64,000 nt of DNA, from NCBI GenBank assembly GCA_003971905.1, contig RSEE01000067.1, forward strand, positions 310,001-374,000, written 5' to 3'. A program made the position numbers and the translations under genes. Below the pieces are notes generated by a model, which did not search any database, was not told the DNA's origin, and saw nothing but the letters and a program-made list of their open reading frames with translations. This stretch comes from Moniliella sp. 'wahieum'. Taxonomy: Eukaryota. Shown piece by piece: positions 1 through 64,000 of this stretch (positions are counted from its first letter, which is position 1; each line of letters begins with the position of its first letter).

Positions 1-678
1 CCCTACCCTCTCCTCCACATGGCGTTAGATTTACCAACCAGTCTACTGGGTTCTTAATTGGCATGCATTGGCCGAGGCGATGATGATGATGGTGGTGTTG
101 TATAGCGACTATAGCTACCTTTGTTCGACCTCACACATCAGTACGAGGCGAACGCGCCGACGGCGCTGATGGCAGATGCGTTGGACAACTGCCAGCACCT
201 ACCCCGGGGCACATTTCCGAGGGGTCTGGAGTGACTAGTGGCTGACTATAGTAGTGGCCTGGTGTGCCGCTTGTGTTTGCATCATCTGTTTGATCCCGTT
301 GGCGATCGAGGCCGTCGACAACATTACAGTGTGTGTGCTTGAGAGGATGATTGTGACAGCTGCCGTTCCGCTGCCTTTGCTCTCGATCGTGCCCTCCATC
401 GAGCCGTGTCTTGCTTTTTTTGAGCATTGGGCCGCCATCCACCCGTCTGTCCGATGCTTTTTGTTACGCTTGCGCGTTAGCCTGCGTTAGCCCGAGGTCA
501 ACAGCTGTCGTCTGGTGGCTGCAAGACAGCTATAAGGTCATCGATCATTGGTGTTCGCGGCCCGTATTCACTGCTTGTGGTCTGGCGAGGGCAGATGCTT
601 GCTGTTGTTGGGTTTCCAAGCAGGCGTGCCGTCCGTTTCCTTCATCCCTCCATCTTGCTTCCCCGCCGCGGTTACACT

Positions 679-2541
679 ATGGTCACCACCCGTCGCAGCA
701 AACGTGCCATTTCCACTCCTGTGGACGACGACGAGGAGAAGGCGCTCGACCCTCAGACTGCCGCGGATGGCGACGTGGACCCGGATGAGAAGGGCCGGCG
801 CGCGTACAAACGTGCCCGCCCCAATGCGTACGGCCCAAGCGCCGACGACGAGTCGGGTGCCCCCACCCAATTTCGGGCAAATGATGAACCCCGGCTTGCC
901 GCCCGGTATGACTCCGAGGGATCACCTTGCCATCGTCTTGTCCAAGCAGCAGCGCATCCACGCGCAGGGCAATGTAATCATTGGATGCGCAATCACGATC
1001 TGCGCTTGAAGGACAACCATGCACTGTCGCTGGCTTCGGACCAAGCCAAAAAGAATGGTGGACTCTTTTGGTGCTCTACGTGCTCAGTCCGCAAGACTTT
1101 GCTGCTCACGACGTGAGTCCTCGCTTGGTGGACTTTATCCTGCGCAACCTTGCCCTGATCAAAACCGACTTGGACACTCTGCACGTCCCCCTCGTCGTGC
1201 GCACCCACTCCCGCAGGACCCAGATCGCACACGATGTGGTGCAGTGGGCGCATGAATGGGGTGTGACCCATCTGTTTGGCAACATTGAGTACGAGGTGGA
1301 TGAACTGTGGCGGGATGCCGCCGTGGTCCAGGAAGCGAGTGGCCAAGGAGACCTTCACATCACCTTGGTGGAGGATACGTATGTTGTGCCGCCTGGTAAA
1401 CTGCTTACCAAGGCTGGCCGTCCCTATGCTGTTTTTACCCCCTGGAGCCGAAGCTGGGCCGCGTACATTGCGGCCCACCCAGAGGAGACCTTGGTCGAAT
1501 ACCCTGCCCCGGAGGGGAACAACAAGACGATTCAAGATGACGCGACGCTCAAGACGCTGTTCCAACCGGTGCCAGAGTCGGTCGCCGGGTTTGAATGCGC
1601 CGACAGGGACACTATGCGGGATCTTTGGCCTGCCGGGGAAGAGACGGCGGAGACGGTACTGAAGCACTTCTCTTTGGCAAGGCAGGTCTCCCCTTTCTTC
1701 AAGGCCCGGCGACAGCTGACGACACGCCGCTCCTGTCGTCTGCGACCAAGACGGACAAGGGAGCAACGAGCCGGTTTGCCCATTACCACATTGGGCGCAA
1801 CCAGCTTGCGGAAAACGGAACCTCGCACCTATCGCCCTACTTGTCGGCGGGCGTGATCAGTGCGCGGGCGTGCTTGCGGCAGAGCCAGGCGCAGACGGGG
1901 GGCAGGCTGGTGCTCGACCGCATCTCGGGGCCAGGGCAGTGGAACATCGAGCTGGGGTTTCGCGACTTTTACGGGCATGTGCTAGCGGCGTGGCCGCGGG
2001 TAAGCATGGGGCGCGCGTTTGTGCAGCGGTACGAGGCGGTGGGTGGGAGGAGGACGAGGCTGGGCTGCAGGCATGGAAGGAGGGCCGGACGGGCTACCCG
2101 ATCGTGGACGCGTGCATGCGGCAGTGCAACGCGCAGGGCGCGATGCACAACCGCGGGCGCATGATCGCGGCCATGTTCCTCAGCAAGCATCTGATGCTGG
2201 ACTGGCGGCGGGGGAGCAGTACTTTATGCGCAACTTCATCGACGGCAACCTCGCGGCCAACAACGGCGGCTGGCAGTGGGCCGCGTCGACGGGGACGGAC
2301 GCGCAGCCCTACTTCCGCATCTTCAACCCGGTGGCGCAGTCGGAGAAGAGCGATGCGAGCGGCGCGTTCATCCGCTGGTGGGTGCCCGAGCTGCGCAGCG
2401 TCGAGGGCGCGGCGATCCACATGCCCTACGAGCGGCTGCGCGCGCGGCGTTTGCCAAGCTCGGCTACCGGCGCCGATTGTCGACCACCGGCACGCCCGCG
2501 AGCGTGCGCTGCGCCGCTTCCAGACGCCCGGCCGGCGGTAG
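679..2541 (+). CDS. PHR1: Deoxyribodipyrimidine (class I CPD) photolyase, frameshifted in the assembly
   Basis: Motifs across frames: [121 protein letters not shown]. Confidence 0.95.
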
Positions 2542-2729
2542 TAGTTAACGTTTAACCTGACCCACGCGGGGTACGAAACATTACGGCATGCCGGGCTACG
2601 TCAGCGGCCCCCTGAGCATGGCGGCGATGGCCTGAATGCATCATCCATCCCGATCGATCACCGACCGCCTGATCTCACGCCGCTGTAGATTGATAGCCGC
2701 TGGCCATCGGCCATCTGTCTGCTGCCCCA

Positions 2730-2835
2730 CCATCGCCATCGCCATCGCCATCGCCATCATCAGCACCAGCATCGCCATCGCCATCGTCATCGTCATCGCC
2801 ATCGCCATCGCCACCATCACCATCACCATCATCAC
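2730..2835 (+). repeat. (ATCGCC/ATCACC)n hexamer microsatellite upstream of the PROPPIN start codon
   Basis: Directly visible tandem catcgc/catcac units. Confidence 0.9.
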
Positions 2836-2874
2836 GCCCACCAACACTGCAACCCGCCTCGTTCCCACTGCGCC

Positions 2875-5800
2875 ATGCTGCTCCCGCGCCACTCCATCAC
2901 CTCCCACGCCGCCACCCCTACCGCTGCCTCCATCCGCTTCGTGCCCCCTAGCAGCTCGGCCGAGGCCGCGAGCAGCGCGTTTGCGTGCGCCACCCCCCAC
3001 GGCTTTTTTGTACAGCGCGTCCAGCCCTACGGCGAGGCCTATCGACGAGGTGCGTATTCCTCCCCGCTTTCCCCCCTCATGCTAACCTCTCTCTCTCTTC
3101 TCTTGCGCCCCGTCCAGAGTTTGACCGCCAGGACCTGCGCCTCGCTGTTCCCGTGGCAGATACATCCCTTGTCCTCCTCGTCGGAAGCCAGCGGTCGGGC
3201 CTCTTCCCATCCACTGCTCTGACACTCTGGGACGACCAATTTTCCCTTGAACCGCCTCAGCACTCACACCGCCCACCAAGTCAACCCTTGTCTCCACCCT
3301 CGCTCCCCCCGACCCCCCACCTCACCCGGACGGGCTCCCTAGTGGGTATACGGCGAGTCTGCAATCCCCAGACTCCCTACTCGCCAGTTCATCTCGTGAC
3401 CCATTCAACGACACTCCAGCGGTCAGCAGACCTGCCGGGATGGATCCAGATCCCATCGGCTGATCATCCCACTTCTTACGGCTCCCCGCAACAGCTTCCC
3501 TCTCTTCTCGGCATGAGCCGAGCCAGCAGCCGAACCAGTAGCGGGAGTTCCTCTGCGTCTCTTGTTTCAGCTGCATCCATTTCAGCGTCAAGGTATCAGC
3601 TGGAACCAGTGGGTTCGGATCGTGGTACGATGCCTCCATCTGATCGCGACATGGATCCTGCCTGGGAGGAATTTCAGCATACCCCCCACTCCCCGAGGAC
3701 AGGAAGCGATGGGGAGAATATCTCAAGTTCACCCTTTTCTGACAGGGCGGCAGACGGCTTGTCCAACCTACGCGACTCAGGGGCACCAATGCCCCCCGTT
3801 CTTGGGAACCATCTTCACGTTCTGTCGCCGACATTCCCTTGCCCCCTTCCCCGCAGGACGACCCCAGTTCCATACAGACGCCACCGCAGCTACACTGAGT
3901 GAATCGCAGCGGAAGGGTGGTGAAGATACCCTTACCACGGGGGGTGTGGGCGATATACCTGATTTGGATGAGATCTCGGATTTTATATCTGAGCGTCAAG
4001 ATCCCTCATTCCTGGCGCAAGCAACGCCAAACCCACCCTCGCCAAAGGAGGAGGAAACACCACCCCCACCCCACTCTCGGACCCTCCCATTGTTTCGACT
4101 GCTGCGCTCAACGATGCCTCTCGTCTAGAATTGCTACAGTCTCCTCGACGTCGTTTCCTCAAGAGATGTCTAAGCTATCGGATCCCGATGGTGAGGATGG
4201 TGAAACCTTTTCGGGTTCGCCCTCCCCTGCTTCCCATTCTCATCCCGATTCCGATCTTGAGTCTGAGTCTGGGCGCATTGCCAGCTCCTCTTTCACACCC
4301 CAGCGGTCGCCTATCATTTCCGCTCGATCTCTCCTACTGCTGACCTTCAACGCGAACTCCAAATGGCTCGCCCCGATTCGATTGATCCGTTGCCTGCTGC
4401 GCACCTCCCTGGCGACATGGCACATCGCCCATCCTCCTTCGTCGGTACCGGCACCAAATGTCAACGAGGCATTGACATCCAGCCACCTTTCCAGCACGAG
4501 CCACACCACCACCACTCCCCTGACTGATCCCTCTCTCATCCCCTCCGACTCTGCTTTTACCACTGGATCCGGAAGATCAAGTACGCTCACCGAACGAAGC
4601 CAATCTCACCGTCTCTCACCATCGTATCTGCCCACGAATCTGGACCTTGAGCGGCGCTCGCGATCTGGAGATGCATCGCCACTGTCTGTTAGCGACGGCG
4701 CCAGTTCCGAGTCCGGCTCACACCCTGGTTCCGGATCCGGATCAGGCTCAGGCTCAGACCGCGCCATGTTCATGAGTGTGTTTGATGCAAAAACCGAACG
4801 TTCCTCCCTGTTGGTCCCTACGGCGCCCGCAGGTGGACCCAGCTCGGTCTCCCTATCTCACGCCTCGTCACGGGCGTCCTTTGATTCTCTCTCTCCGCCC
4901 GCCACGCCTAGGCAAGTTCCTGCTTCGGTACCTGAGCAACCTCTTCCTGCGCCCACGGAATTGGAGGCTGCCTCGTCTCCGTCAAGTCCCCTGCCTGCCC
5001 CTTTGGTGTCTGAGCTGGCACCAACGACAGTTGCTTTACCGACACCGTCCCCATTCGCCTCGTCAAAGAACGAAGACGAAGTGTCGGACTCGGACTCGAG
5101 CATCGGGGTCGGACGTTGTGCTGAGGCAGCTTCCCCCTCGTCCCTTCCCCGCCTGTCCCGCCTTCCCAAACTATCTCTTCCGAAACTAACTCTCCCCAAC
5201 TAGGAAGTGTGGTGGCGCAACTTGAGTTTGGGGAGACGGTACGCAACGTCTACGCGCATACGTTCCACTTTGACGGTTCGCGCTCGCACCACCATACCAC
5301 TTCGCACGCGCCTCGTTCCCCTATCCTACCCCATTCATACGCGGTGGTCGTGGTGGTGCTTCAGACGAGAGCGATCATCCTGGACATTGGACCGTTCCCA
5401 TCGTCAGATGGTTCCGGTGGTGGTGGCGATGCTGAAGCCAGAAAAAGGAGCAACAGGCACTCTTACCTACTTGGAGGGTGGAGGAACGATTGATGACGCC
5501 CATCTCGGATACTGCCCAAGGCTTGGGCGCCATCAGTCCGGTGGAGGGATACCCGGGACAAGCGATCGTGGTCCTTGCAGGCCGCAAAACCGGATTGGTC
5601 CAACTACTCCCCTGTCCATTGGGCCCGAACATAGGGCCGCACGCATGGTCCGGCCGCGATCATTGCTGCGCACGAATCGACGCTGGCGGCACTGAGTTTG
5701 TCAGCGTGTGGAACGTGGTTGGCGACCATGTCGGACAAAGGCACTTTGGTCCGGATTTGGCGTACAATCCACCCGGACAAACCTAAACATAAGCATCGTC

Positions 5801-7030
5801 TCCGTCTGGGTCTGAGCAAAGTGCGTGAGTTGCGCCGTGGTCTTGATACAGCCAAGATTTACGATGTCTCCTTTTCCCCGGATGCGCACTGGTTGGCCGT
5901 GGTGAGTGAGACGGGCACCATTCACTTTTTTATCTTTTGACCGGCCAGAAGAGGTCCTCGGGTATGCCCCCTTTTTCTAACCCAGCCTCGGCCCATTCGC
6001 ACTCGCATTCTCATTCTCATTCCCACACCCTCCTCATTCCCATTCCCATTCCCACTCTACATCCGCATCCCACTCCCACTCCCAATCCCAATCTCAGTCC
6101 CACTCGCAATCCAAGTCCCAGTCCCAGTCCAAATCCAAATCCAAGTCCAAGCTCAGCTCTCTTTCGCGTGTCGTGCCACCGTCCCTGCTACCACGGTACT
6201 TCCACTCGGAGTGGTCCACCGCTGTTCCGGCCGTCTGCGCACGTTTACGCCATCCCGGGACAATGCGATACGGATTCCGACATGGGAGCAGCAAGGCGAG
6301 CAGGCAGCCACGATGCAAACTGGGTATGGCGATGTACCACCGCCTGCTGCGACCGACTGGGTTAAGTCAAAGTTCAAGGACCGGGTAAGGGAAAGGAATC
6401 TACTGCCGCTGGTCCTACGAGGGAAGGTCAATGGGCTTCCTTGCGGCAACGAATCGCCTCGGTACGTAAGGGCGAAGCAGCGATTGATGAACGTGTGGTC
6501 TTATCGTGGGTAGCTGCTACCCCGTCTGTGCACGCCGACCGTTCCACTTGTTGGCCGCAACGACCGCAGGCCACTTTTACCGCATCGCACTTGACCCCGC
6601 CTGCTGTGGGGCCAAGCGAATTACCCCACCCCCGCACAGACCCCGCGCGGCCCAGGAGGAGACGCAGGAAACAGAGGAGGAAGAGGAGGAAGGAGGAAGA
6701 GGAAGGAGGAGAGGAGGAAGAGGTCTGTCAATGTACCGTTCCTCACTTTCCTCGCCTCCCTCCCTCTCCGTCCCTCACGTACCTCACGTACCTCAACGTA
6801 CCTCTCGTACCTCTCGTAATCTCGACTCTCGTTCTTCCAAGCAGGCAGGACCGTCATCTTCGGCTGCCGAGAAGGACAACACGGTACCTGTGCCGGTACC
6901 TGTGCCGGTGGCGGGAGACGGATACGGAGGCTCTGTCGGGATCGATCAAGTGCCGATTAGAAGCGTACCGTACCTTTGGCAGGAACGACGTGTTGTTTGG
7001 CCCGCCGTCGTAGGGGGGTTAGGAGGTTAG
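2875..7030 (+). CDS. HSV2: PROPPIN (Atg18/Hsv2/WIPI family) WD40 phosphoinositide-binding protein, Hsv2/WIPI3-4 type, with a large S/P-rich insertion
   Basis: LTLWDDQ, VVAQLEF, IIAAHESTLAALSLSACGTWLATMSDKGTLVRIW, ELRRG (L/FRRG lipid-binding motif), LAVVSETGTIHFF, LPRYFHSEWS; intron at about 3050-3117. Confidence 0.85.
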
Positions 7031-7413
7031 GGGGTTCTTGAGTTCTTGGGTTCTTCCCTCGAAAAGGACGGTTGGGCTGCTACTTTTGTTTTGTACTCTG
7101 GTCGCAGTGCGTTTTTTCGCCCCAGGTCCCATGGTTCCATTGTCTCATTGTCCTATCCTCTCGTCGTCTCATCCTGTAGTCTTACCGTCTTACCGTCTGT
7201 ATGGTAGCCGTCGTTGTTCTTGGCTGTGGTAGGAGCAGATAGACAGACAAGTAGGTTGGGGGATGCGAGGTGACGCAGCCCGCAACGAAAGGAGAGACAG
7301 AAGGCAGAAAACCAGGAGAGCAACCAATTAATCATCAATCATTAATCAATCTCCAGGTTTGAGGGCTGAGACGCTGAGGTGAAATTTATTTCACGCATCG
7401 ACCTTGGCATCCT

Positions 7414-7513
7414 GGCAACGTGCCCGAGTGGTTAAGGGGATTGATTCGAACGGTTACTTGTTCAAGATATCAATTAGGCTTTGCCTGCACAGGTTCGAGT
7501 CCTGTCGTTGTCG
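7414..7513 (+). tRNA. tRNA-Ser(CGA) with an 18-nt intron (7451-7468)
   Basis: Acceptor stem GGCAACG/CGTTGTC, D-arm with AGTGGTTAA, anticodon stem ATTGA/TCAAT with CGA at 7447-7449, long variable arm AGGC-TTT-GCCT, T-arm ACAGG-TTCGAGT-CCTGT, downstream T-run. Confidence 0.93.
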
Positions 7514-8172
7514 ATTGTTTTTGCTTTTGGTTTGGGGTTTGGTTGACTCATTTTTGGATCTTGATTTGGTTTGCCTCAGGGCCTCAGGTATTATTACCTC
7601 TTTGTAACCTCCTCCCTCCCCTTTCCTCCCTCTTCCTCCCTCTTCCTCCCCCATGCCCTCTGTTCTCCTGGTGGGCAAATAGCAGGAATGATATCCGGGT
7701 AGTAGGTCTTTGGGTTTTGCACGCTCTTGACGATCTTGACGCTACGCTACAAACCGGTTTTTCCGCTGGACTCTTCAATGAACTCTGCCACTCATTGGCT
7801 ACAGTCCACGATTTCCTCCACTCCCCCCATCATGCATCATGAACCACAGGGTAGAGGAGAGGCGGTGGTGCAGTGGTCAACGTAAAGAAGGTAGTATAGA
7901 TGAGTCGTTCATCACTCCCTCCCTCACTCGCTCACTCACTCACATCAATCCCACCAACACTTCCGTACCAATCCCAACCCCATGGCGAATTCATTATGCA
8001 GGGTTGACCTATCGAAAAAAGCAGTGTGAGTGTGAATGGGAGTGGTGGGGTTGGGGTTGGGGTTGGGGTTGGGTGGCTCAACGGTCAATCGGGTGCTTAA
8101 GGTGCCTGGTGAGGTAGTGTGGCAACGCGGGGGGGAGGAGCATCAGAAGGATGGAAATCAACAGGATAAGAA

Positions 8173-9624
8173 TTAGCAGGATGAGGAGGAAGCAGGAAGC
8201 TGGACCTGATGCTCAGGCTGATGCTCAGGCTGAGGCTGCAAATGAGGCTGCAGATGAGGGTGAGGCTGCAGATGAGGATGAGGCTGCAGATGAGGATGAG
8301 GATGAGGCTGCAGATGAGGATGAGGATGAGGCTGCAGATGAGGATGAGGATGGGGATGGGGATGGGGATGGGAAGGCCAGGGCAACCAAGTGGGCGCGGT
8401 TACCGACGAGGGTGAACGAGAAGAATGAGGAGAATGGGTATCGGAAGTTGATCGTTCGCGACCGGTTTGACGGCGGAATCGCGAAGCCAAAGAAGAAGGT
8501 AAATACGAAGGTGAGTGCACTACGGACCGTCGTCGTCCGCGCGTGGTAGTGGTCGGGTGGTGGTGAACAATACCGTTTCCGCCCTGAGTAATAGGTGTGT
8601 ATGATCTGCGTGAGAACGTGCTTGGGCCTCACCGTGTACCGCATCCACCTCCGCTTCTGCATCCGCTTCCGCTTGGTCGGCTTCACGTTCATGTTGTTCT
8701 TGGTCCTTACCATCCTCGCCGTCCTCCTCCTCTTCCTCTTCCTGCGCCGCGGTGGGCCCAATGCGCGTGGGGTAAGGTAAGGGCATATCGCGTACGACGC
8801 GGTACGAGTCCGAGTTACCCAGATGTTCGTTTCCACACGCAAAAAGTTCCATTGCCAACGGCGTGCCATCTCGAGCAAGGCGACGAGAAAGCCGCGGAGC
8901 AACTGGGATGCCGAGCCGGGGTAAAAGTAAATGGACCAAGCAAAGCGGATGTAAATGTTGGTGACGATTGCCACGTAGTAGAGGTACCAGAGCGAAGTGT
9001 ACCATAACGTTGAGCGGAGGAGGGGGTAAGGTGTTAGCATGTGGACGAAGGAGAGACCAGTCCATTAAGATGTCCCAGGCGGCAGCGTAGAGTGAATAGG
9101 CAGAGGAGATGGTAGCGTACGTGCCTGTCACGCCGCCGGTACGAGGAGAACCATGCATACGCCAGTAAACGTATATGAAAGATTGGGTGGTAGCCAGGGC
9201 GTACTTGCCCGCGTTGACAAGGTGGATATGGTCGGTCCGACGGGAATCGAACCAACGGCGCCAACATTGAGTGAAACGTAAGAACGGGAAGAGTGCCATG
9301 AGCGCCGCTCGCCACCAAGTATGGTTAAAGTCGCACGATCCAACTGCCCAATGGTCATCCGCACTGCACCCGACCACCCATAGCGCCGAGAGGGAAAATT
9401 GCAAGCTGTTCAACTCGTCGCCCAAGAAAAAGTCTTTGAACTGCACACTCCATTGTGTACCTGGTAACAACCGCCCGTCAATAGACGTAGCAAGGTACGC
9501 ACGAACCACTCGCGTGAACGTAGATGAAACACCGGAAACGGATTCAGCACAAGTACCGCCACTACCACCAACCAGACCTGTCCGCTCAATGGTGTACCGT
9601 CAGTCAGTCAGTCAGTCAATCAGT

Positions 9625-9655
<31 letters not shown>

Positions 9656-11490
9656 ATACCTGCATCCTGTCTGGGCCCCTCCGATCGGGGTGGGGGGAGA
9701 GACAGAGACGGAGACGTCGGCAGCAATGGAGGAGGAGGGGGAGACGTACGACAGGCCATGTGGTGGGAGCAATAGCGTGCGGGAAAGGGTCGAGGAAGGA
9801 GAGCCAAAGAAGATGGCGAGGATCATGGTGAGCAAGCAAGGGAGAGGAAAGTACTGCATAGGGTGGAGGGTAGAACGTAAATCAAACTGAAAGATAAAGG
9901 GGGCATTAACGCGCCAGATATGCCAGACGAGCAAATTGACACCAAACAAGATGGCAAACACGCTGATGATGAGAAATGCACCGTACACACGGAGGAGCGG
10001 TTGCCAATCTGGGATACGCTCTTTGGTATCTGGTCGCATCATCTGTACCAATCCTGCGCACGTGGAGCACACAGCAACACCAAGAAACAAGCCAGCTTCA
10101 AATGCTGACCAGTGGTGCGCAGCAGGGAAAGGGTAGTACCACCGGTTGTACCTCGTAACCGAGCCAAGGCAGTTTACGATCTCCATGCTCATAAACGCCG
10201 CATACAAGTCCTCGGTTGCCTTGACGACGGGTAATGCTATCGTCGGTAACCAAGGCGGTGGGATTGACGCGTGCGGCCAAGTAAGGCTCACTTACTGGTA
10301 CCCCCACGTCTTGGGCCTTTTTGAGAATCTTGACCATGCCCACCCGACACAGAAACTGGAACGAGTGTAAAATGTGCAATTGCGGTACAGCTCTAGCACT
10401 GCCGCCTTGACCGCTCTCCGGGCCGACTTGTACCCTTCCGGATCAAACTCTACGCCGCCAAGGCGTCTTGGGCCGACGGAAGGGCCATTGGCTGCACGGG
10501 CAAGATGGAAGGGATAGCCATCATGGCCTGGGCTCGGCGCTCGTACCCGGATCTTGTTCCGGCTCGGGAGGAGCGCGGCAGTACGGTCGGTAAGCGGGTC
10601 AGTAGGCGTCAGAGGCAGGGTCGGTGTTGTCGTTGAGGTTGGTGGCATGGCCTTGCGCGGTACGATGCGGGTAACGGGGACACTGTGTAGCGGATGCAAG
10701 TTGGCATTGAGGTTGATTCCTGACGCATGGGCCGAGGAGGAAGATAACACATGGTGAGCGCGAGCAGCACGGTACCGCATACGGTGCTCAGCAAGTTCTT
10801 TGAGTTGCATGGCAATCTGCTCAAACCGCGCCTCGGCCTCGTTACGTCGTTCCTCGTAAAAGGACAAGATCCGTGCCATCTCCGTATCGAGCACGGCAAA
10901 TACTTTGCGCTCCTCGACATCAAACGAGGCAAGAACCAAATGCAGCAGGGCCTGGGTTGCTTCGTCCGGGCGCTTCTCAGCCTCGGTCTCGGTCTCGGCG
11001 TCGGCGTCGGCGTCAGCGTCAGGGTCGGCGTGGGAGGCTTGGCTGGGCGGGGGCGTGCGGGGGCTGGGGATGGCGCTGTAGGGGGGGATGATGGTTGCAT
11101 GCGGGTCGATGGAGAGTTGGGGCGGGAGGCGCACGGGCGGGAGGGGCGCAGCCTGGTCGCTGGCGGGGGGTGGGGGGGGGCGAGGGATGTGGGGCTTGGG
11201 CGGGGGGGGGGCTGGCGGGGGAGCGAGACCGAGGGGGGGGCGGGGACGAGCGGAGGGGGGCGGTGGTCGCGGTGAAGGAGGGGCAAAGGGGAAGGGCGAG
11301 GGTGCGGGCGCGGGGCTGGTGGCGGCTGGGGCCAGAGGCGGCTGCTGCTGCTGCTGGGCACGCACAAGCGCCATGCGGGCGCGGCGGTGGGCATCGACCG
11401 CCTGATGAGGCGCTTGAGCGGGCGGTAGCGGATGTAGGCGGTGCTCCATTCGGGCTGCTGCTGCTCCTCGAGGTAGCGCGCAAACTTCAT
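8173..11490 (-). CDS. SYG1: SPX + EXS domain membrane protein (Syg1/XPR1/PHO1 family)
   Basis: N-terminal MKFARYLEEQQQPEWSTAYIRYRPLKRLI and KILKK (SPX); VQFKDFFLGDELNSL, HLVNAGKY, WDILMDWSL, LEMARRWQWNFLRVE, NEHLGNSDSYRVVRDMPLPY (EXS); intron 9578-9749; 3' end uncertain. Confidence 0.92.
8205..8372. repeat. GAGGCTGCAGAT/GAGGAT repeat tract, probably a His-Pro-Gln-rich C-terminal tail of the SPX-EXS protein
   Basis: Visible tandem 6- and 12-bp units. Confidence 0.85.
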
Positions 11491-11954
11491 TGTGGGCTCC
11501 TGGGTGTGCGCGCCCCTCGGCCGCGCAAGCAACAGCAAGCAGCCACGAACGAACGAGAGAAGAGCAAGAAAGAAACACAGCAGCTGATTAGCCAGCCCAG
11601 CTGCTATCCCGTCTCCCTGCATGGCATGTTGCAACTTTCACTTGGCTTGTGCCTTCCCCTGGCATCGTTTCGCCCATTGATCCGCGCGTACTACTGACTC
11701 ATGACGGGACCTATTGCCGCATCCCGTCCTTTGTATGTTGCTGTGTCGACTCAAGCTCTTCCATGTACAGCAGCTTACGTTGTGAAAGCCATCGCGGATA
11801 TATACGCGCTTTGATGCGTAGTGGCCCACACCACTTGGCGCATCTCTCTGCGGAAATCAACCGTTGTCACGTGCGGGTTTAGGGTTAAACGTTAACCGCT
11901 CTTAAAGGGTACAATGCAATCCCTTGGAGGGTCTAAGGTCGACCCACGGTAATT

Positions 11955-12468
11955 TTACGCGCTTGGGCTGACTGATGGGTCCGAGCGGCCTGAGGTGACT
12001 GAGGGACGCACTGGAGCTGGAGAGCGAGCTCGCGAAGCGGAGGAGCTACGACTAGTAAGTATAAGAGGAGTATACTAAGGATTGGTGATCATGCAGTCAT
12101 GCACGTGGGCTGGCTACTACTAGCCACATTGGTGTGACGGGGTGGTTGGCTTCCCAGGCGGAGAGAGCTTCCCTGCCCATGGGAGACAAGACTCACGGAG
12201 GACTGAACGCGTTTCAGATCCAAACTGTCCAAGGCTCACTGGCGTGAACGTAGGAGAGTCGTGAGTGATGCTTTTTGTTGTACGTCGAGCAGAGCCTGAG
12301 CAGCGGTCTGCCAGTGGCAGAGGTTGCGTGTGTAGGGGCTGGAACGGGGAAACGGGGAGCTCCGATGGGCGAGGGAGAGCGAGGGAGCTGATCGAAAAGT
12401 GTTTCTTCTAGAAGTGGAGTGCCTAGAAGACGGGTGAACCAATGGTTTGCGGCTTGGACCATCGTCAT
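11955..12468 (-). CDS. Possible small hypothetical gene
   Basis: ATG after a pyrimidine-rich leader, ORF MTMVQAANHWFTRLLG..., possible GTGAGT...TAG intron; no recognisable domain. Confidence 0.25.
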
Positions 12469-12865
12469 TGGTTCTAAGACAGGCAGGTTTTATAGAAGAG
12501 AAGGGAAACGAGGGAGACCAAGAGGTCTACAGTGTAAAAAGGGAAACGGGTCAAAGGGGAGAAGAGGATCAAGCGCGAGAGGGACAAGGCGAGGGACGAG
12601 GCCCGCGAGGTTCAAGGGAAAAGTGGACCCGAGGTAAGAAACGACAGAGGCGAGAAACCGAGTCGAAACCAATACAATGTGTGGTCTTTTGATTTTGGAC
12701 GAGCGCGAGGGGAGAACGGATGATTTTGTGGGGTTTGAAGGTAGGAAGAGAATCCGAGTCTCACGATAGCGAAAGAAAAGAGGGTCCGAATCGTAATAGG
12801 GAAAGAAGCCGCCGCGAAGCGGTTGCGACGATAAGGAAGTGGAGGTGGCTGTACTTGAAGGCAGC

Positions 12866-15650
12866 TCAGTCGGCAGCGCGTTTGGCGGGCGGGTGTCCCG
12901 TGTAAGTCATACACAGCATATCCACGAGGAATTCGGGGAGGCGGTGCAAGACTGAGTTGGGCCAGGAGGTTGAAGCATCTTCATCTTCATCTTCTTCCTC
13001 AGACGCATAACCAATAGCAATCTGCTGCCAGGCGGAAAACTGCGTCCACTGGTCATGAACATAGGCGCGCCATGTGCTTGATGCGCTTGATGAACTTGAT
13101 GCACTTGATGCGGGCGGCGGGAGCACGGCTGTTACGTCCATCTCGATCCTCATTGTCCATACAAAACGTGGTCACAGCCGTGTCCCACTCATCGTATGTT
13201 GCCTTCATGTTCTGGCCCACCAGCTGCATCCACTCCCAAACGCGCTCCTTTATTTCCTTCGCCAAATCTGCCGCGACCCATAAACAGGACCCCACGTGTC
13301 CGTTCGCGTTAGCGTGTTAGCGTGCGTAGAGACCAGGGAAGGAGAGACACGCTTGCCCAAGGGCATGACATGATGTCACAAAGGAAACTTGGGTCTTTAC
13401 ACGGCAGAGAGAGGGAGAACCATCATTGCACGTACCGTAGGCCACTTCGTGGAACAACTTAGTGTCCATATTGCTTGTTTTTCCCGACCGGCTTGTCCCG
13501 CGGCGAATTCGTCCTGCTCATCATCGAGGGGATCAGTAGCCGATGCGTCCAGAGGGGAAGAGAGAGGGGTATCCTGCGCCTGTTTATTTAGGGCGCGGGA
13601 AAAGGAAAACGAGTAGGTTGACTCGGTCGTGTCCGATTCCTCGATCCAATTGTTCGTCCGTGGATCGTCTTCTTTGTCCACTTGCTCTTCATGGGTGCGC
13701 TGGGGAAAAGGAAACCGGTAAGTTGTCTCCGTCGTGCCCAAACTGTCCTGCTCAACCCAGCTGCTGTTGGAATTGTTGTTGTGTCGCCCAGAGATCCATG
13801 CGGCATGTGTGCTGTTGTTGAGTCGCATACGGGGATGTGCAGCATACGTTCTGGCGAGGCCGCCAGGAGGAAAACATTGAAAATCCCCAAGACCAGGAGC
13901 ACCTCCCCTAGAAAGCGCCCCCAGGCACGAACTTGTTTCTTGTTGCGGCGGGAAAACGTACCCCGTACAGCTGTTATGATGCCGCGTAGAAAGGGAATCA
14001 CCTTCATATGTATGAATGCCATGACGAGAAGCGAGAGCAACATGACAAAACAGAATAAAACAACATCCTTGGCAATGGCCGCCAGCAATACTACCCCCAT
14101 GGTACGAAGGGCACGGCTTCTCGCGTCCATTACGGGCTCTGGTTGCTTCCTCTTGTACCGGAGAGAGGCAGAGTGAAGGTACCGTTCGCCCCACCATGAT
14201 TCCCGGCACACGACTGTTGACAAGAAGTTTGCAGCCCACGTTTCGTCTCCTTCAAATGTGTGGATCAAGTCCTGGGCCAATGCTGGCCCGTACCGCAACA
14301 TCACTTCACTCTCCTCTTCTACCCCATTATTAGTCTTCCTCCGTGGTAAGGTGGTTAGTGTGCCGTACTGTCGAGCCCATTGTACGGCGCGGGTCCATCG
14401 CTCTTGTTCTTCTCTGGGAACCATGTGGGCCGTAGGCGTCGCGCGCACATGCCCATCCTCGGCATCGGCATCGTCTTCTTCACTGGCGTGGTCGGTTTCC
14501 ACGTAGAGGGGGATGAGTAACGGTGTGCCTGGCTGCGAGGCTACCACCCACAACTGGCCAATTAGGTCCCGCGTGCTTTTCCCCACTGGAATCAGGACAA
14601 AGGTGGGTACCTGTTGCAGCGTGCAAACGATGCATGGGGAGAGAACGTGTACCCGCAACCGACGATGAGATCAACCTAGTGCAGTGTAGTGTGGTGTGGT
14701 GTGAGCAGACTAATACGTACGTGAAGCTGAGAGGGGCGGGGGGGACGAACCTTGAACGAGGGATAGGTAGCCTGGAGCGACGCTTTGATAGCGTTCGTTG
14801 CCAGATGCAAGTCGGGGCGGGGGTTGGACAAGATATCAACTCGGGTTACCAGTTCGTAGCGGTCTTGGGGATCACAAGGGGGCGGCAGAGACGGAGGGAA
14901 GATCGAGGTCCAGCTCCGGAAATCGTCCTGAGGAGGCGGGGGCGCTTGGCCCTGGTTCGTATCCGTCTTTGGGAGGGGCGTTGGGATCCGTGGAGGACTC
15001 GGGTTGGGATCGAGATCCTGGTGCGGGTGGGCTTGTGCTGTAGGGCTGCTTGTAGGAGAAGGTCCGGGACAGGATGGAAGAGAGGGGGAGGCGGGGGTGC
15101 GTTGCCCGTTGGGGGGGGGAGGACGGATGCTGGCTTGGTGTATCAACTGCTTGGACAGAAGGACTTGCAGAGGGGACGATGTGTGAATCCGCCGCGATAG
15201 TATGAACAGAGGCTGGTAGAGGCTGACGCTGGTCAAGATGCACGGGAACCAACTGTCCTCCAGACCATCCGAGACGGTGGAGGGGAACAAGGGAACGCTT
15301 CTGACGGATGCCGGTGGCGACGGGGAGGACTGCGGGGGGTTGTGGAGCGCGTGGGGCGACGTGAAGGAGAAGGCACTGCTGCTCCTACCACTATCGTCGC
15401 TACGATGGTGGAAGACAGGTGGGTCGGAGAGCAACGCGTCCCAGCTGTCTCCCATGTCGGAGGGCGAGGCAATGTGGTCGAGACGGGACGACGGGGGCGA
15501 CGCAATGCGGTCGAGGAGGGAGGACGGGGGCGATGGGAACAGGAGCGGAGAGGCGGGGCGGGACGGAGGGTGGACGCTGGCGGGTGGGTGGCGGGTGGCG
15601 GTGAGGAGGCTGTCGCTGAGGGCAGCAAAGGAGGCGGCGGGGATGTCCAT
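12866..15650 (-). CDS. Hypothetical protein with an S/P-rich N-terminus and 2-3 hydrophobic (predicted transmembrane) segments
   Basis: gccATG start at 15650, long open frames (14676-15914, 13588-14658), canonical introns (about 14678-14750 and 13268-13435), hydrophobic stretches VVLFCFVMLLSLLVMAFIHM and FLGEVLLVLGIFNVFLLAAS. Confidence 0.6.
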
Positions 15651-16252
15651 GGCAAGTGGCGTGGCTGGATGCGGGGGCGGAGGTGGTGGCGGGGGGAGCT
15701 GTAATAGGTGGGGCACGACTTGAAGGCAGGTGCGTCTGAGGGAATATATGTGCGGCTGTGTGTGCGGCAGACGCAAGGCCGTGGACAGTGCTCTGGTGCG
15801 CGGGACTGTCGAGGCGCCCCACTGGCTGGCTCGACCGCCGCGGCGCATGCCCAGGCACGTGACTCCGGCATCAGTACTCAGTATCAATCCCGTCCCATTC
15901 CGCTGGCCGCACACCTGCCCCCGTGCCCCAAACGCATCCTCTCCCCGGCCGCCGCGCTGTACGTAAGCCAGCCGATCGCCCAGCCCCAGCGGTGACCAAT
16001 GACCGGTGACCGGTGACCATCTCTGAATGCGGCCCCGACCGCCCCCCTCGCCATCGCCATCGCCAGCGCCATCGCCAGCGCCATCACCAGCGCCATCGCC
16101 AGCGCCATCACCAGCGCCGTCGCCGTCGTCCGCGCCATCGACCCCCCTCTCCCCCCCTCCCCCTCCCTCTCTGCTTCGCCTGGCTGCGCCTGCGCCTGCG
16201 CTCTGCCGCCCGCACGCCCCCCTCCTCTCCGCCCCGGACTGGACTGGAGGCC

Positions 16253-19200
16253 ATGCCGTCCTTCGTCCCGCTCGCGCCGGCCTCCACCGCCGCCCGCATC
16301 GACTCGTCTTCTGTCGCTGCTGCCGCCGCCGCCGTCGCTGCCCACACCTCCCAGACCAACGCTGCCCTCGACCAGATCTTCACTGTCCTCGTCTCCCGCG
16401 AGCACAGCGAACGCGCCCATGCCGTCCAGCAGCTCCACACCCTCGTCCGCACCACCAACGCCGAGCTCGCTGACGATGCCCGCTCGACTTTTACCGCGGC
16501 TGGACCAGTCGCATCATCCCCATCTCTGGTAACGCCTCCCCGCTCTCCGCCCGCATGGGCGCCATGGAAGCCATTGCCGGCACCGCCGACCTCGTCGATG
16601 GCAACTACACCTTCCCCCGCTACTGGTCCGCCATCCGTTCAACATCACCACCGACAACATCCAGCTCATGCAGGCTGCCAACTATGCGCTCAGTTCGTAC
16701 CTGCCCCCCTCCTTGCCTCTGTACACCCTGGCAGCTACTAACCTTCCCTTACTAGTCTGTGCCGTGCGCACCGTCAACACCTTTGCCCAGTCGTCGGGTG
16801 TGTTTGTGGCGGTGGGCGAGTGGGCAATGGAGCGCCTGTTGGGCAACGAGTATGATCACTATGGCGCCGTGCTCTCCATCGGCACCCTCGCCACCTACCT
16901 GCCTGCCTACTTCCACAATTCTCCCCTCATCCCGACCTCGTCCGCCTGCTCAATGCGCTCAATGATCCCAAGCGGTGGGTCCGCGAGGCGGCCAGCGACA
17001 CGCTCGGACGCTGCCTTCACACCCTCGAGACCCGTGCTCCAGCTGGCGTGACCAAGGGCGTGTCGAACGCATGTACCATGCCGCCAAGGAACCTCTCCTC
17101 CCTCGCGGGGGGGTTAAGCCTGTGGAGACGGTGCATGGGACTCTGCTGTGCTTTGAGCAGTTGTTCGAATGCACACCGATCTCATGCTACCCTTTTACCA
17201 CGAGGTTACCGATCTCGTCATCAACCTTATCCGCCACCGCGACCAAATGATCCGCCGTACCGTCTTCAAGACACTCACGCCTACCTTGGCCCGGTACGAC
17301 CCTTCCTACTTTGCCGAACACCACCTCCACCTCGTCATCACTTCCCTCACCTCCATCCTCCGCAAGGACAAGGACATGCAGCGTGACCCGGCGGTGGCCG
17401 AAGAGGTGTTCCAGACTTTGGGTGACCTTGCCAAGGCCGAGGGCGGACACATCAAGGAATACACCGAGCCCATCATGGCGTGCATTCGGGACGCGCTCCA
17501 GCACCAAACCAAGCGCAACGCGCCCCCCGTCGAGGCTGTCTTTTGGGCGTTGGGCAAACCTGGCTCAATCCGTAGGCGCCCACATTACCCGCCATGTCCA
17601 TGACCTGCTCGATCTCCTCTTTGCCTCGGGACTGAGCACTGCCTCGGTCCGCGCTTGAGCCAGATTGTCGCGGCTGCTCCGCCGCTTCTCCGCGGCGCGC
17701 AGACTCGGTTGCTCAACATGGTCTCTCTTTTCTGTTGGGGGAACCGTACCGGGAACTGGGTGCGCCTTCCTATGCCCAGTATTCGTCAGTCACAGGCGTC
17801 TCTCTCTCCTCGGGTGCGGCGCGAGACGCAAAGATGGTCCGGGTAGCCTTGGTTTCCCTTCGTGAGTTTAACATGTCGGGTCACTGGTTGGGCGAGTTTG
17901 TGCGCGACTGCACCTTGTCTTATTTGGACGACGAGAATCCCACCACCCGTCGAGAAGCCACGTTGACGTGTCGGCGTGTATGCCAAAGACCCAATCATGA
18001 CCCAGTCTGCACTCGATCGAGTTGGTGAACGATGTGCTGGACAAGATCATGACTGTGGCTGTGGCCGACTTGGATGAGAATTTGCGGATCGAAACGTTGC
18101 AGCACCTCGTGCCGCGCTTTGACCAGTACTTGGGCAGCCGATTTTGTCCGTTCCTTTTCATTGCGTTCAACGACGAAAATTTCAGGTGCGCATTGAGGCC
18201 ATCAAGATCATTGGTCGAATCGCCAAGATCAACCCGGCGTATACGATGCCGACGCTGCGTAACACGCTCATCCAGCTCTTGACGGACATTGAATTGTCGA
18301 CGCAACCCAAGAGCCAGGAAAAGCATGCCGCTTACTCACCATGGTGATTCAGGCGGCTCCGTCGTTGGTCCGAGGCTACGCCGTGCCTATCCTCTCCGTC
18401 TTGCTCGTCAAGATCAAAGATCCTACGCCCGAAGTCGCCGCCAGCGCCCTCGCTGGCCTTGGCGAACTGTCCCGCGTGAGCGGGGAAGAACTAGGTTCGC
18501 ACGTCAGTGGCTCGTGTCGAATGTGGTGGAACAACTGAGCAACAGTAACTCGGAACCTGAGACGGCCAAGCGCAAGGCTGCACTCACCACCCTCGGTCTG
18601 GTAGTGTCCAACACTGGTTACGTCGTAAAACCGTTGATGGAGCATCCGGGCCTCCTGGGCACCCTGGGACGGATTCTTAAAGAGTCGGCTTCGGACAAGG
18701 CCACCCACCATGAAGTTAGCCGTGTGCTCGGTCTGCTGGGTGCGATCGATCCCAACAAGTTTAGAGTGCGTAACCCGTAACCCCCTCCCTCCTTTCTGTT
18801 GTGCGAAACGTATACTGACCCGACACGATAGGAGCAAGCTGAGCTTCCTGATGACGAGCCACCGAGGCACCCCAGCCCGGATCGGACGCCGAGATGTTTG
18901 ATGTGGGGGTGGAACATGGGTGGCACAACGAAGAGTATTTCCAAAACACCGTGATCACCCTCTTGATGCGCACGCTGCAAGATCCCAACCTGATGGCGCA
19001 CCATACCGCGGTCGTGGAGGCGCTCATGCTCATGCTCGGGGGCGGGGCGTTACAGTTATCGCGCCTGACGCAGGTGGTACCAACGTTTATTACCAAGATC
19101 GTCACTGTGCCTGCGTTCGGGGCTGTACTACGACCAGTTGGCCAAGCTCACGACCCAGGTCAAAGAGCACATCCGTCCTTTTGTCCCGGACTTGGTTGCT

Positions 19201-22200
19201 CGGATCGCCGAGGACTGGGACACGACCACCACCTCGCGCCACGCGATGGTATCGGTGATCGAGGCGTTGTGCAGTGTGCTAGACGGTGAATTCAAAATGT
19301 ACATGCCGCAACTTTTACCGCGGATGCTGAGTGTGTTGGATTCCGAGGCGAACGGGGCGCACCTCAAGGCTCCTTACCTCCGCATCCTTCATTCGCTCCA
19401 ACTGTTTGGTCGTGCGATTGAGGATTACCTCCGCCTCGTTGTGCCTGGTGGTGCGCATGTTTGAGCGGGACGACTTGCCGCGCCAAGTGCGTAAGGCGGC
19501 ATTGTTTCCATTGGCCAGATCTCACGCAAGGTCAATCTGTCCGATATGTCCAGTGGGATTGTGCAGACCTTGTCGCGGTGCTGGCCAAGACAGGGTCGGA
19601 CCAAGAGATGCGCAATGCGGCAATGGACACACTTTCCGCCTTGGTGGTTCAGCTGGGCACGGGGTACGCTGTGTTTGTCAACTCTGTGGACCGGGTGCTG
19701 AAGCAGCACAACATTCATCAGCCGCTGTACGAAAAGTTGGTGGCCAAGTTGCTCAAGGGGGAGAAGTTGGCACAAGACTTGATCCCGATACGTCAATTGC
19801 GCCTCCGCCAGCGCAGAATCCTCCGCCGAACGATGCGCCGTCGAATCCGGTCCACTTGCGGCGCTCGTGGCAGTTGGGTGACTTTACCACGGACGAGCAG
19901 TGGGGGCAGTGGATGAAAGATATGGCCAGCGCATTTGTATCGGAAGCGCCGTCACTTACGATTCGCGCGTGCCGACCTGTGGTCTACTCGTACCCTGCCT
20001 TTGCGCTCGAGTTGTTCCCAATAGCGTTTGTGGCGTGCCAAGCGGGTCTGCCAGAAGACTACAAGCGCGATTTGGAACTCAATTTCCGCAAGGCGTACGA
20101 GTCCAGTACAGTGCCGGACCATGTCATCCACTTTTTGCTCAACATTGCCGAAGTGATGGAACACTACTACGAGCCTTTGCCCCGTGACATTTCGCTCTTG
20201 GCGACCAAATCGTTTGATTATGCGCTGTATGCCAAATCACTGCATTACAAGGAAGCCGAGTTCTTTGACCAACCTTCGGCGACGGTGATCGAGTCGCTGA
20301 TGGACATCAATACGCGACTGCGGCAAGCCGACAGCGCCCTGGGGCGCTGAACCTGGCCCAGGAAAAGTGGGGGATGACCAACAAGGAAACGTGGTACGAG
20401 AAGTTGCATCGATGGGAAGATGCGCTGAACGCGTTCCGTAATCTGGGCGAGGAAGAAATGAGCAAGTATGGTGCGGTGCAGATCAGTACGCAATTGGGAA
20501 GATGCGCTGTCTGCATGCGCTCAGCCACTTCCAACAACTCGCGGAGGCAGTCGAGGAAGCATGGGACGCCGGCGCGACCGAGGAGGAAAGTAAACAATTG
20601 GCTGTGCTGGGTGCCGCTGCTGCTGCCTGTCCCTTCAGCGATGGGAGGCGCTCGACCAGTTTACCAGCTTATGGACCGCGACTCGGAAGATCGCTCGTTT
20701 TACCGTGCCATCCTGTGCACCCACTACTCGCAGCGCGAGCGCGCGCTCAAGCACATCAACCGTGCTCGCGACGTGATGGATGTGGATGTGATCTCGGCCT
20801 TGTCGGACGGGTACGGTCGGAGCTACAGTGCGGTGGTGCGGACGCAAATGCTTGCCGAGCTCGAGGAGGCATTGATTTACAAGCTGGACTTTGCGGGTCA
20901 ACCGGACCGGCAAGCGGCTATGCGGCGCACCTGGCTCAAGCGTCTCGAAGGGTGCCAGGCCGATGTGGAAGTGTGGCAGCGGATGTTGTCGATCCACAAC
21001 TTGGTCGTCACACCTACTGAGGACCAAGAGGCGCGGATCAAGTTTGCCAATCTGTGTCGGAGCCAAGGCCGGATGATTCTGGCGAGCAAGACGCTCTGTG
21101 ACTGATGGGCGTCGACATGAGCGCGTTTGGCAACATTGACGTGAGCTTTTACCTCAACCCGGCTGTACCGCCAGCGGTTTCCTATGCCCATCTCAAGTTC
21201 CGTTGGTCCGTCAGTTCCTCCGGACGGGACATGGCGCTGTCGGACCAACGGGAGATCCAAGAGACTGTCTTGGCTGACTTGCGCGAGTTTACCAACAACT
21301 CTCTGGAATATGGGGTGGTGCACGAGCTCGAAGCAGGACAACAAGGGTTCATTGTCCCCACCGTGTCGGGCACCGTGTCGCCCGAGTCCCTGAAACTACT
21401 CGCACGCTGTTTCTCCAAACAGGGTGAATGGCAAATGGCCATCCGGAGTCGAAACGAATGGGTAACCGACGAGAACTGCGATGTGCTCGAGTCGTTCCGG
21501 CGCGCTACGGTGCTGGATACCAAGTGGTACAAGGCGTGGCACTCGTGGGCCGAAGCCAACTTTAATGTGCTTCAGTACAATGAGGAGAAAGGTGGTGCCG
21601 AGGCACTGATGAAACAGTCCATCGTTCCTGCCGTCACAGGCTTTTTCAGCAGTGTCATTCTCTCCTCGAAAAAGTACGCGTTGCAGGACACGTTGCGCAT
21701 TCTCGCGCTCTGGTTCAAATGGGGTAACGACCCGCAAGTCGACCAGGCCATGACCGAGGGATTCGGATCAGTCATCATCGATACCTGGTTGGACGTCATT
21801 CCCCAAATCATTGCCCGCATTGGCAGCAACATCCGCGCCGTACGGGACCAGATCAAGATGTTGCTCAGTTCCATTGGTGCTGCGCATCCCCAAGCGCTCA
21901 TCTACTCGCTTTCGGTCGCGACCAAGAGCAACAATGCCACCCGTACCTCAGCGGCCGACGACATTGTCGACTCGATGCGCGACCACTACCCCGAGCTGGT
22001 GGAGCAGGCCATGGTCGTGTCCAAGGAACTCATTCGTCTTGCCGTTCTCTGGCACGAACTGTGGCACGAAGGCTTGGAAGAAGCTTCTCGTCTCTTCCAC
22101 AGCGAGCATAATGCCGAGGCCATGTTTAGTCGGTTGGAAACGTTGCATGTGATGATGGACCCGGAACCTGAGACGGTACGCGAAGTCACGTTTGTCCAAC

Positions 22201-23608
22201 AAAACGGTCGCGACCTTAGTGAGGCACGTGAATTTTCGCGCCGGTACCGTCAATATGGTGACATGAACGATCTCAATTCAGCATGGGAGTTTTACTACAA
22301 GGTGTTCCGTCGGATCTCCAAGTCACTTACGAATGCGGCGTCGTTGGACCTGCCTCGTGCGCTCCTCGTTTGCTGGAGATGAAGGACTTGAAGTTATCCT
22401 TGCCTGGGCGGTACAAGCCGGGCAAGCCGGTGGTCACAATTCGCAGCTTTGAACACACGGTGCACATTATTGTTTCCAAGCAGCGTCCGAGACGAGTGAA
22501 AATGAACGGGAGCAACGGCAAGTCGTATCCGTACCTTCTCAAGGCATGAGGACATGCGGCAAGACGAGCGGGTGATGCAACTGTTTGGTCTGATCAATAA
22601 GTTGTTAGCGCAAAACCCGGAAACGGCCAAGCGCGAATTACGCATGCGGCGGTTCCCTGTCATTCCCCTCGCCCAACACGGGTATGCAAGGTTGGGTGGA
22701 GAATACGGATACGATGCATGTGCTCATTAAGGATTATCGCGAGCCGCGCAGCATCTGCTCAACATTGAGCACCGTCTCATGCTCCAGATGGCGCCAGACT
22801 ATGAACATTTACCACTCTTGCAAAAGATGGAAGTGTTTATGTACTCGCAGTCCAAGACCAAGGGCAAGACCTGTACCGCGTCCTGTGGCTACGTTCGCGC
22901 AACTCCGAGTCATGGTTGGAGCGCCGGATCAACTACACTCGTTCGCTCGGCGTGTCAGCGGTGGCAGGGTACATTTTAGGTCTGGGCGACCGGCATCCGA
23001 GCAACTTACTTGTCGATCGTTATACGGGCGAAGTGGTGCACATTGATTTTGGAGATTGCTTTGAGGTGGCGATGCAGCGACCCAAGTACCCTGAAAAAGT
23101 CCCGTTCCGTCTCACGCGTATGCTGACCAACGCGATGGAAGTCGGAGGTATCCGCGGCACGTTCCGCATCACGTCCGAACTGGTCATGAAGGTGGTAAGG
23201 GAGAACCGGGCGGGAATGATCACGTTACTGGAAGCGTTTGTGCATGATCCGTTGATTGGGTGGCGGTTGATTGATGGGCCCAACTCAGCGCCGTCAACTG
23301 CCCTCCCCGGCGGACGGACGGCATTAGCACCGACGACGAAACGCGCAGTGCAAGGGCGGTGCAGTGGTCAACCGCATCCACAGTAAACTCGAAGGTACCG
23401 ACTTTAACACTGAGGAACCCCTCGACGAGAAGAACAAATGGCCCGACTGATTGAACAGGCGACCAGTGTGGCCAACTTGTGTGTCGCGTTTGTTGGGTAC
23501 GTATTGTTGTTCTGGGTGCGGGTTGGTGTGGGTGGGTGGGATGATATGGAGACTAACGTACTGTGGCGATGGGGGTTCTTGTGTGCTCAGTTGGTGTCGT
23601 TCTGGTGA
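16253..23608 (+). CDS. TOR1: Target of rapamycin (TOR) PIKK serine/threonine kinase
   Basis: HEAT repeats; FAT domain ([47 protein letters not shown]); FRB ([15 protein letters not shown]); kinase ([57 protein letters not shown]); FATC ending LCVAFVG/WCxFW*; introns 18766-18831 and 23497-23590. Confidence 0.98.
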
Positions 23609-24588
23609 TTCACCTCGTGGCTCGCCCAGCTTGGTCGTGCTCGGTGGGGCGTGGTGGTGGGGCTTTGGTCGAGCCTGGTCGAGCGAGGCCTGACCTGGCC
23701 TGGCGTACAACGACGTGCGTCTTGCCTCGCGCTCTGTTCGCAGGACAGCAACAGCGTCTCGTGGGGTGGAGTACAATTAGTAGTATGCCTTAGAATTTCT
23801 TGCCTCCCCTTTCCTCTTCCCCTTAAGGTCCTACGGTCCTACGGTCCTATGGTCATATATGCCAGGTTCCAAGGTCCTAAGGCCTGTTCTTTGTCCGCAT
23901 CCTCTAGCCTATTCATTCCGTTCTGAACCCATCCCTCGTCTGTCTCGTGCGCCCAATATGCTTCCTGCGCGATCGACCTTGTGTATTGTGTTGCTAGTTG
24001 TCTCCTGTCTTGTTTCTTTCTCTTCGATCCTGTTTGATCTTAGATCTTATCCCCCAACGCGATGGATGTGGTTCGCTGTTGCACCAGCACCTACTACTAC
24101 TACCACTATACCACTGCGACAACAACGGCGATTACTATATGGAAACACTATCACCGCACTCGTTGCGTTCCTACTGTGCCCCGCTCCCGCCTGCCTCTCT
24201 ACTATCGACGTTGGTGCGATCGTGGCGACGCGTACATGGCAGCCTCGCCGCTCGCCGCCCGGACCAGAGAGCGCCGTGATGGAGAGGGCAAAAACAAACA
24301 AGAAGGGAAAACGGGAGGATGGAGGATAGAGGGTGCGGGTAGGGGTAGGGATAGGGGTAGCGACAGTCAAGGGAATGGGGGGGGGGAGGGGAGGCGGATG
24401 CGGATGCGATACAGTTCACATGCAAATGATGTACTGATGCAAACGGAGGCCATGCAAGCGGATGCATTAAATGCAAGCGGATGCCCACAAAGGGAAAGGA
24501 AGGCAACCCGATACCAACGGATGGCAATGGACGCAAGCGGACAAGCAGACGCACCATGCACCATGCACCATGTACCATGCATCATGCA

Positions 24589-27548
24589 TCATGCTAGGTA
24601 CTGGTACGTGGTACGGTTATCAGCAACCGTTCGAGGTACTCGCGATCAATCAAGGATTCGATGCGTTTCTTGATATCAGCCATGGCGGGACGGAATCGAG
24701 GGGAGATCATGCGAACCGTTTCAGCTACCAAATCAGTATGCGTAGCAACCTTACGATTCTTCATGATGCGCACAATCGCCGCGTCAGTCAAGTGCATCCG
24801 TTCCTCAAGCACTTTCCTATCCGTCTCCTTCTTCTCTGTTGGCGTCTCGACCCGCGCAACAATCTGAGCAATCTTGATCTTGGCCAAGGGACAGGTAACG
24901 ACGCATTGAACCGGAACCGATCCGTGTCGAGCACCTCGCGCCCTTTAGGCTCCTTGAGCAAAATCTTAAACTTGGCACATGCCAAACTCTGTAACGTACG
25001 ACGCAACTCCCCATCGGGAATCCCCGTTCGCTCTCGTAACGTAACATAGTCCAGTGGGCTCTACCACGGTACCCGCCAAGCCTGATGCGGCAGATTCCGT
25101 GGGCGCTGCCGTGCCCCCATTACCCCCATTCCCCCATTCCCCCGGTACCCTCGTTGCCCTCGTTGGCTTCGTTGGTCTTGGGCAGAGCGCGGCGGGCAGG
25201 CTCAAACTGAAGCAGCACCACCAGGGCATACGTCGACACGTTCAATTCGTGTGTGCGTGCGCGGAAACGGACCTTGACATCCGCTGTGCCGAGGTGAGGT
25301 TGCCATGCGAGACGACGACCACTGTGTTGGGCATGGTACCACGTCTCGTACCGTTCTTGTGCCTGGGCCAGCACGGGGGGCCAGTGCAGCGTGTGTTGTT
25401 TGTTGGTTCCGGAGATTTGCGATGGCCAATAGGTAGCGGTTAGTACCGTTACGTGCTCTTCCATGGGAGCCGCGACCCCAGCACCACCGGTATCGGTACT
25501 GCCACTGGGGGCAGGCAAGAGGGATTTGGTCTCGTGCATAAAGCGTTGGCTGGCTTCCTCGGAAAGTCGCATATCGTTCAACATGCCACTAAGTTTGTGG
25601 ACATAGTTGTGACCGCATTCGACTTTAAGTTTGGCCATCATATTTCTCTCTGCGTCGTCCGAGGCCGACTTGGCCGAGAGCAAGCGTCGGCCCAAGTGAG
25701 TCTTGTAGTACGTTTCGAACGCGTCTTTTTGATCGAGGTAGCGGAAGAGGAGGATAGTTTGGTCCAGTACTTCGTCCCTTGTTTCTCCGTCTTGCCCTTA
25801 ACGCCTTTCTTGAGGTTATCGTCAATGAACAAGCTGAGGAACTCGGGTGCGCGTGGGTTCCGATTGATCAGCGTCTCGAACGCCTCGTTGATCGCCGTTT
25901 CACATCCACATCCGATTGCAAACATGTAGTCAACCTGGTCAAATTGGGCTTTGAACTGCACCACCTCGTCGACCCAGTGCAGTGCGCTGGCCAGCGTCTG
26001 GGCCGCAGTCGATTTGGGCGCCTCACCCTCAGTGGCATCCTTATGCATCGGAGCAATGGCCGCATTGATCGTCTGCCCGCGGGCTAAGATGTACTTCTTC
26101 ATTCCTTGTTGAGGGCTGGGATGCCTGGCTCAACACGGCGGAAGAGGCGATAAAGAAGTGTCAGATCAGCCGTTCGGTTCTCGGCGAGCATCACAGCCAA
26201 ACCCGATCCGGGCCGCTCTAAAATTTGGTCCAGGTGGTCTTGCAAAAAGATCTTGTCTAGTAACCAACGAAGTTCCGGACCCGTACTGTCGTGCAAGTAC
26301 ACCGACACACGTTCCTCCTCCTCTTTCAGTCGGCGCGCCACGAGGCGAAGGTACGCACCGGCATCTGAACGCCCGCGGAAAAGGGCGCGCCTGGCGCACC
26401 GATCGCTCGAGCCGATTCAGCGCGATAAAAGTCGTCTGGCACGGAGGAGAGTCTTCAAATTGACGTTTGTACAGCGTCGGGCGGTGGTAAAAGGAGACGT
26501 TGGATTCAGGATAGGTGAGCGTGACCAGCATCTCGACACAACTTTGGATCGCCGAGCGGTTCACCACTGTGCCCTCCCGTTCCAGTTGGATTTGGGTCAA
26601 GAGGGTGCCGTAGAGGTTGCGTCGAATCGGGCACTGGTCGGAGCAGACCACATTTTGCCGGAACAGTTCCAAGCCCAAATCCCAGCTGGGAAGACGGTTG
26701 TGTTGTGGCACGTACACGCGGTCCTGTGCAACGCCAAAGCAACCCGCCCGTGTTAGTGAGAGGCAACCAGCATGGAGGGAAAGAAAAAGAAAAAGAAGAA
26801 AAGGAAGAAGAAAAAGAGAGAGAAGACGTACGACGTAGTTGAGCACTTTGGAGAGGGTGCTGGTACAAGCACAGTGGTCATCCCACACATCCCGAATCGC
26901 CTTGAGCAGTCGCTCTCCTGCTTGGGCAATCGTAATGGCATCCGCCCGGTCCACCTCGACGGAAGCTGAGACCTGCTCGGGGGGGCTGGGCTCCGCACGG
27001 CTGGCGTCGGGAGGAAGGTTTCTGCTTCTGCTCCTGCCTCTGCCTCGTCGTCCGAGACGGCACGAGCTTTGCCCTTGCCCTTGGGCTTTGGCTTGCTCGG
27101 GGTGGGCAGTTGGGAGGAGGGCTGTCTGTCCTTGGCGGGCGCAGGGTCGGAGAGACTATCGACAAGCGGAGAGAGGGTGCGTTCGGGCGGGAAGCAGGGC
27201 ACGATGGTATCGGTGCACTTGAGGGCGAGGTGTTCCTCGAGGAGGCGGGTGATGCCCTCGTAGAGAATGTCGCCGTGGTTGTGGAGAACAAAGATGTAGG
27301 CATAACGAAAGTTTTCCTCGTAGCTGAGACTGCTGCTGTTGTGGTTGTAGATCTCCCGCACCGCGCGCGACAGACGACGCCACATGTCGTGCGGCGACAT
27401 GTCGGGGCCGGTCTGGGAGGGGGGTGAGAGGGGGGTCAGCGGGGCGGGCACGCAGGGGCAGAGGAGGGACCGGGGGGACACGCACTCGCTTGGGCGCACG
27501 CAGGCGTGGGCGTGGCGCAGACCCGGCGCGGCGTGGGCCGGTGGACAT
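24589..27548 (-). CDS. CUL3: Cullin-3
   Basis: [24 protein letters not shown]...[74 protein letters not shown], neddylation site [28 protein letters not shown]. Confidence 0.96.
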
Positions 27549-28870
27549 GGCAGGCGGTGGTGGTGGTGGAGGTGGTGGTGGAGGTGGTGGTGGAGGTGGA
27601 GGTGGAGTGGTGGGGTATCAGCCGCATGCAGTCTCCACCCAGCGGCAGGCGGCGTGCTGATGTAAGCATGTGGGCTGGTGCTCGCTGGATGCCATCTGAA
27701 ATGTTGCAGGGCGCATGCACGGGCCCAGGCCCCGTGCATTTGAACATTGCAGCCCACCCGGCGCCATCCGACCAAACACGCGCTTCCTCATTTCCACTCG
27801 CTCACGTCGGTCGCCTGTCCACCTCCAGCGCACACACCGCTGCCGAGATGCTAGCTGCTGGACCCAAGCTGAGAGCGCCGAGAGAGGAGAGGTCCGGACG
27901 CAACGCTTTGTGTCATTACACCGGTGGAGCCGAGCAGCCAGAGGCACAGAAGGCGCCAATTAAACCCCGAGGCTGGCCAGTGGTTTGGCTGGCTGGGTGG
28001 ATAGAGGCAGAGAGGTACAACCTGGTTCTGAGCCCTGCGGATAGGGCAATGCGATGGTCGTTGGCGTTGGCAGAGGATGAGGTCGATGAGGGAGGGCCAC
28101 AAAGAGAGGCTGCGTCGAAGGAGATCTGGCGATGGATAGACACATCAATAAGGGGGCGACGGTGGGCGACACTTATCGATTATCGATGAAAAAATGGTTC
28201 AGTGCAGGATGAAAACAAGTCGGGCAACGTGACGTGAGGGTGTGCTGCAGTGAAGCTAGGGTTAGACGCACCGCTGGTGAGCCCACCGGCGGAAGATTTC
28301 AAACCACGGCGGTGGGCTCTGCGCTGCCCTTGAAAAGACTGGCGGCCTTGCGCCTCTCAGATCTCATAACGCAACTCAACTCTTTGCCTGGTTGCTGAGA
28401 TTCGGGAGCGCTGGGAACTGAGTGAGATGTGGCCTCTGGATCTGGCTCTGGCTCTGGCTCTGGACTCTGAACTGGGCGACTCCGAAATCAGCTGACCCAC
28501 TCTGTCGCAGGGCTGCTGCATGTTAGCCCAGCGTGGGCCAGCACAGCGCCTGTGTGCGCACACGCGCTGCTTGGCCTGTCTGAATATTGGATGCACACCG
28601 GCCACACCCGAGAGAGGCAGGCGCGTAGCAACCCTACCCGCCGATCGATCACTAGATGCCTGCACTAGCAGACCCTACTTTAACGCAACCCCCAAACCCA
28701 AAAAAAACCAAAACCACATGGGTGCTGTCGCCCCCTGCCGACATGTTGGTCTGCTGGCCAGCTGCTTGCTCCACCTCCCACGCGCACCCGTTGTGCCTGT
28801 TTGGATATATACGCCCCCGTCCATCCGTCCATCCGTGCATCTCTCCATCCTCCCCACCCTCACACCCATC

Positions 28871-29769
28871 ATGCTCACGCTCATCACCCCCGACAACGAC
28901 TGCTTCTCGGTGCAGTTTGCGCTGCACACACCACCCTCGCCCAGTTCCAGGCCGCCCTGGCCCTCGACACAGGCATCCCCGTCCCGCACCAGCGGCTCAC
29001 ATGCAACGGCGTCCGTCTTACCGTGCCCCACCTCACCCTCGCCCAAGCTGGCGTCGGGCCCGACGACCTCATCCTTCTCGATAAAGAGGACGAAGCGGAG
29101 TCCTCAGCTCAGGCTGCTGCTGCTGCTGCTGCTGCTACTGCCACGGTTACCACTACTCTTCCTGTGACTACTTCTACTCCTTCTACTTTTACCACTGCGA
29201 ATCCCACTCCCACCCACACGCACACGCACATTCACACTCCCACGCCCGCGCCCAAACCCACGCTCACACTCATCACCCCGACAACGACTGCTTCTCTGTG
29301 CAATTTGCGCTGCACACCACCCTGGCCCAATTCCAAGCTGCCCTGGCCCTCGACACGGGTGTCCCCGTCCCGCACCAACGGCTCACATGCAACGGCGTCC
29401 ATCTGAACTTGCCCCACCTCACGCTTGCCCAAGCTGGCGTCGCGCCTGACGACCTCATCCTCCTCGATAGGCTGGACGAAGCCCAACTTTCAGCTCAGGC
29501 CACCGCCGAAACTACTTCCACTACTACTACCTACTGTTACCAGTCCTTCTTCCGGTACGACTGCGACTGGGAATGCGAATGCGAACCTTGGACGGGACGA
29601 AGACACGTGTTTCGAGGACGCAGCTCTTGCTCGTGATTCCAATCGAGAGCACGGTCGCGAGCGCGCGCAAGTTGCACCAACGTACCTCCCCTTGGGTAAC
29701 GGTATGCACAGCATGCCTATGTCCATGTCCATATCGACAGGTGCGGTCCCAGCGTCCATCCGGGCATAA
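28871..29769 (+). CDS. Protein with two tandem Ddi1-type ubiquitin-like domains joined by an A/T/P-rich linker
   Basis: Two near-identical units LTLITPDNDCFSVQFALHTTLAQFQAALALDTG(I/V)PVPHQRLTCNGV...TLAQAGVxPDDLILLD matching the UBL pattern (GIP..QQRL..NG..L...TL...G...D.I.L). Confidence 0.75.
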
Positions 29770-30077
29770 GTAAGCCCTATACGCCTGGGCTTCCCGTACT
29801 GGTTGCCAGTGGTTGGCAAATAACCCTCCCCGATGCCACGATGCCCCCTTGCCCCGATAACCCCTTACCTAGCGTGTCATCAGGTGACCATGCCGTGACG
29901 TGTGAAGGGCTTGACGCCGGATGTGAATCGTAATGCGTAACGAAGACCGATCTGCTGAAAAGAAGAATAAGGAAGACTTGGATGGTTTCTTCGCCAATAG
30001 ATAGGTACTAGGTAGGGTACAGTGGTAGGTGGGGTACAGCGCGCCCTGGTACACCGGGTGGCTTGGCTATTGTATGT

Positions 30078-30385
30078 GTTACTAGCTACTAGTTACTAGC
30101 TACTAGCTACTTAGACTCGAGTGACTGACTAGTGACTAGTGAAGCTAGTGACGCGGAACGACATATGACAGGTCCCGAAATAGACTGGAGTGTGGACACA
30201 ATTAATCACGTGCGCTGTCAATATTCAAGATGCTTTCACACTGTAACTCAAATGTCCTTCTGACTTTTGGGCGACCTGCAACCTGCGTCGCACACTGGCC
30301 GAGGTACTGAAGCTAAAGCTGAAAGCGGGCGCCTTGTCAACATGTCAAGCTAGCATGTCAAGCTAACATGTCAAGCCTCACAAGC
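30078..30385. repeat. Intergenic short tandem repeats: (ACTAGCT)n, (GTGACTA)n, (CATGTCAAGCTAR)n
   Basis: Directly visible. Confidence 0.8.
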
Positions 30386-32628
30386 TTCAAATGGGAAGCG
30401 GTGTGGCTGAGGCAATTGGTTTCCCATTCTTGTTGATTGTTGATTGTAGCCAGCATGCCACAACGCCAGTTCTCCAGACGCTATGCTCCCTCCTGGTTAC
30501 CGGTTACCAGTTCTCGATTTTCTCTGGTTCCCGATCGGCCCGGTCCTTCCTCCGAATTATAACCCGCTGTAACATGTTATGCATTACGGCTGTCAATATT
30601 CAATGGTACATTCAATGGTGGGATTTTGGAGAGCCTCTGCTATCTACCAGCGTGGACTAGGCGCCCTATGGGCACGAGTGCTGCGAGAACTCGATCTGAG
30701 ATCTATGCGCCCATACAAGTACATTGAAACAGTGGGTGATCGATTGGCGCTGGCCGGTCGCTGGTCGATGGAGGCCCGAGCATAGCGATCTAGTGCTAGG
30801 CGCAAGCATAGGTGCATAGGCCCAGGGCGTGGCAGGACAGACGGGTGCGAAGATCGAATGCCAGAGGTTGACACGCCGATTGTCTCGCCGCCACACGGGG
30901 AATATGGAATGGGGGGTGAATGGGTGAATGGGTGAATGGGTGGACACAGCAGATGGTCGCTGAGTACTTGAGTGTTCTAACCGATGATCGAATGATCACT
31001 AGCACTTCCCCTCCGATTGTCCAGCTGCCACCGCCCCAGCACCAGGCCAGTGTGTTGTGCCCCACACGTGATTAATGGTTGGGAGCATGCGAGGACTACG
31101 TATGCCAGAGGGTGTGTGTATGTACGTCCTGCCTGCCTCTAAGATCTAACCTGGGTGGTGTTGGTTAATGGTTGCTTTCTAGCTGTGGTTGCTGGGTACG
31201 TTGATCACTCGGTACGCTCAGCTGGCTAGTGCGTGAGCAAACCGAACCCGCGACGAGGACCAATACCAAGCTCCAAGGCCAAGATGGACGAGCTCACAAC
31301 CCCATATCGTCACTTTCTGACCGACTAGCAAAAGCACTTCTAAGCACATCCCTTTCGTCTTCTGCTTCCCGACGCCCACAGACACCACTCTTCCCTCCCG
31401 TGCACACCCGCCACGAGCACCACCAGCAGCCCATCCACCGCCTCTCGCTTGCCTCCTCTTTCACCCGCCACCATCTCCCGCCACAGCGCCCTGTCCACAC
31501 GTGCAGGTCGTAGCCCTTCTTCTTGTGAGTTCTGAGGTATCCATCCCATCCTCTTCTCCTGCCCTGCCTTCTTGCCCCCCCCCCGCACCCCATCCCAGAC
31601 GCGCAGGGCGTCAGCACCCCCCCCCCCCCGCCTCCACCATGACTCATCCCGCGTTGCGCCTCCCACCGACAACGTTCACTGTACTCGACTGAACGTTGAA
31701 CACCGAACACTGAACGTTCAACCCTCCACATCCTCCTCCTTTTTGGCTTGGGCGCCACACCCAAGTAAGCTCCGTGGCAACATTCAGCCGCGCTGCTCTG
31801 TCGTTTGATGACTGTACACCCTCCACCGTCCACCGTCCACCTCCCCACCTTTTTTGTTCCCGCGCCCTACTGTCCCCTGGGCGATTCTGCTGCGCGTTCC
31901 ACCCTCGTCTCACCGCCCCCGCCCCTGACATGCGACATGCGACGTGCGACATGCGACACCCGCCCAGACCGTACGAGCTTGCCTCGTCGGTAACCGCGCG
32001 TCTCACTCTTACTGAATGGGAGGAGGCAACTTGCGACATACGACATGCGACATGCGACTTGGGACTTGCGATTTGCGCACGCCTGTGCTTTACAGCTAGC
32101 TTTCTCCGTCATGAGCACTGCCCCCTTGCATCGCGTGGGGCTGTCCGGATGGATGATCGGTGGGCTGCGCCTTGGGCGGGTGGGAGCCCGCGCTGACGCT
32201 AACGGAACCTTCTGTCGGATGAGGTTGTGTTCTAGTTGTGTGTGTGTGTGGGTGGGTGGGTGTGTGTCAGACCATGACTGACCCTAGTACTCCTTGGTTT
32301 CTTTTCTTTTCTTCTTCTAGGACTTTTTTCAGTGTTCGGTGTCGGTGGTTATCCGTCGATCTCCTCAGGCCACCTATTCCCTATTTTCTTTCTCTGGTTA
32401 GCAATAGCAACCCAGCACCAAACCACCTCCCGACCCAACAAGTGACTGCCCCCACCGGAGCGTCACGGTTCGCCAGGACGCCAAACCCTGGCTGCTAGAC
32501 ACGTACTTAATCCCCCCCTCGCCTTACTCTGGGACTGGGATCCGCGTACCCTCCCTCCCCCCCCCTCCGGCAGTGCCAGTGCCTTTTCGTCCTTCACCTC
32601 ACTACTATATCTTGACCACCACTGCAAG

Positions 32629-35600
32629 ATGACTTCCGTGCCCCCTCCGATCTTCTGTGTGGCCTCGGCCCCATCGAGAACGACCAATAGCAGCACCCAG
32701 TCGTTACCGACCAGTGCTAGCCATGCTACGCTCGACGAACCCGAGTCGGCTCCCCATGACGACGATGACGACGGGAGTGATACGTACCAGTCCGCATTGG
32801 CTCCTACGTGGGTGGATGCAACGCTTTACTTCCCTTCTTGCTCTTCTGTTTCTATTACCCCCTCCAACCTTCCTCCTCCCCATTCACACCCCGATTCACA
32901 CCCCGTTCCCACTTCACGTGCCCCGTCGCCCCGCTCCGGCGCAGCAGGCGACACAAATGCAAGTCCATCCGATCCGAGCACTTTATTCCAACCATCGGAC
33001 TTTCGGTCGGACTCGCCCTTAGTCCCGGACCCCACTCCGCGCCAGGACCTAGCCTCCGCACGACACCGTATCGCTTGCGCTCACAATATGGACGCTGTCC
33101 TACCTTCCGTACGCGACCGCGATACCGTCACTTCCCACCCACCTTCCTCTAGCCTGGGCTTGGAGCTCGTCGCACCTGCCCCTCCCTCCGTCCCGACCTC
33201 AACCTCGGCACTACCTACCCCTACCCCACTTACCTCTCTTACCCCCTAACTTCAGTTACCTCGGTTACGTCGCTCGTCCCCCCCCCCAGCGCTGGGCCGG
33301 GTGCCGTCTGGACAGGTCGGTCGGGGACAAACCCCGTGCCTGCTTTCCCACCCTCCATGGGCGATGGACGGCCGCACGCAGTGTGGAACAACGATGATCC
33401 TATCTTCCCTCTCCTTCACCCTTGCCCTCGCCTTCGCCCTCGCCCTTGCCCTCGGACGAGACTCAAACGCAGACGCAGCTGACGGAACCGGAGACGGAGA
33501 TGGTGACGGAATTGGCCAAGGACAAGGACAAGGACGAAGCCGAGGACGACGACGAAAGGGACAGTGACGTGCGGTGGCTTGGTAGTCATAATGTCGCAGC
33601 ACGACAACGAACGTATACCAAGCTGACCAAGTTGTTGGGAACGGAGAGTTGGTCCGAGGTGGTCTTGTCTCAGCTCCCGCCGTCCCAGCTCTCGTCGTCC
33701 CAGCGACCGTCGTCTGCGCCTCGGTCTCAGCATGCTGCGCCGTCCCCCCCGCTGGACAGGCTAGTTTGCCCCTTAATCCTCCTGCTGCCCGGGCGTCCCA
33801 TCCCCTCCCTCCCCCTTCCCCTCTTCCTCTTCCTCTTGCTGCCACTACCAGCACAACTACCAGTCCTACCCCTTCCCACCTCACATTTCCTTCTCAGACT
33901 GTGCATCCCCCCCTCCCTCTTTACCTTTTTCTTCTACGCCCGCACTCCCCGTGCTTCCATCCCACTCGCTCCTTCCACCACGACCGCTTCACCTCTCCCC
34001 TCCCCACCCTCTAGCGCATCCTCCCAATCCACCAACACGCGCGGGCTATCCTCCCACCCTACCACCGCCACCACTCCAATGCTCAGGGGGGACACTGTCA
34101 GTCACCCTGGCAGTCACTCTGGCAGTCACCCTGGCAGTCGGATCGAGTTGCGTCCTAAAGCGGCTGCGCTGCTGGGCATTCCCCTGGACCCACGAAGCCC
34201 ATCAGGGAACTTACGTTCCCCCCCGCTTGTGCCCAGTCCGACTGGGAGCAGTCTGAGCCCTTCGACGCTGTTCCCTCCCCCCTCGCCGCTGTCGCCGGGA
34301 AGCACGAGGAGCACAGCTGGGTCCGGAAGCAGCGAGCGTAACGACAGTTGTGGTCACAGTAGTACCACCGCCTCGGTACTCCGTACCCGGTCCAGTTGGG
34401 GATCTTCACTCTCGTTATCTTTATCTTTATCTTTATCTCTCCCCTCTACGACGCGCAAGTACCCATGTGCTTCTACCCGTGCCTCACGCCTCCTTCCGCA
34501 CCCTCTCCCTCACCCAAAACGTCCGGTTCCCTTTACCGTTACCGTTACGCCTGCGCGCTGGCGCTGGCGCTGTGCATCATCACTATGGTGGTGCAGCTGG
34601 GTCGACAGGTACATCACTTCCTATCCCTCTTTCTCCTCTTTCTCCTCTCGTTTCTTTCCCCACCTTCCACTTCTTCCTCGTTTCCCCTCTTGCTTCGTCT
34701 TCTGCACCCAAGCACACCGATCCAGCCAACCCCACCTCCCTCCCCACGGACCTGAAGCAGCCCACCCACCCAACCCAGGTTTCCTCCCAACCAACCGGAG
34801 TCAACCTCACACACCCACCCCCGTCCCCACGCACGACCTCCACTGATCCCTCCCTCGACCCCCGCCTGGCTCCTGGTACAGGTGTGGGTACCGGCCGCGG
34901 TACCGGTGTTGGTACCGGTATTGGTAACGGTATTGGGAGCGAATGTACCTCTCCGCCAACGCCCTCCGTCGCTCTTGCTGCCCCGCAGGTATTCCCCCAT
35001 GCACCCGCTCGGGTACTGGGCAAACCACGTCGTTCCCTCGCCGTCGACACCGACCTGAACCACTGCACCTGCTCGGTCCTACTACCTCTACAACCTTTTC
35101 TTCTACGGACCGGCAGGTGGGTCTGTGGCGTGCTATGGTCCTCCCGCTCCTACCACCACTACAGCCACGGAGCGCAATACGGCGGGACCTCTTGGCTCTG
35201 CAACAGGGTCGGGGTCGGGAGTGGGAGTGGGAGTGGGATGCGGGATAGGTGGGGCGAGTGCGTTGGTGTATCGGGAAGAGGAGCAGTTTGGGCTCCGGCA
35301 TCGTCGTCGCCAAAGCAGGTGTTGGATTGGAGGCGAGCGTGTTGGGGGCGGTTGACTTCGGCCTGGTGTCTGCCAGGCCCCGACCATGACCTCAACGGCG
35401 ACAGCGGCTGCTCCAGGTTCAGGATCAGGATCAGGATCAGGATCAGGAGCAAGATCAGGATCAGGTTCGACGGGCGGAGTGGGTGAGGTCTGGGGTTTGT
35501 GCAGAGGCAGCAGGACCAGGACCAGGACAAAGACCAGGCCAGGGAGGAGGAGGAGGAGGAAGGAGGTACGGGGGGGAGGGGGGTAAACGAGGGAAGAGGG

Positions 35601-36670
35601 AGGAAGTGGAGGTGGATGTGGAAGGGTGGATCCCACTGTGGTGCACATTCATACCTACTTCTTCGTACCTTTACCTTTCTTCCTCTCCTCCTCTTGGTGC
35701 TGGTGCTGCTGTACTGCTTCTCTATGTGGCCTGCAGTATGCTCCGACTTTGCTTCGCCCCCACACGCCCGCTCTTCCCTCTTGGCTTGGTCTCCGCCGGT
35801 ACCCTTTCCCCTGCCCCGGCTCGGCGACGACGCTCAAGTATGGTCACGTTGCCCTGTGCCCCCCCCCCTCGCCTTTACTGTGCCTGCGCGTTCGGCTGTA
35901 CCTTCGGCTTCGCCACCGACGTTGAATGGGCCCTTGGTGGCGCCTGGGCAAGCCGAGGGGAGAAGAAGGAAAGCCGTACGACCCATCGGTGTACGATCCT
36001 ACCTAGTTCCTTTCCGCTTCTGCTTCCGCTCAGTTTCCGCTTCGCCGCGTCCGGCGTCCCGTCTGTGGGGGCTGGAGGTCCAGCCAAGCAGCGGGGCGGG
36101 CAGCGGCGGAGGAGGAGGAAGAGAGAGAGAAGGAGAGAGGAGGAGGAGGAAGAGGAGGAAGCGAAAGAGGGACCTATAGGTAGAAGAGGTCCTAGGGGGT
36201 GGAGGAAAGTCTGCTTTTCTCTTATTTTATACTTCTATTCTACTTCTACTTCTACTTTCTACTGCTGCCCTTTCCCCACGCCCGGGCCACGGGACCTCCA
36301 CCATCAACGTCATGGTGCAATCACACGATTCCCGTGACGGTGAGCGTCAACCAGAGTTCCAGCCAAGTGCGAGCCCAAGTGCAAGCCAAGTGCGAGCCCC
36401 AGTCCAATCCTGAGCCCGAGCGAGCCATCCCCGTTTCGCCGCGCTCGTCCCGGTCGCCCATGTCGCTGGATCGACTCTCTGCGCAGGCGGAAGGGTGGGC
36501 CGAAGGGGGGCCGAGGGATGGGGGGGCGGCGCACACGCGAGTCGCGTTGCACCTCGGTGGTGACGTGCAGCTCGGTGGGGCTGGGGGAACTATGTGTGGC
36601 AGCCGTTGGAGGGCGCAGCGGCGGTGGTGGCCATGCAGGATAAGTGGCCGTTGGCGCCTGCTCCGTAGGT
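32629..36670 (+). CDS. Hypothetical low-complexity S/P-rich protein; boundaries uncertain
   Basis: Consecutive overlapping open frames from MTSVPPPIFCVASAPS; islands such as RTYTKLTKLLG and KAAALLG; no recognisable domain. Confidence 0.5.
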
Positions 36671-36980
36671 GGGGGTAGGCTGAATGGATGGAGGATTGTG
36701 CAGTGTGTGGTGGGGACGAGACGACATGGATGGACGATAGTCGATATGTAGTCGATATAGCGACGGATGGCAAACCATGTGGGGCAGCCGGGCGAACCAC
36801 GTGACCTGCCGTGCGAGCGTCGGCTAGTCCGGCCCCCAAACAACCGGCATAACCCCGCCCGGGCCGGCCGATCTACTAAGGAGAACGGCTCCGCTTTCAA
36901 CTCCCCGCCTGTCCCCTTTATTTTGCTTTTCTTGCCCCCCCACCACCACCTCCCTTCCTCGTCTCTTCCTCCCAACCGCC

Positions 36981-38426
<1,446 letters not shown>

Positions 38427-38814
38427 AAAATGGCACGAGAGACGCCGTGACTGGATGTCGTACGGACTCGGTGGAGCCAGTAGGGAGGTCTGCTCTGCTG
38501 CCTCCCCCCGCTTGGGGTGTGGGCCATCTTGCGTGTTCACTAGTTCACCAGTTCACTGCGGTTGTGGTTGCGATTGGATTTTTGGTTTGCTACTTAATTG
38601 TCCCCGCATGTCCCCCTGTGTGCCCGTAGCCTCTTCCCCTTGTAGTACCTACTAGTACCTCGTGCGCACCCCCGGCGGGGACTAGCGCCGGCCCACAGCG
38701 TTCGTACTCGTCCCTGGTCCTTACTTTTCTTCGGCTGGCTGGTTTGTAGTCCACTCCCCTCCCACACGACCTTCCTTACCAATTGAACGCGTCTTCTACC
38801 TGCTCCAGCGCGGC

Positions 38815-38885
38815 AACAGAGCATCCCAGAGCATCCCAGAGCATCCCAGAGCATCCCAGAGCATCCCATAGCATCCCATAGCATC
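38815..38885. repeat. (AGCATCCCAG)n 10-bp tandem repeat, about 7 copies
   Basis: Directly visible in the convergent intergenic region. Confidence 0.92.
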
Positions 38886-38924
38886 ACCACGGCCAAACAC
38901 CCCCGCAGGACGACCATTGACTGC

Positions 38925-40949
38925 TCAACAAGCCTTCGCTACGTAACTATGCCAACCAACAGAGACGAAACAAGCATACGTTTGCGGTTTGCCCGTTGCC
39001 ATCCCCGAGTGTACGGGAAGAAACCACCGAAAATAGGGGACAGTGAAACGGTAAGGCGAACAGATCTGGAGACAAACGGGGCCAAGCGGGGACGCGGTGG
39101 CGAGAACGTCCAACCCGCAACCGACCCACACGCGACAAGGGACGGTCCAGGTAGAAGATGACCGCACACGCCCCAAGGGGTGGGACAGGTAGAAGAGGTT
39201 TCAGAGGTTTCAACTGAGACTGAAGACTCTCCCTCCTTCCTTACACTCCTACTTTCGCCCTGAGACCAGACTGTAGAGTGGCGATGCTTACTCGGCATCG
39301 CGGAACGTGGCCGCTCGCAGCGACGAACGAAGATAGGAGCCGTTTCCGGCGGAGGGTGAAGGAGCGTGAGTACTTGGACGGCATAGCATCACCGCGGAGC
39401 GTAGGGTCCGTAGCTGCCTCGTTCACGCCCAAATAGCGTACTTCCAACAACCTTGTCTTGGCCGCTGCCGCTGCTGTTGTCTTGGGCGCTGTCGGTGTGC
39501 TTGTCGTTGTGCTTGTCCTTGTCGCTGCCGCAGGGGAGCCGGCAAGGCCGCAACAGTAAACTGGACTTGACCTTCAAAGTGCGTCGGGCCCGTCGCGGCC
39601 GTCGGGTCCATCTCATCTGTCGTAGCCAAACTCTGTGCGACATGGTCCCGGAACATAGTCACATCGTACGTCCGTGCGCGCTCGCTCACGCCCAGTTCCG
39701 CCCCCGCCGGCGCAGCAGGCTGCACATGTAACCCCGCCAACGCTTCGAGCAACGCGACCCGTATGCGTAGCTCTTGCTTTTCCCCGTCGTCGTCTTCGGC
39801 CCCGCGTGAGCGCGAGTGCGACTGCGAACGAGAAGTACTCTCGCGTCCCGTCCTTGCTTTCCTTTGCTGCGCTCGTATCCGTGTCTTTGGCGTCTTTGGC
39901 GTCTTTGTTGTTGTTGGCGTTCTTACCGCCCGGAGCAGAGAGCGACGCAGCAGGTGCCCGAGGCGACCTGGGAACCGCATACTCCGAACTGGGCGGACTG
40001 AGAACCGGTTCGTGTATGCCCAACTTATCCTGCGCGCCGCGTGGGCGGTTGGCGCGCACAGGACTTTGAGGTGCTGGACCAACACCATTGGGCCCGCGCA
40101 CGAGCGGGATCAAGCCCGGTACAGCCTTGTTGTGCGACACGAGAAGGTGCGCAGGATCGGTCTTGTCGGCATTCTGAGTGACCAGATACCAGATGGGTAG
40201 GTTAGCTTGCTAGTTCGTTCGTTTAGACGCGCGTGCTACCCCCCCTCCCCCCCACCTTTTGGCCTCTTGTATGCCAAATCAACAGGGAAGAGAAGAGGGA
40301 AGAGGGAAGAAAGAGGGAAGAGGGAAGAGAAGAGGGAAGAGGGAAGAAGGAAAAAGAGAAGACCGACCGCTACGCACCTTAAAATCCTCAACGCCTTTTT
40401 CTTATCAACTTGCCGCAGCGCATCAAAGTCAAAGTCGTCGGAAAAGCCGACGGGACGGGGATGGGGCGGCGGCACACCCGTGCTCACACCCGTACCCACA
40501 CCCGTACCCGTGCCTGTGCCTGTGGCCTTGCCTGTGGGCTGCTTGTGGGCGTGCCTGGCGGCAGCCTAGGACTGGCCGTGGAGACTTTCTTCCCGCGCGT
40601 CTTTTGCGATCGGGAATGGTCGCGCCAGCATTACGCCGGGCGAGGCAGTGGTGTGGTCAGGTGCCGAATGCGCTGGGGCAGGGGAGGAACCACCGGGCGG
40701 GGGCAGGTGTAGAGGACGTCTCTACCTGCACCTGAGCCTGTGGCTGTGGGTGTACCTGTGGCTGTGGCTCGGCCGGGCGTCACATAGGGTGAGAGAGGCA
40801 ATGTGGGTCTTGGGCCAGGTGAAGGTGTGCTGAGCAGTGGCGACGGTGAGGGTCTGCTGGACGGGGTCGACGTTGGCGATGGTGCCGCGGAGGGTGTGGC
40901 CGGTGTGCAGACGCACGTCGACAGTGCGGCCAGTGAAGGAGGAGGCCAT
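38925..40949 (-). CDS. EDC3: Enhancer of mRNA decapping Edc3 (LSm + FDF domains); 3' end uncertain
   Basis: N-terminal LSm-like MASSFTGRTVDVRLHTGHTLRGTIANVD; DDFDFD..L..DKKK followed after intron 40174-40377 by DKTDPAHLLVSHN. Confidence 0.8.
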
Positions 40950-41143
40950 GGGGGGGGAGGTGGGCGCGCAGAATCTTCTCACGCGTCTCTGCGTGGCCAA
41001 ACGAACGAACGATCGCATCCATCCCTCTCTCCATCCCAGCCCATCGAAGGCAGACGTCGCACGCCCAGTCGGGTGACGTCAGCGCACGTGACATGCACGT
41101 GATGCGTCTCCTATGTCGTTCCGCTACCAAGGTCCACAGCTAG

Positions 41144-43553
41144 CTAACCAACCCAACCCATAGTACAAGCCAAAATACATCCATCCACATCCACAGCCCC
41201 ACCGCACACCTCAGCCGTGCCTGCCTCCGAGCCGCGGCACACGATCCGGCACGATCCGGCACACGTAGCCCCAGTCGCGGCTCGCGCCTCGCGTTGGTCC
41301 GGTGCGGCAGCGGCGTCGACTCCACCGGCCCCTCCACCCGGGTACGCCCACCAGCACAGCATACTCTCTCTCGTCGCCCCGCTGCTGCTGCTGCTGCGTG
41401 GGGTGCGCTTGACGTCGTCCCAAGCGCGCCGATACGCGTCGCGTCGACCCAGGCTCCTCCCCCCACCCACATCGCCCACCTGGTCCACTTTTCTCTTCCT
41501 CTTCTTGCCCGCATCCGCCTGGGTTGCAACCTGGGTAGCAACCTGGGTCGGAACCTGGGTCGGGACTTGGGTCGGGACTTGCTCCTGTCCCTGCGGCTGC
41601 GCTCGCGTCTGCGCCTGCGGCTGCGCCTGCGGCGTGTCGGGCTCAGCGTCCGAGCCATAATCAATCACCGTACCTTCTACCGAAGGCGTGGTGCTCCCCT
41701 CAGCTGGGGCAGGCAGTTGCTTGGGTGTCGTGTCGCCCTCGTGTTCCTGTGGCGCAAAGCAACGTCCGGGTCGGCATCGAAGTAGGCCCCGAGCTAGGCC
41801 CCGAGGTAGGTAGTAAGTAGGTCCCGAGGTAGGCATTGAGGTATGCCCCGAGGTAGGTAGGGAAGTAGGTGCACGACGAACGTGGACCGAGAAACTATCG
41901 GAGTGTTCGTGCGGCTCGCTCGCGCGGGCACTAGTTGGTTCCAGCGCAAACCCAGCAGCTTCACGTTGACGGTACATGTCGAGCAAGGTGGTTTGAGCGA
42001 GTTGGTCCTGTGCCCGGGCCAGGTCACGCTCTTGTTTCTTGTTGCGCGTCGCCGTTCCAGTTGGCTCAAGCGCAATTGGTCGAGGCTAAGGAGGTGCGTA
42101 GGTCCTCCTCGTCTGGGATGGAGCTGAAGTAGCTGATCCTCCTTGCCCCCCCTGGCTTCCCGTTGGACCCTGGCCTTGGGTTTGGGTTTGGGTTTGGGCT
42201 TTGAGTTGGGCTTGGGCGGCGAACGTGACGGACTCCGTCTTGGCGCGTAACAAGGCGCGCTGTTCGTTCTCGGCTCGCTCGGCGCTCAACAGGGCCACTT
42301 GGGAAGCTTGGTGCTCCACTTCTTCCGTGGCTTGGAGGAGCGCTTTGGACGCCGGTGGTCCTGCCCGTTTCGCATCTACGTACCGCACCAGGGCAGGGAA
42401 GAGGTCGCCGACAAATGCGGGGAGGGCGGTGGAAGGGGACAGAAGAGCTAAGTCAGTTGCAGTTGCAGTTGCAGTTGCAGTTGCGGATCCAGGTGCGGGA
42501 GAACGCTTGATCTTGGTCTTGTCAGAAGCCAGTGCGGTAGGTTGGTGGGTCTGGACATGTTTGGCCAAGTGCATAGCGGTCGTGCGGAGCGCATTACGCA
42601 TTCCGTAGCAAATAACTTGACAGCCGTCAACTCGCGTACCAGAGCCGACCGATCAGCCTCCAAGCAGCAACTTGGTCCTCCGCTAGCGACCCAGACCGCG
42701 GCGCAGGTGAGCCAGGCAGACCAAATGCGCCGCCTACCACGCGCAGGTCGGCCGCACACCCTTTCGTCAAGAGGGCCTGGATCGTCACGTCGCTCAACTT
42801 GGTCTTTAGCAGTTCCGCACGCCGTTTCAGCCGCATGCTTGGCCTGCGACGCCGACACGCACACGCCAAGGTCCCGCTTGAGCTTGGTCAACTCGTCCGC
42901 CGTCGTCTTGTGCGCTACTTTTTCGCCTGTCCAGGAAGACGTCACGTTCCTACCCGTCCACACAGAGAGACATAGACAAATACACAACGATTCAGTCAGT
43001 CAAGCAGCCCCGGCAGCAGGGGTAGGAAATGAAACGGAGCCGGAGCCGGAGACGGAGCCGGAGACGGAGATGGAGGTGGAGATGGACGGGGGGGGGGGGG
43101 TACGTACTCGACCATAGCTTGTGCTGCAGCGGCTTGCTTTTGGGACCCCCATCAAGTCTTCTCCCTGGATCAAAAAAGCCTTTTGCTGGCGCGCCAAGGA
43201 CGCTTCCAGCACACGCACACGCGCTGCCAACGCCGTTTTCGCATCCAGGTCCCGCGTACTGTCCGCCAAGATGAGCGTGATGATATCGGCAAACTCCTTG
43301 ATGCGCGAGCGCGGCGACCGCTTGCGCGCGTGCGAAGTGCGCCCCGCACGCCCTGCATCCCCACCGTCGGGACCAGGTTGGGACCAGGGTTGGCACTGGG
43401 ATTGGGATTCGAATTGGGTTCGGAGGTGGCACGGGGTCGTCCGTGCGGGCGTCAGGGCCGGAGTGAGATCGCCAAAGTCGAGTGGGCGGGTGATGTACCC
43501 GCGTGCCTGAGGACAGCGTTGAGCTGCAGAAGGCCCGACTCGTCGGCGTCCAT
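41144..43553 (-). CDS. Coiled-coil protein, probable ADIP/SSX2IP/Msd1 (afadin- and alpha-actinin-binding) family
   Basis: LLQLNAVLRHAGYITRPLDF, IITLILADSTRDLDAKTALAARVRVLEASLAR, HKTTADELTKLK match the family pattern; intron about 42945-43105. Confidence 0.6.
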
Positions 43554-43905
43554 GGTGGTGGCAGTGGCCAGCAAGGAAGGACGGAGGGAGGCAGGTGGAG
43601 GTGGTAGATGCAGATGAACATGTGCGGCTGTGTTGCTTGCTGGGCATCGCTGGGGAGCGCGTCGCCTGTGTCCACGTGACCCCCATCCATGGGTACCCAA
43701 GTACAAGTGCAAGTACTTACGCGTGCAGCGGAAGACTGGTGGATTCCGCCCTGTTTTTTTTTCTGCCCTGGGCTGCGACAAGAGGTGTTGCGACCAGAGG
43801 TGTGCTAGGCAGCTGGTGAGGCTGGTTTGGTCTGGTCCTTGGCCTGGCCGCTGCGTCCCACCCACCGGCCTGCAAAGCGCCCACCGCCTACGTCCGCCCT
43901 TCGCC

Positions 43906-45184
43906 ATGGCCAAAACCACCTTCCGCGACCAGAGTCCTTCCCACGCCGCACCCCCGCATCCCAATCCGCATCTGCGCCTCCTGCGCCTCGCGCCCAATCC
44001 AACCCCAACGCGAAGTCGGATTCAGACTCGGACTCAGACTCGGACTCTGATGCCCCCGTAGAAGAGGCAACCAATACGGGCTCGCCTGGTGCCTCCCGTG
44101 CTGCTGCGGCTGTTCAGGCTCAAAAGGAGCGCAGGGCACGCGCTCAGCGTGCTCGTGCCCAGGCTAAAAAGGAGCGTGCTCAGGCTCAGGCTCGCCCTGC
44201 TCGTGCTCAGCCCAGCCTGCGCATGAGGTCAAGAGCAAGCAAGAGAGGAGGAAGATGAAGATGAAGATGAGGATGCGATCTGGATGAGTCGGAGGAAGAA
44301 GACGACGAGATGCGGATCTGGACGAGTCGGAGGAAGAAGACATGGGCAGCACCCGATTGGATCCCGATTGTTCAAGAAAGCATTTGCACGTCAAGCTGCG
44401 CTGTACGAAGCCGAGACAGGGTCCTCCTCCCTCCTGCCGTGCCTGCGACGGGGCCGGGACAGGGACCAAGCGCAAAGCCCCCGCCGAGACAGCCGATGAC
44501 AAAATGCTTCGACTGAAAGAAGCTGTGGCGGCGAAACAGCGTGGCGCGCGATGCCCTCGCGGTATCGTGCGGGGTACGACAACCAGCCCATGCGGCCTAG
44601 AAGATGGCAGGACGGTGGTCCGTTCGCTACGTCAAGGGGATACACTTGTGTCCCGGTCTGGACCGGAAGCTTGGCTGTGGACCAAGGTGCAGCGGACGAG
44701 CGGCAAGTAAGAAGAACGCGCGGTCGCGTGCGTTTGTCAAGGCGCACCTTGTAGAGCGAGGCGGGGTGATGCAGACGCCATCGGTAGCGGATCACCATGC
44801 AGCTACGTACGGCGCGAACAAGAAACGTAAAAAGTCCAAGAAGACCATTGACGATCCGTTGGGCCTCGAGGACCCGGAACTGATGCGTGGCGGAAGCCTC
44901 GCGTCCCGCGGCGGTCACAAGATGTTTGGTGCCATGCCGCGGGGCAAGGCGCCGGCGCCGGCCACAGTGCGCGGACGCGAAGGCGGAGGCAGGATATCGG
45001 GTACGTCGGCCGGGCTAGTGCGATGGATTGGATTGCTTGGTTGGTCGTGAACGAGGACTGACGGACTAACATGATTGATGATCTCCCTGCCCAGCTTCGG
45101 CGGCCGCTCTGCAGGCTGGATCAGGACGGTTCCGGCGCGGGTACTAGGACTAGGGCTACGTCGCCCTTGGTGGCTGCGGCGTGA
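43906..45184 (+). CDS. Hypothetical charged protein, possibly nucleolar (Bud21/Utp16-like)
   Basis: cgccATG start; SDSDSDAPVEE, basic coiled coil, acidic run, KKRKKSKK NLS-like motif, DDPLGLEDP; probable intron about 45002-45094; family assignment weak. Confidence 0.5.
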
Positions 45185-45540
45185 CGGGGGCAGCAATGGC
45201 ATGCGAGACGTGCAGTGGCCCTGAGTGTGAGCACACAGATTGGATAGAGTGGTTGCGCTGGCTAGTGGGTTACAGGTTAGATCTTAGATGGCCCGTCCGC
45301 TGGGTTGCGCATAGAGCAAGCAGCCTCTGAATCTGAGATCTGGCCCCCCAAAAATGTCCCCAGGCTAGCACATGAAGGGTGATGTGTGAGCAGTGGCGGG
45401 GCGGAATGCCCATTCCGCACATGGGCTGGATAGGCGAGCTGTTTTGACGAGGCAGGCCAGCACACGCCTGCCATCGCCCTCGCCCTCGCCCTCGCCATCG
45501 CCAGCGCCACCACCACCACCACCAGTGTCCACTGCCTCCC

Positions 45541-46759
45541 ATGTCGCTCTTTGGTGGATCCAGCACCTTTGGTGCGCGCCCCGCCTTTGGCACTACCCAG
45601 TCCGCCTCGTCTGTCCAGTTTGGCGCCGCGCGTCCCTCCATCGTAACCCCCGCCGTGCCTGCTGCCAACGAAGACATTGCGCTGGCCCAGCCCCCGCCCG
45701 ACAGCATCTCTGCCCTCTCCTTCTCCCCTGCCGCTGACTTCCTAGCCGTGACCAGCTGGACAACTCGGTGCGCATCTACGGCGTCGAGGCCAACGGCACC
45801 TCCTCGGGCAAGGCGTCGTACAACCACGAGGCACCTGTGCTCGATGTGATTTGGAGTCCAGACGGTACCAAGGTCCTCTCTGCTGGTGTGGACAAGGCGG
45901 CACGGCTGTTTGATGTCAACACGGGCCAGACGAGCCAGGTGGCGGCTCACAACGAAGCGGTCAAGTGTCTCCGCTGGATCGACATGAATGGCGGTATCCT
46001 CGCCACAGGCAGCTGGGACAAGACGGTCAAGTACTGGGATCTCCGCCAGGCTAACCCCATTGCCACAGCACAATTGTCAGAGCGATGCTATGCCATGGAC
46101 ACGTTCCAAAACTTCCTCGTATGCGGCACGGCCGAACGCAAGATTGAGATTTTTGATATGCAGCGCAACCCGGCAGCGGCGTTCATGGTACGTGTCTGTC
46201 TGGTCTTGCGCTTGTGTTTGCACTTGTGTTTGCGCTTGCGCTTGAAAAAGGGAGGGAACTGACCAGGAATGAACAGAGTCAAGAGAGCCCGCTCAAATGG
46301 CAGACACGCGCTCTGTCCTGCTTCAAGGGCGGGAATGTGCCTGGGTTTGGTGTGGGAAGTGTCGAAGGACGTGTTGCGATCCAGCATATTCGAGAGGAGA
46401 ACAAAGCCTCCAACTTTTCTTTCAAGTGTCACCGGAAAGAATCGCCGAACCGGAGCGAACCGTCACAGATCTTTGCGGTCAACGCATTGGCCTTCCACCC
46501 TACCGAAGGCACTTTTGTCACCGCCGGTTCGGACGGGACCATCTCGAGTTGGGACAAGGACAACAAGATCCGACTCAAGGCGTTCGACAATAAAGGCGGT
46601 CCCATCTCTGCCGCCACGTTCAACCGCACCGGCACCATCTTGGCGTACGCCGTCTCGTACGACTGGTCACGCGGATGGCAGGGCGCAGCCCAAGGGCCAA
46701 ATGCGGTGTACCTGCACGCAGTCAAGGACGAGGAGGTGAAGAAGCGGGCGAAGAAGTAG
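45541..46759 (+). CDS. RAE1: Poly(A)+ RNA export WD40 protein Rae1/Gle2
   Basis: QPPPDSISALSFSP, LATGSWDKTVKYWDLRQ, ERCYAMD, ESPLKWQTR, GSVEGRVAIQ, FSFKCHR, GTFVTAGSDG, AYAVSYDWSRG; intron about 46188-46277. Confidence 0.97.
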
Positions 46760-47099
46760 GCTGGGGCGGGCTGGATGCGCTGGCCGACACGCCCGGTTCG
46801 GCTGCCGCTTGTCGTCTGATGTGGTTCTGGAGGAATACAAATACATGTCGCTTGATGGTCCGACGGGTGAGGAGTAGTAAGATAGGCGGCGGACAGTGAA
46901 ATAATGAAGGCGGAAGAAGACGGAGGGGCAGTAGTAGTATAGCAGTAGACCAGCACGACGCGGCAGAAGGTACGCACCACCACCCACCACCACTTGGTAC
47001 TCACCGGTCACCACTTCTTTTTCGTTTCTTCTTCGTCTTGCTGGGTGTCGCCTGCGTCTGTAGGGTGTGGTGTGTTGGGCGCATGTACCGTCTGGGCCT

Positions 47100-50000
47100 A
47101 TGTACCGCCCGTCCTCGTCGACCTGTGTGCGCGGATGGGCTTGTGCTGCCCTACAGCCGCGCTCTCGCTCTCCCTTCGCATCGGCTGCCGCGCAGGCCGG
47201 CCCCTTTCGCCCCCCGGGCCGCGGACACGGCCACGGCCACGACGATCCGCCCCTTGCTCGTCTTGCGCGGGGGCGACGCGGCCATGACGATGTCCCGCGC
47301 GATGCGCAGAGCCAAAACGACAACCACGATCGTTCACCTCACAGCCACCTCCGCCGCTCCTCTTTTTCCCAGCCAAGGCCGATGCGCCCTCCCCCCTGCG
47401 TGTGTGCTTCCCCCCCCGTGCGAAAACAATTCGCCCTGCTGCGTGCTGTGCTGACAGATGTATGCTTCGATAGGACCTAATCGTCAACGATCTGCCGCAT
47501 CTTCCTCTTCCTCTTCCAACCCCAACGCCGCTTCGTCTCCTCCGCGCTTTGTCGATCTGTTCAGCCCCGTCCGGACCGACGAGCAAGTCACAACGCGCGA
47601 CTCGCATCAACTTCGAATGCAAGCCTTAGAGCACACTCGCACGTTCCAACACCTACAACGTACTCGTCCGCTCCGGGGCCCGAGCGCACTGGCACAAGCT
47701 ATCCCGCTCACGCCGCAGCTTCAGCAGGAGATCGATCAGTTCCATGATGAGGCATGTGCGACCCGAGCTGGCTCCATGCTCGTACCGCCAAACAAGTGAC
47801 CTCCTTTATTCCATGTCGGACCGCGCCTCTCGGCTGTACCAGCGGTTCTGCACACTTTCCAGCACGCCGACACGCCACATGGTCAGTCAGGGCGGTGGCG
47901 CCGTGCCCACTGTCGTGTACGACGATATGTTGAATGTGCTGAGCTTGACTTTGGCGGGAACTTCCCCCCATGCGATGTACCCCCGCATGTCCTCCTACCT
48001 AGGCAAGACGAAGACGCTGGCGTTCGACCTTTCTTTGTCCGTGCCTGGAGCGCGGCAGGTGAACAACAAGGCTATGGACCAGTCGAACTCTGTTCGTCGC
48101 CACCACGCGGTTCCGGACGGTATCATGAACCAATCGCAACAGTTCCTAGGGCGCTGGGTGCCTCCAGGTCACCCCCAAGGCATCCTGAACGTTTTGACCA
48201 TCTTTTACCATATGCTTCTACACCATGCCACGATGGAAACCAGTACACTGAGCTTATTTATCGAACTGTTCTCTCTGTATGCGCTGGTGGATTCAGGCGA
48301 GGAACAGTTGCTCGGCACGCTCCTGATCACCGGCAGTACCCCACCACCTTACCTTGCTTCGGACGGACTTGGCATGACTACATTTTCCCGCCCGCCTAGG
48401 CCGCGGGGCGTCCTAAAGCGTTCTCTCTTCTTTCGGCCGCGCCGCGCGTGCAAGGGACCAAGCACCAGTCGATCCGGCCACTTACAATACACTCTTCCAA
48501 GCGTGTCTGCTAGCTCACGAACCGGGCTTGGCTTTGGATGTGGTTCGTATGATGAACCCTTTTTCCTATGGAGGTACGGCAGACGTAGGTGCCGAGCTCG
48601 ACATGGCCAGCATCTTGTCCAGCTTCGCCACCGCCCCCGTCCATCTCAGCTGCGTTTCAGCCGATCGCAGCGTACTAAGCGTAATGAAACTGAGCACGGT
48701 CACCACACCGCTCCCCCTCGCCATGGCCACTTTACTCCTCTACCGTCCGCTGGACGATACGCGCGAAACGTTCGTGAACAACGAAGGTTCTCGTGGTTCC
48801 GTCGGCTACCGACCCAGCCTAAGCTGGACCCAGCGCACAGCGTGTTCCGTCGTCGAATGTTTAGGATTACCTTGGTTCGCACGCGGCGCTCCCGCCCGGC
48901 TGGACAGAAACTGACGTCTGGACGCGCCACCTTGAAACCTGTTTGCTCCAGGGGGATCTGCCTTCGGCAACTGAAGCCATGGCACATATCTTACGACGGA
49001 TCCAGTTCACACCAAAGACTTTCGCTGCTCCGACCCCGCCGTGCCCCCGCTTTCTTCCGACTTGGTCACGGGTGGAGGCGACCTCTCGTTCATGGCCCAC
49101 GACGTAATGGAAGACGAGTACGTGCCCCAAAGGTATCGTCTCGTCTCACCAACCAACCTCTTCCCTGCGCCGCCACGCTGATCAATGTGTATCTTCGTGT
49201 GCTGATGTTGAATGGGGACTGGAAGCGCGCGCTGGACGTGCTAGAGATGGCGTTGCAGTATGCGCGTCGGCCCGAGACGGACGTTGAGATCTCATCTGTG
49301 AAGCAGGTGGGGGTGGATGTGTGCGAAGTGGTGCGTACCTTTTTGGCGTTTTACCCGGAAAGGGGGGGACGACAAGGCAAGACAGTTGCAGCGCATTGTA
49401 CTTCTGCTCGCGACCGAGGCAGGATGGAAACTGCCAGCAGACGTGATTGCGAGCTTGTTCCAGCTGCATCTGCTGCCTCCGGCACCTGCCAGCGTCTCGG
49501 CCTCGGGCTTGGGCACCACACAAGAGCTCGAGTCCGCCCAGTCTAGGTCTCTCTAGAGTCGAGCACTTGTTGCAAGCCCTGACCACCATCCAGCATGAAC
49601 CCCTCACAAGCGCGACATTGTGCAGCGTGATTCAGGCATCTGCCCACGCGCCCGAGAGCGACCCGGTCCGTCAACCGCAGGCCGTGTTCCGAAGTGTCAT
49701 TGCTCACGCGAGTAGCCTTTCGGCTGCGGAGCAGAACGTGGTGTGGGCCCAACTTCCCCTCCTTGAGCCTATCTTGGCACAAACTTTGTCCCCCGACATG
49801 GCTGGACGAAGATGTTGGCGTCGTGGCAGGGCATCTTGACTGGGTTCCTGCACCTGAGTCGGCTGATGGGACACCCCGAGTCCAAGTTGGAACTAAGTCT
49901 CAAGACACTGTTCCTCTCGCTGTACAAGGTCATCCATCAGTTCACTTTTCGTCATGCTAACGACCTGTTCCGTGTCCCACTTGTCTTGCACCCTTTTGGC

Positions 50001-52014
50001 GATGGATCCTCTCGCCTCCTTTCCCTTCCGAATCGGATCAGAGATCCATCACGCGCACCTTGTTTGACCAGTACGTGGTGTACGAGACGAGGAAACTGTG
50101 TACGCCACAAGGCACACCTTCACCCTCCCCTCAATCCCTTGTTGCTCGATACCTCGGCGGTGGTACAAATGCTGCAACAAGACCCGATATCCCATTTGAC
50201 TCGACTTGCTTTACCGTCACCGTACGGGCTTCCCTGCCCTGCCGCTCTGTACTTTCTTCCCTCGCAAACCAACTAGCTTCGTCCCGTCGCACCTCGCAAC
50301 CTGCTGGCCGACTCCGCCTGCCCACTGCAGGACCGGCTACTAGCACTGGACGAAACCATTCGCCGAGGCTCAGTACCGGACTTTGAGCTGATCCTTGCGC
50401 TGCTAGACTGGTCCCCGCCTTGCCCCAAGCTGGGGCAGTACGAACGCGGTGGATCGCGTCCTGTACCAAGTCGGCCGTGGGTCCTTGCGCGAATCCCAGT
50501 CGCTGGGACCCAAGCTGCGCCAGCTTCACGCTCAGTCCGCTTCCTCCTCTGGAGAATACGTTGGTTGTGGCGTTCCTGCGTGTGCCGGGCCGACTTGGCT
50601 GTACTGCACTGGCAACGTCTTAGGCCCACCACGTTTCTCTCTCCGGTTCGACGTACCGGTTATTTTTGGCGACTGTACCGGCTGAGGTAGCCTGTTGCCT
50701 GTGGTGGAAGCGCTGGTGACCGAGTACGTGGCGACGTGCGCGTAGATGTGGACGTGGACGAGCGATTGGAGCTGTTCCTTTCGTGGTTTGGCACGGACGA
50801 GAAGACCTTGTCGGTGTTGCATCAACGCCACCACCTCTCCCCGGCGCGTGGCATGCAGCCATGCAAGCCGCCGTGCGGCGGACCGATCTGCTAGCCGGAC
50901 TGCGGATTTACGATTTGTGGCGCGGTACCTCGGCTTCGTCCACTTGTAGGACCGGTCGGGATATGCAGACTGCCGTCGTCGACCTCATCCTACCGCTTTG
51001 CCCGACATGGCTGTCGAAGCGATTCAAGCTGTGCTGGCAGACGTCTAAGGTGGACCAACCGTTCCCATTGGCCGTCCTGCAGTCTCTGTCTCTCCACTTA
51101 GTACCCCCCCCTGTGTGTCATTTGGTTTGGGCCTTTGTTGTTCGGTCGCAGCTGACCTAAACCTTACGCCTGTGTGCGGCAGATGGAGGACGGGACGATA
51201 TCCCGCATCAACGGGGGAAGACAAGGTGTACCACCACGATACAGTGCGGAACGTGGGTGTGGACAAGAACCAGTTGGATAAGGTTGTTGCACTGTACGAC
51301 CACCGCCGCGCCCAGGCCCACGGTGCAACGACCTGGACTGAGGTAGTGAGTTTGATGGCGGTGTACGTGCACCATGGACAGGTGGACCGCATCCCGCACG
51401 TTTTCCAGCAGGCCTTGCTCAGCCCCTCCCTCCCGCCCACTGATCCTTCTGTCGCAGCACAGATCATTCGCGTTCTCGGGTCCCTCCCGCGGGAGCCGAA
51501 CCAGGACCTATCCACCCCCTTCCTCCGCCGGATAAAGCGATGAGCGCAGCCGCCGCATCCGCGGCTCCTGGATCCGCCACTTCAGCGACCTCGTTGACTG
51601 GCTTGGAGCTGGCGCGGTCGTTGTTCAACTCGATGGCAACGAGTACCACGCCGCAGGAGGAGGAGAAGTATGGTGTTGGCCGATGCGATGATGGCGTATA
51701 CAAGTGGCAACTTACGTTCGTGCACCACCTTTAGCACTGCCGAGCCCTGTGGCGCGACGTCGATGTGGGGCACCACTACCAATCCGTGGGCTGGGACCGT
51801 GCGTACGCCCGAGGTGGTCAAGGCTATGGTGCAAGTCGAGCTGGCTCAGGGGGAGGTGCGGGAAGCGGTGAAGCTAGTGCGCCAACTGGCTGTGCAGGCG
51901 CACCAGTCTTTCGTGCCCCGTGCTCTGGATCGCGTTTCAGCCTATTGGTCCGCAATGCAGGTGGTCCAAGAGATGAACGAAGCTATTGTTGCCCCCCCAA
52001 GTACATGGACATGA
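47100..52014 (+). CDS. Large hypothetical protein, possibly a mitochondrial alpha-helical-repeat (PPR-like) protein
   Basis: R/S/A-rich N-terminus resembling a presequence; helical segments such as LINVYLRVLMLNGDWKRALDVLE, VSLMAVYVHHGQVDRIPHVFQQ, VKAMVQVELAQGEVREAVKLV; heavily frameshifted. Confidence 0.45.
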
Positions 52015-52799
52015 ACAAGGACGATGCGACCCTTTACCATCTTCCTGTGGTGAAGTTTGAAGCAGATGCGCCGGATCGACTACCGCAGTACGCCGGAATT
52101 GCTTCAGCAGCGCTTGTTTGCTCGTTTGTTCCCTTTCCCTCTTGAGCCTGCCCGGCCACCGACTGCGTCTGAGACTTAAGTGCCCCCCCACACCACGGAC
52201 ACTGGCACCGCAAATGCACCGCAAATGCACCGCTTCATGTAGTAGTCAATGTTGCGTCACCTAGATCCTGGATCATGACGTTCGATCATCTGCCGCAGAA
52301 CACCCTGTAGCCAACCCATCGATCGTGGGTGACCGGTAACCGGTACTGTGGGAACTGAGTAGAATGATCCGTTTTGCTTGTCTGCCAGCGTGCGAGGTCC
52401 CGTCACGCGTCCTCGACCATCCATCCACATGCACATGCAGAGACAAGCGGATGGACAGATCGAACTTGTTTAAAAGTGAGAAGTACCAGACCGCCCCCTG
52501 TGGTCCAAATTGACCGCCGTATTTCTCTCAAGCACTACCAAGCTAGACCAAGTGAGTGGAGAGGAGGAAGAACATCAGAGCAGCAACACAACTTCTAATA
52601 ATGGCGACCAATGACCGGTGATGCCGGTGATGCATGGCTCACGCGGTTCCAGTTGTTTGTCTGAGATCTGATCGATGAACGAGGGCACCAGGGGACAGTC
52701 CGCACCAGCCACTGTCGCACTTGGGCAGCGAGCGCACCAGGGGGCGGGCCTGCTCGGCGAAACACTAAGGGCAACCACAAGTGTCCTGGTGTCTCTGTG

Positions 52800-54180
52800 A
52801 GCCTTGGAAGCCGGGAGAAGGAACTGCTTCGGCTGCTTGAACAAGCAGAATGCGACAAGAACGCCAAGTACCAGGGACGCACTCAAGAGCCGTTGTTCCT
52901 CCTGGTTTTGACGAGGCGACGAGGATACTACGGCACCAAGACGGGGGGCAAGTCGTTTGTACATTGGAAGGAATTGTCTACTAAGTCTCAGTGGAAATGG
53001 TTCCTCGCTCGGATGTCAACCACATTCATCCGTGTCCACGCGCGCTTCCTAGGGTACGGGACCGGATGGCGAGAACCGGAGGGTCCTGATATCCTGGCGA
53101 TCCCCTGGTTCCTTGACCTTAGTGGCGCTTCCAAGTAACCCCTGCAAGATGAACGGTTAGGTTTAGACGTAGCGTTCCCCCTGTCCCAGCCTTCAGCTCT
53201 GTCAATGAAATGGACGTGATCTAGGGATATTGTGCCCGCTATTACACCTGGTATCAACAGCGCTGAACATGGAAGCCCGGCGCTGCCCACCTCAACACCA
53301 TCGGCCTTCTGATACATGTCCACCCTCGGCAGATCGAGCACTTCACTTTGCGGCTCCTTCTTACCCATGTCCGTGGCCCCAGGAGTTATGCGGATCTGCG
53401 CAATGCCCAGGATCTGGACAATCCGGGAAGAACCAAAGTGCACGCTACCTTTGTCGAAGCCGCCGAGCCATTCATTTGCTCCAAGACGACCACGAGGTTG
53501 GTTTCGATATCTAAGAGGCACTTGGCGAGTTTGGCGGTCCTAAAACCGTCCGCTCCACCATTGTTTCCCTCATCACCTTGGGCGTCATCACCAAAGAGTT
53601 CCTCCTCCGTCTGGGACAAGTTCAAAAAGCAGCTGTCAGAGGACTTCTATTTCCATATGAGGCACTAATTCCCACACGAAGAAGAAGAGGCCCGAGTGGA
53701 GGAAGGGGAAGAGGAACCTCCCCCCAGCAGGCGCACCTTCTGGCTTTTCAAAAACTCTCTATGCGTTTCAGGAATTACTGGCTCGCGCTACTGCCAACGG
53801 CGATGGATATTTGGCCGAGTTGGCTTGCTTGAGCCCCCTTCCGGAGGAGGAGGTCATATCGAGCCTTTACCACCTTACATAGAGAGAATGCGGAGGCCGA
53901 GCGCGCACGCTGGTGTAGGGAAGAAGCCAATTATTGCCGCACCTGAACCAATGCGGGCGCGAGTATAGATACCCTTTCATTATGCCGTTTATTTCTTACC
54001 TCAGGCCTCAGCCACACCCGCAGCTAGTTCAACAAGAACAGAACCTGCAACACATCACATAACCCCTACTCCGCCCAGCATCCCCGCGCTACCACCCCTG
54101 CCGCCAACTTGCTCAACGGGCGAGCTGGAACGGGCAAGTCTTTTCTCTACAACGCCCTCTCCGTTCCCACATGCGCGAAG
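52800..54180 (+). mobile_element. Degenerate Helitron RepHel fragment (inter-domain region to the start of the PIF1 helicase)
   Basis: TIGLLIHVHPRQIEHFTLRLLLTHVRGPRSYADLR...VHATFVEAA (from 53297), VWDKFKKQLSEDF, Walker A LLNGRAGTGKSFLYNAL (about 54109-54160); interrupted by stops and truncated. Confidence 0.88.
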
Positions 54181-54182
54181 GG

Positions 54183-54765
54183 GTTGAAACGTTATTGAAC
54201 GTTGAACGTTAAACTCAACGTCGAGTACGTTGAACAGGTTTCAACACAGTCGAGCCTCATATATCAACTAAGCAGCGTTGGCGACAGCGAACGGTAGGTC
54301 CGACATGAACCGCTCACAAGATGATGATAATGCAAATGACGCGTACCGAGTACGCGTTGCGATTCACAATTGAAATGCCGACTTGATCGCAACAAAAACC
54401 ACGATTCACGCGGCCGTTGCCACCCAGGTGGACCATGTAGCTACTGGAGAGCCAGCCGGGGGATATACCAGCTTGTTAGCCGGGCAGATGGTGACTAGTG
54501 ACTAGTGACTAGTGACTAGTGACCAGCTCCTAGCGACTAGTTCAACGTTCAACGTTCAACGTTCACTACTCTCGACTAGTGGCTAGTGGCGTGGCGTTCG
54601 ATCGGGGACTCGGAGGCCTCCGGGACTCGTCGTGACCAACGGGATCTCGTACGTTTTACCAACGTTTTAAGCGCCCCGCCGGCTGAAAAAGGAAAAAGTA
54701 AAGCAGCGCAGGTGGCGTCAGCCGGCGTGTGGCTCAGTGCGGGGCCTAGTGACTAGTGACTAGTA
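54183..54765. repeat. Cluster of heptamer tandem repeats (TTGAACG/TTCAACG)n and (GTGACTA)n
   Basis: About 54195-54210, 54491-54523, 54541-54565 and 54746-54764. Confidence 0.85.
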
Positions 54766-55087
54766 GCTGCGACATGTGACTTGAAGTTGCACTCTGAGGG
54801 CGATCATCGATCAGGCGGATGGGCAGTGTGGGCGCTCTGAGCGCTAACCCTACCGTCTGCCAAGCGCTGAGCGCGCTCAGGTCCTCAGGGCACTCAAGCT
54901 TCAAGCGCTCAGGGTTGCGTGTTGCACTTGAGCCGGTGGCGGGCTTTCACGTTTCACGCCCATTGTTTCCACACGCTGCAGCCGCGTCCGTCGCGCGAGG
55001 AGCCTGCCTTGCCCCGTCCCCTCATTAACGTTTAACACTCTTGTCTCCCTGGCCACCGTCCTGCTCCCCACCATCCCCGCCATCACC

Positions 55088-56230
55088 ATGGCTGCCTCCG
55101 CGAACGCACCTGCCGCCGACGGCACGCCAGCCTACATGCGCGCCGCGACCTTGATGGAAACATCGCTGAAGTGCGCAAGATCAGCATGGGCAACTCCTCG
55201 TTCCGTTCCGAATGGAAAGGCCAATCCCAACGCGCCTAAGAGCTGGGGCATCCAACTTGTTTCGCTCCTTGACCTATGGCCTCTGGCTGACCATCCCAAA
55301 TACGTCGATCCCAAGGCCCCTGTGCCCACCTTTCGCCCCTCACCCTGCTCCGCTGGTCTCTCCTTCGCGCCGCGATCCCCGTCCTCCTCCAATACGCCAT
55401 CTCGTACCTATTCAACGACGTGCTCTACAAGGACCAGCATCGCCAGTCTCCCAGGCAGGCATCAACAAGTGGGTCGCGATTCCCTTTTACATGTTGTTCT
55501 ATACTTTTGGGCGTCCAGGTCATTTGGGAATGCCGCAACCTCGGTGCCAAGTATGGATACTTTGTGACGCTGCAGGCCGCGGGACCAGGTGCCCGACGCT
55601 ATGAGTGGCCGGGTTGCTGCCAGTCTCTTGCTCACTGTGTCCCAGCGGTCTTTATGGGTCGCGAACCACGTGGGACGCCGATTCGAAACCGGTGGTTCGC
55701 TGGCAGCTGCCCATCCAGATGGCCGTCTACGCTTGGACACTTGATTTTACTACTATGGTACCACCGGTCATGCACGAGTCGGATTCGCTCTGGCCTTACC
55801 ACGTACCCACCACTTGTCAGCCATCCCAACACTCTCTCACTCTCTTTGCCGATGACGAACAGGAGCTCTTTGACATGGTTGGCATTCCGTTCCTCACATG
55901 GCTCACCATGGCGCCCCATCTCGTTCCTGCGGCCCAACTTTTATGAGTGGTGGTTCTGCAACACGATGGTGACTGTCGTTGAGCTTTTCGGGCACGCCGG
56001 ATTGCGACTGTACTTTACTGCGTTCCAAGCGTTTCCCTTCCTGCTGCAAGCGCTCGACATGGACATTGCTATTGAGGACCATGATTCACCACCGCCGTGG
56101 TGGAAGCACTCGGGCAACTATGGGAAACAGACACGTATCTGGGACCGCATCTTTGGCAACTGTTCTCCCGCGTGATGAAGGGCCTAACGAGAACATTGAC
56201 AAAAAGATGCTGGTCGAAATGCCTTGGTGA
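55088..56230 (+). CDS. Fatty acid hydroxylase / sterol desaturase superfamily di-iron membrane enzyme
   Basis: His boxes across frames: YWYHRxMH, H..HH, ELFGHAG, IEDHD.HH...GNYGKQTRIWDRIFG; also LFADDEQELFDMVGIP. Confidence 0.9.
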
Positions 56231-57909
56231 AACGTGGGACGGATGGTGACGGGTTCGTGCTTGTCACACCTATCCTTCCATTGCCTCGATCACTCGCACC
56301 GCTTATCCATTGCCTTTCTCTTGTGTCGTTCTTTTCTTCGCCCCATGATGCCACGTTTGTCGTAACCCAATCCTTGCCCGCCGTCCGCTCGCGATCTTTC
56401 TTCTGCTACCCTTTTTGCCCGGGTCAGTCCGGCATATGCCCTGGCAAGCTATCACAATCACCCTACTCGGCTCCATATGCTTTGCAGCCTATTCCCACTA
56501 TGCCATGTATTGCACCTGCAATGTTTGCTTTCTCACGTCGTTTCCTGTTATCCTTTCCACCTGTGTATAGTTATTGCTCCACGTGCTGCCTTTACATGTG
56601 ACCCTAAAACCCAAGTCAAGTAGTCCCGTGCCTCGCATTTTCTTTGTCTACAACCCTTCTTCAAACACCCCTCAGGACAGCTGAGCCCACTGGAAATGGT
56701 GGTCGACCGAAGACTAATCGTGAAGGCGGTTTCAAGCCCAAGTCATAGTCTCTACGATTATAATCAGGAACACACCGCGTCAGAAAAAGTTGTTTTGGCC
56801 TATGGTCACATGCACGTGTCATACCGTGAAGTATGGCCAGGGTAGTCACTAGTCACTATAGAGTCGCTAGTCGCTAGTCACGTCTATCGTCTCCGACAGA
56901 GGCTGAAGCTTGAAGTGACGTCACGCAGTGCGATGCGCCTGCGATACAAGGGCTGAATTGCAACACTGCTGCAGCCTGCCGTAAGGTAACTCCGTCCCTC
57001 TAAAGGCAGACCAGAATTAGGTCCTCAGGTAAGGTCTCACCGGCACAGGTCACCACGCGTAGAAACCGGGGTCCAGGAACCCCCCGGGGATAGCGTTTTG
57101 CTGCTTCTTACTATGCCATTCTGTGCCCCGTTGCCGCGTTACCCCGGTAGTTACCACAAAACAACAATCGTTAATCACACGGCTACTGTTGTCCGCGGCC
57201 TGGGACCTATAGTCCTGCCCTGAGGGTTCACGTTCACCTGAACGGCAGAAGGTGATACATCCCTCCGAAATACGCGGCCTTTGTGTGGATCAGATGTGTT
57301 GAGGATACGTAAACGTGAGAGGGGCTAAGTTGGGGGGTGAAGCCTTTGGAGCGTGAGGAAATGCAAAAGGCTGATCGACACGGCATGAAAATATGCACGT
57401 GTGTGGCCATGGCCGCAGCTGCGGGGGGACATCGCCACGGCATACACCACACGGGCTGGTGTTCTCGGAGCTCAGGCTGAGCCCTGAGCGAGCGTTGTGT
57501 GCTGAGCGGCTCAGTGGCTGCGCTGAGGCTCCGGACATATCAGTCGCTGTAGCGGGGCGTTGCGCACTGCCGCGGGAGCGCTAGGTGGGTTACATGTTAC
57601 ATGTTACACACGAGCTTGTCTCTCTCAAGCTGCGCATACCGTCCCCGTCCTCCGAAGAATGGCGAAATCTGTGCGGCACGTGATCCAGCCACGCCAGCAG
57701 AAGACGAGGGCGTGACGTGTGCCATGCTTAAAAGTGCGGCGTTCTCCCGCAATTCGATGACAAGTGCGACGAGCCGAGCCAGTTGCCGCGCACGGGCCAC
57801 GGCCTGCCGCGTATAAAACTCTCAAGCGGATTATGCGAAAACGTGTTCTGCTTCCCCCCACGTTGCCGTCTTTTTCTTCTCCACCCACTTTGTTTAGCAA
57901 TCTCTCAGC

Positions 57910-58995
57910 ATGCCTTCTGTCCCCAAGGGCGACCTGATTCTGATCACCAGCGGCTCTGGTTTCATTGGAGCCTGGATCATCGAGCACGCGCTGCGCGCCG
58001 GATACAAGGTCCGCACCACCGTCCGCTCGGCGGAAAAGGGCAAGTACTTGCAAGACACGTTTGAGCGCAAGCACGGTGCCGGCTCGGTGGAGTATGTGGT
58101 GGTACCGGACATGCAAGTCAAGGGTGCCTTTGATCAGGTGGTGCAGGGTGTGTCCGCGGTGATCCATACCGGCTCGCCTGTGCACTTTGACACAAGCAAG
58201 GACCCATACGAGACGCTGATCAACCCTGCGATCAATGGGGTAACGTCGGTGTTGAACTCGGTGCTTAGCCACGGCACCCAGGTGCGGCGTGTAGTGGTGA
58301 CGTCGTCAAATGCGGCCGTGTCCAATGTCAACGCGGATCCGGACACGGTGTTCAACGTGGACACGGACTGGAACACGGTTGATCCCGACTTGGTGCAGTC
58401 AGACCGGTCAAGTACGCTGGGGCGCCGGCGTATCGTGCATCCAAGACTCTGGCCGAGCGTGCAGCATGGGAGCTGTGGGAAAAGGCACGGCCACAGTGGG
58501 ACTTGACGGCGGTCAACCCAACGTTTGTCTTTGGGCCGTGGCTGCACCAGACGACGCCGAGCACGCTCAACGCGACAGTCCAGTGGCAGTACCAGCTGTT
58601 CCAGGGAAAGATCAGCCAGACGACTACCTGACGCTCAAGGGGGGGTATGTGGACGTGCGGGATGTGGCGGCGATCCATGTGGGCGCGCTGTCGACGGAGG
58701 GGGCGGTGGGGCGGCTGCCGGCGTCGACGGGGACGTGGGTGTGGCAGGACTATGTGGATGCGCTGCATGCGTCGGCAGTGGTGCCGGCGGCTGTCAAGGC
58801 GCGTGTGCCGGCGGGGCAGACGGGCGCGGGGCGTGGCGTGGTGCAGCGGCGGCTGGACGGAGCAAGTCGGAGCGCTTGCTGGGCATCAAGCCGCTGTCGG
58901 TGCAGGCGCAGGTGGATGCGGAGGCGGTGGCGCTGGCAGACTACGAGAAGCGTGGCTGGACGGGGCTGCCGTCGCTCGAGGTGTTGGCGCTGTGA
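57910..58995 (+). CDS. NAD(P)-dependent epimerase/dehydratase-fold aldehyde reductase (Gre2/aldehyde reductase II-like extended SDR)
   Basis: LILITSGSGFIG, GYKVRTTVRS, VIHTGSP, LINPAINGV, RRVVVTSS.AAV, YxxSKTLAE, YVDVRDVAAIHV. Confidence 0.93.
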
Positions 58996-59363
58996 GTCGC
59001 GTGCACGTGATGCGCATGGGCGTGTGATAGTGATTTCGATTGGATATTGGGTGCGCCCATTCACCATCGAGTAGACGCCGACGTAGACCAAGTAGCCGGG
59101 CGAGCAGAGCGTGCGCTGGCCAGCGCACGACACCTGCTCTTGCGCGCCCACCGCCACGACGGACGTATCAGGCCGCCCGCGTGTGGCGGCTGCGGCGCAG
59201 CACGTGATGCGCACTCCCACCAAGCTTTGTCCTGCATCGCCCCCGCCGGGCCCCCGCCGCCCACATCCGGTGGGCGCATCCAGCCGCCGTCCCAGTCGCA
59301 GGCGCCCCCCCCTGCCGCCTCGCCCGCCTCGCCCACCCCCACCACTCCGCCGCCCCCCCCGCC

Positions 59364-62300
59364 ATGTCCGCCATGCCCGCCCCTGGTCACACCGCCTCTG
59401 CCTCCCGCCCCCTCCGCCCCCCCCACGCCCCCCACGCTCGATGTGCTCAGCTCAGACATGCCTCCCGCCACCCAGGCCACTGTCCTTGCCATCCTCTCCC
59501 GCGCCCTCGCCACCGCCACCGCCCCCACCCCTGCCCCTGCCCCGCACACCCCCTCCTCCGCAGCCATTGTCCAGCAGCTCGACGACGCCCTCCACCCCCA
59601 CTGGAGCTGCGTTATCGGCACTTCGTACTCGGTGCTCGTTGCCCAAGGTATGTGCTTCTCTCGCCCCACCCCCTCAATGCTAATGCTCGTCTCCCACACC
59701 CTGACCCCATCTGTCCCCCCCCCCCCCCCCCCCCGTCCCCAGATGCCCATACCTTCCTCAAGGCAAAGCAGGGTGATGTTTTCTACACCCTCTGGTGCAA
59801 CCGCATCATCCTCGACCTGCAGTGCCCCACTCCACTCACGTCGCAAATCAACGTAGACGGTGGGACATGTCCCCTGAGCAGGTTGCCCAGGTATCCCAAG
59901 TGGTTACAACGTTGCTTGCCGCTCACCCTACCTCCTATGCCGTGGCCGCCGACGCGATCGCCGCGCGGCTTCAAGAGACCTTCTCTTTCCCCCAAGACCA
60001 AGACGTCCAAGTGGGGGCTTCGTCGTTTCCCTCGGCCAGGACTATGCCCCGGTCCCCAACGAGGCCAGCCCGTCTACGATTCTCCTCTTGTCCCTGGGCA
60101 TACTGCGTGCTACGATTTACCACGTCAGCCATCGTTGCCAGCGATTGACATCAGCAAGCATGCTCTGGAACGACCCCCGACCGGCGCCTGTGTGCATGCC
60201 GCTGGCTTGCTCGACGTTGCGGCGCAGAAAGTTGTATTGATCATTTCGCATGCCATCTCACGTTGTTGCAAACGTGGACCTCACCTCCTCGCCCGACCTC
60301 CTTCTGCTCCAATCCAAATTGTCGCGTACCTTGGCCGCGGTCCTAGACAGGGGAGAATGTTTGTCCATGTTGCCAAGTCGGGCACCCCTATCACGACCCC
60401 TCCGATGCCAATGCTTTCGTCATATTTTCCCTTGATGGGTTCGAGTGGAGCGTCCACCCTTCCCACTTCGTCTGCCCATCACAGCCAGTGGCCGCATCAC
60501 CTCTCCTCTCTCATATGCACCTGGTCTGGCGCCGCCGCTAGCGCTTGGGCCCGTGCCTCCTGACATGATGCTCGCCTTGCCAGATATGTCGGTTGGCATC
60601 GACTCGCTTCCTCCTGGCTCTGGGAGCAGTCCACGGACGGAAATCTTGCCTGCAGACCCCGATGTAACCCAGTTGAGCGGGTCAACCGAGTACGCCGTTG
60701 AAGAAGGCCGACCAGTCGCCATGATAAGGGAGGCGCACATGCCCCTCTTTCTGCAAGGTGCAGCCACCCGTGCGGCCGAGATGACTCTTGTCTCGGATCA
60801 GGGGGACCCGGTTCCTTTCGAACAACAACGTGTGGCTCAAAATGTCTTATCGGCTGTACTCCCCCGTCTAAGGAACTGTACGCGCCCCGAGGCCAATGGC
60901 ACATTCGCTTTGCCGCCTTGGTCCCAGCCAATGCAATCTACTCTCTTCTCTTACTCTGCAAGGCCACCCGATCGCGGTCTTTCTTCTTCCTCCTGGGGTC
61001 GCCCCCGATCAAGGAGAATCTGACGACGTAGTGGAGGGTTTCCGTCTTTCTACTCCCGCGCCTTCCACTCCGGCTCCAGTAGTGCTGGATGCAGCGGGAG
61101 GATGGACGCGCGCCCCACGCTTCGCTTGCAGAACCCTCCTACCCCCTTACAAAGTCACGAGAAGACCGAATCTGTCTCCCCACTTGGCTCAGGACTAGGA
61201 GAGGTCTCTTCAGGTGCACCAGACCAGGAGTTGAAGGCGCCCGCGTCCATGTTGCTAGCGGCCCAGCAGTGTACGCAATGCAATGCAAGCCCATGAACCT
61301 GATGGCAAGTGCTCATGGCGCTGCAACAAACGTTGGTGCAACAAACCAATGCGCTCCACTTGACGGGCCAATGGAACTTTGGTCTACGACGGCGAGAGAC
61401 CCAGGGGGGCGATTTATCCCACATGGATTCCTTGCCACCGTTGACACCGTCTTCACCTCCTGATAAGGGCAGGTACACGATCCAGCTTCAGGCTTCGCCT
61501 CACCTCGCCATCACTGCCTGGTTCATCCCGCGTCCCCCTCCGCCCCCGTCTGCTTCCAACGCCGGACCGTCGCTGTCAGCAACTGCTCCGAGAATGGCGA
61601 TGCAGTCAATGGAAAAGAAGATAGAGAAGGAGACGGTGCTCAAGACACAAGTTGTCTCTGCTGCGACAACTCCATCCCTGGTCCAGTCCGCGTTCGGAAG
61701 AGCAAGAACCCTCTTCCTGGTACTCAGCTCTTCCTCGTCGTTCCACGTCTCCTGCTGCTCCACCCCCGAGCGCCTCCTCGACTGGTATCGTCAAGGGAGT
61801 CAAAGGAAGCAACTTGGCCGTGGCCGAACTCCACCTATCTCCTCCCCTACCCACTCTCCCAGCCACAAATCGCTTAGCCTCAAATCCCCACCCAGTTTAT
61901 CGCGCTCCCGCCTGAGCCCTGGGAGCCCAGGACTCCACCCCAAGTCCATGAAATCGTTTCTGTCTCTTAGCCGACACCGCCCGAGCTTGGCCCAGCCCGT
62001 CGTCTCCCACGGTCTGAGCGGCGACGCAGCAGGTCAGTTTGATGCTGCTCATGATGGGTCGACAGCGGAGGGACTGTACTCGTTCTGAACGCTGTGTCGC
62101 CTGCCATCCCGCATCTTCCCCCTTCGTCACGGGAAGGATCGACGGTACGGTCGGAGACAAAGAGCGATGCAGGGCACGAAGCGCAGGCGCCAATGCCATC
62201 GATCGGGCTGGACTTGGGCCTTCCCTCGCCATATTCGATGGACGTTTCTCCGGATCCAGTGGCGCGCCCGCAACATCCTCCATCGGCCTTTTCGAACCCG

Positions 62301-64000
62301 CGTCCCCGACAGAGCAGACGCAGGAGCAGGAGCAGAAACAAGAGGAGGCCCCGGTGTCGTACCCTCCTCCGCGCCGAAGGCATCAGAAACACAGGCAGCT
62401 ACCCAGGCCGTACGTGGAACGGATGGATTGGGCCTTGCGCCAGTGATGGCTGGGGAAGTGGAAATCCAAAGTGTGGCGATGAAACCATTGGGACCGTCCC
62501 ACGCGACCGAACCTCTCCTGCCTTCTGAGGTAGCGGTAGCAGAGGGGCCAGCTCCGCTCACGCCCGTGCGGATGCCTTCCACCCCTATGGTTTCGCAGGA
62601 TGAACTCAAGCCAGGTACCGATGTGCTAGTGGTGGAGAAGTCGGAGGAACTGATCACGCGCGCCGTTCCAAGCCAAGTCGCCGAACGCACTCAACCGTTG
62701 GATTGCTTGCCGCGCGAGGTGGGGGCACCAAAAGAGCCAGAGGAGCTAGAGGAATCCAAGATTCCAAAGGCGGACAAGGGGCCATTGGAGCTACCTCAAT
62801 CGCCTGAATTCACTCTGCCGTCTGAGCCTGCGGTGCCGGAGGTGCTGGCTTTGCCCTCGCAATCACTGGGGTCTGATGTACCAGCAGTGCCAGACGACGC
62901 GAAAGCGGAGGCACCAGAGCCAGAGGGAGGTGCCAACGGAACTAACCGAGCCTACCATGCCTGCATCTCGATCACCCGAACCTGCACAGCCATTGGAAAC
63001 AACAGACAAATCGGAGCCATTGGAAGCAACAGACAAGTCGGAGCCATTGGAAACAACAGACAAATCGGAGCGATTGGAAGCAACAGACAAATCGGAGCCA
63101 TTTGAAGCAACAGACAAATCGGAGCCATTTGAAGCAACAGACAAATCGGTGCCATTGGAAACAATAGGGTCGTTGGAATCATCCGTTTTAGGGAAAGTGG
63201 CGACGTCGTTGTCTTTGCCAGGGGCCGAGCAAATGATCCCCCGAACCATCCCCGCCTCCGCCACATCGTTCCCCTCCGTTTCCTACTACGGCGGTGAGGA
63301 CAACCTTGTGGCCTCCGTCTCGGTGTCGCAGGAGACAAACTCGTGACACCCAGACGTGGTGACCCACGAGGTGACAAGTTCGACCACCCACCATTGCGGT
63401 CGTGGCGGCTTCCCAGCAGGGTCTGGCGTGTACACAGACGCCGCCAGAGTTGGACCCAAGTCCACCGTCTCTGACCGAAAGAGGAAACAGTTCCTCTTTA
63501 GAAGGTACGTCTTTAATCATTTGTTATTTCTCGTTCTGGATCTTTGATGGTCGATGGGCCCAACGTTGCTGCAGACCAAATTCTAACCTCTGTACTTTGC
63601 TTTTAGAGAGAGGCAAGATGGTCGCTAAAAAGCATATTGTGCGCTGCTTCCCGCCGTCACGCTCGATTCCCTGCTGAGACACTCCACCTCCCAGGATGTG
63701 CAGGGACCCAAGCAGCCAGCGAATTCGACTTCCTCTGCAGATCACGAGACACCACAGCGCCCCTGGAGACGAGAGAAGATCCAGAACAGGGGGCGAGAAA
63801 TCGGACAAGCAGTGCAACTCCCCGCAACATCGCGGCCGGAGCAATCGTCTCCCCCGCGACAGCCTTCGGAGCCAGAGGAATGGGAGCTTCTTGAGGGATC
63901 GAGCGAGCAAGAACGAGCTGAACAACCTGTCTCTCCCGAACCTTCTGCTCAATCGCAGCCGTCGGAACCTTCTGAGCCAAATCAGCGGGAAATGCCCGAT
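59364..64000 (+). CDS. Large protein with tandem dynein light chain LC8-like domains and a long disordered tail; runs off the window end
   Basis: First domain after splicing intron 59648-59742: VLSSDMPPATQATVLAILSRAL...AAIVQQLDDALHPHWSCVIGTSYSVLVAQDAHTFLKAKQGDVFYTLW; further degenerate units follow; second intron about 63505-63606. Confidence 0.7.
62987..63172 (+). repeat. 27-bp coding tandem repeat, 6 full copies plus 1 partial, encoding EP(L/F)E(A/T)TDKS
   Basis: Head-to-tail gagccattggaagcaacagacaaatcg units with no spacers. Confidence 0.95.

Follow-up and report, generated by a model that had tools for sequence, protein, structure and literature searches.

A strongly diverged LC8-like domain at the head of a predicted long orphan chain in a basidiomycete

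Described LC8-type proteins and the fungal locus

Canonical LC8 is normally a stand-alone protein of ~89 aa, which is almost always a free dimer and is among the most conserved hub proteins of eukaryotes. In its alpha/beta fold, two helices pack against a sheet of five strands, and the homodimer takes up client peptides in a groove at the dimer interface. The locus described here lies on the plus strand (about 59364-62088) of a 64,000-nucleotide stretch of DNA from a smut-related fungus, a basidiomycete; this whole stretch is referred to as the window. The first candidate domain of the locus, unit 1, shares with canonical LC8 (DYNLL1-2, yeast Dyn2) the D-M start, both helices, the W-x-C-[VI]-[IV]-G strand and the hydrophobic C-terminal hairpin, but it is far more diverged (24.9 bits, with a single-sequence E of about 1 against the PDB), has additional residues either inserted ahead of the last strands or following them, and heads a predicted chain of ~880 residues instead of being a free 89-aa protein. 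Its two helices are also separated by a Pro/Ala-rich insert of 11 residues in comparison with P0002, the sole relative detected.

The best solved matches of a profile made from unit 1 and P0002 were chains of the Tetrahymena axonemal LC8-like protein LC10 (PDB 7k58_I and 6zyw_I; E 7e-4 and 7.7e-4, positions 4-69), an LC8 paralogue which, with 106-110 aa, is a little longer than the canonical 89 aa. LC10 is a stand-alone dynein subunit of a ciliate, whereas a dynein link for the fungal protein is not indicated here. PMC5372573 describes diverged PF01221 domains that share a chain with other sequence in the tegumental allergen-like/CaBP proteins of flatworms, with CsTegu20.6, FhCaBP2 (PDB 5fwz) and CsTAL3 (PDB 5x2d) as examples in which EF-hands are combined with a C-terminal DLC domain. 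According to PMC12347358, trematodes are the sole group with this EF-hand/DLC fusion. The flatworm proteins are ~20 kDa in size and contain a single, C-terminal DLC domain next to their EF-hands, whereas the fungal LC8-like domain is N-terminal, and a Pfam scan of the ORFs found no EF-hand or other Pfam domain after unit 1. Their DLC-like domains made up the top Foldseek rows for a model of unit 5 of the fungal locus, though not significantly. No description of a concatenated LC8 arrangement was found in the literature searched, in which the fused forms found were the flatworm EF-hand/DLC proteins.

Gene model, coding signal and frame breaks

The features of the locus are collected in Table 1, where the frames f0, f1 and f2 are named by the codon-start position modulo 3. 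An earlier note had read the locus as a single chain of up to five tandem LC8 domains, and three-frame print-outs placed all of the strings that it quoted on the plus strand, at about the positions given and in the frames implied.

Table 1. Features of the LC8-like locus, in window coordinates
Feature	Position	Strand	Frame or signals
Probable start ATG 59364 and short Pro/Ala-rich leader	59364..59432	+	f0
Unit 1 exon 1 (helices 1 and 2; W-S-C-V-I-G strand)	59440..59647	+	f1
Predicted phase-1 spliceosomal intron, 95 nt	59648..59742	+	GTATGT donor, CAG acceptor
Unit 1 exon 2 (C-terminal strands of the LC8-like domain)	59743..59822	+	f0
Unit 2 candidate	59852..60129	+	N half f2 59852-60010; C half f1 60013-60129
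Unit 3 candidate	60201..60460	+	f0 60201-60395, then f2 60398-60460
Linker rich in Pro, Ser and Gly; no Pfam family or homologue found	60465..60714	+	f1
Unit 4 candidate	60715..60997	+	f1 60715-60864; f0 from 60867; last strand of the earlier note f2 60950-60997
Unit 5 candidate	61225..61527	+	f1, short f2 piece 61289-61309, f1 from 61312
Ser/Pro-rich C-terminal tail and TGA stop 62086-62088	61528..62088	+	f1

The codon model favoured f0 for the leader (2.4 vs -5.2 and -1.6), and the passage to the f1 frame of unit 1 would run through an indel within the C5/C8/C6 runs at 59408-59433, an unbiased Viterbi path changing from f0 to f1 at 59432. With regard to the leader start, an in-frame Met precedes the common D-M motif by 12 codons in P0002. 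The predicted intron, as read from the sequence, contains a CTAAT branch-like site near 59677 and a C20 tract (59715-59734), and its removal joins f1 to f0, after which the LC8 alignment extends through profile position 88. P0002 reads through the point equivalent to the intron, and its similarity to unit 1 is lost there. Farther downstream, the short f2 piece of unit 5 adjoins a CAATG micro-repeat, and the C-terminal tail, which contains a possible splice donor at 62033, belongs to a 261-codon open frame that begins at 61303, with a weak frame preference (-21.6 for f1 vs -22.4 and -29.2) and no Pfam family found.

When tried on 155 held-out windows of 30 codons, the codon model identified the correct frame in 147, and it preferred the frame proposed earlier in 12 of 14 segments of the locus, with stop codons either counted or ignored; the segment borders had been chosen with the open frames known, so this proportion is not a clean probability. 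An unbiased three-frame path recovered the switches at 59432, 59651, 59858, 60029, 60131 and 60869, so that the frame signal runs on past unit 1 in f0 to 59858, in f2 to 60029, in f1 to 60131 and onward. The score of this path (-67.6) exceeded those of all 300 dinucleotide shuffles (-115.9 +/- 13.2, best -78.1) as well as that of the reverse strand (-143.3). No stop interrupts the frame of unit 1 exon 2 for about 250 codons, and f1 was favoured in the linker region (0.1 vs -32.3 and -16.1 over 60541-60864). Given the frame preference in 12 of the 14 segments, the region 59364-62088 is likely one coding chain, as predicted from the sequence, and with the coding signal continuing without a stop, unit 1 is probably not a stand-alone 89-aa protein, in agreement with the earlier proposal. 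Codon usage downstream of unit 1 was much weaker than in conserved genes, with log-odds against background near zero or negative, and a version of the codon model with a non-coding state labelled all of 59652-63896 as non-coding.

About ten frame changes (9-11) fall within the 2.7 kb of the locus, several of them at G5 or C5 runs. The break in unit 2 lies at the G5 run 60013-60017, and the f1 to f0 break in unit 4 at the C5 run 60861-60865, the unbiased path switching at 60869. In the same window, the Pfam domains of a photolyase, TOR, an NMO, a WD40 protein, an epimerase, a cullin and an SPX-EXS protein are each spread across several frames, with the cullin and SPX-EXS each in five or more pieces. 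For TOR, the codon-model path made 23 frame changes in 7.4 kb, 16 in the direction of a one-base deletion and 7 in the opposite one; in the LC8-like locus, five of the nine breaks of the unbiased path carried the deletion sign. Since conserved genes of the same window are broken equally often, the frame breaks can best be explained by one-base assembly errors, mostly deletions in homopolymer runs, which upholds the earlier treatment of the breaks as homopolymer indels.

Unit 1 and the candidate units downstream

That unit 1 is an LC8/DYNLL-type domain, as had been proposed, was borne out by the profile comparisons. Exon 1 alone matched the Pfam family PF01221 (Dynein_light) with an E of 2.7e-5 over profile positions 4-64 of 86, its score on the unspliced ORF being 24.9 bits against a gathering cut-off of 29.1. 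When spliced, unit 1 scored 18.7 bits against an LC8 HMM built here from LC8 ORFs of metagenome loci, which is narrower than the Pfam profile, and aligned to profile positions 13-88; it reached a global z of 9.2 against the LC8 profile and an hhalign probability of 80.8 against 32 LC8 ORFs (E 1.3e-5, 77 columns aligned). The combined LC8 profile matched the f0 stretch of exon 2 at profile positions 71-90. As a single sequence, exon 1 retrieved five LC8 chains among 20 PDB matches, with E only about 1, and when it was joined with P0002 in a profile, LC8 chains made up 28 of the 29 PDB matches at E up to 10 (best E 7e-4). The top three ESM Atlas clusters for exon 1 were PF01221, the top two at 0.88 with 203 of 256 features in common, the recognition of unit 1 was 2546, and the codon score of exon 1 was 12.1 for f1 compared to -17.0 and -19.1 for the other frames. 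Both the D-M start of helix 1 and the W-x-C-[IV]-[IV]-G core strand after helix 2 aligned with the HMM consensus and are kept in P0002. By these comparisons, the first 110-130 residues of the chain clearly read as a strongly diverged LC8/DYNLL-type domain.

When unit 1 exon 1 was the query of a representative search, three matches at E up to 0.001 were obtained, among which P0002, encoded on a 4,199-bp Logan contig, is the sole relative; it matched PF01221 independently of unit 1 (E 6.1e-5) and ends before the region downstream of unit 1. The other two, the fn3 protein P0001 and the tandem-repeat protein P0003, were rejected as spurious matches. No homologue was found with the unit 1/P0002 profile among proteins of 33-121 aa (8 candidates scored), nor with the C-terminal tail among longer proteins, nor with the linker and the N half of unit 4 among longer proteins (1298 candidates scored). 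Judged by the searches with the tail and with the linker plus unit 4 N half, the ~750 residues downstream of unit 1 appear to be fast-evolving and without detectable relatives.

Beyond unit 1, at most unit 2 seems to carry a faint LC8-like signature, and a marginal one. The unit begins 14 codons past unit 1 with a matching D-M-S/P-x-E/T-Q start, and the codon model prefers f2 and then f1 along its length. It scored 1.3 bits against the canonical LC8 HMM and 6.1 bits against the combined profile, the latter in the correct register with a single-sequence E of 8e-4 but limited to helix 1 and some of helix 2; window-wide, the combined profile gave it an E of 1.6 and the fifth place among the listed fragments. 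The hhalign E values were 0.006-0.016 with probabilities of 2.8-6.1, and none of 60 shuffles reached the score of unit 2. Unit 2 had no Pfam match and no LC8 among the PDB matches of its pieces. The 'KW' quoted before GFVV has to be given up, as it demands two frame changes inside six bases, whereas the simplest repair, the addition of one G to the G5 run in this unit, leads to V-G-G-F-V-V without a tryptophan.

Units 3, 4 and 5 scored -4.0, -1.4 and -2.5 bits against the canonical LC8 HMM and -1.1, -1.0 and -1.9 bits against the combined LC8 profile. Their global z values were 1.0, 2.6 and -0.3, that of unit 4 being reached by 0.7% of the shuffles, and their hhalign scores against LC8 fell inside the shuffle range. 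The ORFs of these units gave no Pfam match at E up to 10. A phmmer search with spliced unit 1 against 1812 six-frame fragments raised none of units 2-5 above noise, and six single-frame pieces of units 2-5 yielded 2, 0, 3, 0, 0 and 0 PDB matches at E up to 10, none of which was LC8. The best Atlas match of unit 5 was at 0.79 (51 of 256 features; recognition 1336), and no family was assigned.

Comparisons of the units with one another gave no significant similarity at the protein or DNA level. In Smith-Waterman comparisons, one of the ten unit pairs fell below p 0.05 (units 1 and 3, 0.0175), which is not significant once corrected. DNA repeats at unit spacing were absent except for one 15-nt match of a kind expected by chance, and Tandem Repeats Finder reported nothing for 59830-62100. 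When the N halves of units 2-5 were aligned with MAFFT, their D-M starts were not in register, and the alignment was not used as a profile. For unit 3, the codon model supports f0 in the first part, and the last part is undecided (-4.0 for f2 vs -5.9 for f0). The C-terminal strand quoted in f2 for unit 4 runs against codon usage, which favours f0 over 60950-61190 (-3.5 vs -12.3). The same unit contains a Y-x-P-x-x-x-W-H stretch where the LC8 consensus has Y-x-P-x-W-H, and the order of helix, helix, Trp strand and hairpin is present in each unit. The concatemer of up to five LC8 domains put forward in the earlier note is accordingly not upheld: units 3-5 lack significant likeness to LC8 or to one another, the z of 2.6 for unit 4 being the only hint. 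As units 3-5 are unlike LC8 and unit 2 is marginal, the accompanying idea of intramolecular pseudo-dimers so far lacks a basis. The case illustrates how easily motifs emerge when GC-rich DNA from an assembly full of errors is read in three frames.

Structure predictions were also made on fragments. AF2 modelled unit 1 exon 1 alone, with no alignment, as two helices without strands (pLDDT 66.8), and Foldseek gave no match for this model at E up to 10. As the same procedure failed on the genuine unit 1 fragment, the fold results on fragments are uninformative. In the AF2 model of unit 5, strands were placed at 21-29, 54-62 and 65-73, where LC8 strands would lie, and its Foldseek rows included named DLC-like domains at ranks 1, 2 and 16 and Tctex-1 at ranks 24 and 50; the top two had E 1.1-1.5, and every row had an E of 1.1 or worse with an rmsd of 8-10 A. 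VIA-align listed no LC8 among its best 50 matches for unit 5. A complex prediction with the halves of unit 2 as separate chains scored 0.02 against a mark of 0.34, the fold of the partner itself being uncertain.

Alternative readings and their meaning

The best explanation, held with somewhat more belief than doubt, is a real, lineage-restricted one-intron gene for a chain of ~880 residues, with an N-terminal LC8-like domain and an orphan remainder of ~750 residues, in which the breaks are assembly errors. We consider it very improbable that unit 1 is instead a short stand-alone gene of ~130 residues, the rest being 3' UTR, a separate gene or non-coding and the stop codon lost to an assembly error. 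The non-coding label of the region after 59652, the stand-alone nature of canonical LC8, the f1 stops at 59854 and 59875 soon after unit 1 and the failure to find a homologue of the downstream part would all suit such a gene. However, the exon 2 frame is open for about 250 codons, the f1 stops need a shift in the direction less common in TOR (most assembly errors looking like one-base deletions), and the frame-specific codon signal continues directly past unit 1, where it beats all shuffles and the reverse strand. Little credence is likewise given to a decaying gene or pseudogene, in which the breaks would be real mutations in a locus that once coded for an LC8-like, possibly repeated, protein. 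The density of frame changes, the near-zero or negative codon log-odds downstream of unit 1 and the single detectable relative point this way, but essential conserved genes in the window (TOR, cullin and SPX-EXS) are equally broken, the breaks occur at homopolymer runs with five of nine of the deletion sign, and the frame-specific codon signal persists in 12 of the 14 segments.

A true poly-LC8 protein, made of five or six LC8-fold modules of which only the first is still recognisable by sequence, the others having drifted too far, and acting as a single-chain, self-pairing scaffold, is unlikely. The same holds for a chain of three to five (perhaps six) such modules that would belong to a lineage-specific family of multi-LC8 proteins and could form a multivalent scaffold, adjacent modules pairing either inside one chain or across chains. 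Such a protein would account for the genuine LC8-like domain in unit 1, the matching start and weak in-register match of unit 2 that no shuffle equalled in hhalign, the z value and Y-x-P-x-x-x-W-H stretch of unit 4, the strands and DLC-like or Tctex-1 Foldseek rows of unit 5, and the recurring helix-helix-Trp strand-hairpin order, and the quoted strings lie mostly in frames that codon usage prefers. Against this stand the negative scores of units 3-5 with both LC8 profiles and their hhalign results within the shuffle range, the lack of significant unit pairs and unit-spaced DNA repeats, and the inability of unit 1 to find the other units among the six-frame fragments. The five PDB matches for the six pieces of units 2-5 held no LC8, compared to 5 of 20 for the unit 1 piece, and the Atlas recognised unit 1 but not unit 5. 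Moreover, the Foldseek rows of unit 5 have poor E and rmsd values with no LC8 in the VIA-align matches listed, and unfavoured frames have to be chosen to obtain the unit 2 tryptophan and the final strand of unit 4.

For the one-intron gene with a single N-terminal LC8-like domain, what is known of the family suggests that this domain would adopt the LC8 alpha/beta fold and could pair by the edge of its beta-sheet, with another copy of itself or the cell's canonical LC8 as the partner. Such pairing would hold two long tails together and might thereby create a dimeric scaffold. In the HMM alignment, several positions of unit 1 deviate from the canonical consensus around a putative peptide-groove strand, which we take to be the groove strand of LC8 structures. 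Because of these differences, a predicted binding of classical LC8 client motifs by unit 1 is doubtful.

The secure result is modest, namely one new, very divergent LC8-like domain. It is unusual to meet a strongly diverged LC8-type domain as the N-terminal part of a predicted long orphan chain, here in a basidiomycete, since LC8 is almost always a free dimer and the published fusions that were found are the EF-hand/DLC proteins of flatworms. Provided that it dimerises, the domain could act as a tether for a large protein that evolves rapidly, and it might compete with canonical LC8. Should the other units prove to be LC8 folds, the genome would harbour a family of concatenated hubs, a natural experiment in which a dimer of separate chains has become one within a single chain.

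Reading frames across the window

The quoted strings on which the earlier note based units 1 to 5, candidate LC8-like (dynein light chain) domains of one gene, were all recovered on the forward strand at about the positions it had given, scattered over three frames in the three-frame print-outs (f0, f1 and f2, named by codon-start position modulo 3). The segment separating the two halves of unit 1 resembles a textbook small fungal intron, which would join f1 to f0. An unbroken run of 20 C lies within it at 59715-59734, just 5' of the acceptor, and its true length is uncertain because the assembly has homopolymer errors.

Layout of the LC8-like locus and of the conserved genes split over several frames in the window
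Feature	Position	Strand	Frames or basis
Putative LC8-like gene	59364-62088	+	
Unit 1	59440-59647; 59743-59822	+	f1; f0 (three-frame translation)
Candidate intron, 95 nt, phase 1	59648-59742	+	GTATGT donor, CTAAT branch-like site, C20 tract, CAG acceptor
Unit 2		+	f2, then f1 (three-frame translation)
Unit 3		+	f0, then f2 (three-frame translation)
Unit 4		+	f1, f0, f2 (three-frame translation)
Unit 5	up to stop 62086-62088	+	f1, short f2 piece, f1 (three-frame translation)
Photolyase	978-2552	+	Pfam, broken across frames
SPX-EXS protein	8228-11637	-	Pfam, 5 pieces
TOR kinase	16023-23447	+	Pfam, broken across frames
Cullin	24597-27787	-	Pfam, 5 pieces
NAD-dependent epimerase, neighbour of the LC8-like gene	57898-58995	+	Pfam; f1, f0, f2, f1

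A Pfam scan of stop-free ORFs (146 + 131, each 110 aa or longer) found every conserved gene in the window (GC content 59%) to be split over several frames, a nitronate monooxygenase and a WD40 protein included. A codon-usage model was trained on the 2,851 codons of these genes that align to Pfam; tested on 155 held-out windows of 30 codons, it called the correct frame in 147. Its path through the 7.4 kb of TOR contained 23 frame changes, 16 of them with the direction of a one-base deletion. The LC8-like locus, with 9-11 changes in 2.7 kb, has a density equal to that of TOR, and several of its breaks fall at G5 or C5 runs (60013, 60174, 60861 and 61142). Judged from the sequence, the frame breaks in this locus are best taken as assembly errors, in line with the homopolymer indels that the earlier note corrected. 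Overall, small indels occur in the assembly at approximately 3 per kb of coding sequence, mostly with the sign of a one-base deletion. A CAATG-CAATG-CAA micro-repeat (61274-61286), with two in-frame TGA codons, lies exactly at the frame break of unit 5. Alone among the breaks, this one is no simple one-base deletion, and one repeat unit gained or lost there would account for it.

A divergent LC8-type domain in unit 1

The HMMER comparison with Pfam Dynein_light (PF01221) suggested in the earlier note gave a match for only one of the 10 stop-free ORFs of the locus at E up to 10, namely the one with exon 1, and left the other nine without (E 2.7e-5, 24.9 bits, profile positions 4-64 of 86). A score below the cut-off of 29.1 bits is expected here, since the last strands of the domain are encoded in exon 2. 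When exon 1 was searched with HMMER against 1.84 billion representatives, three matches were obtained at E up to 0.001, the only relative being the 179-aa protein P0002 (57% identity), a single unnamed ORF on a 4,199-bp Logan contig; its translation continues across the point equivalent to the intron and has a Dynein_light match of its own (E 6.1e-5). The other two, an fn3 protein and the repeat protein P0003, were not accepted as relatives. P0003 (526 aa) is made up of a unit of some 55 residues repeated about nine times with near-identical copies; it matched exon 1 in five stretches (E 6.7e-5) yet lacks a Dynein_light match, and was treated as spurious. A word-indexed search with the unit 1 profile among proteins of similar length returned no relatives.

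Searched against the PDB, exon 1 by itself matched LC8 chains in 5 of 20 cases, all near E 1, and the two-sequence profile of exon 1 and P0002 matched LC8-type dynein light chains in 28 of 29 cases at E up to 10, led by two Tetrahymena LC8-like chains (E 7e-4). An LC8 HMM of our own was built from metagenome loci retrieved with a degenerate pattern for a canonical motif (121 loci, yielding 51 full-length and 37 distinct ORFs). Unit 1, spliced in silico by coordinates, scored 18.7 bits against it over profile positions 13-88. Compared with 32 cleaned LC8 ORFs, it reached z 9.2 in global alignment and, with hhalign, a probability of 80.8 (E 1.3e-5). The three clusters nearest to exon 1 in the ESM Atlas, with a recognition of 2546, were all PF01221 (0.88, 0.88 and 0.87; 203, 203 and 195 features shared out of 256). 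These sequence comparisons indicate that unit 1 is a genuine, very divergent LC8-type domain.

Units 2 to 5 compared with LC8

Units 2 to 5 were read through by coordinates with an X at every break, and scored 1.3, -4.0, -1.4 and -2.5 bits, respectively, against the canonical LC8 HMM, 6.1, -1.1, -1.0 and -1.9 bits against a combined profile that also includes unit 1 and P0002, and z values of 1.2, 1.0, 2.6 and -0.3 in global alignment against shuffles. For unit 2, 6.1 bits amount to an E of 8e-4 when it is scored as a single sequence; the alignment is in the correct register and is limited to helix 1 and a portion of helix 2. The hhalign result for this unit (probability 2.8-6.1, E 0.016-0.006) was reached by none of 60 shuffles. 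Among 1812 six-frame fragments of the window searched with the combined profile, the unit 2 fragment ranked fifth of those listed (E 1.6), below two pieces of unit 1 and two unrelated fragments. The tryptophan quoted for unit 2 in the earlier note is fragile, requiring two frame changes within six bases. We give slightly less than an even chance to unit 2 being another LC8-like module, in degenerate form.

Of the up to five tandem LC8 domains proposed, the sequence comparisons support unit 1 and, marginally, unit 2, and do not support units 3-5, whose hhalign scores against LC8 lay inside the shuffle range. A phmmer search with spliced unit 1 raised no fragment of units 2-5 above noise (locus fragments at E 29 and worse, best unrelated fragment at E 0.1), and Smith-Waterman comparison of the 10 unit pairs gave p 0.0175 for units 1 and 3 and p > 0.18 for the other nine. 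No DNA repeat at the unit spacing was seen except one 15-nt match of the kind expected by chance, and no tandem repeat was found within the gene body. When six single-frame pieces of units 2-5 were compared with the PDB at E up to 10, the five matches obtained included no LC8 chain. The ESM Atlas recognised unit 1 but not the portion of unit 5 that lies in one frame (0.79, with 51 features shared out of 256 and a recognition of 1336). A phrase search of the literature found nothing on tandem LC8 domains, and searches on PF01221/DLC domain architecture and LC8-like domains found as fused forms only flatworm EF-hand/DLC fusion proteins (PMC5372573).

Fold prediction was limited to single-frame pieces, because every unit is interrupted by a frame change. 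The largest piece (61312-61536, unit 5 minus its first helix) was modelled by AF2 with low confidence (pLDDT 64.2) and strands at residues 21-29, 54-62 and 65-73. The top two Foldseek rows for this model were the DLC-like domain of Fasciola FhCaBP2, with that of CsTAL3 at rank 16 and Tctex-1 at ranks 24 and 50; every row had E of at least 1.1 and a probability of at most 0.3, and the light-chain rows had rmsd values of 8-10 Å. As a control, the exon 1 fragment of unit 1 was modelled as two helices (pLDDT 66.8), its true strand region appearing as helix, with no Foldseek match at E up to 10. Since this genuine unit failed too, the fragment folds say nothing either way, and the DLC-like rows obtained with unit 5 serve as a lead rather than as evidence. 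Taken together, we regard it as unlikely that at least three of the units have LC8 folds.

Extent and nature of the predicted protein

The codon score was best in the claimed frame for 12 of the 14 segments of the path read in the earlier note, stop codons penalised or ignored alike, a proportion that is not a clean probability, as the segment borders were picked with the open frames already known. One exception was the f2 piece of unit 5, 7 codons long; the other was 60950-61190 (f0 -3.5, f2 -12.3), a stretch that contains the strand quoted as the last of unit 4, and this strand is fragile in that its frame is not the one preferred by codon usage. An unbiased Viterbi path through the three frames (penalty 7) switched at 59432, 59651 (the intron), 59858, 60029, 60131 and 60869, and scored -67.6 compared to -115.9 ± 13.2 for 300 dinucleotide shuffles (best -78.1) and -143.3 for the reverse strand. 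When a non-coding state was included, all of the locus past 59652 was labelled non-coding, and the coding signal after unit 1 is much weaker than in conserved genes (+80 to +130 for TOR-sized windows). The exon 2 frame is open for about 250 codons. Word-indexed searches among longer proteins found no relatives of the tail, or of the linker with the N-terminal half of unit 4. From its codon usage, the region 3' of unit 1 is probably coding, as a single chain.

A strongly frame-specific coding signal is also present 3' of the TGA at 62086, at 62400-62990 on the forward strand (frame modulo 3 = 1; codon scores 2.4 versus -27.2 and -38.4, and -7.9 versus -38.5 and -32.2), where an acidic, Pro-rich sequence is encoded in the frame of the tail of the LC8-like gene; 62089-62400 has no frame preference. 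A 27-nt tandem repeat at 62988-63164 (6.6 copies, 92% matches) would translate as a 9-residue peptide repeat within the open frame 62089-63105. Given this signal, a GTCAGT donor-like site at 62033 and in-phase CAG acceptors at 62315-62335, the LC8-like gene might be spliced onward past the TGA, or the ATG at 62446 might be the start of a separate gene.

The best-supported reading is a single gene at 59364-62088 with one intron. Such a gene would encode a protein of about 880 residues, with a genuine but highly diverged LC8-type domain at its N-terminus and, behind it, a long sequence that evolves fast. By analogy with the family, its most likely function would be dimerisation via the LC8-type domain.
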